NCBI GenBank assembly: GCA_051294375.1
Contig: CM119270.1
Span: 12,765,117 to 12,829,116, forward strand
DNA length: 64,000 bases
Direction: 5' to 3'
From: Paraspadella gotoi
Taxonomy: Eukaryota > Animalia > Chaetognatha
Below are positions 1-64,000 of this stretch, piece after piece. The translations under genes were made by a program, and so were the position numbers. Numbering within the stretch: the first letter of the stretch is position 1; each line of letters starts with the position of its first letter. The notes under the pieces are model-generated. The model ran no database searches and was not told the DNA's origin. It worked only from the letters and a program-made list of their open reading frames with translations.

Positions 1-664
1 CATTTTATTTCCTTTTTAGTTTCCTCCATTTTGTCCTGCGGTTTTAACTTTTAATCCCGTTTTATTTTTTTATTCAATATTTTTTNNNNNNNNNNNNNNN
101 NNNNNNNNNNNNNNNNNNNNNNNNNNNNNNNNNNNNNNNNNNNNNNNNNNNNNNNNNNNNNNNNNNNNNNNNNNNNNNNNNNNNNNNNNNNNNNNNNNNN
201 NNNNNNNNNNNNNNNNNNNNNNNNNNNNNNNNNNNNNNNNNNNNNNNNNNNNNNNNNNNNNNNNNNNNNNNNNNNNNNNNNNNNNNNNNNNNNNNNNNNN
301 NNNNTTGCGTTATTTCTCGTTCCTTCACACTTCTTTCCACTTTTAAAACTTCCTTTCCATTTTCTTTCCATTTACTTCTGATATTTATGGCCAAGTCCCC
401 GGATGTAATAGGATGAGTGATGACGAAGTGGAGATGTAACGAAAGTTTAAAGCGAAAGACCGAAAAACAGTTATTATTTATTGGGGTTTTTTGAGAAGAA
501 TTGTAGTCATCGGAGAAAAAAAACCCAATAATTTGCGATAAGAAAAATTCATTCAGAAATAAATAAAAAAAATTATCACTTTTTTAAAACCTTTTCTAAA
601 AGTTATTTCTTAGCCCATTTGAAAAATAGACTTACGTCTTAACTGTTCTAGATTTCTTCAAGAA

Positions 665-702
<38 letters not shown>

Positions 703-1857
703 TGCTTCGCTCTCAATAGATTTTCCGCCAGACGCGTGACGCTTTGAAGGTCAACCTCCCGTCACCCGGATCTCACTCTCTTCCAACTTGCCCCTACCGG
801 GATCTCCGTTCTCCACCTCCCCTCACGAAAGATCACTCTTCCATATTCTTACTGCGTGATTTTCTTTTCAACTCAAAATACTTTTTTAAATGTAACTCAG
901 GTTCCGAAGCCACAATTCGATCGATGTCTTTTNNNNNNNNNNNNNNNNNNNNNNNNNNNNNNNNNNNNNNNNNNNNNNNNNNNNNNNNNNNNNNNNNNNN
1001 NNNNNNNNNNNNNNNNNNNNNNNNNNNNNNNNNNNNNNNNNNNNNNNNNNNNNNNNNNNNNNNNNNNNNNNNNNNNNNNNNNNNNNNNNNNNNNNNNNNN
1101 NNNNNNNNNNNNNNNNNNNNNNNNNNNNNNNNNNTAGGGTTTGAGTTTTGTATTTTTTTTTATTCGACCAGTCAGATTTTGATATCTCAATTTGGTATTC
1201 GTCATGGTCGGCCAAGCGTTATCGTCGTCGTTTTCGTCGTCGTTATCGTCGTCGTTGTCTTCGTTTATTATATTATTATTCATTGTATTGTGTGTTTTGA
1301 GTCAGTTTAAAAAAACAACGTAAACTGAAAAAAAATATATATATAATATATATGAAAATTTACAAATTACTCGTTTATATGATGTATGCTACTGTTACAT
1401 TATTGATATGAAATAAAATTCTCATATATATGTATTATCAATGAAAAATTAAACTCCACTTTCATCCGAAAATAGTCAAATTTCCTAGTTGATCCCATCA
1501 GTTTTTAGGACTAAGCCATTCACCATCTCTTCAGATCAAAGGCATCGCTTCATTTCCGTTGTGAAAGTCAACAGTTTCCTCTTTCTATTTCTTTCTCCTA
1601 TTACTCTTTTTTTCTCTTCTTTCTCTCTTTCCTTCTTTCTCTCTTTCCCCAAATTGTTTCCATTTCCGCCGCGTGTCGCCGTCGTCGCCCCAAGCAGACG
1701 CCAATTGTTTCCATTTTTTATTTTCCTCGACGCAAGGTGTCGTTTTTTCGGGGAATTTCCATTTTTTTTCTGTCTCTCGCGTAGCGGGGTAACGTTGCAT
1801 TCCGCAGGGATTTCTGTTTGCGGTTAAACTGTATGTTCAATGTTCAACGTTCAATGA

Positions 1858-1886
1858 AAGGAAGGAAAGAAAGAAAGAAAGAAAAA

Positions 1887-1974
<88 letters not shown>

Positions 1975-1998
1975 AAAGGAAAAGAAAAGAAAAAAGAA
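1858..1998. repeat. (AAAG)n microsatellite
   Basis: Direct reading. Confidence 0.95.
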
Positions 1999-2405
1999 AA
2001 ACAAATACAGAAGTAAACAAACATCAAAGGAACTTGGCTTCGACCGCCTTTGATCCCTCGGATTTAATCTTTACCGTCGTTGACCGCCGCTGCTCGCGTC
2101 GTCGTCCTCATTATCGTCGTCGTCATCGTCGTTGCATCGACTTCATCGTCGTCGTCATTATCGTCGTCATTAACGTCGTTGCCTTCGTCGACGTCACTTT
2201 TTGTCATCTTCGTCGTATCTTTATGTTTTTTTTTAATGTTCAAAGACAACGTATTTGTCATTGCCTTCGTCATCATTTTCATTTATTCATCTTCCTAATT
2301 CTTTTTTGTTATAATCATCGGCTCATCAACATCTTTGTCATCTTTCTGTCATCTTTTTCACACTCGTCATCATCCTCCACGTCAATGTCATCTTTTTCTG
2401 TCTCA

Positions 2406-2437
<32 letters not shown>

Positions 2438-3314
2438 ATCGTCATCCACGCCGTCGTTTTTTTTTACGATCTCCACTCGAAGATCCTTGACCCTGAAGTC
2501 CAGGTTTCGTACTTCGCGCGAATTGCTTGCTGGGGGGCGTGGGGGGGTAAGCGTGGGGTAAGGGCATCAGGGATTAGGGTGAGTGTAAAATGGAGGAGAA
2601 AGCGAGGGGAGATGAAGAGGGGGGCGGCGGATAGGGTAAGGGGAATAAAGCAACCTCTCGGAAGGAAAAGGTCAGGCAACGAGAACGGGCGAGTCGGTAA
2701 TAATTAAAGTGGGTGAGGGAACGAGGTGAGTTTTTTTTCGATTTTAATTTTTAAAGGAGGAAAACGATTACGAGGGGAATTTGCTCGTCGGGATTATGTA
2801 TTGGAATTATATTTGAGAGGAAAGGAGAGAGATTGGAGAAAAGAAAAAAAGGAAGGAAAGGAAAAATAAAAGGAACGGAAACGAAAAAAAAAAGAAAAAA
2901 AACGTTTCTAGTACGAAAAGAGGAATATATAAACAGAATTAAAAAAAAAAGGAAAGTACGAAGAAAGGAATGAGAAAGATAAAAACAAAAAGAAAGGTAA
3001 GGGGAAAAAAAGGTGAGGTCAAAACGAGGTAAGAACGAAGAAGGCGAACTCAAGTGAGGCGGAAACTCCCGAACAGTCGACGGCGATTAATGGGGCGGAG
3101 AACAACGGGGCGCCCCACTCGGGCGCCGACTCCAGCTGTAGCTTTAGCGCTGGAGCGATTGCCTACTCTATTGCTGGAGCAATTTTGGATTAGAGTACAG
3201 GATCGATATCCTATTCCATTGCTTGATTTGAGTGGTGATTATATTGCTGGAGCAGTAACCGACTCCAGAACTGAATCTGGTCCTGTTTTCTTTTTTATTG
3301 ATCTCGTTTAAAGG

Positions 3315-3380
3315 TTGATTGGCCTAGTTGGCCTGGTTGGCCCAGTTGGCCTAGTTGGCCTAGTTGACCTGTTTGGACCA
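3315..3380. repeat. 10 bp tandem repeat (gttggcctag)
   Basis: About 6 degenerate copies. Confidence 0.75.
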
Positions 3381-3666
3381 GAACAAATTTCTTGAAAGTC
3401 TTAGCACTTATTAAATGGATCAGAATTTCGGCAAAGCTTTTTAGCCAGTTGCTGGATATGAGACTGAGGCAAAACTGGNNNNNNNNNNNNNNNNNNNNNN
3501 NNNAAGAACTGGGGGGGGGGGTTTGGTTTTTAAATTAAAAAAAAAAAACTCATTAGATTTTTTCTTTCTGTTTTATTTAGTGTTTCGCCAAGAACTTAGC
3601 CTTTTCTTCTGCCTTTTATTCGCAGGCTCTTCTCTCTCCTCTCTCTCTCTCTCTCTCTCTTCCTCC

Positions 3667-3706
<40 letters not shown>

Positions 3707-5533
3707 CATTTCAGTCGTTGCTAAATCGAAACAAAGCGAAACGAGAAAAGCAGAAAGCCGATCGAAAAAACCATCAACGCGAAAAGCACAATGGAGAAAG
3801 AATTTTTTTTTCCTTTTTTTCTTTTTTCATTTTTTTCTTCTTTGGCGGCAGCGACGACAAAAAAGACGGCGATTTACAAAATTGCGCCACGAGGCTTTCT
3901 ATATTGTCCGCGATAGAAGAAGCCATTGTTTTTTTTTCTGTTCGTGTTCCTGCTTCATGTCTCAGTATCAAGGAGGAATGCCTAGGACCACGGGACTTCA
4001 CCACATGCTCAATACCAGTCTTGGGACCACGCCTTGGTCGAAAATCTCACGAAATGAAGCAGCTTTTTTTTTTTCAGACTAGATGCCAGTTTGCGGATTG
4101 AGCAAAGATGCCTGTGGATTGGTGGAGTGTCCGATCGAGGGAAAGGTGGGGCGGCGGAGGAAGAAAAGGGGCTGAAACCGTGAAGACGGAATGTCAGCGG
4201 AACACGAGACAGAATATAGATTTTTAAGCGAGAGCGGTGGTGGGGTATTTTTAGGAAAGGTTGGTTAGGGGCGGAAAGGGAGAAATATTAGTAGGGTCAT
4301 TGTGGGGTTAGTGAGGTTGAGAAAGTGAAAGGCGGGGGTTGAGTTAGTTAAGGCTGGGATTTTGGCAGTTTCGTTTTAAAAAGATAATCAGCGGCGAGAT
4401 ACGAAATGGGTTTGATAGTTTAGGGGTTTGAGTGATGAATGGCGGGAGTTCCCGATATCAGAAGGGAGAAGGAGTGAGCAGCGTGAATTTGCGTCATTGG
4501 TGAAACCAAGTGTTGGGCTTAAACGCCTCACAGGGAAATCAGTAGAGGGAAAAAATTATCGAACACGATGAAAACAAAATATCGTGTTTTTTTTTCGTGA
4601 ATTCGCCTTAGTGAACGAAATTCGTGGGTAGAAGAAAAGTTGAAAGGCTTTTGAGATGTCAAGTACAAAATTTATTATGTAGCACTGTGTAATACTATTT
4701 CATACTGATAGTTAAATGCACATGTTACAAAGTGCTTAAAGTTAACTATTTTTCATATTCCCGTTCTAACTATGAATTGCTAAAGTAATTCTCAAGAACA
4801 TACACCTAACCCGAATAGTTTTAACTTTTTTTTTGGGGCCCTTTTTTGATCTCTCTCTTTGGCAGCTCCAAGTTTTTCTTATCCCATTTTTACGTTTCCT
4901 TTCCTGGGAGGACGACGACGACAACGACGACGAAGAAGAAGAAGAAGAAGAAGAAAACGACGACGACGACAACGACGACTACCATTGCCCAGTGCTTTTT
5001 GTTTGTTTGTTTGTTGGGGGAAAAAAACGAAAAAACGAAAAAAAAAATATTATAAAACAACACTTTTTTTTATTTCTATCTTTCTTCACAGACTAAACGT
5101 CACGCATAGAAAGACAAACACGAATCAAGTCATCAAATATTTTTTTTTACACTCGGAAAATAGAAAAATCGGAAAAATGTGAAAAAGTTAAAAGTGTTCA
5201 ATTTCCTCGTTATATGATTTAAAAGGCAACATAGTTCTCACATAAATTAACGAACGTCGTTTAAAAGCGTTGAAATACGTTCTTAAGCTACTCGAAAGTT
5301 TTTTGTTTCTCGGAACTTACTAATTTTTTTTTCCACTTTTAAAATCAGGAAAAAGCTTTTAAAAATATAGGGAAGCTCTTTGAATTAAATCTCCAAAGAT
5401 TTTTTAACTTCTAAATAAAATCATGAAAAGTTTACTTGAAACACAAACACGCCGAAAGGAAGAAAAAGTTATTCGTAGTAAAATTTAAAAAAACTCTTGA
5501 GACTGAATTCCCCTTGTAACCATGGAGAGGAGG

Positions 5534-5569
<36 letters not shown>

Positions 5570-8129
5570 NNNNNNNNNNNNNNNNNNNNNNNNNNNNNNN
5601 NNNNNNNNNNNNNNNNNNNNNNNNNNNNNNNNNNNNNNNNNNNNNNNNNNNNNNNNNNNNNNNNNNNNNNNNNNNNNNNNNNNNNNNNNNNNNNNNNNNN
5701 NNNNNNNNNNNNNNNNNNNNNNNNNNNNNNNNNNNNNNNNNNNNNNNNNNNNNNNNNNNNNNNNNNNNNNNNNNNNNNNNNNNNNNNNNNNNNNNNNNNN
5801 TCTCTCTCTCTCCCACTGTCTCTCTCAAGTAAAACTCAAGTGTTTCTTCTCCAAAAAAGGGGCGATCGAATGGTTTTTCGCTAAAAACAAAATTATACGA
5901 AATAAAAAAAATTTTATGGCAAAATAAAAAGAAATTCTAATGCGGAAGCACAAATCCCAGATTCTCTCTCTGTCTGTCCCTCTCACTCTCCGTCCCTTTC
6001 ACTCGTAATTATAAAAGTTTATTCTGACCTTCATTATTTGATTAACTTTGTCACTTTGTACTCTGAGAAAAGTCACAACAATCATAAATAATAATTTAGT
6101 TTAGCGAGGGGACGGGAAAAGTTTACACTCTTATTCGTTTCAATTAAAAAAAGAAGAAAATTTTGCAAAAAAGTCAAAATTTTAAAAAATGAAAATCTTC
6201 TTCGCTTTGTCAGCATTTTTTAGATTTTTTTTTCCTAACTGCCACGCCTTTGTTTCTAGAACGTCAAGACAAATTGTTAATTTTCGCTACAAACGATTGT
6301 TGTTTCATGTGTGAAATTTGCAAAATTACTTGTTTTAATAATAAATAAGTGATTGTGAGTGTCAAGGAAAAAAAATAAAGGCAAGTTGACCAAAACTCAA
6401 CCTTTATGTTCCTCAAATTTTTGTCCAGTCATGGTCATTTAGGCAGTCATCCAAGTTCCAACGGTCCGATGCATCGCGCGAGATTCGAACCCGAACCTCA
6501 CCGCGCCACATGACTCCTCTCACCGTCGAGAGATGTGATTGGTTCGTCACTGCGAATTTTCTCTGGCGCCGTGAGGACCCTCGTCGTGTCATCTCTTGGT
6601 TCTACTTTACAGCCATCTGGTCCCACGCCTCCCTCATTCTTTTCCAATTTTTTTTTTATTTTCTGCTTTTTATCCTTCCCTCATTTTTATTTAGTTTTTT
6701 TTTTTACTCAGCTTTTTTAGTTTTTGCTTTTCATTTATCAGTTTTAATTTTGTGCGTTTGGTATGTCGATGGTATATTGATAGCTAGTATATTGCTGTTA
6801 TATTGATTGTATATTAAAATATCGAATTTAAATATCGCTTTTTGTCTATTAAGCTTTATTTTTATTCTTCCTCCTCCTTTTAATTCAACTTACTCCTCCC
6901 CCTCCTCCTCAGCATTGCCTCTTTATTTTCCTTCCTTTTCTTTCCTTTGTATTCATTTTTATTCTTCCTCCTCCTTTTAATTCNNNNNNNNNNNNNNNNN
7001 NNNNNNNNNNNNNNNNNNNNNNNNNNNNNNNNNNNNNNNNNNNNNNNNNNNNNNNNNNNNNNNNNNNNNNNNNNNNNNNNNNNNNNNNNNNNNGTCCGTC
7101 AAAACTGCAGCCGAAATCCTCCTCTCAATAAAGCGAAGCCAAAAACGCCCCACCCCCATTGATTTCGGCCACGCCCACTCCTCTATTTGAGCGACGTTTC
7201 GATGCGCAGAGTAAATGGTCTCGGCTCGATTTTGGAAATGGCCAAGACGACGAAACAGAAAGCCGTCCTCTCTTTGGAACGAACTCGGGTGCGCGCCAAC
7301 AAAAAAAAACAAAAAAAGAAAAAAAAAAAACGGAAAAACCCGGAGGTAGAGCCGCTCTCAGCGCCTTGCACGCCTGAAATTTGCCCACCGAATCGGCAAC
7401 CGGGGAGCTATTCCGCCCGCACTGGAACAAATGGCCCGATGAGACGGAAACGCGCATAGGAACCCGCCGCGGCTGGGAAACCGCAAGCCTGGCAATGAAA
7501 AGGCCAAGCCCGTCTTTCAAACAGCACGGGCGTCGCGCGGCCCGGCTCGGACGCAGTCAGCCCCGTTACCAAACAAACGGCACAAACGCAGGCGCCAGAG
7601 GGAGCTCTGCCGCATCGAAACGTCGCCACCCAAAATTACGAGGAATGCGCCGTCGGGACCAGAAGATCAATGCCGAGACGCCGTGCGGCCGTTCTGCCCG
7701 CCTCTCTTTAATTGACGAGGCTAGGATTTCGGTCTGCAGTTATTAGACGGACCATGCAAAATCTCGCGCGCTTGCCAATGGGAATCTTTTCTTCACGCCG
7801 CAACCCACCGCCTGGACCTGCAGCAGCGTCTGGACATAAATGCCGCTCATTCCGCGGCAAGCAAACCAAATCTGGTACCGGCAACGGTCAAGACCGAAAA
7901 AAGCTGGCCGCCGCAGCGACGCCCGGCGCTCGCGCAACGGTAGTCTGCGCGTGAGCCGACCGCTAACGTGAAGCAGCGGACTCCGAATGACTATGCAAAG
8001 GCGGAAAAGGTAGGCAGCCAGCAGGAAAAAAAACAGGAATAACAAAAGGCAAAGCAAAAAGCCCAAAAGACAAAGCAAAGACTTGGCCAATGCTGAGGCC
8101 AGCCGCAAGGGAGGATTAAGCCCTTGAGA

Positions 8130-11100
8130 TTAAAAGGAGCGATGGCAAGAATAAAAATGTAATACAAAGCGAAAGAAAAGGAAGCGCCAAAATAAGAGGC
8201 AATCGTCTGAGCGCAGGAGCCGGGGAGGAGTCAAGCCTTCGAATTTAAAAGCCGAGGAGGCCGAAAGCACATAAAATAAAGTCCTTAATAGACCAAAAAC
8301 GCCGATATTAATTCGCCATTATTCCTTAATATACAATCAACTATAACAGCAATATACTATCGCTATCAATATACCCATCGTACAACCAAACACTCACAAA
8401 ATTAACTGATATAATGAAAAGCCAAATAATACTAAAAAAGGCTGAAATGAGTAAAAAAAAAAACTAAATACAAAATGACCAAGGATAAATAATCATAATA
8501 ATAATAAAATAAAAAAATTGCGAAAAGAATGAGCGGCCACCGGAGGCCGTCGTCAACTTTCTTGGCACCAGGATGCGCTGTAACGAAAACAATAGATGAC
8601 ACGCACATGGTCCTCACGGCGCCAGAGAAAATTCGCCTATACGAACCCAATCTACTATCTCTTCGACGGTTGCAGAGGCCGAGCTCATGTGGCGCGGCCT
8701 AGAGCGTTCTGCCTGTTCCGAAATCCTCGCCGCCGACTGCCATCGCGACCGCTTGCGCAACTTGGATGACTGCCGAAATGCCACCAGAACTGCGACAAAT
8801 AATTTGCAGGAACCATAAACGGCTTGAGTTTGGTCAACTATGCCTTTATTTTTTTTCCCTTGACACTCAAAATCCACATTATTCTATATTAAAACAAGTA
8901 ATTTTTTGCAAATTTCACAAACATTGCAAACAACAATCGCCTTTGTTAGCGAAAAATTAACAATTTGTCTTGACGTCTAGAAACAAAGGTCGTGAGCCAG
9001 CTTAGCCCCAAAAAAAATCTAAAAAATGCTGACAAAGCCGAAGAATCGATTTTTACCATTTTTTAAATTGTTTTTTTTTTTTCTTCTTTCTGACTTTTTT
9101 GCACAAAATTTCTTCTTTTTTCCTAATTTGAAACGATAAGCGCAGTGCTAAACTGTGTTCCCGGTCCCCTCTGCTAAACTAAATTTATTATTTATGCATT
9201 GCTTGCTGAACTTTTCTCAGGAGCTACAAAAGCCTGACAAAGTTACTCAAATAATTGAACATGGTCAGAATAAACTTTTATTAATTGTACGAGTGAAGGG
9301 ACGGAGCAGGAGCAAGGGACCAGACCAGAGCAGAGAATACTTCGCGCGATTTGCTGCCCCGCGATTAGCAATTCTCTTCTTATTGCTCATAAAATATCTT
9401 TTCTTATTCGCTATAATCTGTTTTTAGGCCGCAAAAACCATTCGCATCGCCCCTTTTCTGAGCCCAAGAAACACTGAGCTCCTTTACTTGCAGAGCAGAC
9501 AGTGGCGACGAGAGGCAGGAGAGAGCATGAGCACGAGGAGCAACGAGGAGCTCCAGACGCAGAAGAGAAGAGAAGCACGAGAGGGACAGCACGACAGGAG
9601 ACTGACGCTCTCTGAGTAAGGTGAGACGCAGACGACGGCGAGACGATTCGAGACGAGAGCACGAGCGCCCCTGGAACCGAGGCGGCGGTGAAGTCCGAAG
9701 AGAGCACGGACCTGCAGACTCCGAGCAGAGATGACGAGGAGACACGAGTCAGACCAGAGGAGCAGATGAGCGCAGAGCAGACCTATTGAAGGAGAGGTCG
9801 AGAACGAGAGAGAGAGAGAAGAGAACGATGGATCGGCGCAGAGCTGATAGGCAGACGAGCAGGCAGAGGAGAGACGAGAGTCGACGAGAGCCAGACGAGC
9901 GCAAGCCAGGCAGAGCCATTTGCAGTGATTGCCAAGAGACGAGAGGGAGAGCCGACGGCAGAGCCCGAGTCCGGCAGATTGATGAGGAGAGCCGAGGGCG
10001 AAGAGAGCCTCAGCAGAACCACGAGCGCAGCAGGATCGCGAGATCGAGGACAGCAGCAGCAGACGACGATGAGAGAGAGAAGCACGATAGAGGAGCATGC
10101 AGAGCAGCCAGAGAGACACGACTGACGGAGAGGGATCGCCACAGATCCGCTTGAGAGCTGCAGCGAGCGAGAGAGAGGACGAGAGCAGCGACCGAGAGAG
10201 GCACGAGGCGAAGGCAGAGCAGAGATCGAGAGAGGAGCCGGGAGAGAGAGAGGCGAGAGAGTGAGAGCAGGGAGCAGAGACGCCACCGCAGCGTACGCGC
10301 CCAAACGACACACCTAAGAGCGCAGCAGAAGAGATGAGAGAGATGCAGCAGAGCAGAGAGAGAGCGCGAGAGAGAGCGAGAGCATGAGCAGAGCTCAGGG
10401 CAGAAACCCGAGCTGCTATCCCCCTCATCCAGCCAGTCACAGAAGAAGAGAAGCAGACAGGAGAGAGAGGACGAGGAATGGCGAGGAGAGATGAGAGGCT
10501 AGAGAGAGAGAGGAGGATAGAGAGAGCACGAGAGAGATTGATGAAAGTCACGCGCTGAAAGCGGAGGCAAACGTTCAAATGTTTCCTGAGCCTCTTAGAA
10601 GTATTGAGCTTAGACAGCCGGAAACGTTGAGCCCTCCTTAGAATATTTTGATGAAAGCAAAACTTCTTTGACGAGTTTAGCCCAGCCTATTAAATCCTGC
10701 CCGACATAATCATAACTGCGACATTGAAGCAAAAAGCTAAAAAAAAAAAAAAAAAAAGAGAGCAGAGACGAGAGAGCCAGTCAAGAGAGAGCAGACGACG
10801 GAGACGAGAGCCAGAGACTGCAGAGAGACAGAGAGACGAGAGACCAGAGAATCCTCCTCTCCATAAGCCGCGTACAAGCCGCGCGCGGAAGGATGCGCGC
10901 AGCAATTCCAGTCTCAAGAGCTTTTTTAAATTGACTACGAATAACTTTTTCTTCCTTCGGCGGAGCCCGCGCCAGCGACCCAGTCTGTTGTCGTATTCAA
11001 GCTAAACCTTTTTCATGATTTATTATTTAGCCAATTAAAAAATCTTTGGCAGCATTTAATCAAAGAGCCTTCCCTATATATTTTAAAAGCTTATTTCCTG

Positions 11101-14100
11101 CATTTTAAAAGCTGGCCAAAAAAAAAATTAGTTAAGTCCGCAGCAAACAAAAAACGTTTCGAAGCTTAGCCTTAAGAACGCTATTTCAACGCTTTTTAAA
11201 CGACGTTCGCCCTTAATTTCTATGCCCTCGAGAACTAGCTGGCCTTTATAACATCATATAACGAGGAAATTGAACCACTTTTAACTTTTTCACATTTTTC
11301 CGATTTTCTATTTTCCGAGTGCTAAACAAAAAATATTTGTATGACTTAGATTCGCTCGCGTTTGTCTTTTATGCGTGCACGTTTAGTCTGCGTGAAGACA
11401 AGATAGAAACTAAAAAAAAGGTCCTTTTGTTTTATCAATTTTTTTTCGTTTTCGTTTTATTTCCCTCCCAAGCAAACAAACAAACAAAACAGCACTGCGG
11501 CCCCAATGGTTTAGTCGTCGTTGTACGTCCGTCGTCGTTTTTCCTCTCTTCTTCTTCTTCTTCTCTTGCGTCGTTGTCGTCCGCTCGTCCTCCCAGGAAA
11601 GGAAACGTAAAAAATGGGATAATGCAAAAACTTGCCGCAGCCTGCGACGGAATGTCACGCGCGAAGAGGAAGAAGAGTAAGAGCGCCCCAGGAGGCAATG
11701 CATGAGGGAAGGCGGGCTGAGGAGCGGAGGCTCCTTAAAGCAGGGAGGGAGGCGTAGGCCAATAAAAATAGGATAGCTGAAAACAGGCTGAGTGCCCTGA
11801 TGAGAGCGAGCAGAGCGTGAGAGTGCAGGCTTGCGAGTCCCGCGCATCGGCGACACGATCCGGGAGCAGAGCATGAGATCCGGACCGACCGCAAGAGAGA
11901 GCGAGCGGGACCGCACCGGAGAAGCAGAGCAGAGAGAGATGAGAGAGAGACGCAGCAGAGAGAGCCAGAGAGAGAGCAGAGCAGGATGAACGAGCCTGCC
12001 GAATAAAAAGGCAGAAAGGGAAGTCTGGGTCGAAAACCAAACTAATAAAACAGCCCAAAAGCAAAATCCTACATGCAAGTTTTTTTTAACATTTAAAAAC
12101 AACCCCCCCCCCCCAGTTTTTCCCTCAGACCTCATACTCCAGCAACTGCGCTAAAAAGCCTTTGCCCCCCGGCCGAAATTCTGATCCATTAATAAGCTGC
12201 CAAGACTTTCAAGCAAATTTGCTTTCTGGCTCCAAACAGCCGCTCAACTAGCGCCCAACCAGCCGCCAACTGCGCCTCCGCCAACCAGGCCCCAACTTGC
12301 CGGCCAACCAGCCCAACGAGGCTCCACATCCTCAACCTTTTAACATAGATCAATAAAAAAGAAAACAGGCCACCAGAATTCTCAGCTACTGGAGTCGCGC
12401 TTACTCTTTAAAATAACGGCCTCCGAGAGGCCCACAATATGAATCACCACTCAAATCCCAGGCCAATGCCGCCCTCAATTAGCCGATTAATCGCATCCGT
12501 ACTCTAATCCAAAACTCGCTTCCAGCCCTATAGCAGTAGGCCCATTCGCTCCATGCCCCGCTTAAGCCTACAGCTGCGGAGCGGCCGCGCCGCAGCTGGG
12601 CCGCCCCGTTGTTCCTTCCGCCCCCCCCAATTAATCGCCGTCGACTGCTTTCGCCCCGCGAGTTTACCGCCCTCATTGAGTTCGCCTTCTTCGCCTTCCT
12701 TACCCTCGCTTTTGACCTCACCTTTTTTTCCCCTTACCTTTCTTTTTGCTCTTTGTATTACTTATCCTCATTCCTTTCTTCGTACTTTCCTTTTTTATTT
12801 TTTAATTCTGTGTATATATTCCTCTTTTCGCCTAGGACCTAGAAACTTTTTTTCTTTTATTTTACGTTCCGCTTCCTTTTACTTTTCTCTTCCTTCCTTT
12901 TTTTCTTTTTCTCCTAATCTCTCTTCCTTCTACTCTCAAATATCTAATACTTAACGGAGTGGTGCCTTTTCACTCCTTTACAATTGAAACATTCTTTTGC
13001 AAATATATTTCCACTTCACTTGATAGCCGGAAGCCCAGGCTACCTCTTGCGCCGGAGTGAATAAACGAGACTGTGGAAAGCCAGTACATTGGATTGAAAG
13101 CTTGCAGGAAGACCTGCTATGTCATTATCTTGCTAAGAGTGATGGCAGCCAGATATGATCATCTCCCAAATACCTCCCGCCCGCGGAGGTGGCTCTAGCC
13201 GGGCGGCCCACGGGCGGCAGGCTTATCTCCAGTGCGGGAGCCCAGCCATAAATGGCTCATTAGGAGGGCCCGCCCCCACCCCTAAATAGACCCCAAAATG
13301 TTTGCCCCCAGGGGCGCGGAACCCCCCTGGGGCTGGCCCCCCCTGGCGGGCCAAAAAAAGTCTGCCCCCCGGCCGCGGCTAACCCCTTTGCCGGCGAGCA
13401 AAAAATTGCTTGCTCCTCCCCTGCGGGGCCAAGTTAATGAGAGACAGCAAAGTTTCAGAATAAAAATATACTTTCTTTTTTTATGACGACATGTTATTGC
13501 CTATCTGCCAGAACTCTTTCCACTGTCTCGCTACTCTCTTTCTCTCTCACTTCTCTCTCTCTCTACCCTTCTCTTTCTCTCTCTCTCTCTCTCTTTTTTC
13601 TCTTTTCTTTTTTCTTTCTTTCTTTTTCTTTCTTCTCGTCTTCTCTCTACTCTCTATCTTTTTCTCTCTCTTTATCTTTCCAAGACTGGTCTTGTTTTAT
13701 GCCTAACTAAAAAACAATATACATTTTAAAATTATTGCCTTAACTCGTTTTATTCATATTTATCTATACAAATTACTAAATTTTTGCTATTTTGAACTTA
13801 ATTGCTTTTATTTCAATTAAAAGATATAGAACAGTTTGCAGCAAACAATTGTATGACGCTGGCCACATATTTAGTGCGCTAAGCAAGCTAATTCAGTCAT
13901 CTTTGTCTTTTTTTTCTTTTTTTTTTTTTCTTTTTTTTTGCGATGGACCATAACTCGATGCGAACTGATAGCAAGAGCCACAAGTATAATTTTTTTTTAA
14001 AAATATAATTCATAATTTGATGTTCAAAAAAGCAATTACAATAACATCATAATAAACATAATAATAGGCAGTAATCGACAGCCATGATACTACTTATTGA

Positions 14101-16470
14101 ATTAATGTCGAGCTCCCCCCCCAAAAAAAATGTATCTATCAAGATTTATTAATTCATATGCATCAACATTAACATGAGCTTCCACATCGTGACAATAATT
14201 TTTTCATTTAGCATTTGCCTAACTTAAAAATTGTCAGTTTATAAGCCATTCCCTGCTGATTGCAACTCACGTTGTTGAGGAAAGGCCCTGGATGCCATTT
14301 GTGAGGAGAGACGCAGTGAGCACAAACTTTATATCTTGCTCAATCACACATTTTCTACCCACACAACAAGCATTTGCATTCCAATACCATATATCTAATC
14401 ACAATCAATTTGTAGTTTAATGTACTACATGCTGGCGACCAGACTTAAAGCACTGCACTATTAATAAATTAATTAATTAATTTAATTTAATTAATATTTA
14501 TTTTTTATAGCCTGCAATTAAAAAAACCATCCTACTCTTTATTCAACATATTTAAAATTTCCATAGATAAAAAAAAAACCAATTAAGATTTAAAATTTTG
14601 CCTATGTGGGCTTAAAAAAGTGCCTGCGCCAAGTGCAAATGTGATGTGCTTTAATGCCGAAAAAACAAAACGTCAATTTACTTGAATTTCTATTAAAAAA
14701 TTTTCTCACTCTTTTCTTTCTTTCTCATTTCTCACAGATGCCAAATTCAATAATTAGCTAATTTGTCATAAGTTGCATTGCTTGATCCAAATCTATGCCC
14801 AAGCTATGATACCAAATTATCCTAATGTTGTGCCTAATTATGCAACGCAAGTTTACCAAATTATGCAAGCTTTTACAAATTATGGCAAGCCTTTTTATTT
14901 AAATTCTAAAGAGTTGAACCAAATTTATATCATTGAACCAAATTATATCATTTGACTAAATTATGCCAAGCTTTTACCAAATTATGCATATTGGTGTTGG
15001 CCGCAAGCTAATTGCGCTTTCAATTGCATGATTTAATTGAATTGCTGAAAAATATTATTTTTATTTTTATATTTCTCATTTTGAATAAAAGCAATGAAAA
15101 AAAGAAAAGCAGATAGAGACAAGAGAGAGAAGCACGCGAGCACGCAGAAAAAAGAGGACTGAGGGCCAGGAGACGAAATAGGCAGCGGAGAGCCAGACAG
15201 CCGTTCCAGGCGGCGCCCAGGCCCCAACATTCAGCCCCCGCGGGGTGGGCCCCCCAGGGGAAAGGTTTTTCTCAGCCCCTGGGGATTCCCCCTGGAGTGC
15301 CCCCCTTGCCCGCGGCCCAAAAAAGAGGCCCTACAGGGAGCCGCCCCTAGCGCTAGCTAAGGATTTGCTTGCTCCCCCCCGGCGCCGCCCCCGCGGGGCT
15401 CACCCCGCCGGAGCCGCACAGCAGCGCCCCGCCGCGAGGAGCCGCGATTCTGAAGCTGATGACATACTCTGGCTGATTGGCACGGCCCTTAACACCACCC
15501 ATAGCCCTGCCTCCAAAGTCCAGCGCCGGCCCAAGATTAGCCTTATTATTATAACATGAAATGCCTGATTAATTTATATGTTGCTTACCAATTTCATAAA
15601 ATTCAGCTCCTGTTGTATTTTGGATGCCTAGTGCGGAGCCTCTACAATAAGTTATTCCCCGACTTGCTACATACTTTAAGGGAGGTGGTCTTTTCATACA
15701 ATTGAAACATTCTTTGAAATACTTTTCCACTTCATTGATAGGCAAGCCCAGGCGCTACTCTGGGCACGCTGCAATTAAACGAGGGACTGCTGCAAAAGTC
15801 TTGCATTGAAAGCACTTGCAGGACCTGCTATCTCATCTATCTTGCTTAAGAGTTTGATGGCAGCCCCTTAACCCACCAAAGCCTAGTCCAAAGTCAGTCG
15901 GCAAGCCAATTAGCTTATTTATTAAAATGCAATGCGATAATTTTTTATATTGGCTTCCCTGTACCAATTCATATCCATTCCAATACATAATCCCGACGAG
16001 CCAAATTCCCCTCGTAATTCTTTTCCTCCTTTAAAAATTAAAATCGCAAAAATAAAACTCACCTCGTTCCCCTCACCCCCACCTTTAATTATTAATCACC
16101 CCGACCCCACCACCGACTCGCCCGTTCTCGCTTGCTGACCTTTTCCTTCCGAGAGGTTGCTTTATTCCCTATACCCATCCGCCGCCCCGCCTTCTTCATC
16201 TCCCCTTACTTTCTCCCATTTACACTCACCACCTAATCCCTGCATGCCCTTACCCCAACTCCCTTACCCCCCACGCCCCCCAGCCCCAAGCAATTCGCGC
16301 GAAGTACGCACAACCGTGGCACTTACAGCGCCGTCAAGCATCTTCGAGCTGGAGATCGTAAAAAAAAACGACCGCGCATCTGGCTGGGCGATACGCATTG
16401 ACGCACGATGCAACGACGACGATGACGACGACGGCATGGCATCAGACAGAAAAAGCATGCGACAATCTCT
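8130..16470 (-). repeat. Error-rich inverted copy of ~2385-6980
   Basis: Colinear reverse-complement matches: 8260-8340 vs 6800-6870; 11260-11400 vs 5080-5220; 15975-16370 vs 2450-2805. Dense single-base insertions throughout. Confidence 0.9.
14780..14992. repeat. ~21 bp degenerate minisatellite (ccaaattatg core)
   Basis: ccaaattat recurs at roughly regular spacing inside the 3 kb insert. Confidence 0.65.
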
Positions 16471-18360
16471 CTCCTTNNNNNNNNNNNNNNNNNNNNNNNN
16501 NTTTTGCTCTAACGATAGATATTAGCAAGTTTTAAATTAGTCATTTTTAAATCATTTTTCACTAGCGGTCTGTTTCAGTTTTGTTTCATTTGTTAATTTC
16601 CCTAACGTTCAGACAAATCTCTGACTTGCCTTTCAATCATTTCAAATCTTCTGTACCATCGCTTCGTACTCATTCATATCTTTGTTTTCTCTAGTTGTGC
16701 TTCTGTTTTCTCTAATTCTCTCGTTCGTCTCTCGTTCGCCTCCTTTTTTCCCCTCGACGTTTAGAGCCTTTTTTTTGGCGCCAAAGCTAAAATCCCGATG
16801 CCCTTTTGTTTTCACGAAAACGAGGTTTTTTCTCTCCTTCAAGTGAATGATGATATCGATCATCTCACCCGAAATGTTATCGTACTATTTCCCTCTGAAT
16901 TATTTTTTTTTTAAATGATTGGTCTATTTTTCTAAAGAATCCAGAATTGCCTTCTCAAAAATTTTGGTTGTTAAAAGTTCGTGAGTTGAATTATATAATT
17001 TTTTTTTTCACCGCCAGCTGTTTTGGTTTGTATCTCTGTTTCCAGCGCATGCCTCGGCGGATAATTTTCGATGAGGAATGCAAATCCGGTCCATTGCGTG
17101 CAAATGTCGCACCAATAACGTTGATGAAGTCATATCGATTTGGAATTGTTCTTCGCGATTCCGATTTTTCATTTCGACTCCATCCTTTCTCCTACATTTT
17201 ACGATTTCAAACGATTTTCCTTCTTTCACTTTAACTCAATTTATTTTTTGGGGGGTATTTATTTAAATCTCATATTCTAAGAATTCCGATAATTCCTAAA
17301 ACTAACGCGTAAATGTAAATTTTTTTCCTTCGAACTATAAAGTTTGTCTTAATTTCACAGTTTTTCGATTTCTGTCATTTCACTTCATTCGTTTCATTTC
17401 ACTTCTCTTTTTCTCCTTTTCCATTCGCCCGAAGGATTTTCCATCTCTCTCCCTTTTTTCTTCCTTCATTTTCTTTCATTTTCGTCTTCGTCTTTTCACT
17501 TGATTTTCTTCTTTTCTTTTTTTTTTGTTCTTTCTTTCTTATCATCCGTCGAACCCTGGAGCCAATCAGGACGCGACGAAGCGATCAATCACAAAATTCC
17601 CCACTGAATTCTCCGCCCAGAAGAAGAAGAAGAAAAAGAAGAAGAATAAAGTTTTTTTTTTAGGTGAAAGAAATAAAAAGAGACGTTGTTGTTGTTTTCA
17701 ATTTACGTTGTTGTCTTTTTTTTTTTTTATTCATGTTCCGAGTCGGAGGTCTCGAGTCTTTGACATTCCGACTTGTTTTTATTTGTACTGAAGATTATTA
17801 TCAAACGGATCAATTTGAATGCCTCATTCACATCGGTAATTATGTTAATCCTCTTTCATCATTACCAAAAATATCAATACATTTTTAAAACGAGTTAATT
17901 AAAAACGAATTTTTGTTCTTTAACTACTGAGCAACGTATAGAATTATTTGGAACCAATAAACTAACTTGAGGGGAAAAACTAATAAAAAGCAAAAAAAAG
18001 AGCAACGATAAAAAGAAAAACAAGAACAACAAAGGAAAGAAAAAGCAAAACATAAAAAAAAACAATTTTGTTCTTTCCTTTTTTTGCTGAGAAGAAAAGG
18101 TTTCATATTTTATTACTTCTGAGATCTAAATCTCCCAACCGTCCCAAATCTTCTCTGTTTCTTGTTCGTATTGTATTTATTTATTTATTTAACTTGTACT
18201 TCATCATTCGTCGGAATTATAATTTTTATAATTTTTAAGTGCTGTTTTTCATACTTTTTTTCTATTTTATGATATTTTTTTCATATATTGTAAGTTACTT
18301 TATATGTCATATTAAAAAAATGGCCGATTCTTGGAATCACGCGAATTCAGGACTCAGACA

Positions 18361-18487
<127 letters not shown>

Positions 18488-19706
18488 GCGTTTCCTTCCT
18501 TTGTTGCGACGCTTTCTCGAATAATGGTTGTCAAATTTCTCCGCTCAAAGAAATATCCTTGCTTCTACTCGAAGAAGTTTTCTTCTCTGCCTTTATCTCT
18601 TTATCTCTTTCCATTATCCAATTTTCATTTGATGGAGTTCATTTAATTGTTTCCCTTTTTTTTAGTCGCCGTCATTGTCGCCGTTATCGTCGTCCTTCCC
18701 CTTTTTTTTCCTAATCTCTTTTTTTTTCGTATTTTCCCGCGTTTTTCGACGTCGAGAGATTTCCCGCCAAAGAGACGCCGCGTTTCTTCCTTTATTATTA
18801 TTGTTGTTTTTTTTCTGTCGATAAAGGATTTTTTTGCTGTCGTCGTTGTTGTTGCAGTTTTATCCGATTCTCGTTTGGTAATAGGAACGTTACTCTCTCA
18901 TTCAAATAATGAGCAATACAATTGACGAACCTGTAAATTTATTGTACCCTAACCCTAACCCAGTTTAGGTTAGTATGAGTATTCGAAATTTATAAAACAA
19001 ATAAACCAATTGAAGGCAATTTTTTTTGGTTTCTAATAAAAATTCAGTTTTGGTCTTGAGATTTCGGCGACATTTGGGTAATACTTAAAAAAAGAAAATC
19101 TGAATAATATCGAAATACTAATTTTTAAAAAAATGAAAACAACTTTTCTTCATCTTCTCCTTCTCATCGCGTCTCCAAAAAAAAGGGTCCATTTCAAATT
19201 CCGACTTGAGGGCATTTAGTCGCGGGAGGCCTCGCGAAGCCCTGACGGATCTCTCCCTCTCATCTTTCAAACGTGCCAGCATTCTAATTAAAAATTTAAC
19301 CACGGCCACGGGAAAAAAAAAGTATATTCCCCGGGCTAGATTTCATTTTTTAAAAAAAATAATCTCTTTAGCAAAAGCGATACGTCTGAAGATTTAAAAA
19401 GGGAAAAGAAGTAATTTGTCGTCTTCAAAAAATCGTCTGCTATTTCGCTCCGCTCGCGATTTTTTGTTTAGAATTTCATTAAACCACGCAATTTGTCAGA
19501 AAGGAATTTTTTTTTTTAAATTTTTCACTGCGAGGCAACCCTAATTCGTTTCGACTGTTTCTCATTTTTGATAGGTAGGGCCAGAACTGGTGATTCTTTC
19601 ACGAATCACGACCGCACTAATACGTTTCAATTTTTCTCCATTCGATCCACCCTAATTTGCTTTCGTTTGAGACGACAATCTGAGGGAAGATTGTCATATT
19701 CAATCG

Positions 19707-19737
<31 letters not shown>

Positions 19738-21217
19738 TCTCTCATCTCTCATCTCTGCTCTCATCTCATCTTCTTCTCTTCTGTCTCCATCTGTAAGTTT
19801 TTGCAACATAAAAAGAAGCAATTTCTTTGACAATTTTCGCGACAATGGTCGAACCCTCTCTGCCCGCGCTTTGTATCGCCGAATTCCGTTTTTCAAACAT
19901 CATCAATAGATCTTAGTATCAATACCGTCAGTCCTCTCTCTCTCCTACGTCATCTCCTCCTCTCATTCATTCTCTCTCTCTCGTCTCGTCAGCTCTCATC
20001 TCTCCGATCTCTCTCTCTCTCAAATATTAAGGATTTTTCTCTCATCCGTATTATCTTCGCCAGGCCGTTCGCGGCTGATTTCTTTATGCAAATGAGATCT
20101 AAGGTACGCATATAGAGAGAATCCGACCAGAGGTCTCGCTGGGGATAAAAGTGATTAAGAGAAGAAGAGTAAACATGTCTCTTCTCTTTCTTCTTCCACT
20201 TTCTATCCCGGTCTCTTTCTATGTTTCTCTCTATCCTTTTTCTCTTTCTCTTCCCTTTCTAAATTTATATCCATCTGTATACCTTTTAATCTGTTTCTAT
20301 CTATCTCTCTCTCTCTCTTTTTTCTTTCAATCTGTATCTCCAAAAACTAAAATCTCCTCCATCCCTTCCTTCCTTTCTTCTTTCCTTCCTTCCTTCTCTC
20401 CCTTCCCCGTTTTCTCCTCTTCCTTCATTAAACTCGTTCCCCTCCTTCCACTCCCATTCCATATCCATCCCTAAATAATCAATATACAGTACGAATCCTC
20501 CATAACGAGATTTTCTCTCCGGCCTCTAAATTCACCGGTTATATTTCCCTTTTTCTATTTTTTTCCCGCGTTTATCCCGTCAATGTTTGCTTCTCCTCCC
20601 GCTTTCGCCGTTAAGTGCGTCGCTCGCCGTAAATCGACCTTTTTACCAATTTGTTTGCGTAGCGATAATAAATGTTTTTTTTTCTTATTCCTTTGGGTTA
20701 GTCTTTTTTTTTTTAGGCCGTCCGAGTGAGTTTCGGCTAATTAAACATGAATTTTTGATTAAAAGCCTTTTTTTTAGATTATTAACCTTAATTAGCACAT
20801 TCTCTTTCAAAATAGTCTGCAAAAGAAGCTGCTCTTTTTTTCCGGTCCCATCCTCGGTCAGCTTCCAACGTCAAAAGGAAAAAAAAAACGATTCCTCTGA
20901 ATATAAATATAATTAATCAAAACAAACTTGTTGCTTAAAATCGTCATCTAGAGAACTCGCCACGCCCTCACCTTTCACCCTCAATTACCTCACCCCCCCT
21001 CCCTCATCGCCACACCTCTCTCTCTTCCTCATGCCTCCTCGTCGCGGTCCTTCCTCCCCTCCCCCTCGCCCTCCCCCGCTCTCCTCTCCTTCTTCTCCTC
21101 GAACTCACCTTATTTTCTCTCCCCTTTCCTCCCGCCCTTCGCCTCTCTACCACCACCACCGCCACCGCCACCACCGCCTCCTCCTCCTCTTCCTCCTCGG
21201 CCTCTTCGCCTCCGCAG

Positions 21218-21346
21218 CCGTGGACCCTGCCGCGTCGGCCTGCGTCGACGGAGAGTTCCGGTGCGGCGACGGCGGCTGCATCGACGAGACGCGGCGCTGC
21301 GACGCCTACGCCGACTGCGTGGACGGGACCGACGAGGTTGACTGTG
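21218..21346 (+). CDS. Exon encoding an LDL-receptor class A repeat (perlecan/trol-like gene)
   Basis: cgcag|...|gtgagt, 129 nt, phase 1-1. Peptide AVDPAASACVDGEFRCGDGGCIDETRRCDAYADCVDGTDEVDC has 6 Cys and the DCxDGxDE motif. Confidence 0.92.
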
Positions 21347-21577
21347 GTGAGTTTGTGGGCGAGAGTGGGGGAGATTGTGGGGAGAGAGGGGGGGAGATTG
21401 TGGGCGGCAAAAGCGAGGGAAATTTGGGAGGTGGTATTGAGATTCGAAAAAATAAAAAATATGACAACCAAACAAAATACTTTGCTAATTCGCTCCTTGT
21501 CTTTCTATATCAATTAAATTTTATTAAAACATCTCCAACTATTCGACTGTTTAGACTCAACTGTCCAACAATGTTTA

Positions 21578-21693
<116 letters not shown>

Positions 21694-23813
21694 CCTCCCA
21701 TTACAAACATCACTTTTTCACTCTTGTTTGTGACTTTATATTTATCGAACGATTCTCAGATTTTATTAATATTTATCGTCTGACTCGAAAAAGTTTTAAT
21801 TCAATTTTTTCGTCCAAAGAAAACAACGTCAAGTTTTTCCTTCATCGTCTGATCGAGTTACAGATTTTTCAAGCCTTTTTTTTACATTTTCCTTGTCATC
21901 TATTTTCGACACTTTTCCTTGACATTCTCTCTCTCTCTCTCTTTCTCTCNNNNNNNNNNNNNNNNNNNNNNNNNNNNNNNNNNNNNNNNNNNNNNNNNNN
22001 NNNNNNNNNNNNNNNNNNNNNNNNNNNNNNNNNNNNNNNNNNNNNNNNNNNNNNNNNNNNNNNNNNNNNNNNNNNNNNNNNNNNNNNNNNNNNNNNNNNN
22101 NNNNNNNNNNNNNNNNNNNNNNNNNNNNNNNNNNNNNNNNNNNNNNNNNNNNNNNNNNNNNNNNNNNNNNNNNNNNNNNNNNNNNNNNNNNNNNNNNNNN
22201 NNNNNNNNNNNNNNNNNNNNNNNNNNNNNNNNNNNNNNNNNNNNNNNNNNNNNNNNNNNNNNNNNNNNNNNNNNNNNNNNNNNNNNNNNNNNNNNNNNNN
22301 NNNNNNNNNNNNNNNNNNNNNNNNNNNNNNNNNNNNNNNNNNNNNNNNNNNNNNNNNNNNNNNNNNNNNNNNNNNNNNNNNNNNNNNNNNNNNNNNNNNN
22401 NNNNNNNNNNNNNNNNNNNNNGAGCGGGTAAGGGGACTGAACCCAACTTCACCGACAAAACTTGTGGAGCGTCTTTCCCTTTCCTTGAATTTTTTTTTCT
22501 TCTGAATTTTTTTAAGTCTTTTTTTTTCTCTTTTGTTAGTTTATTGTTTTTTTTTCTTTTGTTTGTGTATTTATTTTTTCCGTTTCCTTTTTCCGTTTTT
22601 CTTCTCTCGAGACTCGGGTCGAATTCAAAGGAGAGAAAACTTCGATCAATCATAAACAAACACATTTTTTCCCCTAAAAACTGAAAAAAAAATAAAATTT
22701 TGAAACAATTTTTTGGACAAAATTCTCTTCCGCTCTTCAACTTTCATTCTTTTTTTTCTTTCTTTTTTTGAGATCGAAAATAATAAGAAATTGAAAGATG
22801 AAGTAAAAATATAATAATTTTTCATACAGAGTCAATAAGTGAATTTAGTTCACGACAAAACTAACTATCAATTTCGTCTTTGATCTCACGAATTTCAAAC
22901 GTCATCTTTTTTCTTTCACATCAAGAATCAAATTTTTTTTTTTTGCTGATTCTGAGATTTTCTTAAGAAGAAAAACCAAAATGGTTTTTCTTTTCTTCCT
23001 AATTAAAATATCCCCCGAGATAATTAACAAAAAGAAAGCATTTTATTCCTTTAAATCGATGTTTTTCTCTCACACTCGTTAACAACCATTCGAGCGCCGC
23101 AACCCTTCACGAGAGCGCCTTCTCATAATCCATCACGCTCGTGCACACGAACGAGATTCGCGTGCAACGGCAATTTCCTGCGTGCGACGACGACCTTTTT
23201 CTCACGTTCTCGTCCGTGCGCACGCGATCGCGATCCGTCTCGCACTCTCGGGGCGACCTCGACCGTTATCACTCTCTCTCTCTCTCTCNNNNNNNNNNNN
23301 NNNNNNNNNNNNNNNNNNNNNNNNNNNNNNNNNNNNNNNNNNNNNNNNNNNNNNNNNNNNNNNNNNNNNNNNNNNNNNNNNNNNNNNNNNNNNNNNNNNN
23401 NNNNNNNNNNNNNNNNNNNNNNNNNNNNNNNNNNNNNNNNNNNNNNNNNNNNNNNNNNNNNNNNTTTTCCTCGAACCGTAATCAAAATCCATCGACCTCT
23501 CGAAAACCTGCCCCTCCCTCTCACCCTTTGAGATCCCAGTCATTTCCAAGTTCACCTGGAAACTCACCTCTGCCTCACCTCCGCTGCCCTCATCACCACT
23601 CGGTCCCTTTTCCTCACCAAATCCTCACGATGGCTTCCCTCTCGGCCGCCTCACCCAAACTATTCACGCACTCACTTGTCCAGAGCCCGAAATCTATCTC
23701 TCTCTCTCACCGCCGCCTCACGTCATCTCACGTCTCAAATCTTTATCCTCACTTTTCATTTTCGCCTAAGTTTCATACGGATTCCTTTAACTCTCGCTTA
23801 CATACGGACTTCT

Positions 23814-23998
23814 TGAATGAATGAATAAATGTAATAATGAATGAATGAATGAATTAATGAATGTATGAATGAATTAATGAATGTATGGATAAATTAATGA
23901 ATGAATGAATGAATGAATGAATGTATGAATGAATTAATGAATGAATTAATGAATGTATGGATGAATGAATGAATGAATGATTAAATTTATGAATGAAT
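23814..23998. repeat. (GAAT)n microsatellite
   Basis: Direct reading. Confidence 0.9.
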
Positions 23999-24394
23999 CA
24001 AACAAGGAATCTCTCATCCAATCAATCACTCAATCACTGCACCAATGGCATGTTTTACATCAGTATGCAGGAGTGCCCCTCACATTTTTTACAATGTTTT
24101 TCTCGGGGGGAGAAGGGTGGAGTCTGTTTTTATTTCGCTTGGCTTAGTTTATTCGTTTTGGTTTGTTTGATTCGATCTGTTTGTTTCGTTTTAAGAGATC
24201 GCTTGTGCGGAGATCCGTGACATTGCCCCCCCCTCTTTGTCCTCACTCCTCACTCCAAACTCGCCCACGCAACACTTCACAGTTCACCCCTTGCCCTAAC
24301 ATCTCTCTCTCATTCACGCGCCCTCACATCTCGATCTCACCTCACCGGGTCTCTCCCAACCCACGTGCCAGCTCAAACCCTTCCCTCCCACTAG

Positions 24395-24541
24395 AGGGCG
24401 GTTCGGGAGCGAATCGAACGGATCGACCTTTGAGCATCGATGGCAGCGCCAGGTCGCATTTTCGCCCACGACCACGTCAACGCCCACAACGGCACAACCA
24501 CAGACATATAGGAGATAGGCGGACGGAGGAAGGAGCAGGGG
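24395..24541 (+). CDS. Candidate low-complexity linker exon of the same gene
   Basis: Pyrimidine tract + ctag| acceptor, |gtaaac donor, 147 nt, open and phase 1-1 (EGGSGANRTDRPLSIDGSARSHFRPRPRQRPQRHNHRHIGDRRTEEGAG). No recognisable domain. Confidence 0.35.
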
Positions 24542-27500
24542 GTAAACCTGCAGGTCTTTTTGAAAAATCAGGCAGCGTGAGACGCATCCACTCGAGTTTT
24601 CAACGCTGAATTTTTGAAGTGAATCTTTTAACTGATGTTTAACGAATTTCTTCAGGTCGAGGTTCAAGGCTGTGACTCAGACTGACCCGCACTAACTCAG
24701 CTTAATCCAATCGTTCAGTTAATTCGGTACTGATTTCAGGAATAGTCTTCTTACAATCTTTGGTGATGGCTAGAGTTGTCTCTTCTAATAGCTGTCTCCC
24801 ATCGCTCTCTCCCTTTTCTCAACATCGTATTTACGCTCGTCCGCAATTTCGTTTTCTCTTTTTTTTTTTCTTTCTTCGAAAAACGAACACGGTTTTTTTT
24901 TTTTCCCAGAGTCATTCGCCACCTTCAACCTCATTTCTTTCCTTTCCTCCCCCGCCTCTTTCCTCTTTCCTCTTTCCTTTCATCCTCCACCATCTACCCT
25001 TTTTCTTTCCTTTTTTTTTCCCTCTCCCTACTTTCCCACATATTATTCTCATTTTTCAAGCCTTTTATTTCCAATCTTTATATATATATACGCGCGTAAG
25101 CCGTCAAACCCATCCGCCCCNNNNNNNNNNNNNNNNNNNNNNNNNAAATCCGGCCCCCCTCCGACCCCCTCCGCCCCCCTCCACCCCCTTCGCCCTTTAA
25201 TCGCAAAAATTAATGGGAAAGTACCACCTCACGTACGGAAAAGAGAGAAGGAGAGAATGGAATTTTGGCCTCATTCGCACGTCATTCAATCAAACAGTCA
25301 GTCAGGTCAATCCACTTATCATCCTTTCAATCATATCAAGTCCATCCATCGTCTGATAAGGTGATTCAATACAATAAACGATGTGGGTAAAATTATTTTT
25401 ATGAATTGAGTCTATTGTCTCTTTCAGCTATTTCATCTCAGATATGAAAACATCACCTTTTAATTAACCTTCGCCCTTTGCTTGGCGCGTCCCCCGGTCG
25501 TCTCCAGCAGTTCGTCGACTTCGGCAGAAGATGCGAAGTTGGACGCGGCACGAAATCATACCGACGCCAAAGTGGAGAATTCATCTCATGAAGTTCTCAC
25601 TTCTTCCTAAGGTTCTGGACCGAAGATTTGATTGATTGATTGGGTTCACAAGGTGATTGCTTAATGGATTACGAATTATTAGAGGTTATGAATGTAGACG
25701 TTGGTAGAAGAGTGGTCTGACTCTGTTTGTGTGAAATCAGGAATAGTATGGCATTGCTTTTATGAAATTAATATATCTAGTAACCGAGCATGACTAGTAA
25801 TGTGCAGTGGGCGTGCAATCGATTCGGAGCATTATAGCTTATGATTAGACTCAGAGATGTTTCTAATTCGACTTGACTTTTCAATCTCTGGCTTCACATG
25901 TTCAGTATCACATAATCGATTGCGAGTTGAACGTAGTGAAAGCATGTTGGACAGGGATTTTGATTTGATGTGTGCGTATTTCCATTCTTTCGATTCGCTC
26001 CTCGTTTCGCATTCTAGTAATACGGTTCCTACAATGTCGAATCTCGACAAGATATTGTGAATGTCCAGACACTCCAACAGCAGTACCTGCGGGCATTGGG
26101 TTGGCGGCTCTAAACAGAAATTCCCATTCACGAGATCTCTGTGCAACTTAATTTTTCAATGAAGAATTCCATCGAGTTTGCGCGGGTAACAGTCGCGAAG
26201 CGAACGAACCTCGCTCGATTCTTAAACCAGTGGCTCAAGAACATCTCCTGCACCAGGTTAGATGGAGGGGTGGAGGGAAGGGTAGTGGTCGAGCTGAAAT
26301 TGGGGTGGCCGTTGGGTTAGCCCAGACGGTGAAGGCCGGGGAGTTACGCGCGTGCGATATGGTGATGAGCTGGAGCATGAGACAGTGGAGACGGGCAGTG
26401 CAAGACTAAAAAGGACACGAGTGACAAAAGCTCATGCTCTAATATCAAGTTCATATTAGAGAGCCTCGTTAATACATTTACGTGTGACGAATGTCTCCTC
26501 AAAATCAAATACATATATGGATACCCACAGATCATACTCCTCCTGGATCGAATCTCATGGCCCAAATTCAAGTTAAATATTAACCAATCATTATTTGAGG
26601 ATCTCCCAAAATAGTAAGAATAACAGAACCGAATCAACGTGATGGTGACAAAGGCAATGCGCAAAACAACTCGAAAGATAAGAAAGACAGGCAGAACCAA
26701 TCAAAACGTGGACAGAATCTCTCCAATTCGAAAGATAGACGCTAGGAGCGCAAATTTAGAATTCAGGGTTCCACATCGTCAAGCGTTCTACTTCACGCTG
26801 TGTCGCGGCCGACGCGGGCCGGCCAATCAACGCGGACGGCGATGGAAATGCCTCGAGGACCAAAGCGAACCCGGCGTACATCTATGTAGAAGTTCGGTTT
26901 ACCGGCCGGGGAGAATGATGGCGGGTGAGAGGGAATAGAAATGGATAAGCTATCTAAATATCCATCTAATCCATCCTGGACTCGTTCTCTCTCGAAACAA
27001 AGAGCCATGGTCTGAGACTCGAGCGGCGATTAATATCCATGAATGAATCGCAGAGAGACATATATTATTAAAGAAAACATTCGTCTGATAGCTATTCGAC
27101 TGTGTTGTTGCTCGATTTCGATAAATTTTGACGCGTTATCCCGATCGACGTGGAAGTGTACGTCTAGTTACTGACAATAAAATTTCATTAAAATCGGTCC
27201 AGCGCGTTTCAGAGAGAGTTATGTGGCAAAAAACGACGAAAAAACTAGCGCTCCGAGGCGCAATCAACTTTCGCCGCCTCAACGAGCGAAAAATGAAGAA
27301 TGTTAACATAAGATCTTGAACTACGTAACTAATCATAGTTAGTCGACCGAATCGACTGATAAAGCCAAAATCCTCGTTCCGCGGCGCGAGAATTAGAAAT
27401 AAACGGCAAAATTAGCGAGCTGAGTGACGGGAGAAGAAAATGTGCGTATAGGAAACAAATTCCATAAAGAATAAGAGTGAGTATGGAATTAACTGATAAA

Positions 27501-29714
27501 ACTTAAGCATGAAAGTGAGATCTTACTTGTAAGTGTGTGAATACCAATTGGAAGGGTTAATTTTATCGTGTTTCGAGAGAGCCCACCGAGGGGGATAGCA
27601 GAAGGGTTAGCCCAAATTGCGGGATATAACAATTAAAATGACGACAGATCCAACTTCGCGGTAGGACACCTACTCATATTGAGAAAGAGTCAGTGTGGAC
27701 ACAAGAACTTGTTCGCGCATCTCACTATCTCTGTTAGCCTTTTAGTCGGCTATAATGTAATAGGATGGCACAAGGCGTTAGAGAAGACACTGGGAACGGA
27801 GATAATGACGGAAATCACAGCGGCGAAAAAGGATACTACACATATAACCAAGTCATAACTGCACATTTAATAACAAAAGGTAAGCTACTGACCTTTTAAC
27901 TGAAACCTATAAACCTTATCGTTTTACCATTAAATATTCTTAACATATACACAATAAGATAATTCATTGATCTAAAAAAAGTGAATGGAAGACAAAGAGA
28001 AAGAGAGATGCACTGGACAGATTCTGACGAAAAGCAAAAACACCGGCGAGCACATCAGCTAGAGCTCGCAAAAAGCTCCCACACAGAGATCCGGCGATAG
28101 CCCGCAAGCAAGATAACGCGCAGAAGGTGAGCGTCTTTTCTTCTGAGAGCACTGGTTTGACAAATGTCAAACTAATGAGTGACGTTGTGTCCAACTCCAA
28201 ACTTATGTTGAACTTGATTGCTAAGTGTTTTGCTAGACAATATTGTAAACTATGCCGAAATTAAATTATTATTCATTATTCCATCAATGCATATGTTAAT
28301 TACTTGGAAGAAATTTTACTAATTTTGACTACTCAGCTAGTATGGGACTAATAGTAGCCCATTCAAAATTAAACAAAAAGAGCACGGTAATATCTAATTG
28401 AACAGTTTGATACACAATGAACAATAAAAAAGGTATCAAACTTGTTATCAAATAATATAAAAAACCATCTACATGACCAGGGTTCATAAAGGGAATAGCA
28501 GAGATCAAGGCAAGTTGATTCTAACCGAAATGAATCAGTCCCCGTGGGTTTATCGGCAAATCAGTCCCCGCGGAGATCTTTTATGCTTCTGCAAAAATAT
28601 ATCCCCACCGATCTTTTATCTGCGAATCATCCCTGCGTCTTTTATCGCGACTGCGAATCATCTTTAACCTTTTGAATCTGCAGTGATGTACATGATGTTC
28701 GTGAGCGATTAATTTACTCGCGACATGGAAGCCTTACAAGTTCACCACTGGTTGCACTGATATAAGCATAAATACCTTCCATCCATATACGTGGTTGCTA
28801 CTTTTATGACACGTGATGCAAGTACCTGTATCAGAACTGGCCCCATGGGAAGATGGATGCGGGAAAAGGCCATTAAACCGCCTTGCGGGTTAGAGTAAAC
28901 GCCCCCGCCAAGCTATTGTTATCCCATTGCTGGCGAGGGAGTTAAAAAAGTTACAGATTATCCATACTTCAGGCCAACTAGCCGGCTTAATGCCTTAATT
29001 TTAGCCTTTATCAGGCCTAACCTCCGACCTTTATTACAGCCAATGTCAATGGCTAAGCCACATCCCAAGCAAGCGTTCTATGTTACACTGTACGTATGGT
29101 TACAGTCTGACAACTTTCCACAGGCATGAGGCATGCACGTTGGAACGCATGATGTATATTGGGTAAACGCCAGTGGCAAAGCGACCTCCAAACCCTTAAA
29201 CGCTAAACAGGATGACAGGATGACGTTTCATTCCTATCGTGGAGGCAACGATTAAACACCTCAGTCTGTTGCTATAATTGTATAACTTTGAAGAGGGACA
29301 GTAATTATTGTTTATGAGTTAGTGATAGAACCGCTTCAATATAAGCAGTCCCTAGAACAGCGTCGGGATCAGCTGTAACACCGTGGATTACAGGCGGAGT
29401 TAAGCGCCCCCGTCCCTCATTAACTGCCCAGACGACCACCCAGGGCTGGGAGAACCCCGACCTTATGGGTTGGAGGGGGGGACAAGCTCATTCAAACGAC
29501 TTATGTTCTTCAGACCAGCGGGACGTGGTTTGTCTTCATTACGTTCGTTATTAGTTAATATTAATCCCGACGCGGCGGCTTAAAAAAAATTCAACTTAAT
29601 TCGATGGTACGTACCAGCGGGCCGAGTTCCGCGTTATCTGAAAACGGAAAAACGAAAATATCTTGGCAATTTAATCTCATTCTCGAATGTTGTCCGTTCA
29701 GTGGATCTGGAGGG

Positions 29715-29806
<92 letters not shown>

Positions 29807-30061
29807 AGAAACAGCTCTTTTTCTTGCTTAAAAAAGGAAACTAAGAAAAAAAGGAAGAGGAAAAGGTCAGGAAGGTAATCGCGAGGAAAGAGAAAGTAAA
29901 AAATTGAATCATTTGCTTCACGAGTTAAATCGTTTTGCGGAAAAAACCTTTCCTCTACTTTTTTTCTTTCTTTTCATCTTCGTTTCCTTTTTGTCTCTTT
30001 TCTCTTTGCATTTTGCTCAAGTTCGTTTATTCGTTTTCTTTGTAACTCCATGTAATACTGT

Positions 30062-30144
30062 TATATATTATATTATATTATATTATATTATATTATATTN
30101 NNNNNNNNNTTATATTATATTATATTATATTATATTATATTATA
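30062..30144. repeat. (TATAT)n microsatellite with an internal 11-N gap
   Basis: Direct reading. Confidence 0.9.
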
Positions 30145-30833
30145 TGTTACTATTATATATTCAATATATTCTATGTTCTATATATCACTTCGTTTTGCTT
30201 TATTTTGTTTCATTTCCTTTGTGTTTCCCTACTTCCTTTTTGCTGTTTTTATCCTAATTGTTTTATTCCTTTTTAGTTTAATAATATTGCTCTTTTTTCA
30301 ATACTCATTCACTTTTTACTATTATTTCTTTTTTCTTTCCTTTCCTTTCCTTTTCCTTCTTTTCATGTTTTTATTTCTCCATTTATTTCTATTTATTTCT
30401 TTTTTGTCGGTTTTTTTTTTTCATTTCCTCTGCCCAACGTTCCTTTTCTTGTGACCACAGCAATTTTTCTTTCTCCTCTCGTTTATTGTTGCTCCACTGG
30501 AAATTGTCGGGGAGAGAAAAAAGAAGGAAAAAAAGGAGAGAAGAAAAGGAGGGGAAAAAGGAGGAAAAAAAGGGGGCAGAAAAAAAATATGGGAAATAAG
30601 AAAAAAGGAAAACGAACAACCAGGTATTCGCGTTTAGAATTCTGTTTGATCAACAGATGTCGCTTTGACTTTCTGACTTTTATTTTCCCGTTTTCCTTTC
30701 AAATTCCGTTTCCCTTTTTTTTATTTGGTAAAAACGGAATTTCCGAATTCACTCGACTTATTTTGCTTGAAAAACTCATTCAGACGAATAAAAAATGTTC
30801 GGGGATCCTGGTGATCTTTGAGGCTCCAAAGTA

Positions 30834-30871
<38 letters not shown>

Positions 30872-33819
30872 NNNNNNNNNNNNNNNNNNNNNNNNNNNNN
30901 NNNNNNNNNNNNNNNNNNNNNNNNNNNNNNNNNNNNNNNNNNNNNNNNNNNNNNNNNNNNNNNNNNNNNNNNNNNNNNNNNNNCTCTCTCTCTCTCTCTC
31001 TCTCTGGGCCAAGATTAGAAAGTCTTTTCCTTTTCCAGTCCCTTTTTTCGGAGGTGAATCTTTTTTTTCCTGTCAAGAATTCGTTCCCAGTTCCACCCCT
31101 TTTATCCCTGCCATCCTTGTNNNNNNNNNNNNNNNNNNNNNNNNNNNNNNNNNNNNNNNNNNNNNNNNNNNNNNNNNNNNNNNNNNNNNNNNNNNNNNNN
31201 NNNNNNNNNNNNNNNNNNNNNNNNNNNNNNNNNNNNNNNNNNNNNNNNNNNNNNNNNNNNNNNNNNNNNNNNNNNNNNNNNNNNNNNNNNNNNNNNNNNN
31301 NNNNNNNNNNNNNNNNNNNNNNNNNNNNNNNNNNNNNNNNNNNNNNNNNNNNNNNNNNNNNNNNNNNNNNNNNNNNNNNNNNNNNNNNNNNNNNNNNNNN
31401 NNNNNNNNNNNNNNNNNNNNNNNNNNNNNNNNNNNNNNNNNNNNNNNNNNNNNNNNNNNNNNNNNNNNNNNNNNNNNNNTTTTAGATTCACTGAACCAAA
31501 TGAACAAAATTTTATTTTCAGTGAGAAGAATTCATTTAAGGTTACATTTGAGGTTACAAATTAGGTTAAAGATTAATGTTCGGGATTTGGTTATTGATTA
31601 GGGTTATTGGTTAAAGTTACAAATTAGGGATTAAGGTTTAGGGTAATGATTTAGGATTAGGGTTATGATTAAGGTTTAAAAACATTAAATTTAAAATTAA
31701 ATTCTGGGATAAATTAACACAAATGGGACACTCTTCGAAAAGTAAGCGATCAACCTAGCTCTCTCTTTCTTTAGCAGTTTTTTAAGGAGCTCCCAAAATT
31801 TTTATCCTCAATCTTTCCCAAACTTTTTTCTGTTTCTCCATGTTTCGGTTTCCCCTCAGCTTTTGCTCCGCGTCTCTGCGCTCTACCACTCTCTTCTCAT
31901 CACTCTCTCTCTCCTCTCTCTCTACAGTCTCATCCTTCTATCTCTCTCTCTATTGCTCTCTCGTCTCGTCGCTCTCTCTCTCTCTGCTCTCTCTGTCTCA
32001 CTTCTTCTTTGCTACTCTCTCTCTCGTCATTCTCCTCCTCGCTCTGCTCTCTCTCTGCTATGTCTGATTAATCTAACCAACGTCACGGTCCTCCGACGAT
32101 TACCATAAAGAGAGTAGAACCATAGATTGAGTTTTCCGCCAGAGGAAAAAAAAGTTTAATCTGCGAAAACAGAAGGAATGGTATAAAAAATACAAACTTT
32201 GGAGGCGCAACCTCTGTCTATGAAAATTGCAATACAGGCAAGAGGAAGCTCCTGCATGTTCTTTTGGGGACATAAATCACGCTAATCGCCTTTTTCCAGT
32301 GAATGGCCCCGGTTTATAGCCTAAAGTTGGGAAAAGGGGAAAATTCGTCGTCGTCTTTGTTGGTTGTCGTTGTCGTCGTCGTTGTTGTCTATTACTGTTT
32401 GCTGGCTTTTAAAATGTTTTCGTCGTGTGAGTGTTTGTTGTTGTTGTCTGTTGTCAAAGTGTTGTAAACGTGGTTGTTCGTCGTCGTCGTCTGTCGTCGT
32501 GGCAGCTACGTTTGGAAGGATCTGAATGTCTTTCGATAACGAGCGACGAACCAAAAAAGAATAAAGAGTAGAGACGAGAGAGACGAGAGAGAGAGAGACG
32601 AGAGAGAGAGAGAATGAGAGAGAGAGACGAGAGAGAGAGAGAGAGAGAGATCGAGACAGAGAGATGAGAGCAGAGAGAGAGAGAGAGAGAGGGAGAAGAA
32701 ACGATGGAGAGGACTGTGAGAGGAGATGGGCATGTTTGATAAGAGCGTTTAAGACGTAAGAAGATCGACGGAGGAAAAACGTAGAGTAGATCATTTGAAA
32801 ACAATGTTTAAAAAAATGTTTGAGAGCAGTTGTTGAAATGTATTATCGGACAAGACGGCAGAGTCGTCCGATATCAACGGACGTTGATAAACTCTAAGAC
32901 ACAACATTGCTTTCCTCACCAAATTCTATGCGGCTTCGAATCAAAGGCCGTTGACGCGGCAACTAAAGACAGAACTTATTAGCCGGGGCTAATTCCAACA
33001 ACTAATATTCATCTCCCAATTCTAAAGCCAATAGGTGTGAGAAAAGGCCATATAGTGGGTTGAATATCGATCGACTATCCTGGCAAATCTGTTAATCTCC
33101 TCAGGCTAGCCTTAGAAACGGGAAACGGGATAGGGCTAGAAAAGTTGTTCCCGACCGCTTCCTCTGCACAGCTTGCAAAATTCCGCTACAAATGTGTCTT
33201 ATGTTCCCAATTGTCCGCGCAGAAAAGTCATAAACATCTATTTCCTTTGATTTTTAACGCTCTAAGAAAATGCTTCGCAAAAGTCCAATACAGATGCCTT
33301 TTCCATTGCTGATCCTACACAAAAATGTACGCCTACATACAATAGTGGCACCCGACTATATTTTATGCTTAAAAATTACGCGATGCGAAAAATGAATCTC
33401 GTATCCTTTTTCGACGGAAGGAGGAGAAAAACAGATTATAAGTCAGAATCTAGCGTGGATTAACGAATTTTATTACGCGTACTTCAAAAGAAAGAAAAAA
33501 AAGAATATCGCGCTAAGGCGCGAATTCGTACTCCGCAGCCTCGCAAGGATCTGAAGAAATTTTTGATGGATTAATATCTTGGCACAACTGCGACAGATTC
33601 CACGTCGTCAAGTTCCATTTCGGGAGGTGACAAAAGTCGAAGGGACGAAATGCGTAAATTCACGATATATCCGAATTAGATGCTCGTCAATGGGTTATCA
33701 AAAAATATTCGAGCGCGTCTTCGGTGTGAACTGCGGACCGCAGAATGTTTGAATATGATATCATCGGAGTTCCATAATGGTTGGTCTTCTTGTTTCGGAG
33801 AGTTGTTCCATTCCTCTGA

Positions 33820-34202
33820 TGTGTTAATTTATGCCAGAGTTTTAATTTAAATTTAATGTTTTTAATCCTTAATCATAACCCTAACTCGCTAAATCATTAC
33901 CCTAAACCTGTTATATCGCCTAATTTGTAACTTTAACCCAATATACCATAAATCAGATTAAACCAAATCCCGAACGATTAATCTCTTAACCTCTTAATTT
34001 GTAAGCCTCAAATTGTACACCCTTTCAGATCGTGAATTTCTTCTCACTGAAAACTAAAAATTTTGTTCACTTTTGGTTCAGTGTGAATTTCTTCGGAAAA
34101 AAATCATGTGGCGCGTGCGGGTAATCAATTCCTAACTATCGTCTCTCTCTCTCTCACTCTCTCTCTCTCTCCTCTCTCTCCTCTCCTCTCTCTCTCTCCT
34201 TC

Positions 34203-34235
<33 letters not shown>

Positions 34236-34862
34236 TCTCTCCTCTTCTCTCTTTTCGATTTTTCTGTTCGAACCCAAAAACCAAGCGGAAACTAGGATAG
34301 GACGCAAGGCGGTATAGCTAGGTAGAGACAGGACGATGGCATTGGAGAAGCAGGGAAATACGGGATAGTGACTAAGGATGGCAGCGGATAATAAGGGGGG
34401 ATGGAGACTGGGAACGAATCCTTGACATGAAATAAAAGATTCACCTCCGAAAAGAAGGGACTGGAAAAGGAAAAAGCTTTCTAATCTTGGCCGCAGAGAG
34501 ATGGAGAGATGAGAGAGAGAGGAGAGAGACCCGAGGATGAAGAGAGAGATGAGGAGGAGAGAGAGAGATTGAGAGTGGTCGTACTTTGCGAAGCCAAGAT
34601 CACCAGGATCTGCCGAAATTTCTTTATTTCGTGCTGATGGATGAGTTTTTCAAGCAATAATAAGGTCGAGTGAATTCGGTGAATATTCCGTTCTTTACCA
34701 AATAAAAAAAAGGGGAAACGGAATTTGAAAGTGAAAACGGGAAAATAAAAGTCAGAAAGGTCAAATCGACACTCTGTTGGATCAAACAGAATTCTAACGC
34801 CGTAATTACCTAGGTTGTTCGTTTTCCTTTTCTTATTTGACCATTTTTTTTCTGCCCCCATC
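33820..34862 (-). repeat. Error-rich inverted copy of ~30570-31720
   Basis: 33835-34090 is the reverse complement of 31480-31710; 34370-34860 is the reverse complement of 30575-31120. Confidence 0.85.
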
Positions 34863-35941
34863 TCTCTCTTACTCGTGTGTCTCNNNNNNNNNNNNNNNNN
34901 NNNNNNNNAAGAGAGAGAAGGGCCGTGACAGAGCAAACTGCAGCGGGAGAGCGCGAGCGAGAGTGAGAAAGAGGTGGTTGACACACAACAGAAGAGAGAG
35001 AGAGAGAGAGAGAGAGCGAGCTCCCACAATCCCGCGACAAACTAAGTCTTCGAGGTTTAGAGACCAACAATTTACGACCATCTCTTCCCCATCCCTCGCC
35101 CCCCCCCCTTAAAAAAACGACAACCACAACAACAACGACAAAGCGTGATGCGACCGGCAAAAAAAAGTCGTAAAAACGGACTATAAAACGGAAAAGCGAC
35201 TTTCGGGAGTCATTTTTCAGTTTTTCGCATTATTTTCCTTCGAAGCTTTCGACGTTGCTTTTTTTTGCGAATAAGTAGGCGGAGGTTGTACGACGAAGAC
35301 GCATCGGCTATAATGGTCTTGTCACGTGGAAATGAGGCGGTTATTGCGGCAACAGTATTGCCGCAGTATTGCAGTATTATTACAGTAGTATTACGGCTTT
35401 ATTACGATGGCCGTTGACGACGAAATGGAGAAAGATTATGATTTTGTAATTTCGTTCGGATAAACGCATTGGAAGGCAGAAATCACTATTTCATGACAAT
35501 AAAAAAGATGTTTTCATGGTTACTTTATAGTTTATACGAACGACTATTTTTGTTTTCCTGGTATAGTAGTAAACTAAATTACCCGTTGTGAGTTACCTTA
35601 TAAAAAATTTTGTTTCTAAGGTTACAAAAATATGCTGTATGCTCCTGTATGATTTCTATTGCTGGGAATTTTATGCGTCTGTAGCAGCTGTAATGTGGGT
35701 CGTAGTGAGAAATTGCTGCTGCTGGGGTCAGGATGGGCGGCAGTTTTCCGCTGTTTCTCCATAAGACGCGAAACGAGGGTCGTTCACTCGAAAGTCACGG
35801 CCAAAGGACGGCGCTTCTCAAAAATGATGTTGTTTGGTGTTCGTCAATAATGTATAATCGCTGGTTAATATTTATGTGTCTTTAAGTGTTTTTTCTCGAG
35901 AAGACATAATGTTCAAGTTATAAAAGTAATTGGCAGTCTCG

Positions 35942-35983
<42 letters not shown>

Positions 35984-36502
35984 ATTTAATCTGAACATCA
36001 TGTAACTTTATGATAAAAACTCTGCCGGTGCATTATGACAACGTAGGGAATGTAAAAAATATTGAAAGAATGTTTTATTTGTTGTCATAATTTGGTTTTG
36101 ATTGACGGTCGAGCTTCATTCTCGAGATGAATGCCAACGAGGAAAAATGATTAAAAAAAAGCGTGATAAGTGATAACTTACTTTTTTTTCTTTCTTTCTT
36201 TCTTTTTTCCTTCCATTCTTTCTCTCCTTCTTCCTTTTTTCTTTTTTCTTTTTTCTTTTTTCTTTTTTCTTTTTTCTTTTTTCTTTTTTCTTTTTTCTTT
36301 TTTCTTTTCTCTCTGTTAAAACTCAATGAAAAACCGCATCCGCTCTCTTCATTCACGGAGGAATTTCAGGAGATAAAATTAAAGCCCACTCTTATCTCAC
36401 GGCGGTAGTTAGTAAATCTCCGAGACTTAACTCATAATTCTTTTTTTTTTTTCTGGGAGAGAAGAGGAAGGGAGAGAGAGGATCTGAGGAAAGAAAATGG
36501 AC

Positions 36503-36588
<86 letters not shown>

Positions 36589-37009
36589 AAAATCTCGTCT
36601 TTAGTTGTCCATTTGTTTTCTACTTCCTCGATTCGGCGTCATTCGTGTCGAGTCTCAAGAAACCTGGTGGCTGAAATCGGAATGACGAACAAAATAGCAT
36701 CGCGACGCCAGCTTGTCTCTCAAGACTCACCTAGTAATACCTAAGAAATCACCTTTACCCGTTTACTCGTCCAATTTTCACACTTTCTTAACTTTTTTAA
36801 CCGTGAATTATGAGCGTCAAAAAAAGTTAGTGACGCGGAGGAATCCAATTTTGCGTTGGACGGAAACTCCGGGTGATTCACTCCGGAATCGCGATCGTGA
36901 ACCTTCTTTCACGACCGCATCAAAACAAAAACAAAGTTTTTCACGAAGAAACAACCCGGGGGCCAGGTGGCCTCCGAGGAGGCGATTCTCTCCACCGTTG
37001 TGGTCGATG

Positions 37010-37242
37010 AGGTTGTGGCTGCCGCTGTTGAGTTTGATCGTGGTCGATGTCTGGGTTGTGGTTGCCGCTATTAAGTTTTATGGTGGTCGATATCTGGGTT
37101 GTGGTTGCGGCTATTAAGTTTGATCGTGGTCCATGTCTGGGTTGTGGTTGCCGCTATTAAGTTTGATCGTGGTCCATATCTGGGTTGTGGTCGCCGCTAT
37201 TAAGTTTGATGGTGGTCGAACTTGGGGTTGTGGTTGTCGCTG
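37010..37242. repeat. ~43 bp minisatellite
   Basis: Unit gggttgtggttgccgctattaagtttgatcgtggtccatgtct, ~5-6 copies. The mirrored array at ~44130-44490 is longer. Confidence 0.85.
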
Positions 37243-37516
37243 ACTTTAGCAGCGATCAAAATCACGAAAATGCCATTTCAAAATCAGTTCATTCTTTGAC
37301 AGGTTTTCCGTTGCGGTTTTGATGACGACAGCTGTTGTTGACGTTTTTGTCGTCGTTGTGTCGTGTTGAGTCTGTTGACAGGGTCGTCGTCGTCGATGCC
37401 GAGAACCTTTTCGTTCGACGTCGTTCGTGTCTTTCGTTGTCATAAAAAAGTAAATGTTACAAGGATTTTGAACCCAAACAATTTTTTTCGTACGAACATT
37501 TTTAAGCTCTCACTCG

Positions 37517-37560
37517 TCTTCTTCTTCTTCTTCTTCTTCTTCTTCTTCTTCTTCTTCTTC

Positions 37561-37655
<95 letters not shown>
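37517..37655. repeat. Compound (TTC)n(TTG)n microsatellite
   Basis: Direct reading. Confidence 0.95.
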
Positions 37656-38239
37656 ATCGAGACTCGTTTTTCCCCGACGTCGCGGTTGACTGATTTAATC
37701 ATCGATATCTCTACTTCCGATTCGGTGCATCATAGAACCAGGTGCAGCTGGAGGTGCAGCTGCAGGTGCAGGATGCCGAGAACAAAAATGGCGCGGGAAA
37801 GAGACAAGGTCTTTCAGCTCATCTGATAATAATGAACGTTTTCCCGTACGTCAAGAATAATACACGCTTCAAATTTTAAATATTGTTAGTTAAATTCTTT
37901 TAAACATAACATAACATAACATATTGTACAAATAAAAATAAAGATAAGGACCAAAAAAAGTTGCTCCGCTCGCTCACAATTTAACCGTCGGTAAACAACG
38001 CAAAACCCTTTTTTTTTCGAGCATTTTCTCGTAACCCTCTTTTCTTCTGCTCAGACCGAGCCATTTTTACCGTCCAATGGCCATTTTCCGCCTCCCAAAG
38101 GGGACAGGCACTTCGCCCCAGCCCCCCTCCACCGCCTTACCCCTTACCCCTACCTCACTCATGACCCTCAATCCGGCCTTTTGACCGAACGTCGCCCTCT
38201 GAAGAAGAAATGGTCTCGATGGTCTTTTGTTTCCCTCCG

Positions 38240-38920
38240 AGGATTAGGGGTAGGGTTCGTGGGGATTAGGTGTAGGGTTTGCGGGGATGAGGGGTAGAGT
38301 TCGTGGGGATTAGGGGTAGGGTTCGTAGGGAATAGGGGTAGGGTTTGTGAGGATTAGGTATAGGATTCGTGCTGATTAGGGGTAGAGTTCGTAGGGATTA
38401 GGGGCAGGGTTCATGGGGATTAGGGGTGTATACTATAGTGGTTACAGCTGGGTAGCGAGGCTGTATGAAATTTTCTGCTGTCCACCTTACTATGGCTTCA
38501 GAGTGTAGTGGTTACAGCTGGGAGCGAGGCTGTATGAAATTTTCTGCTGTCCACCTTACTATGGCTTCAGAGTGTAGTGGTTACAGCTGGGTAGCGAGGG
38601 CTGTATGAAATTTTCTGCTGTCCACCTTACTATGGCTTCAGAGTGGGGTAGGGTTCGTGGGTTTTATGGGAAGATTTCGTGGGGATTAGGAGAAGAGTTT
38701 GTAAAGATTAGGGGTAGGGTTCGTTTGGATCAGGGGTAGTGTTCGTGGGGATTAAGGGTAGTGTTCGTGGGGATTAGGGGTAGAGTTCGCGGGGATTAGG
38801 TGTATAGTTCGTGGGGATTAGGTGTAGGGTTCGTGGGGATTAGGGGTAGTGATCGTGGGAATTAGGGGCAGGGTTCGTGGGGATTAGGGGAAGAGTTCGT
38901 GTAGATTAGGGGTAGGGTTC
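38240..38920. repeat. 22 bp G-rich minisatellite interrupted by a ~70 bp tandem repeat (38434-38644)
   Basis: Unit ggggattaggggtagggttcgt. Inner unit gtagtggttacagctgggtagcgaggctgtatgaaattttctgctgtccaccttactatggcttcagagt occurs 3 times. Confidence 0.9.
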
Positions 38921-40319
38921 TAGGAGGTTGACTAGGGTTCTTAATATTAGGGTTAAATCTAGGTTAAAACATAGAGGATAAGTATGCTGTATGGCTTCGA
39001 CATATTTTTTTGCCCTTGCAGTTTTTTGTGGTCATTCGTTCCAAGTGCCATTGACGCCGCAGGTCAGTTGAAAGCTCCTCCATTTACTAAAGTTCTTTTT
39101 TTTTCTTTTATCTTAATGTCTTTCTCTTTTGCTCTTTTATCTCCCATCTTAACACCGACTCGTAGAATAGGAAATTGTCGGCCATTTTGTTTTGTTTTTT
39201 TTTTCAGCTGAAAACGACTCGTTGCTCATTTCGGTCGATTAGGCTTATTTCATTTGGTCGTTTGTTTTATCTATAAAAAAAAAAAAAATCCTCAAAATTG
39301 ATGTTTTTTGTTTTCCATTTAATTTTTTTCCTTTCCTTTTTTTTTTGTTTTCTTCCTCCCTTCTTCATCTCATTCCATCTGTCCATTCATCTTTTTCTTC
39401 TTTTTTCATCTTTCTTCTTTTCCTTCCTCTGTGGCTTTATTCCTTTTTCTCTTCCTCCCCATTAATTTCCTATGAGGCGAGAAGACGTTATGACTCCAAA
39501 GACGGAACGGTAGCGCCCCCTAGAAACTCACTGGAGCCTCCCAGACACTTACGGAAGCGTCTCAGTCACTGACGATAGCTTTTGAGCGACTTGGGTCATC
39601 CCGTTACCTTTCTCCACTCTGCTCTCTTTCCTCCTTTGCTTCTTTGCCTTCGTCGTCCCTTTTTCCGACGCCATAGATCACGGGCGATTTTCATTCTTAT
39701 TGGCCGAGAAGAATTTCTCTCTTTCTTTAAGCCTTTTAATCGTTTTAATTTAAACAATAAACAAGAAATATGTTGCGTTTTCAACTAATGACTGGATGTA
39801 CAATGGTTGTACAGTGTACAATTTCGATTTTTACAGAATTTTCTAGTTTGAAATTGGTACAACCAATATGAAAATTATCATTAGTATTCTCATAAAATTA
39901 TCCATTCATTCAATAAATAAGCTATCTTGATCCGGACTTTTGAGAGGCTATGGTGGGTTATCATACCAGATAATAACATAGCGGGAAAATGCAATCTATC
40001 AATCAATGAATCACACACCCATGGTGCCAATGAAGTGGTATAATATTTAAAAGAATGTTTCTATAGAAAAGCATAAGAATGGAATTTCCTTCTGACTCTG
40101 ATGGTCACAAGAATTGATTAACTCGAGGGAAATTGATCGAAACCGCATTGAGAAAAAAGATGAAATGCGGATGACTTCAGGTCCGTGAGAGTCAGATCTC
40201 GATTTTGATTGAAGACGAGCTTTTGTCAGTGACAAATAAAGATGAATAATGTGANNNNNNNNNNNNNNNNNNNNNNNNNTAAGAATGGCCTCTCTCTCTC
40301 TCTCTCTCTCTCATTCTCT

Positions 40320-43300
40320 CTCTCTCTCCCATCATAGAACTGACTCTCTCTCTCTCTCACATTCTTCATCTTTATTTGTCACTGACAAAAGCTCGTCTTC
40401 AATCAAATCGAGATCTGACTCTCACGGACCTGAAGTCATTCCGCATTTCATATTTTTTTTCAATACGGTTTCGATCAATTTCCCTCGAGTTAATCAATTC
40501 TTGTGACCATCAGAGTCAGAAGGAAATTCCATTCTTATGCGTTTCTATAGAAACATTCTTTTAAATATTATACCACTTCATTGGCACCATGGGTGTGTGA
40601 TTCATTGATTGATAGATTGCATTTTCCCCGCTATGTTATTATCTGGTATGATAACCCACCATAAGCCTCTCAAAAGTCCGGATCAAGATAATTTATTTAT
40701 TGAATGAATGGAATAATTTTATGAGAATACTAATGATAATTTTCATTTGGTTGTACCAATTTCAAACTAGAAAATTCTGTAAAAATCGAAATTGTACACT
40801 GTACAACCATTGTACATCCAGTCATTAGTTGAAAACGCAAACATATTTCTTGTTTAATTGTTTAAATTAAAACGATTAAAAGGCTTAAAGAAGAGAGAAA
40901 TTCTTCTCGGCCAATGAGAATGAAAATCGCCCGTGAATCTATGGCGTCGGAAAAAGGGACGACGAGGCAAAGAAGCAAAGGAGGAAGAGAGCAGAGTGGA
41001 GAAAGGTAACGGGATGACCCAAGTCGCTCAAAAGCTATCGTCAGTGACTGAGACGCTTCCGTAAGTGTCTGGGAGGCTCCAGTGAGTTTCTAGGGGGCGC
41101 TACGTTCCATCTTTGGAGTCATAACGTCTTCTCGCCTCATAAGGAAATTAATGGGGAGGAAGAGAAAAAGGAATAAAGCCACAGAGGAAGGAAAAGAAGA
41201 AAGATGAAAAAAGAAGAAAAAGATGAATGGACAGATGGAATGATGAAGAAGGGAGGAAGAAACAAAAAAAAAGGAAAGGAAAAAATTTATGGAAAACAAA
41301 AAACATCAATTTTGAGGATTTTTTTTTTTATAGATAAAACAAACGACCCAAATGAAATAAGCCTAATCGACCGAAATGAGCAACGAGTCGTTTTCAGCTG
41401 AAAAAAAACAAAACAAAATGGCCGACAATTTCCTATTCTACGATACGTCGTTAAGAATGGGAGATAAAAGAGCAAAAGAGAAAGACATTAGATGAAAAAG
41501 AAAAAAAAAGAACTTTAGTAAATGGAGGAGGCTTTCAACTTGACCTGCGGCGTCAATGCACTTGGAACGATGACCACAAAAAACTGCAAGGGCAAAAAAA
41601 ATGTCGAAGCCATACAGCATACTTATCCTCTATGTTTTAACCTAGATTTAACCCTAATATTAAGAACCCTTGTCAACCTCCTAGAACCCTACCCCTAATC
41701 TACACGAACTCTTCCCCTAATCCCCACGAACCCTGCCCCTAATTCCCACGATCACTACCCCTTAATCCCCACGAACCCTACACCTAATCCCCACGAACTA
41801 TACACTAAGGCGTAGTGAAGAGTTACGTACGAAAATTCTAAGGTCATTTGAAACAACATAATCAGTGGAACATTAATTTGTAAAAAAAATTTAATTTTAT
41901 GTTTTTTTATTTTCGCAAGTAGGCTTATATTATATATGTACTATCCTTATAAAGTAAGAAAAAATTTCAAAATAGGCTTTTCTTAACTTTTGATGCAGTA
42001 TTTGAATTCCTCGTCAAAAGTTGATAAAAGAAAATATCAAATCATTTTTAAAAATTTCTTTCATTAAGTGAGGTTAAAAATTACAAAAAACTATAATTTA
42101 CAATATATAAAAGTTAATTTTTTCAGCTAAAATATAGTTTTTTCTAATTTTTGAGCACCACTTAATGAAAAGAATTTTTTAAAAGAGTTATATTTCTTTT
42201 TTATAAATTTTATGACGAATCAAATCTGCAAAAAAATGCTTTAGAAAACATATGTTTTTGAAATTTAACATTTCATTGGATTAGTACTAGTACTAAATTG
42301 GCCACTGCCACTAACAGTTGTAACAATTTATTATAAATTTTTTTATACATAAATGTTCATTAGTATAATGTTGTTCGTTCCTCACTTTAGAAATTTTAAT
42401 AAAGGTTAAAGTTTAGAAATTTTAACTGAGACGCTTTAGCTATACACCTAATCCCGCGAACCTACCCCCTAATCCGTCCCACTGAAACACTACCTTAATC
42501 CCCAACGATAACTACCCCTGATCCAAAACGACGCCTACCCTATCTTTACAAACTCTCTCCTAATCCCCCACGAAATCTTCCCATAAAACCCACGACCCTA
42601 CCCCACTCTGAAGCCATAGTAAGGGTGGACAAGCAGAAACATTTCATGCAGTGCCTCGGTACACCCAGCCTTGTAACCATACACTCCTGAAGCCATAAGT
42701 ACAGGTGGACAAGCTAGAAAATTTCATACACCCCTCTACCCAGCTGTAACCACTGACCACTCTATGAATGCCAAGTAAGGTGGACAGCAGAAAATTTATA
42801 CAGCTCCTCGCTAACCCAGGCTGTAAACCATACACTTCTGAAGCTCATATGTAAGGGTGGACAGCAGAAAATTTCATACAGCCGTCGCTACCAGCTGTAA
42901 CCACTATAGTTATACACCCTAATCCCCATGAACCCTGCCCCTAATCCCCTACGAACTCTACCCCTAATTCAGCACGAATCCTATACCTAATCCCACCAAC
43001 CCTACCCCTAATCGCCTACGAACCCTACCCCTAATCCCCACAAACTCTAACCCCTCATCCCACACAACCCCTACAACCTAAATCCCCAGCGAACCCCTAC
43101 CCCTAAATCCTCGGAAAGGAAACGAAAGACCATCGAGACCAATTTCCTCTTCAAGAGGGCCGGACGTTCCGGTCAAAAGGCCGAATTGAGGGTCATGGTG
43201 GGGGTAGGGGTAAGGGTAAGGCGGGTGCGAGGGGCGCTGGGGCGAAGTGCCTGTCCCCTTTGGGAGGCAGAAAATGGCCATTGGGACGGTAAAAAATGGC

Positions 43301-46230
43301 TCCGGTGCTGAGGCAGAAGACAAGAGGGGTTACGAGGAAACAATGCCTTCGAAAAAAAAGGGTTTTGCCCGTTGTTTTACCGACGGTGTAAATGTGAGCA
43401 GCCGGTATTTAGGCACACTTTTTTTGGTCCTTATCTTTATTTTTATTTGTTACATATATTAAGTTATGTTCATTTTAAAAGAATTTACTAACCAATATTT
43501 AAATTTGAAGCGGTGTATTATTCTTGAAACGTAACGTGGGAAAACGCTTCCATTATTATCAGATGAGAGCCTGAAAAGACCTTGATCTCTTTCCCGCGCC
43601 GTCGCTTTTTGTCTGGCATCCTGCACTGACCTCCAGCTCACCTGGTTCTATGATGCACCGAACGGAGTAGGATATCGAGACGTCGGGAAAACAGTCTCGC
43701 GATAAACACAACACAACACAACAACAACAGACACAACAACAAACACAAACACAACAACAACAACAACACAACAACAACAACAACAACAACAACAAGAGAA
43801 GAAAGAAGAAGAAGAAGAAGAGAAGAAGAAGAGAGAAGAAGACAGTGAGAGCTGTAAAAATGTTCGTACGAAAAGAAAATTGTTTGGGTTCAAAATCCTT
43901 GTAACATTTATTTATGACAACGAAAGACACGAACGACCACGTTCGAACGAAAAGGTTCTCGACGCATCGAGCGACACGACCCTGTCAACAGCACTCACAC
44001 GACACAACGACGACAAAAACGTCAACAACAGCTGTCGTCATCAAAATCCGGCAACGGAAAACCTGTCAAAAAGAAATGAAACTGCTATTTTGATGGATTT
44101 TACGTGATTTTGAATTCGCTGCTAAGTCAGCGACAACCAACAACCCCAAGTTCGACCACCATCAAACTTTAATAGCGGCGAGACCAACAACCTCAGATAT
44201 GGACCACGACAAATACTTAAATAGGTGGGGCAACCACTAACCTAGACATGACCAGCGATCAAACTTAATACGCAGCAACCACAAACCCAGACATGGGCGC
44301 ACGATTAAAACTTTAATAGCGGGCAACCACAAACCAGACATGGAACCACGCATCAAACCTTAATAGCGGCAACCACTAACTCCAACCATGGGCCACGAGC
44401 TAACGAACCAATAGCGGTCACCAAAACCCAGACATCGACCACCCGATCAAAACTTAACACGCGGCAGCCAAACCCTCATCGACCACACCGGTGGAGACGA
44501 AGATGCGGCCTCCTCGGAGCGCCACCGGCCCCGGGTTGTTTTCTCTCTGAAAAACTTTGTTTTTTGTTTTGGATGCGGTCGTGAAAAGAAGTGTTCACGA
44601 TCGCGATCCGGAGTGAACTCACCCGGAGTTTCCGTTCCAACGCAAAATTGGATTCCTCCGCGTCACTTAACTATTTTTTTGAACGCCAAATCACGGTTAA
44701 AAATAGGAGAAAAAGTGAAAGTGTTACAAATTGGACGAGCAAAAACGGGTAAGGTGAATTATTGAGGGTATTACTGGGTGAGTCTATAGAGACAAGCTGG
44801 CGTCGCGATGCTATTTTGTTCGTGCCATTCCGATTCAGCCACCAGGTTTTCTGAGAACTCGACACGACATGACGCGAATCGAGGAAGTGAGAAAACAACA
44901 TGGACAACTCAGAGACGAGATTCTTATCTCTCTCTCTCTCCTCTCTCTTCTCTCTGCTCTCTTCTCTCTCTCTCTCTCTCTCTCTCTCACCTCTTCTCTC
45001 TCTGCCCCGTCCATTTTCTTTCCTGCAGATCCTCTCCCCTCCCTTCACTCTTCTCTCCCAGAGAAAAAACAAGAATTATGAGGTTTAAGTCTCGGAGAGT
45101 TTACTAACGATACCGCCGTGAGATAAGAGTGGGCTTTAATTTTTATCTCCTTAAATTCTTCCGTGAATGAAAAAGAAGGGATGCAGTTTTTCATTGAGTT
45201 TTAACGAGAAGAGAAAAAAAAAAAGATAAAAAAAAAGAAAAAGAAGAAAAAAGAAAAAAGAAAAAGGAAAAAGAAAGAGAAAAGAGAAAAGAGAACAGAG
45301 AAAGAGAAGAGAAAAAGAGAAAGAAGAAAAAAGAAAAAGGAAGAAGGAGAGAAAGAAGGGAAGGAAAAAAGAAAAGAAGAGACAAGAAAGGAAAAAGAAA
45401 GTTAGATCACTTACAGCGCTTTTTTTTATAATGCATCTTTCCATCGTTGCATTCATCTCGGAATGAGCTCGAACCGATCAAATCAAAACCCAAATATATG
45501 ACACAAATAAAAGCATTCATTTCTAATAATTTATGTTACATTCGCCTAGCAGTTCGGTCATAATGCACCGGCAGAGTTTTTTATCATAAAGTTACATGCA
45601 TGTCAGAGTTAAATGCAAAAAAAAAAAAAAAAAAAAGACGAGACTGCCCAATGTACTTTATAAACTTGAACTTTATGTCTTCTTCGAGAAGACAACTTAA
45701 GAGACACAATAAAATTAACCAGCGATTTATACAGTTATTGAGACGAACCCAGAACAACATCCATTTGTTTGACAGAAGCGACCGCCTCCTATTGGCCGTG
45801 GACTTGCTCGAGTGAACGACCCTCGTTTCGCGTCTTATGGAAAAACAGCGGAAAACTCGCTGCTTCCATCTCTGACCTCCAGGCATGCAGCAATTTCTCA
45901 CTACGTTGAGCCACATCTACAGCCGCTACAGCGCAATAAAATGCCCAGCAATAGAAGATCATAACAGGAGCGATACAGGCATAATTTTTGTGATCCTTAA
46001 GAATCCACAATATTATTTTATATAAAGGTTAAACTCACATAAACGGGTTGATTTAGTTTACTTACGTTGTTATACAGTGCAATAAACAAGAAATACGTCG
46101 TCGTTATTAAACTATATATGAGTACATTGAAAAGCATCTTTTTTTTATCATGAAATAGTGTGAGTTTCTGCCTTCCAATGCGGTTTATGGCCGTAACTGA
46201 CAATTACGAATATCACTAACTTTCTTGGCC
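40320..46230 (-). repeat. Inverted copy of ~35410-40254, centred on the 25-N gap at 40255-40279
   Basis: Near-identical next to the gap (shared peptide MSLTKARLQS on opposite strands) and increasingly noisy outward. Confidence 0.93.
41806..42439. mobile_element. AT-rich non-autonomous DNA transposon (MITE, hAT-like)
   Basis: Flanked by 8-bp direct repeat CTATACAC (41798-41805, 42440-42447). Termini taaggcgt...acgcttta(g), with imperfect subterminal inverted repeats. The empty site is in the inverted copy at ~38800. Confidence 0.75.
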
Positions 46231-46853
46231 ATTCGTCTTGGACCGGTCTAGCGTAATAAAGCCGCTAATACACTGTATAAACTGCAATACTGCTGGGCAA
46301 TCTGTATACCCTTCTTACATGTACCCAGTATCTTTCCTCTCACCAAAAATTGTCGACAGGTGGCGCGAAATGATCTCGGTCCTTGACGCGTTTTTTCGTG
46401 CCAAGTCTTCCTTTCGGTTCCACCTGATGCCATCGAAACTCTTACGTTAAAACTTAAAAGGAATTAATCCCTTTTTTTATTTTTGCCACTTCCCTAGTTA
46501 TTTTTTTAATTTAAGAGACACAACTTGGTAATTTCTTTTAAGCCGTTTTTTATATTAAGGTTCACGCTATAAAGGTTTAGAGAGAGAGACCGGTGGTAAG
46601 TCGCCTCACTTCCTTGTAAAGGTTGAAATTCATTTTTCGAAATAATAAAACCTATTTACAAAAGAGGAAAAGTTGTTTAAAATAATCAAGACTTCTCACG
46701 AAAGAAAGTAAATTCATTATAAAACTGTTTTCCTTCTTCCTTCTCCCTCGGACTCGTCCGCCATCTTCTTTCCATTCTCGCTCGTTCCACAACTCTAATA
46801 TAACAACAACAAAAAAGCGCCGGTGGCTCCGCCCGGCGTTTTTCACGCCCTAG

Positions 46854-46956
46854 AAGTGACGCCGCGACGAATCGGCGTCGCTGAAGGAAAGAGCGCCTCT
46901 TTGGAATGCCGACTCGAGAACAGGGAAGAAGCGCCGGAGGAAACCGTCTTTTCGTG
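46854..46956 (+). CDS. Ig-domain exon 1 (strands A-C)
   Basis: ccctag|...TG|gtacat. Peptide VTPRRIGVAEGKSASLECRLENREEAPEETVFS(W) has the VxEGxSAxLxC motif and ends in a split Trp codon. Not in the ORF track. Confidence 0.8.
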
Positions 46957-47227
46957 GTACATGAAAAGAAAAAGAAAAAAGGAAGAAAGATGAGAGAGAA
47001 AAAAAAAAGGAGAAAGAAAAANNNNNNNNNNNNNNNNNNNNNNNNNATAAAAGAGAAAAAATAGTAGAAAAGAAGAGAGAAAAAAAAAGACTGTAAAAAA
47101 AAAAAAGGGAGCCGGTCGCAATAAAACGGCGAACATGTGCCCTCAGTTCTCCCCCCTGCTTTCTATCAACCCCTCACCCCCCACTGGTCCCCTCTCTTTA
47201 CTCCTCTCCACCGCCAAAACGGTCCAG

Positions 47228-47331
47228 GTTCAATAGAGGATATAAAACCTCCAGCCCTCCCTTCCGCCCAGGAGTCGACGACCTTACCAACGGGACCCTC
47301 ATCTGATCAAAGACTCCGACCGAGCACGCAG
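47228..47331 (+). CDS. Ig-domain exon 2 (strands C-E), with indel errors
   Basis: ccag|G completes the TG/G Trp codon. Reads WFNRG...PGVDDLTNGTLI..QRLRP/EHAG after frame corrections. The donor appears corrupted (gaaagg). Confidence 0.6.
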
Positions 47332-47614
47332 GAAAGGCGCCCGCCCCCTACCCCCCCCCCCCATGTTATGAGTTCACTTGGGTTGTAATTTTCAGAAAAT
47401 GATATTGTATTGTAAATATAGTTTATTAGGAAGATATTTTGCATAAGCTGATAAAATTAAAATCACAATTATCGAAAATTACCTAAAAAATACGCGTTGT
47501 CACATATCAATTAATATTAAATACAAGTCGTCAGAAATGCGTAACAAGTGCGCGTACACCGAATGCGCACCTCCCCTCGATAAAATTTCCGTTGCGTGAC
47601 CCGACTCTGTGCAG

Positions 47615-47706
47615 GCAGATACCGTTTGCGGAGTTTGTTTCGATTTCGACGAGAGACGCCCTGCCACGGCCGCGCCTCCGTCGTCATGCGTGACGCGGAG
47701 GCGCAG
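47615..47706 (+). CDS. Ig-domain exon 3, error-laden copy 1
   Basis: Near-identical to 50829-50921 but frameshifted; tgtgcag| acceptor and |gtagaa donor. Confidence 0.55.
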
Positions 47707-48290
47707 GTAGAAGGCGCGAAGGTGGCTGGTGGATGAGGTGGTAGTCGATGGCTTTGGGAGTTTGGCGTGATTAGTTGAAGTCGAAGAGGGGGGGCGGCCT
47801 CGAACTGCCGGGAACCCTTCGCCGTTCAAAATCTTTTAATGTATCCAAGAGAGCCGTGCAGTATTAAAGTTACTTTTAAATTAATGAATGTATTTGCCGA
47901 AAAAAAAATTTTTTTATTTAAATTTGTTGTGTTGAAATTCGCGATTGATAGGAACGCGCGTCTTAATTAATCCTCATTAAAAACGAACGCTTCCTTATGC
48001 GATTAACAAAATTTTGGCGAGAAATTAATTTCGCCGCTTTTAATGTCGCGATTTTTTTTATATTTTTTTTTTTTTCGTTTTCTGTACATTCTTTTTTTTT
48101 CTTGGCAATGATCCATTTTTTCCTTTTTTTTGTTATAATTTTGTTTCGTTTTTTTTGTTTTTTTTTTTTTTTGTTGAAATTTTTTCGCCGACGGAAAATT
48201 ATCTTTTTCCTCTGGACGGAAAAAAAATTTGTGGTGGACATTAAACTTTGCTTTCCATTTGCTAAGGCATTGCTTAAGAAAATCTTATCG

Positions 48291-48337
<47 letters not shown>

Positions 48338-48598
48338 CTCTCTCTCTCTCTCTCTCCTCCTCCTCTCTCTTCCCTCTCTATCCCTATACTTCCAAAATAT
48401 TAGATATGGGAGAAAAGGGACCAGAATTATATATGATAAACAAACAAGATTCACTTAACGACACCCAGCGATAGTTTCTGTATCCCTTTTCGCTCAGCTA
48501 AAATTTACGTCAAAAGTCCTTTAATCGTTAATTGCCCACAAACGCCGGTGTCTTTTTAAAGTTCCATGATGTGAAAAGCTTTTCAGTCTCTCTCTCTT

Positions 48599-48667
<69 letters not shown>

Positions 48668-49438
48668 TTTATCCGCCTCCACGTCTCAACTCTCGTTAAC
48701 TTTTTATTTCCATTAAAAAGAAAAGTTCTCCATAAAAAACAGTACGAAAAAACTAAAGGCCTTAAAAATAAAATATTAATGTTGGTTAATTTCGCCAGGA
48801 TTTTGTGAAGCGCGAAATCGAGCATTCCCACTCAGTCACCGCCCACCGCTTCCTCTTACACCACCCCACAATCTCCTCCTAGCTATCACACCCTTTTTAC
48901 CCTTGCCCTACCCCCTAACAACCCTCACAAGCCCTACCTCCCTTAAGCTAATCAACATTCCCTTCTTTCACCTTCGCCCCCCCTTCCACTCCCCTTACCC
49001 CACAACCCTCACAAGTCCTCACCTCCTTAAGCTAATCACATCCTTCTCCCTTTCGCCCCCTTTCCAACTGCCTGTACCAACCTCCGCCCCACTCCTAGCG
49101 TTCACTTCCCCTTACCCGCTCCCCCCACTCTAACCACACCTCACAAGTCCCTACAGTCCTCCAGCCTCACTCCTTAAGCTAATCACATTCCCTTCTATTT
49201 TCATCTAATAAACTCACGTTTTTCTCTTCTTCCAACATTGCTCTACCAGTTTTTTCTTCTTTTTTTTCTTTCTTTTAATAATCCCAAGTATTACAACTCG
49301 TTAAATAGATCCCACCATTTGACCGACCTGTGACTCTCATGCAGTGTGTTCTGTCAAGTTTTATCTTGGGACTAATAATATTTCCCACTCACCCTCCCAT
49401 CCACACCCCCTCGCTTCCACCTCCCCTTACCACTCCAG

Positions 49439-49557
49439 GTGGGCGTCCTCTTGCGGCTCCGACGATTTTCCTGCGATTCCGACAAAAATGCGTCGCTAAT
49501 TCGCCAAGTTGTGACGTTACGACGATTGCGACGATGGCGCCGACGAATTCGATTGTC
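49439..49557 (+). CDS. LDLa exon, error-laden copy 1
   Basis: ccag|...|gtaagt. The 3' end reads DDGADEFDC correctly; the 5' part has deletions relative to copy 2. Confidence 0.65.
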
Positions 49558-50390
49558 GTAAGTTGTTTCTTTTCATTGTTTTTTTTTTTTGTTTCGTTGT
49601 GTTTTTGTTTCGGTTTTTTTTTTTAAATTTTTTTAGAGGAGTATGTTTTTGATTTCGTTTCTCTTCGACTTTTTCGTCGTATTTACTCGACGATCGCTTG
49701 GAGAAAAATCGGGTTTTTCTAATCTATTTGTTTTTGTTATTTAATAATAGTTTGGTCTACTTCTGTAGGCTCTGATGAGGAAACTTTTTTGAGCCGTTAT
49801 TTTAAATATCTTCGTCAGATTTTATATTCGTGAAAAAAACGCCGTCAATTAGTTTTTTAAAATATTTTTTAAAAATGTAAACATTTCACATTTTAAACAC
49901 AAATAAACGATTTTGGCTATAATATACGGTTTTTCTATTTGTTAATTTCTTTCATCTCATCGTTTTTGTAAGGTGATAAATGTCAAGACAAGGAAAAAAA
50001 GATTGCGTTTTCGCAACGGAATTTAGTTTTTAATTTGCATACATGTTGTTCGAATAGTTTTTTATTCATTCGTCAGTGCAAAAAATCATTTTATGAAATT
50101 TACAAGTTGAGGCAATGTTTCTACTCGAAACATGCATAGCAAAATTAAAAACTAAGTTCGTTGCGAAAACCAATCTTTTCTCTTGTTTAAAGTTTTTCTA
50201 TATAAATGATATTTTGTTACGTTCTCCTGTTTTTAGCACGGATCTGCTTATGAGAGATTAACGGCTCTTAATTTACTGTGTCGGTCCGTCCGTCCGCCTC
50301 CCAAAATTGTTCGTAAGTCATTTAAATCAAGTCAGTACATCGAATTATGATAAATTATGCAAAAAAATGAAGTCCATCCACCCTCCGTCC

Positions 50391-50421
<31 letters not shown>

Positions 50422-50828
50422 CGTCCGTCTTTAGCTTTGAACGCCTATTACTTATGTTGTGTTGGGCGATTGACTGAAATTTTGTATGTGGTTAGGTAAG
50501 AGTGTGATTTGAGCTGGAAATCAAGTTCCGATGGAATCGTCCAGGAAATAAGTTAAAATGGAGAAAACAAAAAAAACTATTTCACTATTTGTTGGGTTGT
50601 AATTTTCAGAAAATGATATTGTATTGTAAATATAGTTTATAGGAAGATTTTAGCATTAAGCTGATAAAATTAAAAATCACAATTGTCGAAAATTACCTAA
50701 AAAAATACGCGTTGTCACATATCAATTAATATTAAATACAAAGTCGTCAGAAATATGCGTACACAATGCGCGTACACCGAATGCGCACCTCCCCTCGATA
50801 TCCGTGCGTGACCCCGACTCCTGTGCAG

Positions 50829-50921
50829 GCAGATACGTTTGCGAGTTGTTCGATTTCGACGAGGAGACGCCCGACCCCACGGCCGCCGCCTCCGTCGTCA
50901 TGGTGACCGCGGGAGGCGCAG
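50829..50921 (+). CDS. Ig-domain exon 3 (strands F-G), copy 2
   Basis: tgtgcag|...|gtagat, 93 nt, phase 1-1. Peptide GRYVCELFDFDEETPDPTAAASVVMVTAGGA completes the HAG-RYxC Ig motif. Confidence 0.75.
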
Positions 50922-51499
50922 GTAGATGGCGCGAAGGTGGCGTGGTGGAGAGGTGGTAGTCGATGGCGTTTGGGGAGTTGGCGTGATTAGTTGAAGTCGA
51001 AGAGGGGGGGGCGGCCTCGAACTGCCGGAACCTTCGCCGTTCAAAATCTTTAATGTATCCAAGAGATGCCGTGCAGTATTAAAGTTATTTTAAATAATTG
51101 AATGTTTTTGCCGAAGAAAAAAAATTTTATTTAATTTTGTTGTGTTGAAATTCGGATTTGATTAGGACGCGCGTCTTAATTAATCCTCATTAAAAACGAA
51201 ACGCTTCCTTAGCGAATTAACAAATTTTGGCGAGAAATAATTTTCGCCGCTTTTAATGTCGCGATTTTTTTATATTTTTTTTTTCGTTTCTGACATTTAT
51301 TTTTTTTTTTCTTGGCAATGATCCATTTTTCCATTTTTTTGTATAATTTGTTTCGTTTTTTTTGTTTGTTTTTTTTTTTTTGTTGAAATTTTTTCGCCGA
51401 CGAAAATTATCTTTTTCCTCTGACGGAAAAATTTTGTGGTGGACATAAACTGTTTGTCTTTCCATTTTGATCTTGTCGCTCTCTCTCGTCTACTCCTCT

Positions 51500-51556
<57 letters not shown>

Positions 51557-51755
51557 CCTCTAAACTTCCAAAAATATTAGATATGGAGAAAAGGGACCAA
51601 ATATTTTGATAAACAAACCAAGATCACTAACGACACCTAGCGAAGTTTCTGTATCCCTTTTCGCTCAGCAAAATTTCGCTCAAAAGTCCTTTAATCGTTA
51701 ATTTGCCCACCAAACGCCGGTTCTTTTTAAAGTTCCATGATGTAAAAGCTTTCAG

Positions 51756-51815
<60 letters not shown>

Positions 51816-51989
51816 ATTCCGCCTCCACGTCATCAACCTCGTTAACTTTTTTATTCCATTTAAAAGAAAAGTCTCATAAAAAAGCAGTACGAAAAAACTA
51901 AAGTTGCTTAAAAATAAATATTAATGTTGTTAATTCGCCGCAGGATTTTGTGAAGCGCGAAATCGAGATTCCCACTGTCAGTCACCCGC

Positions 51990-52258
51990 CCTTCACCCGC
52001 GCCCTTTCCACTCCCCTTACCACAACACTCGCAAGTCCTACCTCCTTAAGCTAATCACATTCCCTTCTTTCTCCCTTCGCCCCCCCTTCCATCCCCTTAC
52101 CACACAACCCTCACAAGTCCTCACTCCTTAAGCTAATCACATTCCCTTCTTTCACCCTTCAGCCCCCCCTTCCACTCCCCTTACCCACAACCCTCACAAG
52201 TCCCTCACAAGTCCTCACAAGTCTCACTCCTTAAGCTAATCACATTCCCTTCTTTCTC
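51990..52258. repeat. ~75-80 bp C-rich tandem repeat (also 48840-49200)
   Basis: Repeated ctccttaagctaatcacattcccttcttt...ccttccactccccttacc..acaaccctcacaagtcc. Confidence 0.8.
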
Positions 52259-52435
52259 ATTCAATAAAACTCACGTTTCTTCTCTCCTTCCAACTCACAG
52301 TTTTTTCTTCTTTTTTTTCTTTTTTTTTTTCAATAAAATCCCCAAAGCGATGACTCTCAGATCCAACTTCTAATATATTTCCACTCCACCCTCCATCCAC
52401 ACCCCCTCGCTTCCACCTCCCCTTACCACTCCCAG

Positions 52436-52557
52436 GTGTGGCGTCCTCTTGCGCCTCCGACGAGTTTTCCTGCGATTCCGACAAAAAATGCGTCGCTAAT
52501 TCGGCCAAGTGTGACGGTTACGACGATTGCGACGATGGCGCGACGAATTCGATTGTC
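52436..52557 (+). CDS. LDLa exon, copy 2
   Basis: cccag|...|gtaagt. Reads VASSCASDEFSCDSDKKCVANSAKCDGYDDCDDGA, then a 1-nt deletion. The base is present in copy 1 and restores DEFDC (123 nt, phase 1-1). Confidence 0.85.
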
Positions 52558-52952
52558 GTAAGTTGTTTCTTTTCATTGTTTTTTTTTTGTTTCGTTGTGT
52601 TTTTGTTTCGGTTTTTTTTTTAAAATTTTTTTAGAGAGTATGTTTTTTGATTCGTTTCTCTTCGACTTTTCGTCGTTTTTAACTCGACGATCGCTTGGAG
52701 AAAATCGGGTTTTTCTAACTATTTGTTTTTGTTATTTAATATAGTTTGGTCTACTTCCGTAGGCTTGATGAGAAACTTTTTTGAGCCGTATTTAAATATC
52801 TTCGTCAAGATTTTATATTCTAGGCGTCAATTAGTTTTTTTAAATATTTTTTAAAAATGTAAACATTTCACATTTTAAACACAAATAAACGATTTTGGCT
52901 ATATATAGGTTTTTTATTTGTTAATTTCCTTTCATTTCGTTGGTATAAATTC

Positions 52953-53143
52953 AAACAAGAAAAAAGATTGGTTTTCGCAACGAATTTAGTTTTTAATTTG
53001 CATACATGTTTCGAATAGTTTTTTATTCATCGTCAGTGCAAAAACATTTTATGAAATTACAAGTTGAGGCAATGTTTCTACTCGAAACATGCATGCAAAT
53101 TAAAAACTAAGTTCGTTGCGAAAACCAATCTTTTCTCTTGTTT
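52953..53143. repeat. ~190 bp foldback (MITE-like); second copy at ~49985-50190
   Basis: ~65 bp arms: aaacaagaaaaaagattggttttcgcaacgaatttagtttttaatttgcatacatgtttcga versus its reverse complement at 53083-53143. Confidence 0.7.
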
Positions 53144-53164
53144 AAAGTTTTTTATTATAAATGT

Positions 53165-53560
53165 ATTTTGTTACGTCTCCTGTTTTTAGACGGATCTGCT
53201 TATGGCAGATTACGGCTCTATAATTCACTGTGTCGGTCCGTCCGTCCGCCTCCCCAATATTGTTCGTAAGTCATTTAAATCAAGTCAGTACATCGAATTA
53301 TGATAAATTATGCAAAAAAATTGAAGTCCGTCCACCCTTCTGTCTGTCTGTTTGTCTGTCTATCTGTTTGTCTGTCCGTCCATCTTAGCTTTGAACGCCT
53401 ATTACTTATGTTTGTGTTGGGCGATTGACTGGAAATTTTGTATGTGGTTAGGTAAGAGTGTGATTGAGCTGGAAATAAAGTTCCGATGGAATCGTCCAAG
53501 GAAATAAGTTAAAATGGAGAAAACAAAAAAATATATTTCACTATTTGGTTATGCTTTTTT
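53165..53560 (+). mobile_element. Possible DINE-1/HINE-like (Helentron-associated) element; copy at ~50210-50590
   Basis: Starts in a T-run (ttttgttacgtctcc), has internal (GTCC/GTCT)n microsatellites and a gaaattttgtatg core, as recalled for DINE-1-like elements. Confidence 0.35.
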
Positions 53561-54383
53561 TAGGTTAAATTTAATTATAATTTTAATTTTGTGATCGAGA
53601 TTGTGTTTGCGATTGAGAGGCGAGACAAAGTGGAAAACGATTTTGTCACGAATAAAAAAATTAATATTATTTAATTAATAAATTAATTAATTAACTATCT
53701 GATCAGCTGCTCATCGCTAATGATCGTGGGCAGATCCGGCATTGTTTGCTCATACTTGTTAAACACTAACGAACGTACGGAACAAGATGAGCGTAAATTG
53801 GCGTCTTGGCGCTTCGTCAAACGTGAAGCGTAAAGCGTCGGTGGCGCCATCCTCTTTCACCCTCACCCACAGTAGATTTTTTCACCCCACCCTCTACACC
53901 GAAAAAAAGCTTTACTTCCTAGTTAGCGATCGAGATTTCCAGTAGAATAAATAAAAAGTAACAAAAAGACGTAAAAAAAAAAAGTTAGAAAACTTTTTTT
54001 TTTTGGCGAAGTTGTGTTCGCTTGTTTTCATTTTTAGTTTTTAACTCGATTTTTTATTTTCATTTCCGAAATTTTCCCCCCTTACCCACCCGCGTTGCCC
54101 ATGATCCTTTGTGGGATATTTTTTACTTTTATTTTTTTTTTTTGGTTTGACGCGTTTTGAACCCTCACACCCCCCCCCGGGCTTTCATTTCTTTAATTCG
54201 TTTAAACGGCTCCTTAATTTCGTCATCGCCAACCGTAACCGGTGATCACACTTAACCGTTCACGACTGTCGACTCTTAACCATTTTGCGTCTCGATCCCT
54301 GGTCAAATCGACAAATCTTTTTCACAATAACAATCCCACGCTCACAATTCACTCGTTCACTGAAAATCGTTTCTTCTCCGAAG

Positions 54384-54749
54384 CAACTGGTTCGACGCCA
54401 ACCGGAAAACTAGAAGAAGAAACTGTTGAGCCGGGGAAAGATCCAGAACCGGAACCAGAGCCGGAACCAGAACCGGAACCAGAGCCGGAACCAGAACCAG
54501 AGCCGGAACCGGAACCGGAACCAGGATCTACTTCTACCGATCCTGGTTCTCCGCCGAACTCTGGGTCTTGGCCTGATTCAAGAACTCCGCCCGACTCGGG
54601 ATCCGGCCCGGATTCCGGTTCTTTGCCCGGACCGGACCCCGACTGCGTTTCCGGCGAATTCCGATGCGACGATGGCACCTGCATCGGCGAAGACAAACAG
54701 TGCGACTACGAAGCCAATTGTCCGGACGAGACGGACGAGAGAGATTGTC
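54384..54749 (+). CDS. Exon with (PE)n repeat, Ser-Gly-rich linker and LDLa repeat
   Basis: ccgaag|...|gtaagt, 366 nt, phase 1-1. Peptide ...PEPEPEPE...DSGSGPDSGSLPGPDPDCVSGEFRCDDGTCIGEDKQCDYEANCPDETDERDC. Confidence 0.92.
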
Positions 54750-55773
54750 GTAAGTCGAAAACGTCGCAGTCAAACAAATGGAATCTCAACGAGAGCTAAT
54801 TCATCGGTTTTCCCCAGTTTTAATATTTAAATATTTAAAGTTTCCAACTAAATGTTAAAGTAGAGAAGAGCGTCCTTTGTTAGTGAATCTTGAAAGAATC
54901 GTTAATAGAAGATGATCGAACCCAAATCATCCCAGTGTCTTTGACATAAACGCAAAACAAATCGTTTTCATGAGTACCACTTCTCTAGTAATTTTACCTG
55001 AGGAAAGTTCACACCAAATCCATAAGCTTTGTCAGAAATCATAGATAACTTTCACACCTGGCACTTAGCAATCTAGGGCCATCAGAAATCAACTCCAAAA
55101 CATTCTCATCTTCAACAATTTACGCCATTTAATTAAGTATTTAGTTAACAGTATAATATTACGCACGCGTCCTCCGCTCGCGCATTTACGCATGACCCCG
55201 AAACAGCGTCCCTCTCCAACGAATTTAATCTACGACAAATATTGTATAAATATATTTATATATACATAAATAAATTGTATAAATTGTAGATATTACTAAA
55301 TAGCCTGGTTTATTGAACCATAAAACTTTCATTTAAATTGTATTCCCCGATTAATTAGAAAAAAGTCACCAACTAACGAATACGCCCCCCCCAAAAAAAA
55401 AAATTTGCGGTGAATTTCTTTATCCTTTTTTTTAGCATCTTGTAGAGTTTGTGTTTTTGTTGGAGAACCGGAAGCATTGTGACGATTGACCTTCCATTGT
55501 ACCCGCAATCAAAATTGTGCCCTTCGTTCGCGATGTAACTCACCCGTCTCCCGATTTCCCGCCATTTAACTTACCTCATCGACGAATCCTCACCTTTCCT
55601 TTGTTTTTGAATTTTTCCCGCGACTCTCTCTCTCTCTATTTCCATTTCCCCTCCGGCCTCCGCCCATTCCCGCTCCCGAATTCCATCGCCACATATTTTG
55701 TCCCCACCGCCGTTCATTCCCCCCATTCGCCACCGCTTCACCCTTCACCCCGCGCCACCCCAACATCGCCCAG

Positions 55774-55960
55774 CCCCCCTCCGCCCCCTACCCTTCCCCC
55801 CATCATCGTTACCCTCCCGCCGCCGACCTTTCCGTCGGCGTGTCCGTCGGGCCAGTCGCCCTGCGGAGACGGGCGGTTTTCAGCGCCGGGCAGCGGTGCG
55901 ACGGGCGGCGACAGTGCGCCACCGGGATCGACGAACTCGGATGCCCGTCGATCTCTGCGG
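55774..55960 (+). CDS. Pro-rich linker + LDLa exon (one frameshift)
   Basis: PPPTLPPIIVTLPPPTFPSACPSGQSPCGDGR, then a frame change to FSAGQRCDGRRQCATGIDELGCPSISA. cccag acceptor; donor reads gcgagt. Confidence 0.75.
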
Positions 55961-56121
55961 GCGAGTTGTTTTTTTTTTTGGGGGGGGGGACGGGAGTGTT
56001 TTGGATGTGTTTTGTGTTTCGTGTCAATTGTTGCGTTGTTTCGAGAAGGGTTAATTCTATAGTTGAGAGGGAGGTGTAGTCGGGCATTGCCTAGGTTCAC
56101 CCTGCCTAGAATCATGACACT

Positions 56122-56375
56122 TTCAGTTGTGGCTCATTGAGTAAAGCCATCAGCTCATGACCACTAGGACCGGGTTCAATCCCAACCCGGTACCTACCCT
56201 GCGGGAAGCGTGAGGACGGCCGTAAGCCGCCTTGGGGCATGGCAAGCCCTCAAGCCTGGTTCCAAGCCCAGGGACCCGTTCCATGGCTGCTAGAGGGGGT
56301 TATAGAAGTTACGGACAGTCATCTTCAGCCCACGTAGCGCCTTATCCACAGAGGTTGGTTCAGAGAGAAAATAAA
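56122..56375 (+). mobile_element. tRNA-derived SINE
   Basis: Box A-like TGGCTCATTGAG at 56130 and box B GGGTTCAATCCC at 56172, with tRNA-like spacing. GC-rich body and A-rich end (gagaaaataaa). Boundaries approximate. Confidence 0.6.
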
Positions 56376-58045
56376 TTGTTTGCCCTCCGAATTTGCTCAG
56401 GATTTGCTTTCTGCGTTGCTGTTTTTCTAACAGATTATGAAGTTGATCCTACTAAATTACTAATAACTCGGAACCCAATTTCCGAAAGGCGGAGAAGCCA
56501 CGTAATTATTTTCGCTCCTCCCCTACTCTAAAATACGCTCGTGACATTTCTTCCCTGTCTTTATGAGGCCAGGATCGAGCTCTCTCGGCTCCTGTTTTTT
56601 GGCCCTGAGTTGAGAAAAAGAAAAGGAGGAATTAATTTTTATGAGTCGCTGATAGAAACGTGCCGTTTCGTTAATGCGTCGCGAGGCTCGTCTTTGGCGA
56701 AAGAACTTGTGGAAACAAGTTGTCTCCATTTTGGTTCCATGGGAGGTTATTTTTAGTTCTCTCGTATTTGTTTTGTTTTGGTTTTATTTGTGGTTTTTTT
56801 TTTCAGACTTGAACCCAAATTTGTTTTGTTATTTCTATTTTTTTACCCAATTGTATTTTCATTTACATTTCACTTTTTTTAAATTGTGTCACTTTGAGAT
56901 AAGAGAATTGTTTTTTTTTGTTTTCACAACGAAGTTTATCGAAAAGAAAAAGCAAATATATACCAATTGTGCCACTATATGGTACGTACTTATTTTCTTC
57001 ATCACCTGTCTCTCTGTTAAGCCAACACTCATCACTATCTCTACGCCAATGTTATTCTCACTGCGCCATCTTTTCTCCTCAAACTGCGCCATCTTAACCC
57101 CAGCCAATCCCTCGATGCGTCAAATCATCATCGAGTCATTGCGCTTCTCATTTCCTCCTTCTTCTTCTTCTCATTTCCTCCTTCTTCTTCTTCTCATTTC
57201 CTCCTTCTTTCCCTCGTTGATGATCTCGTCGTCTATCGTTAAAATTAAGGGGAAAAACAAAAATAATGCTCGATCCTGGCCTTGACGGATATGCCGACGA
57301 CGACGATGACAATGACGACGACGACGACGAAGACGGCGATGTCGACGACGACGACGACGGCAACAACAACAACAACAACTACTGAATAATGACGAAAACG
57401 ATAACGACGTTATAAACAAACAAACCATACGATTTACGGAGAATTACATCATCCAACAAAATTACAACACGACGACGACATGGCGAACGACGTGGACAAC
57501 AACAACGACTAACAACAACTACGACTAACAACGACAACGACTCCTCGATTCTAGGATCGATGGTCGCGCCCGGGCGTTATTTGAACTATGGTTCGTGGTT
57601 AAGGGCGAGGGGCGAGAATGGCTTTCTGCTTCGCTCGCCGATGGACGAGGAGAGAGCGAGAGGAGGCTTGCGGTTGGAGATCCTCAATGGTCTGACACGG
57701 CAGAACGACTCCCCCGCAGCGAATCTCCTTTGGGCAACGACGACGACGACTCTCGACATAAATGACGCGTAATGAAGGAAATAAAAACCTTGACGACTTT
57801 TATTTACTTGTTTTTATTCGCGTTTAATCAACGTTTTATCAAGACTCTATTACAGTTTTATCGGTCGCGGGATTTTTGCTTTTAACTCCATCAATTTCGA
57901 TCCAGGTCTATTTAATTTCTCTCTCTTGTCCCAAAGCCGGTCCCTCTTTTCTCACCTCCAAGGCGCAAATCGAGCTTTTCTCAATTCTCTCTTCACATCC
58001 GAGAAAATAAAAAACGCAAATTCGCCCGCCATAAACAAGTCGAGA

Positions 58046-58106
<61 letters not shown>

Positions 58107-58920
58107 AGAAGAGAGAGAGAGGGAGAGAGAGAGAAGAGAGGGCTAACATTAGAAGTTAGGAAAGTAGAGAAGAGAATAAAAAAGAGAAAAAAAGGCTGAT
58201 TTATTCTTTCGATTTATCATTGGCGAAAGGGGGCGCCACGCCCTTCTCGCCCTCGTTCTTGACGTCGTCGTTGTCATCGTTTCATTTGTTGTCGTCGCCA
58301 TCAGTGGCATTGTCATTGTCGTTTCTGTCATATATATTATGGTGGTTGTTGTTTTCGCCTGTAATGTTCCAAAGGTTTGTTGGGAGGAACCAATTTCAGC
58401 GTCTTTGTCATTCCTGTCATCATTAACAGCTTCGTCGTCGTCATCGTCGTCGTCAGCATCGTCTAGGGACTCTCTGCGAGGATTCATTGTTAGGCGCTGC
58501 ATTGTGAGAGACCATGGGCTCGGTCGTCGTTGTCGCCGTCGCCGTCGCCGCTGACTTGGCCAACAACAAGATCATTAGCGACACAACGTCTTTGAGATTT
58601 ATCACTTTGGGTGCAACGCGAACGAAACAACAAGCATAATTAACAACGACGACGACGACGACAAAAGACCGAGACGTAATCGATAGAAAACAACAACAAC
58701 AACAACAAAGACTTGCAACGTCAACGACTCAACCGTCAGCGAGCGTCTTTTGTTTTCGCCGTCAACTCAGACTTTTGCGTCTTAAAAATGGTAAGTTCAT
58801 TGCTTGACGAAGTCGATGACGACGACGATGTCGAAGACGAAAACGACGACGAAGTCGAAGACGAAAACGACGATATCTTCGACGACGGTGGAGGCGACGA
58901 CAACTCTGACACCGAAAACT

Positions 58921-58953
<33 letters not shown>

Positions 58954-59265
58954 TTGCCCGTTATTGCCGGATGTAAACAAGGGGGAAACCTGTTATTAGG
59001 CAGCGAAGACCTCCAGATGGGACCGTTGAAGAGTCGAGGATGACGATCACGACGGACGAAGATGAAGACGACGACGATGACGACAACGACAATTCCGGGT
59101 TTGTTATTTTAGAAAACGTTTAGTTATTTAAATAAACGCGAAAACAATAACAGCGTATCACACTTAAATTGTGGTTTTTACAAGCTACTACGTAGCTACT
59201 AGTTAAATACTATTTAATGATATTTGCTATATATCTAGTAGTTTTCTAAGTTCATAACTACATAA

Positions 59266-59271
59266 TTTATT
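59266..59271 (-). terminator. Candidate polyadenylation signal AATAAA of the LRR-KEN gene
   Basis: AATAAA on the - strand ~290 nt downstream of the stop codon. The context is AT-rich, so a chance match is possible. Confidence 0.35.
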
Positions 59272-59560
59272 ATCGAAACAAAAAAGGTTGAGTCCTTACT
59301 ACTGTGTTTTTAATTACATGATGAACGAAAAAGTATTGTTTGATGAATTCATTAAAGCGGGAAGCAGAACAATATGGCGACCAAAACAATTGTTTTGTCC
59401 ATTTAAAACTCTATGTAGATTAAAAAAATTAAAAAAAAAAACAACAAAAAAAACACTAAAGTACTCATAATAATAATCTAACAGTCAAACCGCCATGAAA
59501 TTATTAAAGCTAGCAAAGAAATTATTTACATTAGTTTCATTTGAGCCGTCTTCTTCCTTC

Positions 59561-62500
59561 TTATTCTTCTTTTCCTCCATTCTCCACTCCTTCTCTCCCC
59601 TCTTTCTCCTCCTCCTCCTCCCCTCCTCCTCCTCCTCCTCCTCCTCCTCCTCTTTCACGAAGAACTTCAACGCAGAAGGGGTATTTCGAAAAATCCCGCA
59701 ACTCGATGATTTTGTCGCGGAGCCAGACCCCTCGCCCATTGAGCGTGATCGTGAGGTCATTGGGTCGAACTCTTACTCCGTGTTCCCTTTTAAGGCGCTC
59801 AACGTATTTTCCCCTCAACCCTTCGCCCTTTAAGTTCTCGTCAATCTCAAGGAGAAATTGAAATCCTCCGTTGTCCGGGAATCGAGGGGAGCGGACGAGA
59901 CACTGCTTCCTCGAGACGCGAACCTCGGACCCTTCCAAAACTGGATGGTCTCTCCCTTTGCTGTCCTTCTTAAAGATGTCGTTTCCCTGCTCGGTCATCC
60001 CTAGTAGATTCGCTGGCCGAGTTCCTGGCCAGAGACGCTCTACATCTTCCCTTATTCTCTCTATCACGAGGCTCCCATCGATCTTGGTCATGGGTGCGCC
60101 GCTAAAGAATTCCAAGGTTTTCTCCATGTTAACGAAACAGCCTGTGATCGGATCAAAGTTAATAAACGAAACACGAACAGTATTGTTGAGCAGCAGTGGC
60201 TTGAGGCTTCCATCAACGAGTCCTTTTTCAGTCTCTTCGTTGACTAGTTTTAGGAATTCCTCAAAATAAAGGTTTTCCACTACTCGTGAACCATTTTGGA
60301 GTTTTTCATAAAAATATATTGAAAAAAGAAAAATGTAAGGAAATCTTTCGTAAAAATATTGGTACAATTGCTCAGTTGTAGGAGCATCCACTCCAAAAGT
60401 ATTTCTCATGGTTTCCCGTTCTTCTTTACTGTGCGTGTAAATGTTTCTGATGAACCGAATCAGGTCAGCAACTTTTGTTATTCGGTAACCTTTATCTCGT
60501 GACCCAAAGGTATACAATATTCGGTTGTCAAATAGTTTGTTCCATGACCCTTTCCCACCAATAAGCAAAGCGGATTTTTCCTCAATCTCATCCAGACTCT
60601 TGCTTCTTCTCAACCGTAAATCTATTACAATGCTGTTCAAACTGTTTAGCATTTCGAATTTATTTTCAACGGAGAGAAAAGCTGGAGTTTGAAGCGCTTC
60701 TTCGGCGTTCTGTCCTCTGAGGAGAGAACGACTGAGCGCTTTAAATTCCACAACATCACTGTCATTAATCATCACGATAATCTCCCTGACGCATTCAAGA
60801 TCGTATCTGCGGTACCGCTCGCCAGTAGGGCTTTCAGCAACAGCGGTTTCAGAGTCTTCAAAGTTTCCAATTTTTAGAGTCACGCTTTCAAAAGATCCAC
60901 AAAGAAACAAAGAGTCCGAGGACAATCCCAGATGGTAGACGGGTGGTGTCCTTTTGTGGATATATGCAACACCGGTAAGGACCTGCAGGACCAGTTGGCT
61001 TCCATTCAATGTTATCAGACCTGCCCTGGATTTTTCAAGACCCTCTTGAAGGTCGCACAATATTGATTCAATAAAATGAAATCCTTTGAATAAATGTTTG
61101 AAACTAAATTCAATTGAATAGTCACGTAATTGGAGAATGTTGTTTTGGCTCAACATTAGATGGCGCCTTGACTTTTTATTAAAATTAATCACCTTTTTCA
61201 AAGATCCAAGAACTTTTTTTAGATAAGTAGGATATTTTCTTTTCAATCTTAGTATGTTGAAAGAATGTATAACTTTTATTAGAATTAAAAGGCAAACTAA
61301 GAACGAAAAGGTACCTGGGATGTAATACTGTTCAATGTCACAAACTTGAACATACCCATTGAGTGAACGATTTGAAGAGCATTCAAAACCTTCCATTGAC
61401 TGATACTTAATTGCATTCGAGAATAAACGAGCCTGAGAACACTTGTTACAATCCCATTTGTTGTCCTTGGCAATAATTTTAGTATCTTTCATTTTCTGTA
61501 TCTCTAATGGCATTTCCATCAGTTTGTTGTGGGATAGATCGATCGTTTCTACTGAGGGTATCTTCAGAATAGATACTTGAGATGAAAATTGACTAATACT
61601 GTTCTCACTGAGATTCAACGACTTGACCAAAGAAAATCCAAAAATCCTAATATCCCTTAATCTTTCGATTACATTTTTGTTCAAGTCTATGGATATGAAT
61701 GGTTTGACGTTTTTCCGGCGTGATGATACATAAAACAATCTTATATTATTATCACTCGCTTCGATTTGTTGAAACAAATCCGGAGATTTTAGATTCAAGT
61801 CCAAATACAATGTATGCAAATTATTTCCATTCAGCTTAATATGAGCAATCCCGCTGTCAGTGAAAGCGTTAGGCGAAATGAATGTAATACGGTTCCTAGA
61901 AAGATCCAAAAGTTTAGCCGTAAATCCCGAAAATTGTCGGAATTTAATTCTACGAATTTTGTTTTCTGAGAGGTCAAACACGGCGTCGACGCCGTTATTA
62001 CTTAATCCCAGTACTCCTAGCGAGCCCTCCCAGTTATTCCAACGTGCTTGGAATCGAGAGACAATTATTGGAATAACGGATTCGATTTTTCCCTGCAAAG
62101 GCGCAGCGCAGCCCAGTATCGACAATGCTTCCAACTTACGATTGGATCCGAAATAATCGTCAAGCGTCAGAGCGTTCTTGTCAATCACCATGGAAACATT
62201 GTGACAGTAGAATTGTCTCTCTTCTTGAGCTTTACCTAAAAATTGTCGAGAACAGCAGCCAAAACTGATGTCCACGATGTAACTTTTTTTGAAAGATTGT
62301 TCTGGAATCCACCTCAGCGGATTTTGCACCATGGAAAAATGCAGAAGGTGCGTGAGACTATCCATGAGGGCGACATCGATTTGTGAGAAATAGTTATTAT
62401 CTAAGTTCAAGTAGGTTATCGAGTTGAGGGCAGGAAGGGATAAAGTTTTGAGAAAGTTGCCTTCTAAGTTCAAATTCTGCAGCAACGGCAAATTGCTAAA

Positions 62501-63733
62501 GAGAACCTTGTTCAAATTGGTGAGCAGGTTTAAACTTAAATTGACCATTTTAAGTTGTTTAAGGTCAGAGAAGGCATATGGATGGATTTTTTCTATCTTA
62601 TTTTCACTCAGATCCAAGGAATTCAAATAATTTAGACTTTTAAAAGTTGTTCTCTTAATCTGTCTGATGGCATTTTGATTTAATTGTAACCACCCTAATA
62701 CTCGTGTATCACTAAACGACCCATCTGAAATTTGGGCTATACCTAAGTTTTTCAGAGTAAGATGACGAAGCCTCCACAAATTGTCGAGCAGTTTTATATT
62801 GACAGTGACTAATGATTCTCCGGTATCGGTCCAGACTCCCGTTATATTTATCACTTCAACAAAGTTCATATTGTTGAAGAAATTTTCTCGCAAAGTTTGT
62901 ATTCCATGTATTTTTAAAGATTTAATAGTGTTATGTCTGCCGGGCAAAGAGTAAATATTTGTTTTTCCGTGAAAAACAAACTCAACGTATGTGAGGCTGA
63001 AAAAATATGGCAAGGACGGAAATTGGTCAACTTGGACGCCGAACTCAAGCGTCAACTCATTCACCCTCGGAGCCCAAAGAAGAAACTTCGTCGTCCTCAA
63101 CTCATTCCCAATCAGATTGATTTTCAACAACCGAGGCGTGCCTTGAAAAGCCTTGGGCGAAATAGTTCGAATCTGATTCCACCGCGCGTCGAAAAAGTAA
63201 AGCGTTGTCAGATTCGTGAATTGCGTCGTGATTTCCGTGAGGTTGTTGAAATTAATTCTGATCACGCTCAAAGCGGAATGTTTAAAGGCGTCGACGCCGA
63301 TATAGTTGATCGAATTGAGAAGAAAAGAAACCGTTGTGAGTTTAGGAAAATCGAGGAGAAAATCGTTTTCCAGCCTCTCGATCCCGAGATTGTAGAAACT
63401 TATTTCTGAATTAAAGTTGTCCGAGTTTTGATAAAAATCCTTGAGAAAAACTGTTTTATTTTCCCATACGACCCTCGCGTTTGACACGATTGCTCTCGTC
63501 AGGGTCGTGCATCCTTCTTGGGGCGACTGAACCTCCGTGTCTTGCCAGTGAGGATGGAAGACGGTAAAGTTTTTAACATTGAAAACGTCTCCATCGAACC
63601 ACGCGTCAAGTTTGCAGCGGGCTTGGACCCTTTCAAAGTTTAGACTCAGAATGACCGCTATGGAGAGAACGCCGATCATCTGGACAGATCGAGGCGCGGA
63701 ATTATTTGAAAAGGAAAAATATTTTTCTTGCAT
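59561..63733 (-). CDS. Single-pass LRR receptor with cytoplasmic pseudokinase + KEN (RNase L/IRE1-like) ribonuclease domain
   Basis: 1390-aa uninterrupted ORF. Hydrophobic signal-like segment from M19 (MIGVLSIAVILSLNFERVQA). Many LxxLxLxxN repeats (LNSLDLSENKIEKI, LKMVNLSLNLLTNL, LQNLNLEGNFLKTL). LRRCT NKWDCNKC...FECSSNRSLNG...C. TM ~aa 803-825. Kinase C-lobe-like QVLTGVAYIH / YHLGLSSDSLFL / LKIGNFE. KEN motifs ALQTPAFLSVENKF, GSWNK, YRITKVADLIRFIRNIYTH, YFYERFPY. Confidence 0.93.
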   Translation of the reverse strand: MQEKYFSFSNNSAPRSVQMIGVLSIAVILSLNFERVQARCKLDAWFDGDVFNVKNFTVFHPHWQDTEVQSPQEGCTTLTRAIVSNARVVWENKTVFLKDFYQNSDNFNSEISFYNLGIERLENDFLLDFPKLTTVSFLLNSINYIGVDAFKHSALSVIRINFNNLTEITTQFTNLTTLYFFDARWNQIRTISPKAFQGTPRLLKINLIGNELRTTKFLLWAPRVNELTLEFGVQVDQFPSLPYFFSLTYVEFVFHGKTNIYSLPGRHNTIKSLKIHGIQTLRENFFNNMNFVEVINITGVWTDTGESLVTVNIKLLDNLWRLRHLTLKNLGIAQISDGSFSDTRVLGWLQLNQNAIRQIKRTTFKSLNYLNSLDLSENKIEKIHPYAFSDLKQLKMVNLSLNLLTNLNKVLFSNLPLLQNLNLEGNFLKTLSLPALNSITYLNLDNNYFSQIDVALMDSLTHLLHFSMVQNPLRWIPEQSFKKSYIVDISFGCCSRQFLGKAQEERQFYCHNVSMVIDKNALTLDDYFGSNRKLEALSILGCAAPLQGKIESVIPIIVSRFQARWNNWEGSLGVLGLSNNGVDAVFDLSENKIRRIKFRQFSGFTAKLLDLSRNRITFISPNAFTDSGIAHIKLNGNNLHTLYLDLNLKSPDLFQQIEASDNNIRLFYVSSRRKNVKPFISIDLNKNVIERLRDIRIFGFSLVKSLNLSENSISQFSSQVSILKIPSVETIDLSHNKLMEMPLEIQKMKDTKIIAKDNKWDCNKCSQARLFSNAIKYQSMEGFECSSNRSLNGYVQVCDIEQYYIPGTFSFLVCLLILIKVIHSFNILRLKRKYPTYLKKVLGSLKKVINFNKKSRRHLMLSQNNILQLRDYSIEFSFKHLFKGFHFIESILCDLQEGLEKSRAGLITLNGSQLVLQVLTGVAYIHKRTPPVYHLGLSSDSLFLCGSFESVTLKIGNFEDSETAVAESPTGERYRRYDLECVREIIVMINDSDVVEFKALSRSLLRGQNAEEALQTPAFLSVENKFEMLNSLNSIVIDLRLRRSKSLDEIEEKSALLIGGKGSWNKLFDNRILYTFGSRDKGYRITKVADLIRFIRNIYTHSKEERETMRNTFGVDAPTTEQLYQYFYERFPYIFLFSIYFYEKLQNGSRVVENLYFEEFLKLVNEETEKGLVDGSLKPLLLNNTVRVSFINFDPITGCFVNMEKTLEFFSGAPMTKIDGSLVIERIREDVERLWPGTRPANLLGMTEQGNDIFKKDSKGRDHPVLEGSEVRVSRKQCLVRSPRFPDNGGFQFLLEIDENLKGEGLRGKYVERLKREHGVRVRPNDLTITLNGRGVWLRDKIIELRDFSKYPFCVEVLRERGGGGGGGGGGEEEEEKEGREGVENGGKEE
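60295..60700 (-). other. KEN (kinase-extension nuclease) domain
   Basis: DLIRFIRNIYTH aligns with RNase L DLLKFIRNLGEH and IRE1 DLLRAMRNKKHH. YFYERFPYIF aligns with YFQKTFPDLV / YFTSRFPHLL. LQTPAFLSVENKF aligns with LGHPFFWTWESRY. Confidence 0.88.
60690..61170 (-). other. Degenerate protein-kinase-like (pseudokinase) domain
   Basis: NNILQLRDY (subdomain IV-like), FIESILCDLQE (hinge-like), LVLQVLTGVAYIH (alphaE). HRD is replaced by HLG (H934) and DFG by NFE (N957). A short loop is followed by YDLECVREIIVMI, resembling RNase L DLEDLGRLVLYVV. Confidence 0.75.
61330..63620 (-). other. Toll-like leucine-rich repeat ectodomain with juxtamembrane LRRCT cysteine cap
   Basis: Extracellular-type LRRs (xLxxLxLxxNxIxxIxxxxF), many N-x-S/T sequons, and an LRRCT at ~61335-61465. 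Confidence 0.9.
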
Positions 63734-64000
63734 TCTTCAACATTGATCAATCACTTACAAAAAGTGTGTGGATTGAAGATATGAATCTAAAAATCCATTA
63801 TGAAATGGAAATTCCGGCTTCGTAGTTGGATATCCCGAGAAAGCGCGAGAAAATCGAGTTGTAGTAATTGAAGATTATTTTTCGTCTATATCTTAATTTT
63901 ATCTTATTTTGATCTAAGTTAACCTGTCCAGCAACTTAATTTCACTTTTCGCTTGAGTTCCTGCAAAATTTAAGACTAGATCTATCATTAAAAAACATAT

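What the first reader, a model, noticed from the sequence alone, without database searches (positions are those of the whole stretch)
60295..60700. KEN catalytic residues appear intact
Y-x6-D1090-L-I-R-F-I-R1096-N1097-x3-H1101 keeps the Tyr, Asp, Arg, Asn and His that correspond to RNase L Y655/D661/R667/H672 and human IRE1 Y892/R905/N906/H910. The upstream Trp (GSWNK) is also present. Conservation here, next to a decayed kinase, suggests the nuclease is the selected output (inference).
Basis: partly seen in the sequence, partly recalled or inferred. Interest (0 to 1): 0.8.

Follow-up and report, generated by a model that had tools for sequence, protein, structure and literature searches.

The report
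LRR receptor fused to KEN ribonuclease
An animal gene encodes a single-pass membrane protein with a leucine-rich-repeat outer part joined to a catalytically dead kinase, an IRE1/RNase L-type RNA-cutting domain with every catalytic residue intact, and two ubiquitin-like domains; it would likely cut RNA directly when the receptor pairs up, a wiring I could not find described.

Summary
The finding lies in one uninterrupted 1390-aa ORF (window 59561-63733, minus strand). They align to the catalytic Tyr/Arg/Asn/His of yeast and human IRE1 and to the D/R/N/H of RNase L. Pfam calls a KEN domain (PF06479, E 6e-15).

An AlphaFold2 model of the cytosolic part (pLDDT 91.7) best matches IRE1 kinase-RNase structures. 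The protein reads: signal peptide, LRR ectodomain with a Cys-rich cap, one TM helix, pseudokinase, KEN, tandem ubiquitin-like domains, microsatellite tail. The pseudokinase has HLG for HRD, NFE for DFG and no Gly-rich loop. The two ubiquitin-like domains resemble di-ubiquitin, ISG15 and OASL.

It belongs to a small unnamed family (15 hits at E<=1e-10 among 1.84 billion representatives). That family forms its own clade on a KEN tree. R1093, R1096, N1097 and H1101 are the only residues invariant in 19 of 19 members.

The pseudokinase fold is about as conserved as KEN, so it is a dead scaffold, not a decaying one. The most likely mechanism, inferred, is a receptor-gated RNase switched on by dimerisation. 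Activity, ligand, dimerisation and expression are untested. Verdict: new variant of a known kind.

The parts
59561..63733 (-). Whole ORF, 1390 aa plus stop, no interruption. Only one more sense codon lies upstream of the ATG before an in-frame stop.
   Evidence: The same sequence is held by 9 public runs of one organism.
63620..63679 (-). Probable signal peptide (aa 19-38, hydrophobic run MIGVLSIAVILSL then VQA). Inferred.
   Evidence: Second-highest hydropathy peak, at aa 13-16 plus a 19-residue window. No signal-peptide predictor was available.
61325..63619 (-). Ectodomain: leucine-rich repeats, 10 N-x-S/T sequons, an internal Cys cluster (about aa 495-515) and a C-terminal Cys-rich cap (NKWDCNKC...).
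   Evidence: Pfam LRR_8 E 1.1e-38, 7 stretches. PDB phmmer: IGFALS 8e-27, TLR13 1e-23, LGR4/5 about 1e-23. Sequons and motifs.
61244..61324 (-). Single transmembrane helix (aa about 804-830) followed by a basic stretch (RLKRKYP), which places the C-terminal part in the cytosol.
   Evidence: Top Kyte-Doolittle peak, 2.17 at aa 810. The positive-inside reading is an inference.
60674..61225 (-). Pseudokinase (aa 837-1020). The N-lobe is reduced to three strands plus helix C. HLG replaces HRD, Ser replaces the catalytic-loop Asn, NFE replaces DFG.
   Evidence: Alignment with IRE1-type kinases. WNK-kinase catalytic-loop match. Model secondary structure. Foldseek to IRE1 kinase-RNase over about 385 columns. 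No Pkinase hit in Pfam at E<=1.
60218..60673 (-). KEN (kinase-extension nuclease) domain, aa 1021-1172, all-helical.
   Evidence: PF06479 E 6.2e-15. phmmer to Ire1, IRE1 and RNase L. Model helices. Foldseek top hits are all IRE1, 6xdf_B E 3e-13.
60431..60487 (-). Active-site segment: Y1083, D1090, R1093, R1096, N1097, H1101. Helix alpha4 of KEN is aa 1088-1100 in the model.
60542..60544 (-). W1064 of GSWNK, aligned to the Trp of yeast Ire1 'GDW'. Conserved in 17 of 17 family rows that cover it.
59939..60211 (-). First ubiquitin-like (beta-grasp) domain, aa about 1175-1265.
   Evidence: Tail model pLDDT 90.2. Foldseek: linear di-ubiquitin, ISG15, chicken OASL tandem UBL.
59648..59938 (-). Second ubiquitin-like domain, aa about 1266-1362, ending ...VEVLRERGG.
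59564..59647 (-). Disordered Gly/Glu tail encoded by a (GGA)n/(GAG)n microsatellite.
   Evidence: pLDDT below 50 for the last 27 residues. DNA read. Read laying marks 59595-59661 as a repeat.

Best explanation
The ORF encodes a type-I membrane protein with an LRR ectodomain, one TM helix, a catalytically dead kinase fold, a KEN ribonuclease domain with its catalytic residues intact, and two ubiquitin-like domains; it most likely works as a receptor-gated endoribonuclease.

Shown:
- the domain order
- loss of the kinase catalytic residues
- the KEN fold
- the one-to-one match of Y1083/R1096/N1097/H1101 to the IRE1 catalytic tetrad
- invariance of R1093/R1096/N1097/H1101 across a distinct family

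Inferred from how IRE1 and RNase L work:
- Ligand binding or clustering of the LRR ectodomains would bring two cytosolic pseudokinase-KEN modules back to back.
- That would complete the KEN active sites, with H1101 as general base, Y1083 as general acid, and R1096/N1097 holding the scissile phosphate.
- Cytosolic RNA would be cut, leaving 2',3'-cyclic phosphate ends.
- Without a Gly-rich loop, HRD Asp or DFG Asp, the switch is predicted to need neither autophosphorylation (as IRE1 does) nor nucleotide binding (as RNase L does). The pseudokinase would serve only as the dimerisation scaffold.
- The tandem ubiquitin-like domains would act as a regulatory or partner-recruiting module. Their role is the least supported step.
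- An innate-immune role is a guess from the architecture (TLR-like ectodomain, RNase L-like output, OASL/ISG15-like tail, sensor swapping within the family).
For: ORF and topology.

KEN: PF06479 at E 6.2e-15. Residue-level alignments to yeast Ire1, human IRE1 and RNase L. AF2 model pLDDT 91.7, pTM 0.86, with R1093-H1101 on a helix at aa 1088-1100. All Foldseek PDB matches listed (top E 3.2e-13) are IRE1 kinase-RNase chains, TM 0.54-0.64 on the target.

Catalytic roles of the four residues: passages of PMC9472280.

Family: 55 hits at E<=1e-3 and 15 at E<=1e-10 in 1.84 billion representatives. P0002 and P0003 share the LRR / pseudokinase / KEN order by Pfam, and their sequences as fetched show a hydrophobic stretch between LRR and kinase. 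The only columns invariant in 19 of 19 rows are R1093, R1096, N1097 and H1101, among 240 columns filled in at least 14 rows. KEN is the domain most similar to the two full-length relatives: 38% and 32% identity, against 28% and 30% for the pseudokinase. The family is one clade on a KEN tree, support 98/98, stem length 0.95.

Dead kinase. One family member, P0017, keeps HRD, DFG and a full Pkinase match, so the loss is secondary.

Tail: tandem UBL fold.

R1079 aligns to yeast R1039 / RNase L R651, the RNA-binding Arg. This is a hand mapping using residue numbers in PMC8104961.
Against: - No activity, dimerisation, ligand or expression data exist.
- Y1083 is His in 3 and Gln in 1 of 18 family rows. 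D1090 is Ser or Glu in 6 of 19. The R1079 position is not conserved: R in 1 of 17 rows.
- The three dimer-interface positions that set Ire1 specificity (yeast 988/992/1059) read E/S/Y here. That is neither the S. cerevisiae nor the S. pombe pattern of PMC8104961, so a canonical back-to-back interface cannot be assumed.
- At domain level the pseudokinase is as conserved as KEN, entropy 1.92 against 1.97. The data do not single out the nuclease as the only selected part.
- I could not inspect model coordinates. Whether the UBL domains cover the active site or the interface is unknown.
- The ectodomain matches many LRR proteins equally well, so 'TLR-like' is loose.
- The membrane it sits in (plasma membrane, endosome or ER) is unknown.
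Confidence: 0.6

Rival explanations
1. The KEN domain is kept as a non-catalytic RNA-binding or dimerisation module. The protein would signal through its tandem ubiquitin-like domains, by recruiting ubiquitin-binding adaptors in the way OASL's UBLs are thought to act, and not by cutting RNA.
For: The UBL pair is conserved in the family and models with high confidence. Y1083 and D1090 vary in the family. The interface residues are non-canonical.
Against: R1096, N1097 and H1101 are invariant in 19 of 19 rows at 14% mean column identity, and these are exactly the phosphate-holding and general-base residues. That pattern is hard to explain without catalysis. UBL1 is the least conserved cytosolic domain, entropy 2.46.
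Confidence: 0.15
2. It is an IRE1-like stress or luminal sensor and not a cell-surface receptor. The LRR domain would face the ER or endosome lumen and the KEN domain would process one specific RNA, such as an XBP1/HAC1-like stem-loop, with no broad RNA decay.
For: The topology (luminal or extracellular sensor, one TM, cytosolic kinase-fold plus KEN) is that of IRE1. The closest solved sequence is yeast Ire1. Y1099 matches the Tyr at yeast position 1059 that goes with stringent cleavage in PMC8104961.
Against: The family is a separate clade from the IRE1-type rows, which carry a PQQ-like sensor and an active kinase. Only 1 of 19 family rows has Tyr at that position. The Cys-capped, glycosylation-rich LRR ectodomain is typical of secretory-pathway receptors and does not tell the compartments apart. 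No target RNA is known.
Confidence: 0.2
3. The ORF is an unexpressed or recently dead gene copy whose intact motif says nothing about present function.
For: No run that holds the locus is on record as RNA. The one guessed RNA run covers intergenic DNA as well.
Against: A 4173-base frame without a stop in 40% GC DNA. The cytosolic domains fold at pLDDT above 90 on average. Only about 10 variant sites were seen across samples of three studies, and none creates a stop or a frameshift.
Confidence: 0.05

Closest known systems
IRE1 (yeast Ire1p, human ERN1/IRE1alpha; PDB 2rio, 3fbv, 3p23, 6xdf)
   Same: A single-pass membrane protein with a sensor on the luminal or outer side and a cytosolic kinase fold followed directly by a KEN domain. 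It has the same catalytic Y/R/N/H and the same Trp. It is the best sequence and fold match.
   Different: The sensor is LRR, not the PQQ-like luminal domain seen in the IRE1-type hits. The kinase is dead and lacks the Gly-rich loop. There are two extra UBL domains. It forms a separate clade on the KEN tree. The interface residues are not of either Ire1 type.
RNase L (2-5A-dependent ribonuclease; PDB 4o1o, 4oav)
   Same: A pseudokinase plus KEN in which the kinase fold is a non-catalytic scaffold. The D-L-L-x-F-I-R-N-x-x-x-H motif is nearly identical. An immune-type effector logic is conceivable.
   Different: There are no ankyrin repeats and so no 2-5A sensor. It is membrane-anchored, not soluble. 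The N-lobe is too reduced for the nucleotide binding that RNase L keeps (the RNase L property is recalled). PMC10400998 (section 6 read) places true RNase L only in jawed vertebrates.
Toll-like receptors and other type-I LRR receptors (TLR13 4z0c, LGR4/5, IGFALS)
   Same: An LRR ectodomain with a Cys-rich C-terminal cap, N-glycosylation sequons, a single TM helix and an intronless ORF.
   Different: No TIR domain. The cytosolic part is pseudokinase-KEN-UBL. The LRR similarity is generic.
OASL and ISG15 (tandem ubiquitin-like domains; PDB 7sbi, 7s6p, 5tla)
   Same: Two consecutive beta-grasp domains at the C-terminus of an RNA-defence-type protein. PMC10400998 passages state that OASL carries two C-terminal UBLs.
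   Different: Sequence identity is only 10-15%. They are attached to the nuclease arm, not the synthetase arm. The ubiquitin-like 'LRERGG' ending is absent in homologues and comes from a microsatellite.

Membership tests
KEN / Ribonuc_2-5A (PF06479) | Match to the family HMM above the curated cut-off | tested here: met
   55.9 bits against 23.3, E 6.2e-15, aa 1039-1149 on profile positions 16-120 of 127.
KEN / Ribonuc_2-5A (PF06479) | All-helical domain fused directly to the C-lobe of a kinase fold | tested here: met
   The model has helices only from aa about 1022 to 1174. Foldseek aligns kinase plus KEN to IRE1 over about 385 columns.
KEN / Ribonuc_2-5A (PF06479) | Catalytic Tyr, Arg, Asn and His on and before helix alpha4 | tested here: met
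   Y1083, R1096, N1097 and H1101 align to yeast Y1043/R1056/N1057/H1061. R, N and H are invariant in 19 of 19 family rows.
KEN / Ribonuc_2-5A (PF06479) | Dimerisation-dependent endoribonuclease activity | not testable with these tools
   Needs biochemistry.
IRE1 | Luminal PQQ/beta-propeller-like stress-sensing domain | tested here: not met
   Pfam finds only LRR families in aa 1-803. Most IRE1-type hits of the same search carry weak PQQ_2 or Beta-prop_ACSF4 matches, below Pfam's own cut-offs.
IRE1 | Active Ser/Thr kinase (Gly-rich loop, HRD, DFG) for trans-autophosphorylation | tested here: not met
   HLG, Ser for Asn, NFE, and no beta1-beta2. No Pkinase hit at E<=1.
IRE1 | Groups with IRE1 on a KEN-domain tree | tested here: not met
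   The 18 family rows form their own clade (98/98), apart from the kinase-active, mostly PQQ-like-bearing rows. The root is arbitrary.
RNase L | N-terminal ankyrin repeats that bind 2-5A | tested here: not met
   No Ank family in Pfam at E<=1.
RNase L | Pseudokinase followed by KEN | tested here: met
RNase L | Soluble cytosolic protein | tested here: not met
   Hydrophobic N-terminal signal and one strong TM segment at aa 804-830.
Toll-like receptor | LRR ectodomain plus a single TM helix | tested here: met
Toll-like receptor | Cytosolic TIR domain | tested here: not met
   No TIR family in Pfam. The cytosolic part is fully accounted for by pseudokinase, KEN and UBLs.
Ubiquitin-like modifiers (ISG15 type) | Tandem beta-grasp fold | tested here: met
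   Foldseek: di-ubiquitin 3b08 E 6.6e-7, ISG15 and OASL 7sbi about 1e-6 to 1e-5. 137 matches at E<=1e-3.
Ubiquitin-like modifiers (ISG15 type) | Conserved C-terminal LRLRGG used for conjugation | tested here: inconclusive
   This protein reads VLRERGG followed by a Gly run from a (GGA)n repeat. None of the homologues aligned through UBL2 has it.

The most novel reading that the evidence does not exclude
This is the founding example of an animal pattern-recognition receptor class with no signalling cascade. Ligand binding to an extracellular TLR-like LRR domain would directly switch on an RNase L-type nuclease inside the cell. A built-in ISG15/OASL-like di-ubiquitin-like module would pass on or limit the signal. 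The same pseudokinase-KEN-UBL cassette is plugged into other sensors (an LRR-Roc protein, P0062) in related genes. That would be an RNase L-like defence arm outside jawed vertebrates that needs no 2-5A.
Probability: 0.3. Interest if true: 0.85.

Novelty: new variant of a known kind. Interest (0 to 1): 0.62.

Why it matters
KEN nucleases are known in depth from only two contexts. One is IRE1, the ER stress sensor. The other is RNase L, the vertebrate interferon effector switched on by 2-5A.

A family in which the same nuclease, with its active site strictly conserved, hangs below a cell-surface-type LRR ectodomain would show a third way of gating the enzyme: direct receptor control with no kinase chemistry and no second messenger. 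It would also extend RNase L-like effector logic to animals that lack the OAS-RNase L pathway.

The idea is directly testable, because the cytosolic module is compact, folds confidently, and has obvious catalytic-dead controls such as H1101 and R1096/N1097 substitutions. The tandem UBL tail parallels the UBLs that vertebrate OASL acquired, a possible case of convergent design.

Tried and rejected
- **Homodimer prediction.** Complex prediction on aa 830-1175, two copies, gave no verdict (score 0.00, controls not run). It says nothing either way.
- **VIA-align second look (pdb_via) on the cytosolic model.** The machine was busy in all seven attempts, so it never ran. I therefore have no Z-scores and no RNase L structural alignment.
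- **Word-index homologue searches.** Nothing for aa 830-1390 and nothing for the family alignment. With P0009 there were 6 close relatives, none named.
- **ESM Atlas.** The first query gave only sub-0.9 leads (Pan3 and other kinases). The second gave no usable hit.
- **Cluster look-up.** All 9 relatives asked about are unnamed ENA or Logan records. I did not try to trace them.
- **Own genome.** None is held, so no paralogue count.
- **Expression.** No RNA holder is listed. The run guessed to be RNA (X9) covers 29 of 30 bins of a 16.9-kb stretch, including intergenic DNA, at low depth, so it behaves like DNA.
- **Polymorphism-based selection test.** Only about 10 variant sites were seen: 4 synonymous and 6 non-synonymous, none in the catalytic residues. 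That is too few.
- **Per-domain dN/dS across orthologues.** No orthologue DNA is reachable with these tools.
- **Literature.** Searches found no paper describing an LRR-TM-pseudokinase-KEN-UBL protein. PMC10400998 reports KEN homologues in ten clades, but its figure and SI, which show the architectures, could not be read. The family may be drawn there.
- **RNase L residue search.** The search for RNase L H672/R667/D661/W632 together found nothing.
- **Tandem paralogues in the window.** None, by tblastn.
- **Plus-strand ORFs inside the gene** (59871-60269 and 60689-60877). These are shadow frames of the long minus-strand ORF.
Full report
**What is at the coordinates.** The stretch 60295-60700 lies inside a single uninterrupted ORF on the minus strand, 59561-63733, of 1390 codons. 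It covers aa 1012-1147. Y1083 is followed by six residues, then D1090-L-I-R1093-F-I-R1096-N1097-I-Y-T-H1101. W1064 sits in GSWNK. The two plus-strand ORFs that overlap the region (59871-60269, 60689-60877) are shadow frames of this long gene. The window is a draft eukaryotic assembly: 15 runs of N and 40% GC. Two ORF pieces elsewhere carry LDL-receptor class A domains, which, from general knowledge, points to an animal. No whole genome is held for it.

**Is it a KEN domain with the catalytic residues?** Yes.
- Pfam's Ribonuc_2-5A model (PF06479) matches aa 1039-1149 at E 6.2e-15, 55.9 bits against a curated cut-off of 23.3.
- phmmer against all PDB chains, using aa 1000-1160, finds yeast Ire1 (2rio, E 1.1e-6), RNase L (4o1o, E 0.014) and human IRE1 (3p23, E 0.044).
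- In the printed alignments Y1083/D1090/R1096/N1097/H1101 stand opposite Y..D..RN...H of both IRE1s. D/R/N/H stand opposite the same residues of RNase L.
- The 3sdj chain differs from 3fbv in this stretch only by Asn for the second His. That identifies H1101 as the counterpart of yeast H1061.
- Passages of PMC9472280 state that yeast H1061/Y1043 (human H910/Y892) are general base and general acid, and that R1056/N1057 (human R905/N906) hold the scissile phosphate.
- Passages of PMC8104961 equate yeast H1061 with RNase L H672 and R1039 with RNase L R651. They place the RNase L alpha4 helix at V659-H672.

**Structure.** An AlphaFold2 model of aa 830-1390, built on a 44-row alignment, has mean pLDDT 91.7 and pTM 0.86. 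Only the last 27 residues are disordered.
- Foldseek against the PDB returns at least 500 matches, and every one listed is an IRE1 kinase-RNase chain. The best is 6xdf_B at E 3.2e-13, with about 385 aligned columns and TM 0.54-0.64 normalised on the target.
- In the model, aa 1088-1100 form a helix. R1093, R1096 and N1097 therefore lie on it and H1101 at its end, as in the alpha4 helix of IRE1 and RNase L.
- I could not get at the coordinates, and the VIA-align second look never ran (seven busy answers). Active-site geometry was therefore not measured.

**The rest of the protein.**
- Hydropathy gives one dominant peak at aa about 804-830 and a second at the N-terminus. A basic stretch follows the first peak. 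The most economical reading is signal peptide, ectodomain, one TM helix, cytosolic C-terminal part.
- The ectodomain is LRR (LRR_8 E 1.1e-38 in 7 stretches), with 10 N-glycosylation sequons and a Cys-rich cap. Its best solved relatives are IGFALS, TLR13 and LGR4/5, all about equally good. 'TLR-like' is only a loose label, and there is no TIR domain.
- The kinase-like part (aa 837-1020) gets no Pkinase hit at E<=1.
- Aligned to IRE1-type kinases it reads H-L-G for HRD, Ser for the catalytic-loop Asn and N-F-E for DFG.
- The model shows only three N-lobe strands and helix C directly after the membrane, so the Gly-rich loop is absent. It is a pseudokinase.

**The tail.** Residues 1175-1365, modelled alone, reach pLDDT 90.2 and show two beta-grasp units. 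Foldseek matches linear di-ubiquitin (3b08, E 6.6e-7), ISG15 (several entries, about 1e-6) and the tandem UBL of chicken OASL (7sbi, E 9e-6), with 137 matches at E<=1e-3. The ORF then runs into a (GGA)n/(GAG)n microsatellite. That repeat produces a ubiquitin-like 'VLRERGG' ending. None of the homologues aligned through this part has it, so I treat it as coincidence.

**Relatives.** A full HMMER pass over 1.84 billion representatives with aa 830-1390 found 55 proteins at E<=1e-3, 15 at E<=1e-10 and 1 at E<=1e-30.
- The best, P0002 (1393 aa, 33% identity), and P0003 (1457 aa) have the same LRR / pseudokinase / KEN order by Pfam, a hydrophobic stretch between LRR and kinase in their sequences, and align through the tail.
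- P0062 (1599 aa) joins LRR and Roc domains to the same KEN-plus-tail.
- P0017 has a complete Pkinase match with HRD and DFG.
- The weak hits are ordinary IRE1s (weak PQQ-like matches, active kinase, KEN), plus an ankyrin-kinase-KEN protein.
- All relatives looked up are unnamed ENA or Logan records.
- On a maximum-likelihood tree of 35 KEN segments, the 18 family rows form one group with 98/98 support on a stem of 0.95 changes per site, apart from the IRE1-type rows. The root is arbitrary.

**Conservation.** In the 19-row family alignment (mean column identity 14%), the only residues invariant in all 19 rows are R1093, R1096, N1097 and H1101.
- Of 561 reference columns, 240 are filled in at least 14 rows. 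W1064 is 17 of 17. Y1083 is Y in 14, H in 3 and Q in 1 of 18. D1090 is D in 13, S in 4 and E in 2 of 19.
- Against the two full-length relatives, KEN is the most similar domain: 38% and 32% identity. The pseudokinase scores 28% and 30%, the ectodomain 28% and 23%.
- Family-wide column entropy is the same for pseudokinase (1.92) and KEN (1.97), and higher for UBL1 (2.46).
- So the active site is under the tightest constraint, but the kinase fold is conserved too. It is dead, not decaying.

**Population and expression data.** Nine coded runs of one organism, from three studies, hold the locus. Laid contigs show about 10 variant sites in the ORF, 4 synonymous and 6 non-synonymous. None is a stop, a frameshift or a catalytic residue. 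That is too few for a test of selection. No holder is on record as RNA, and the one guessed RNA run also covers intergenic DNA. Expression is open.

**Mechanism.** The shown parts are the architecture, the dead kinase, the intact and invariant KEN active site, and the UBL tail.
- By analogy with IRE1 and RNase L, KEN sites become active only in back-to-back dimers (PMC8104961 passages). The most likely mechanism is therefore that ligand-driven pairing of the LRR ectodomains pairs the cytosolic pseudokinase-KEN modules and switches on RNA cleavage.
- With no Gly-rich loop, HRD Asp or DFG Asp, neither autophosphorylation nor nucleotide binding is expected to take part.
- Mapping by hand with the residue numbers of PMC8104961 gives four correspondences: yeast E988 to E1027, K992 to S1031, Y1059 to Y1099, R1039 to R1079.
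- The RNA-binding Arg is present here but is not conserved in the family: R in 1 of 17 rows.
- The interface triplet fits neither the stringent nor the promiscuous Ire1 pattern. Most relatives have Glu at the 992 position (11 of 15) and a hydrophobic residue at 1059.
- Substrate range therefore cannot be predicted. The UBL role is a guess.

**Comparison and novelty.** It works like IRE1 or RNase L but is a member of neither.
- It fails the IRE1 sensor and active-kinase criteria.
- It fails the RNase L ankyrin and solubility criteria.
- It lacks the TIR domain of TLRs.
- It is a member of the KEN (PF06479) superfamily.
- Four literature searches found no description of this architecture.
- PMC10400998 (section 6 and passages read) reports KEN homologues across eukaryotes in ten clades. 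It places RNase L proper only in jawed vertebrates, and its main text mentions no LRR, transmembrane or UBL-bearing RNase homologue. Its figure and SI could not be read.
- Earlier notes of this scan list other pseudokinase-KEN modules fused to unrelated receptors in protists and tunicate-like animals. These notes are unchecked. None resembles this sequence. They suggest sensor swapping on this module is a wider theme, which tempers the novelty.
- I rate it a new variant of a known kind.

Noticed in passing
window 59564-59660 (-): A (GGA)n/(GAG)n microsatellite is translated as a run of Gly then Glu. With the preceding codons it gives 'VLRERGG', like the ubiquitin/ISG15 C-terminus, directly after the last strand of UBL2. 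Homologues lack it. Read laying marks the stretch as a repeat where contigs break.
   Followed up: partly
window 20917-21780 (+) and 54239-54796 (+): Two open frames each carry one LDL-receptor class A domain (E 2e-8 and 8e-7). They are probably exons of one or two other animal genes.
   Followed up: no
window 49920-50483, 53304-53867, 55560-56687, 58380-59507: Summed contig depth is in the thousands to hundreds of thousands in run X1, against about 100 over the gene. There are many joints and loose ends. These are high-copy repeats or transposon fragments next to the gene.
   Followed up: no
window 9487-10686 (-): A 400-codon open frame with no Pfam match at E<=0.01. Nature unknown.
   Followed up: no
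P0062 (1599 aa), P0005 (955 aa), P0007 (780 aa), P0017 (534 aa): The same KEN-plus-UBL cassette sits behind other front ends. P0062 has LRR plus Roc GTPase. P0005 and P0007 appear, from reading their sequences, to repeat a helical segment before KEN. P0017 has a soluble kinase with intact HRD and DFG.
   Followed up: partly
window 60224-60279 (-), aa 1152-1170: In run X1 a minor contig (depth 23 of about 100) differs at four sites within 56 bases: V1152E, K1170N and two synonymous. It may be a second allele or a close paralogue.
   Followed up: partly
window 61229-61945 (-), LRR region: Several DNA contigs match only short pieces of the LRR region and then run on into unlike sequence. This suggests related LRR genes elsewhere in the genome.
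   Followed up: no
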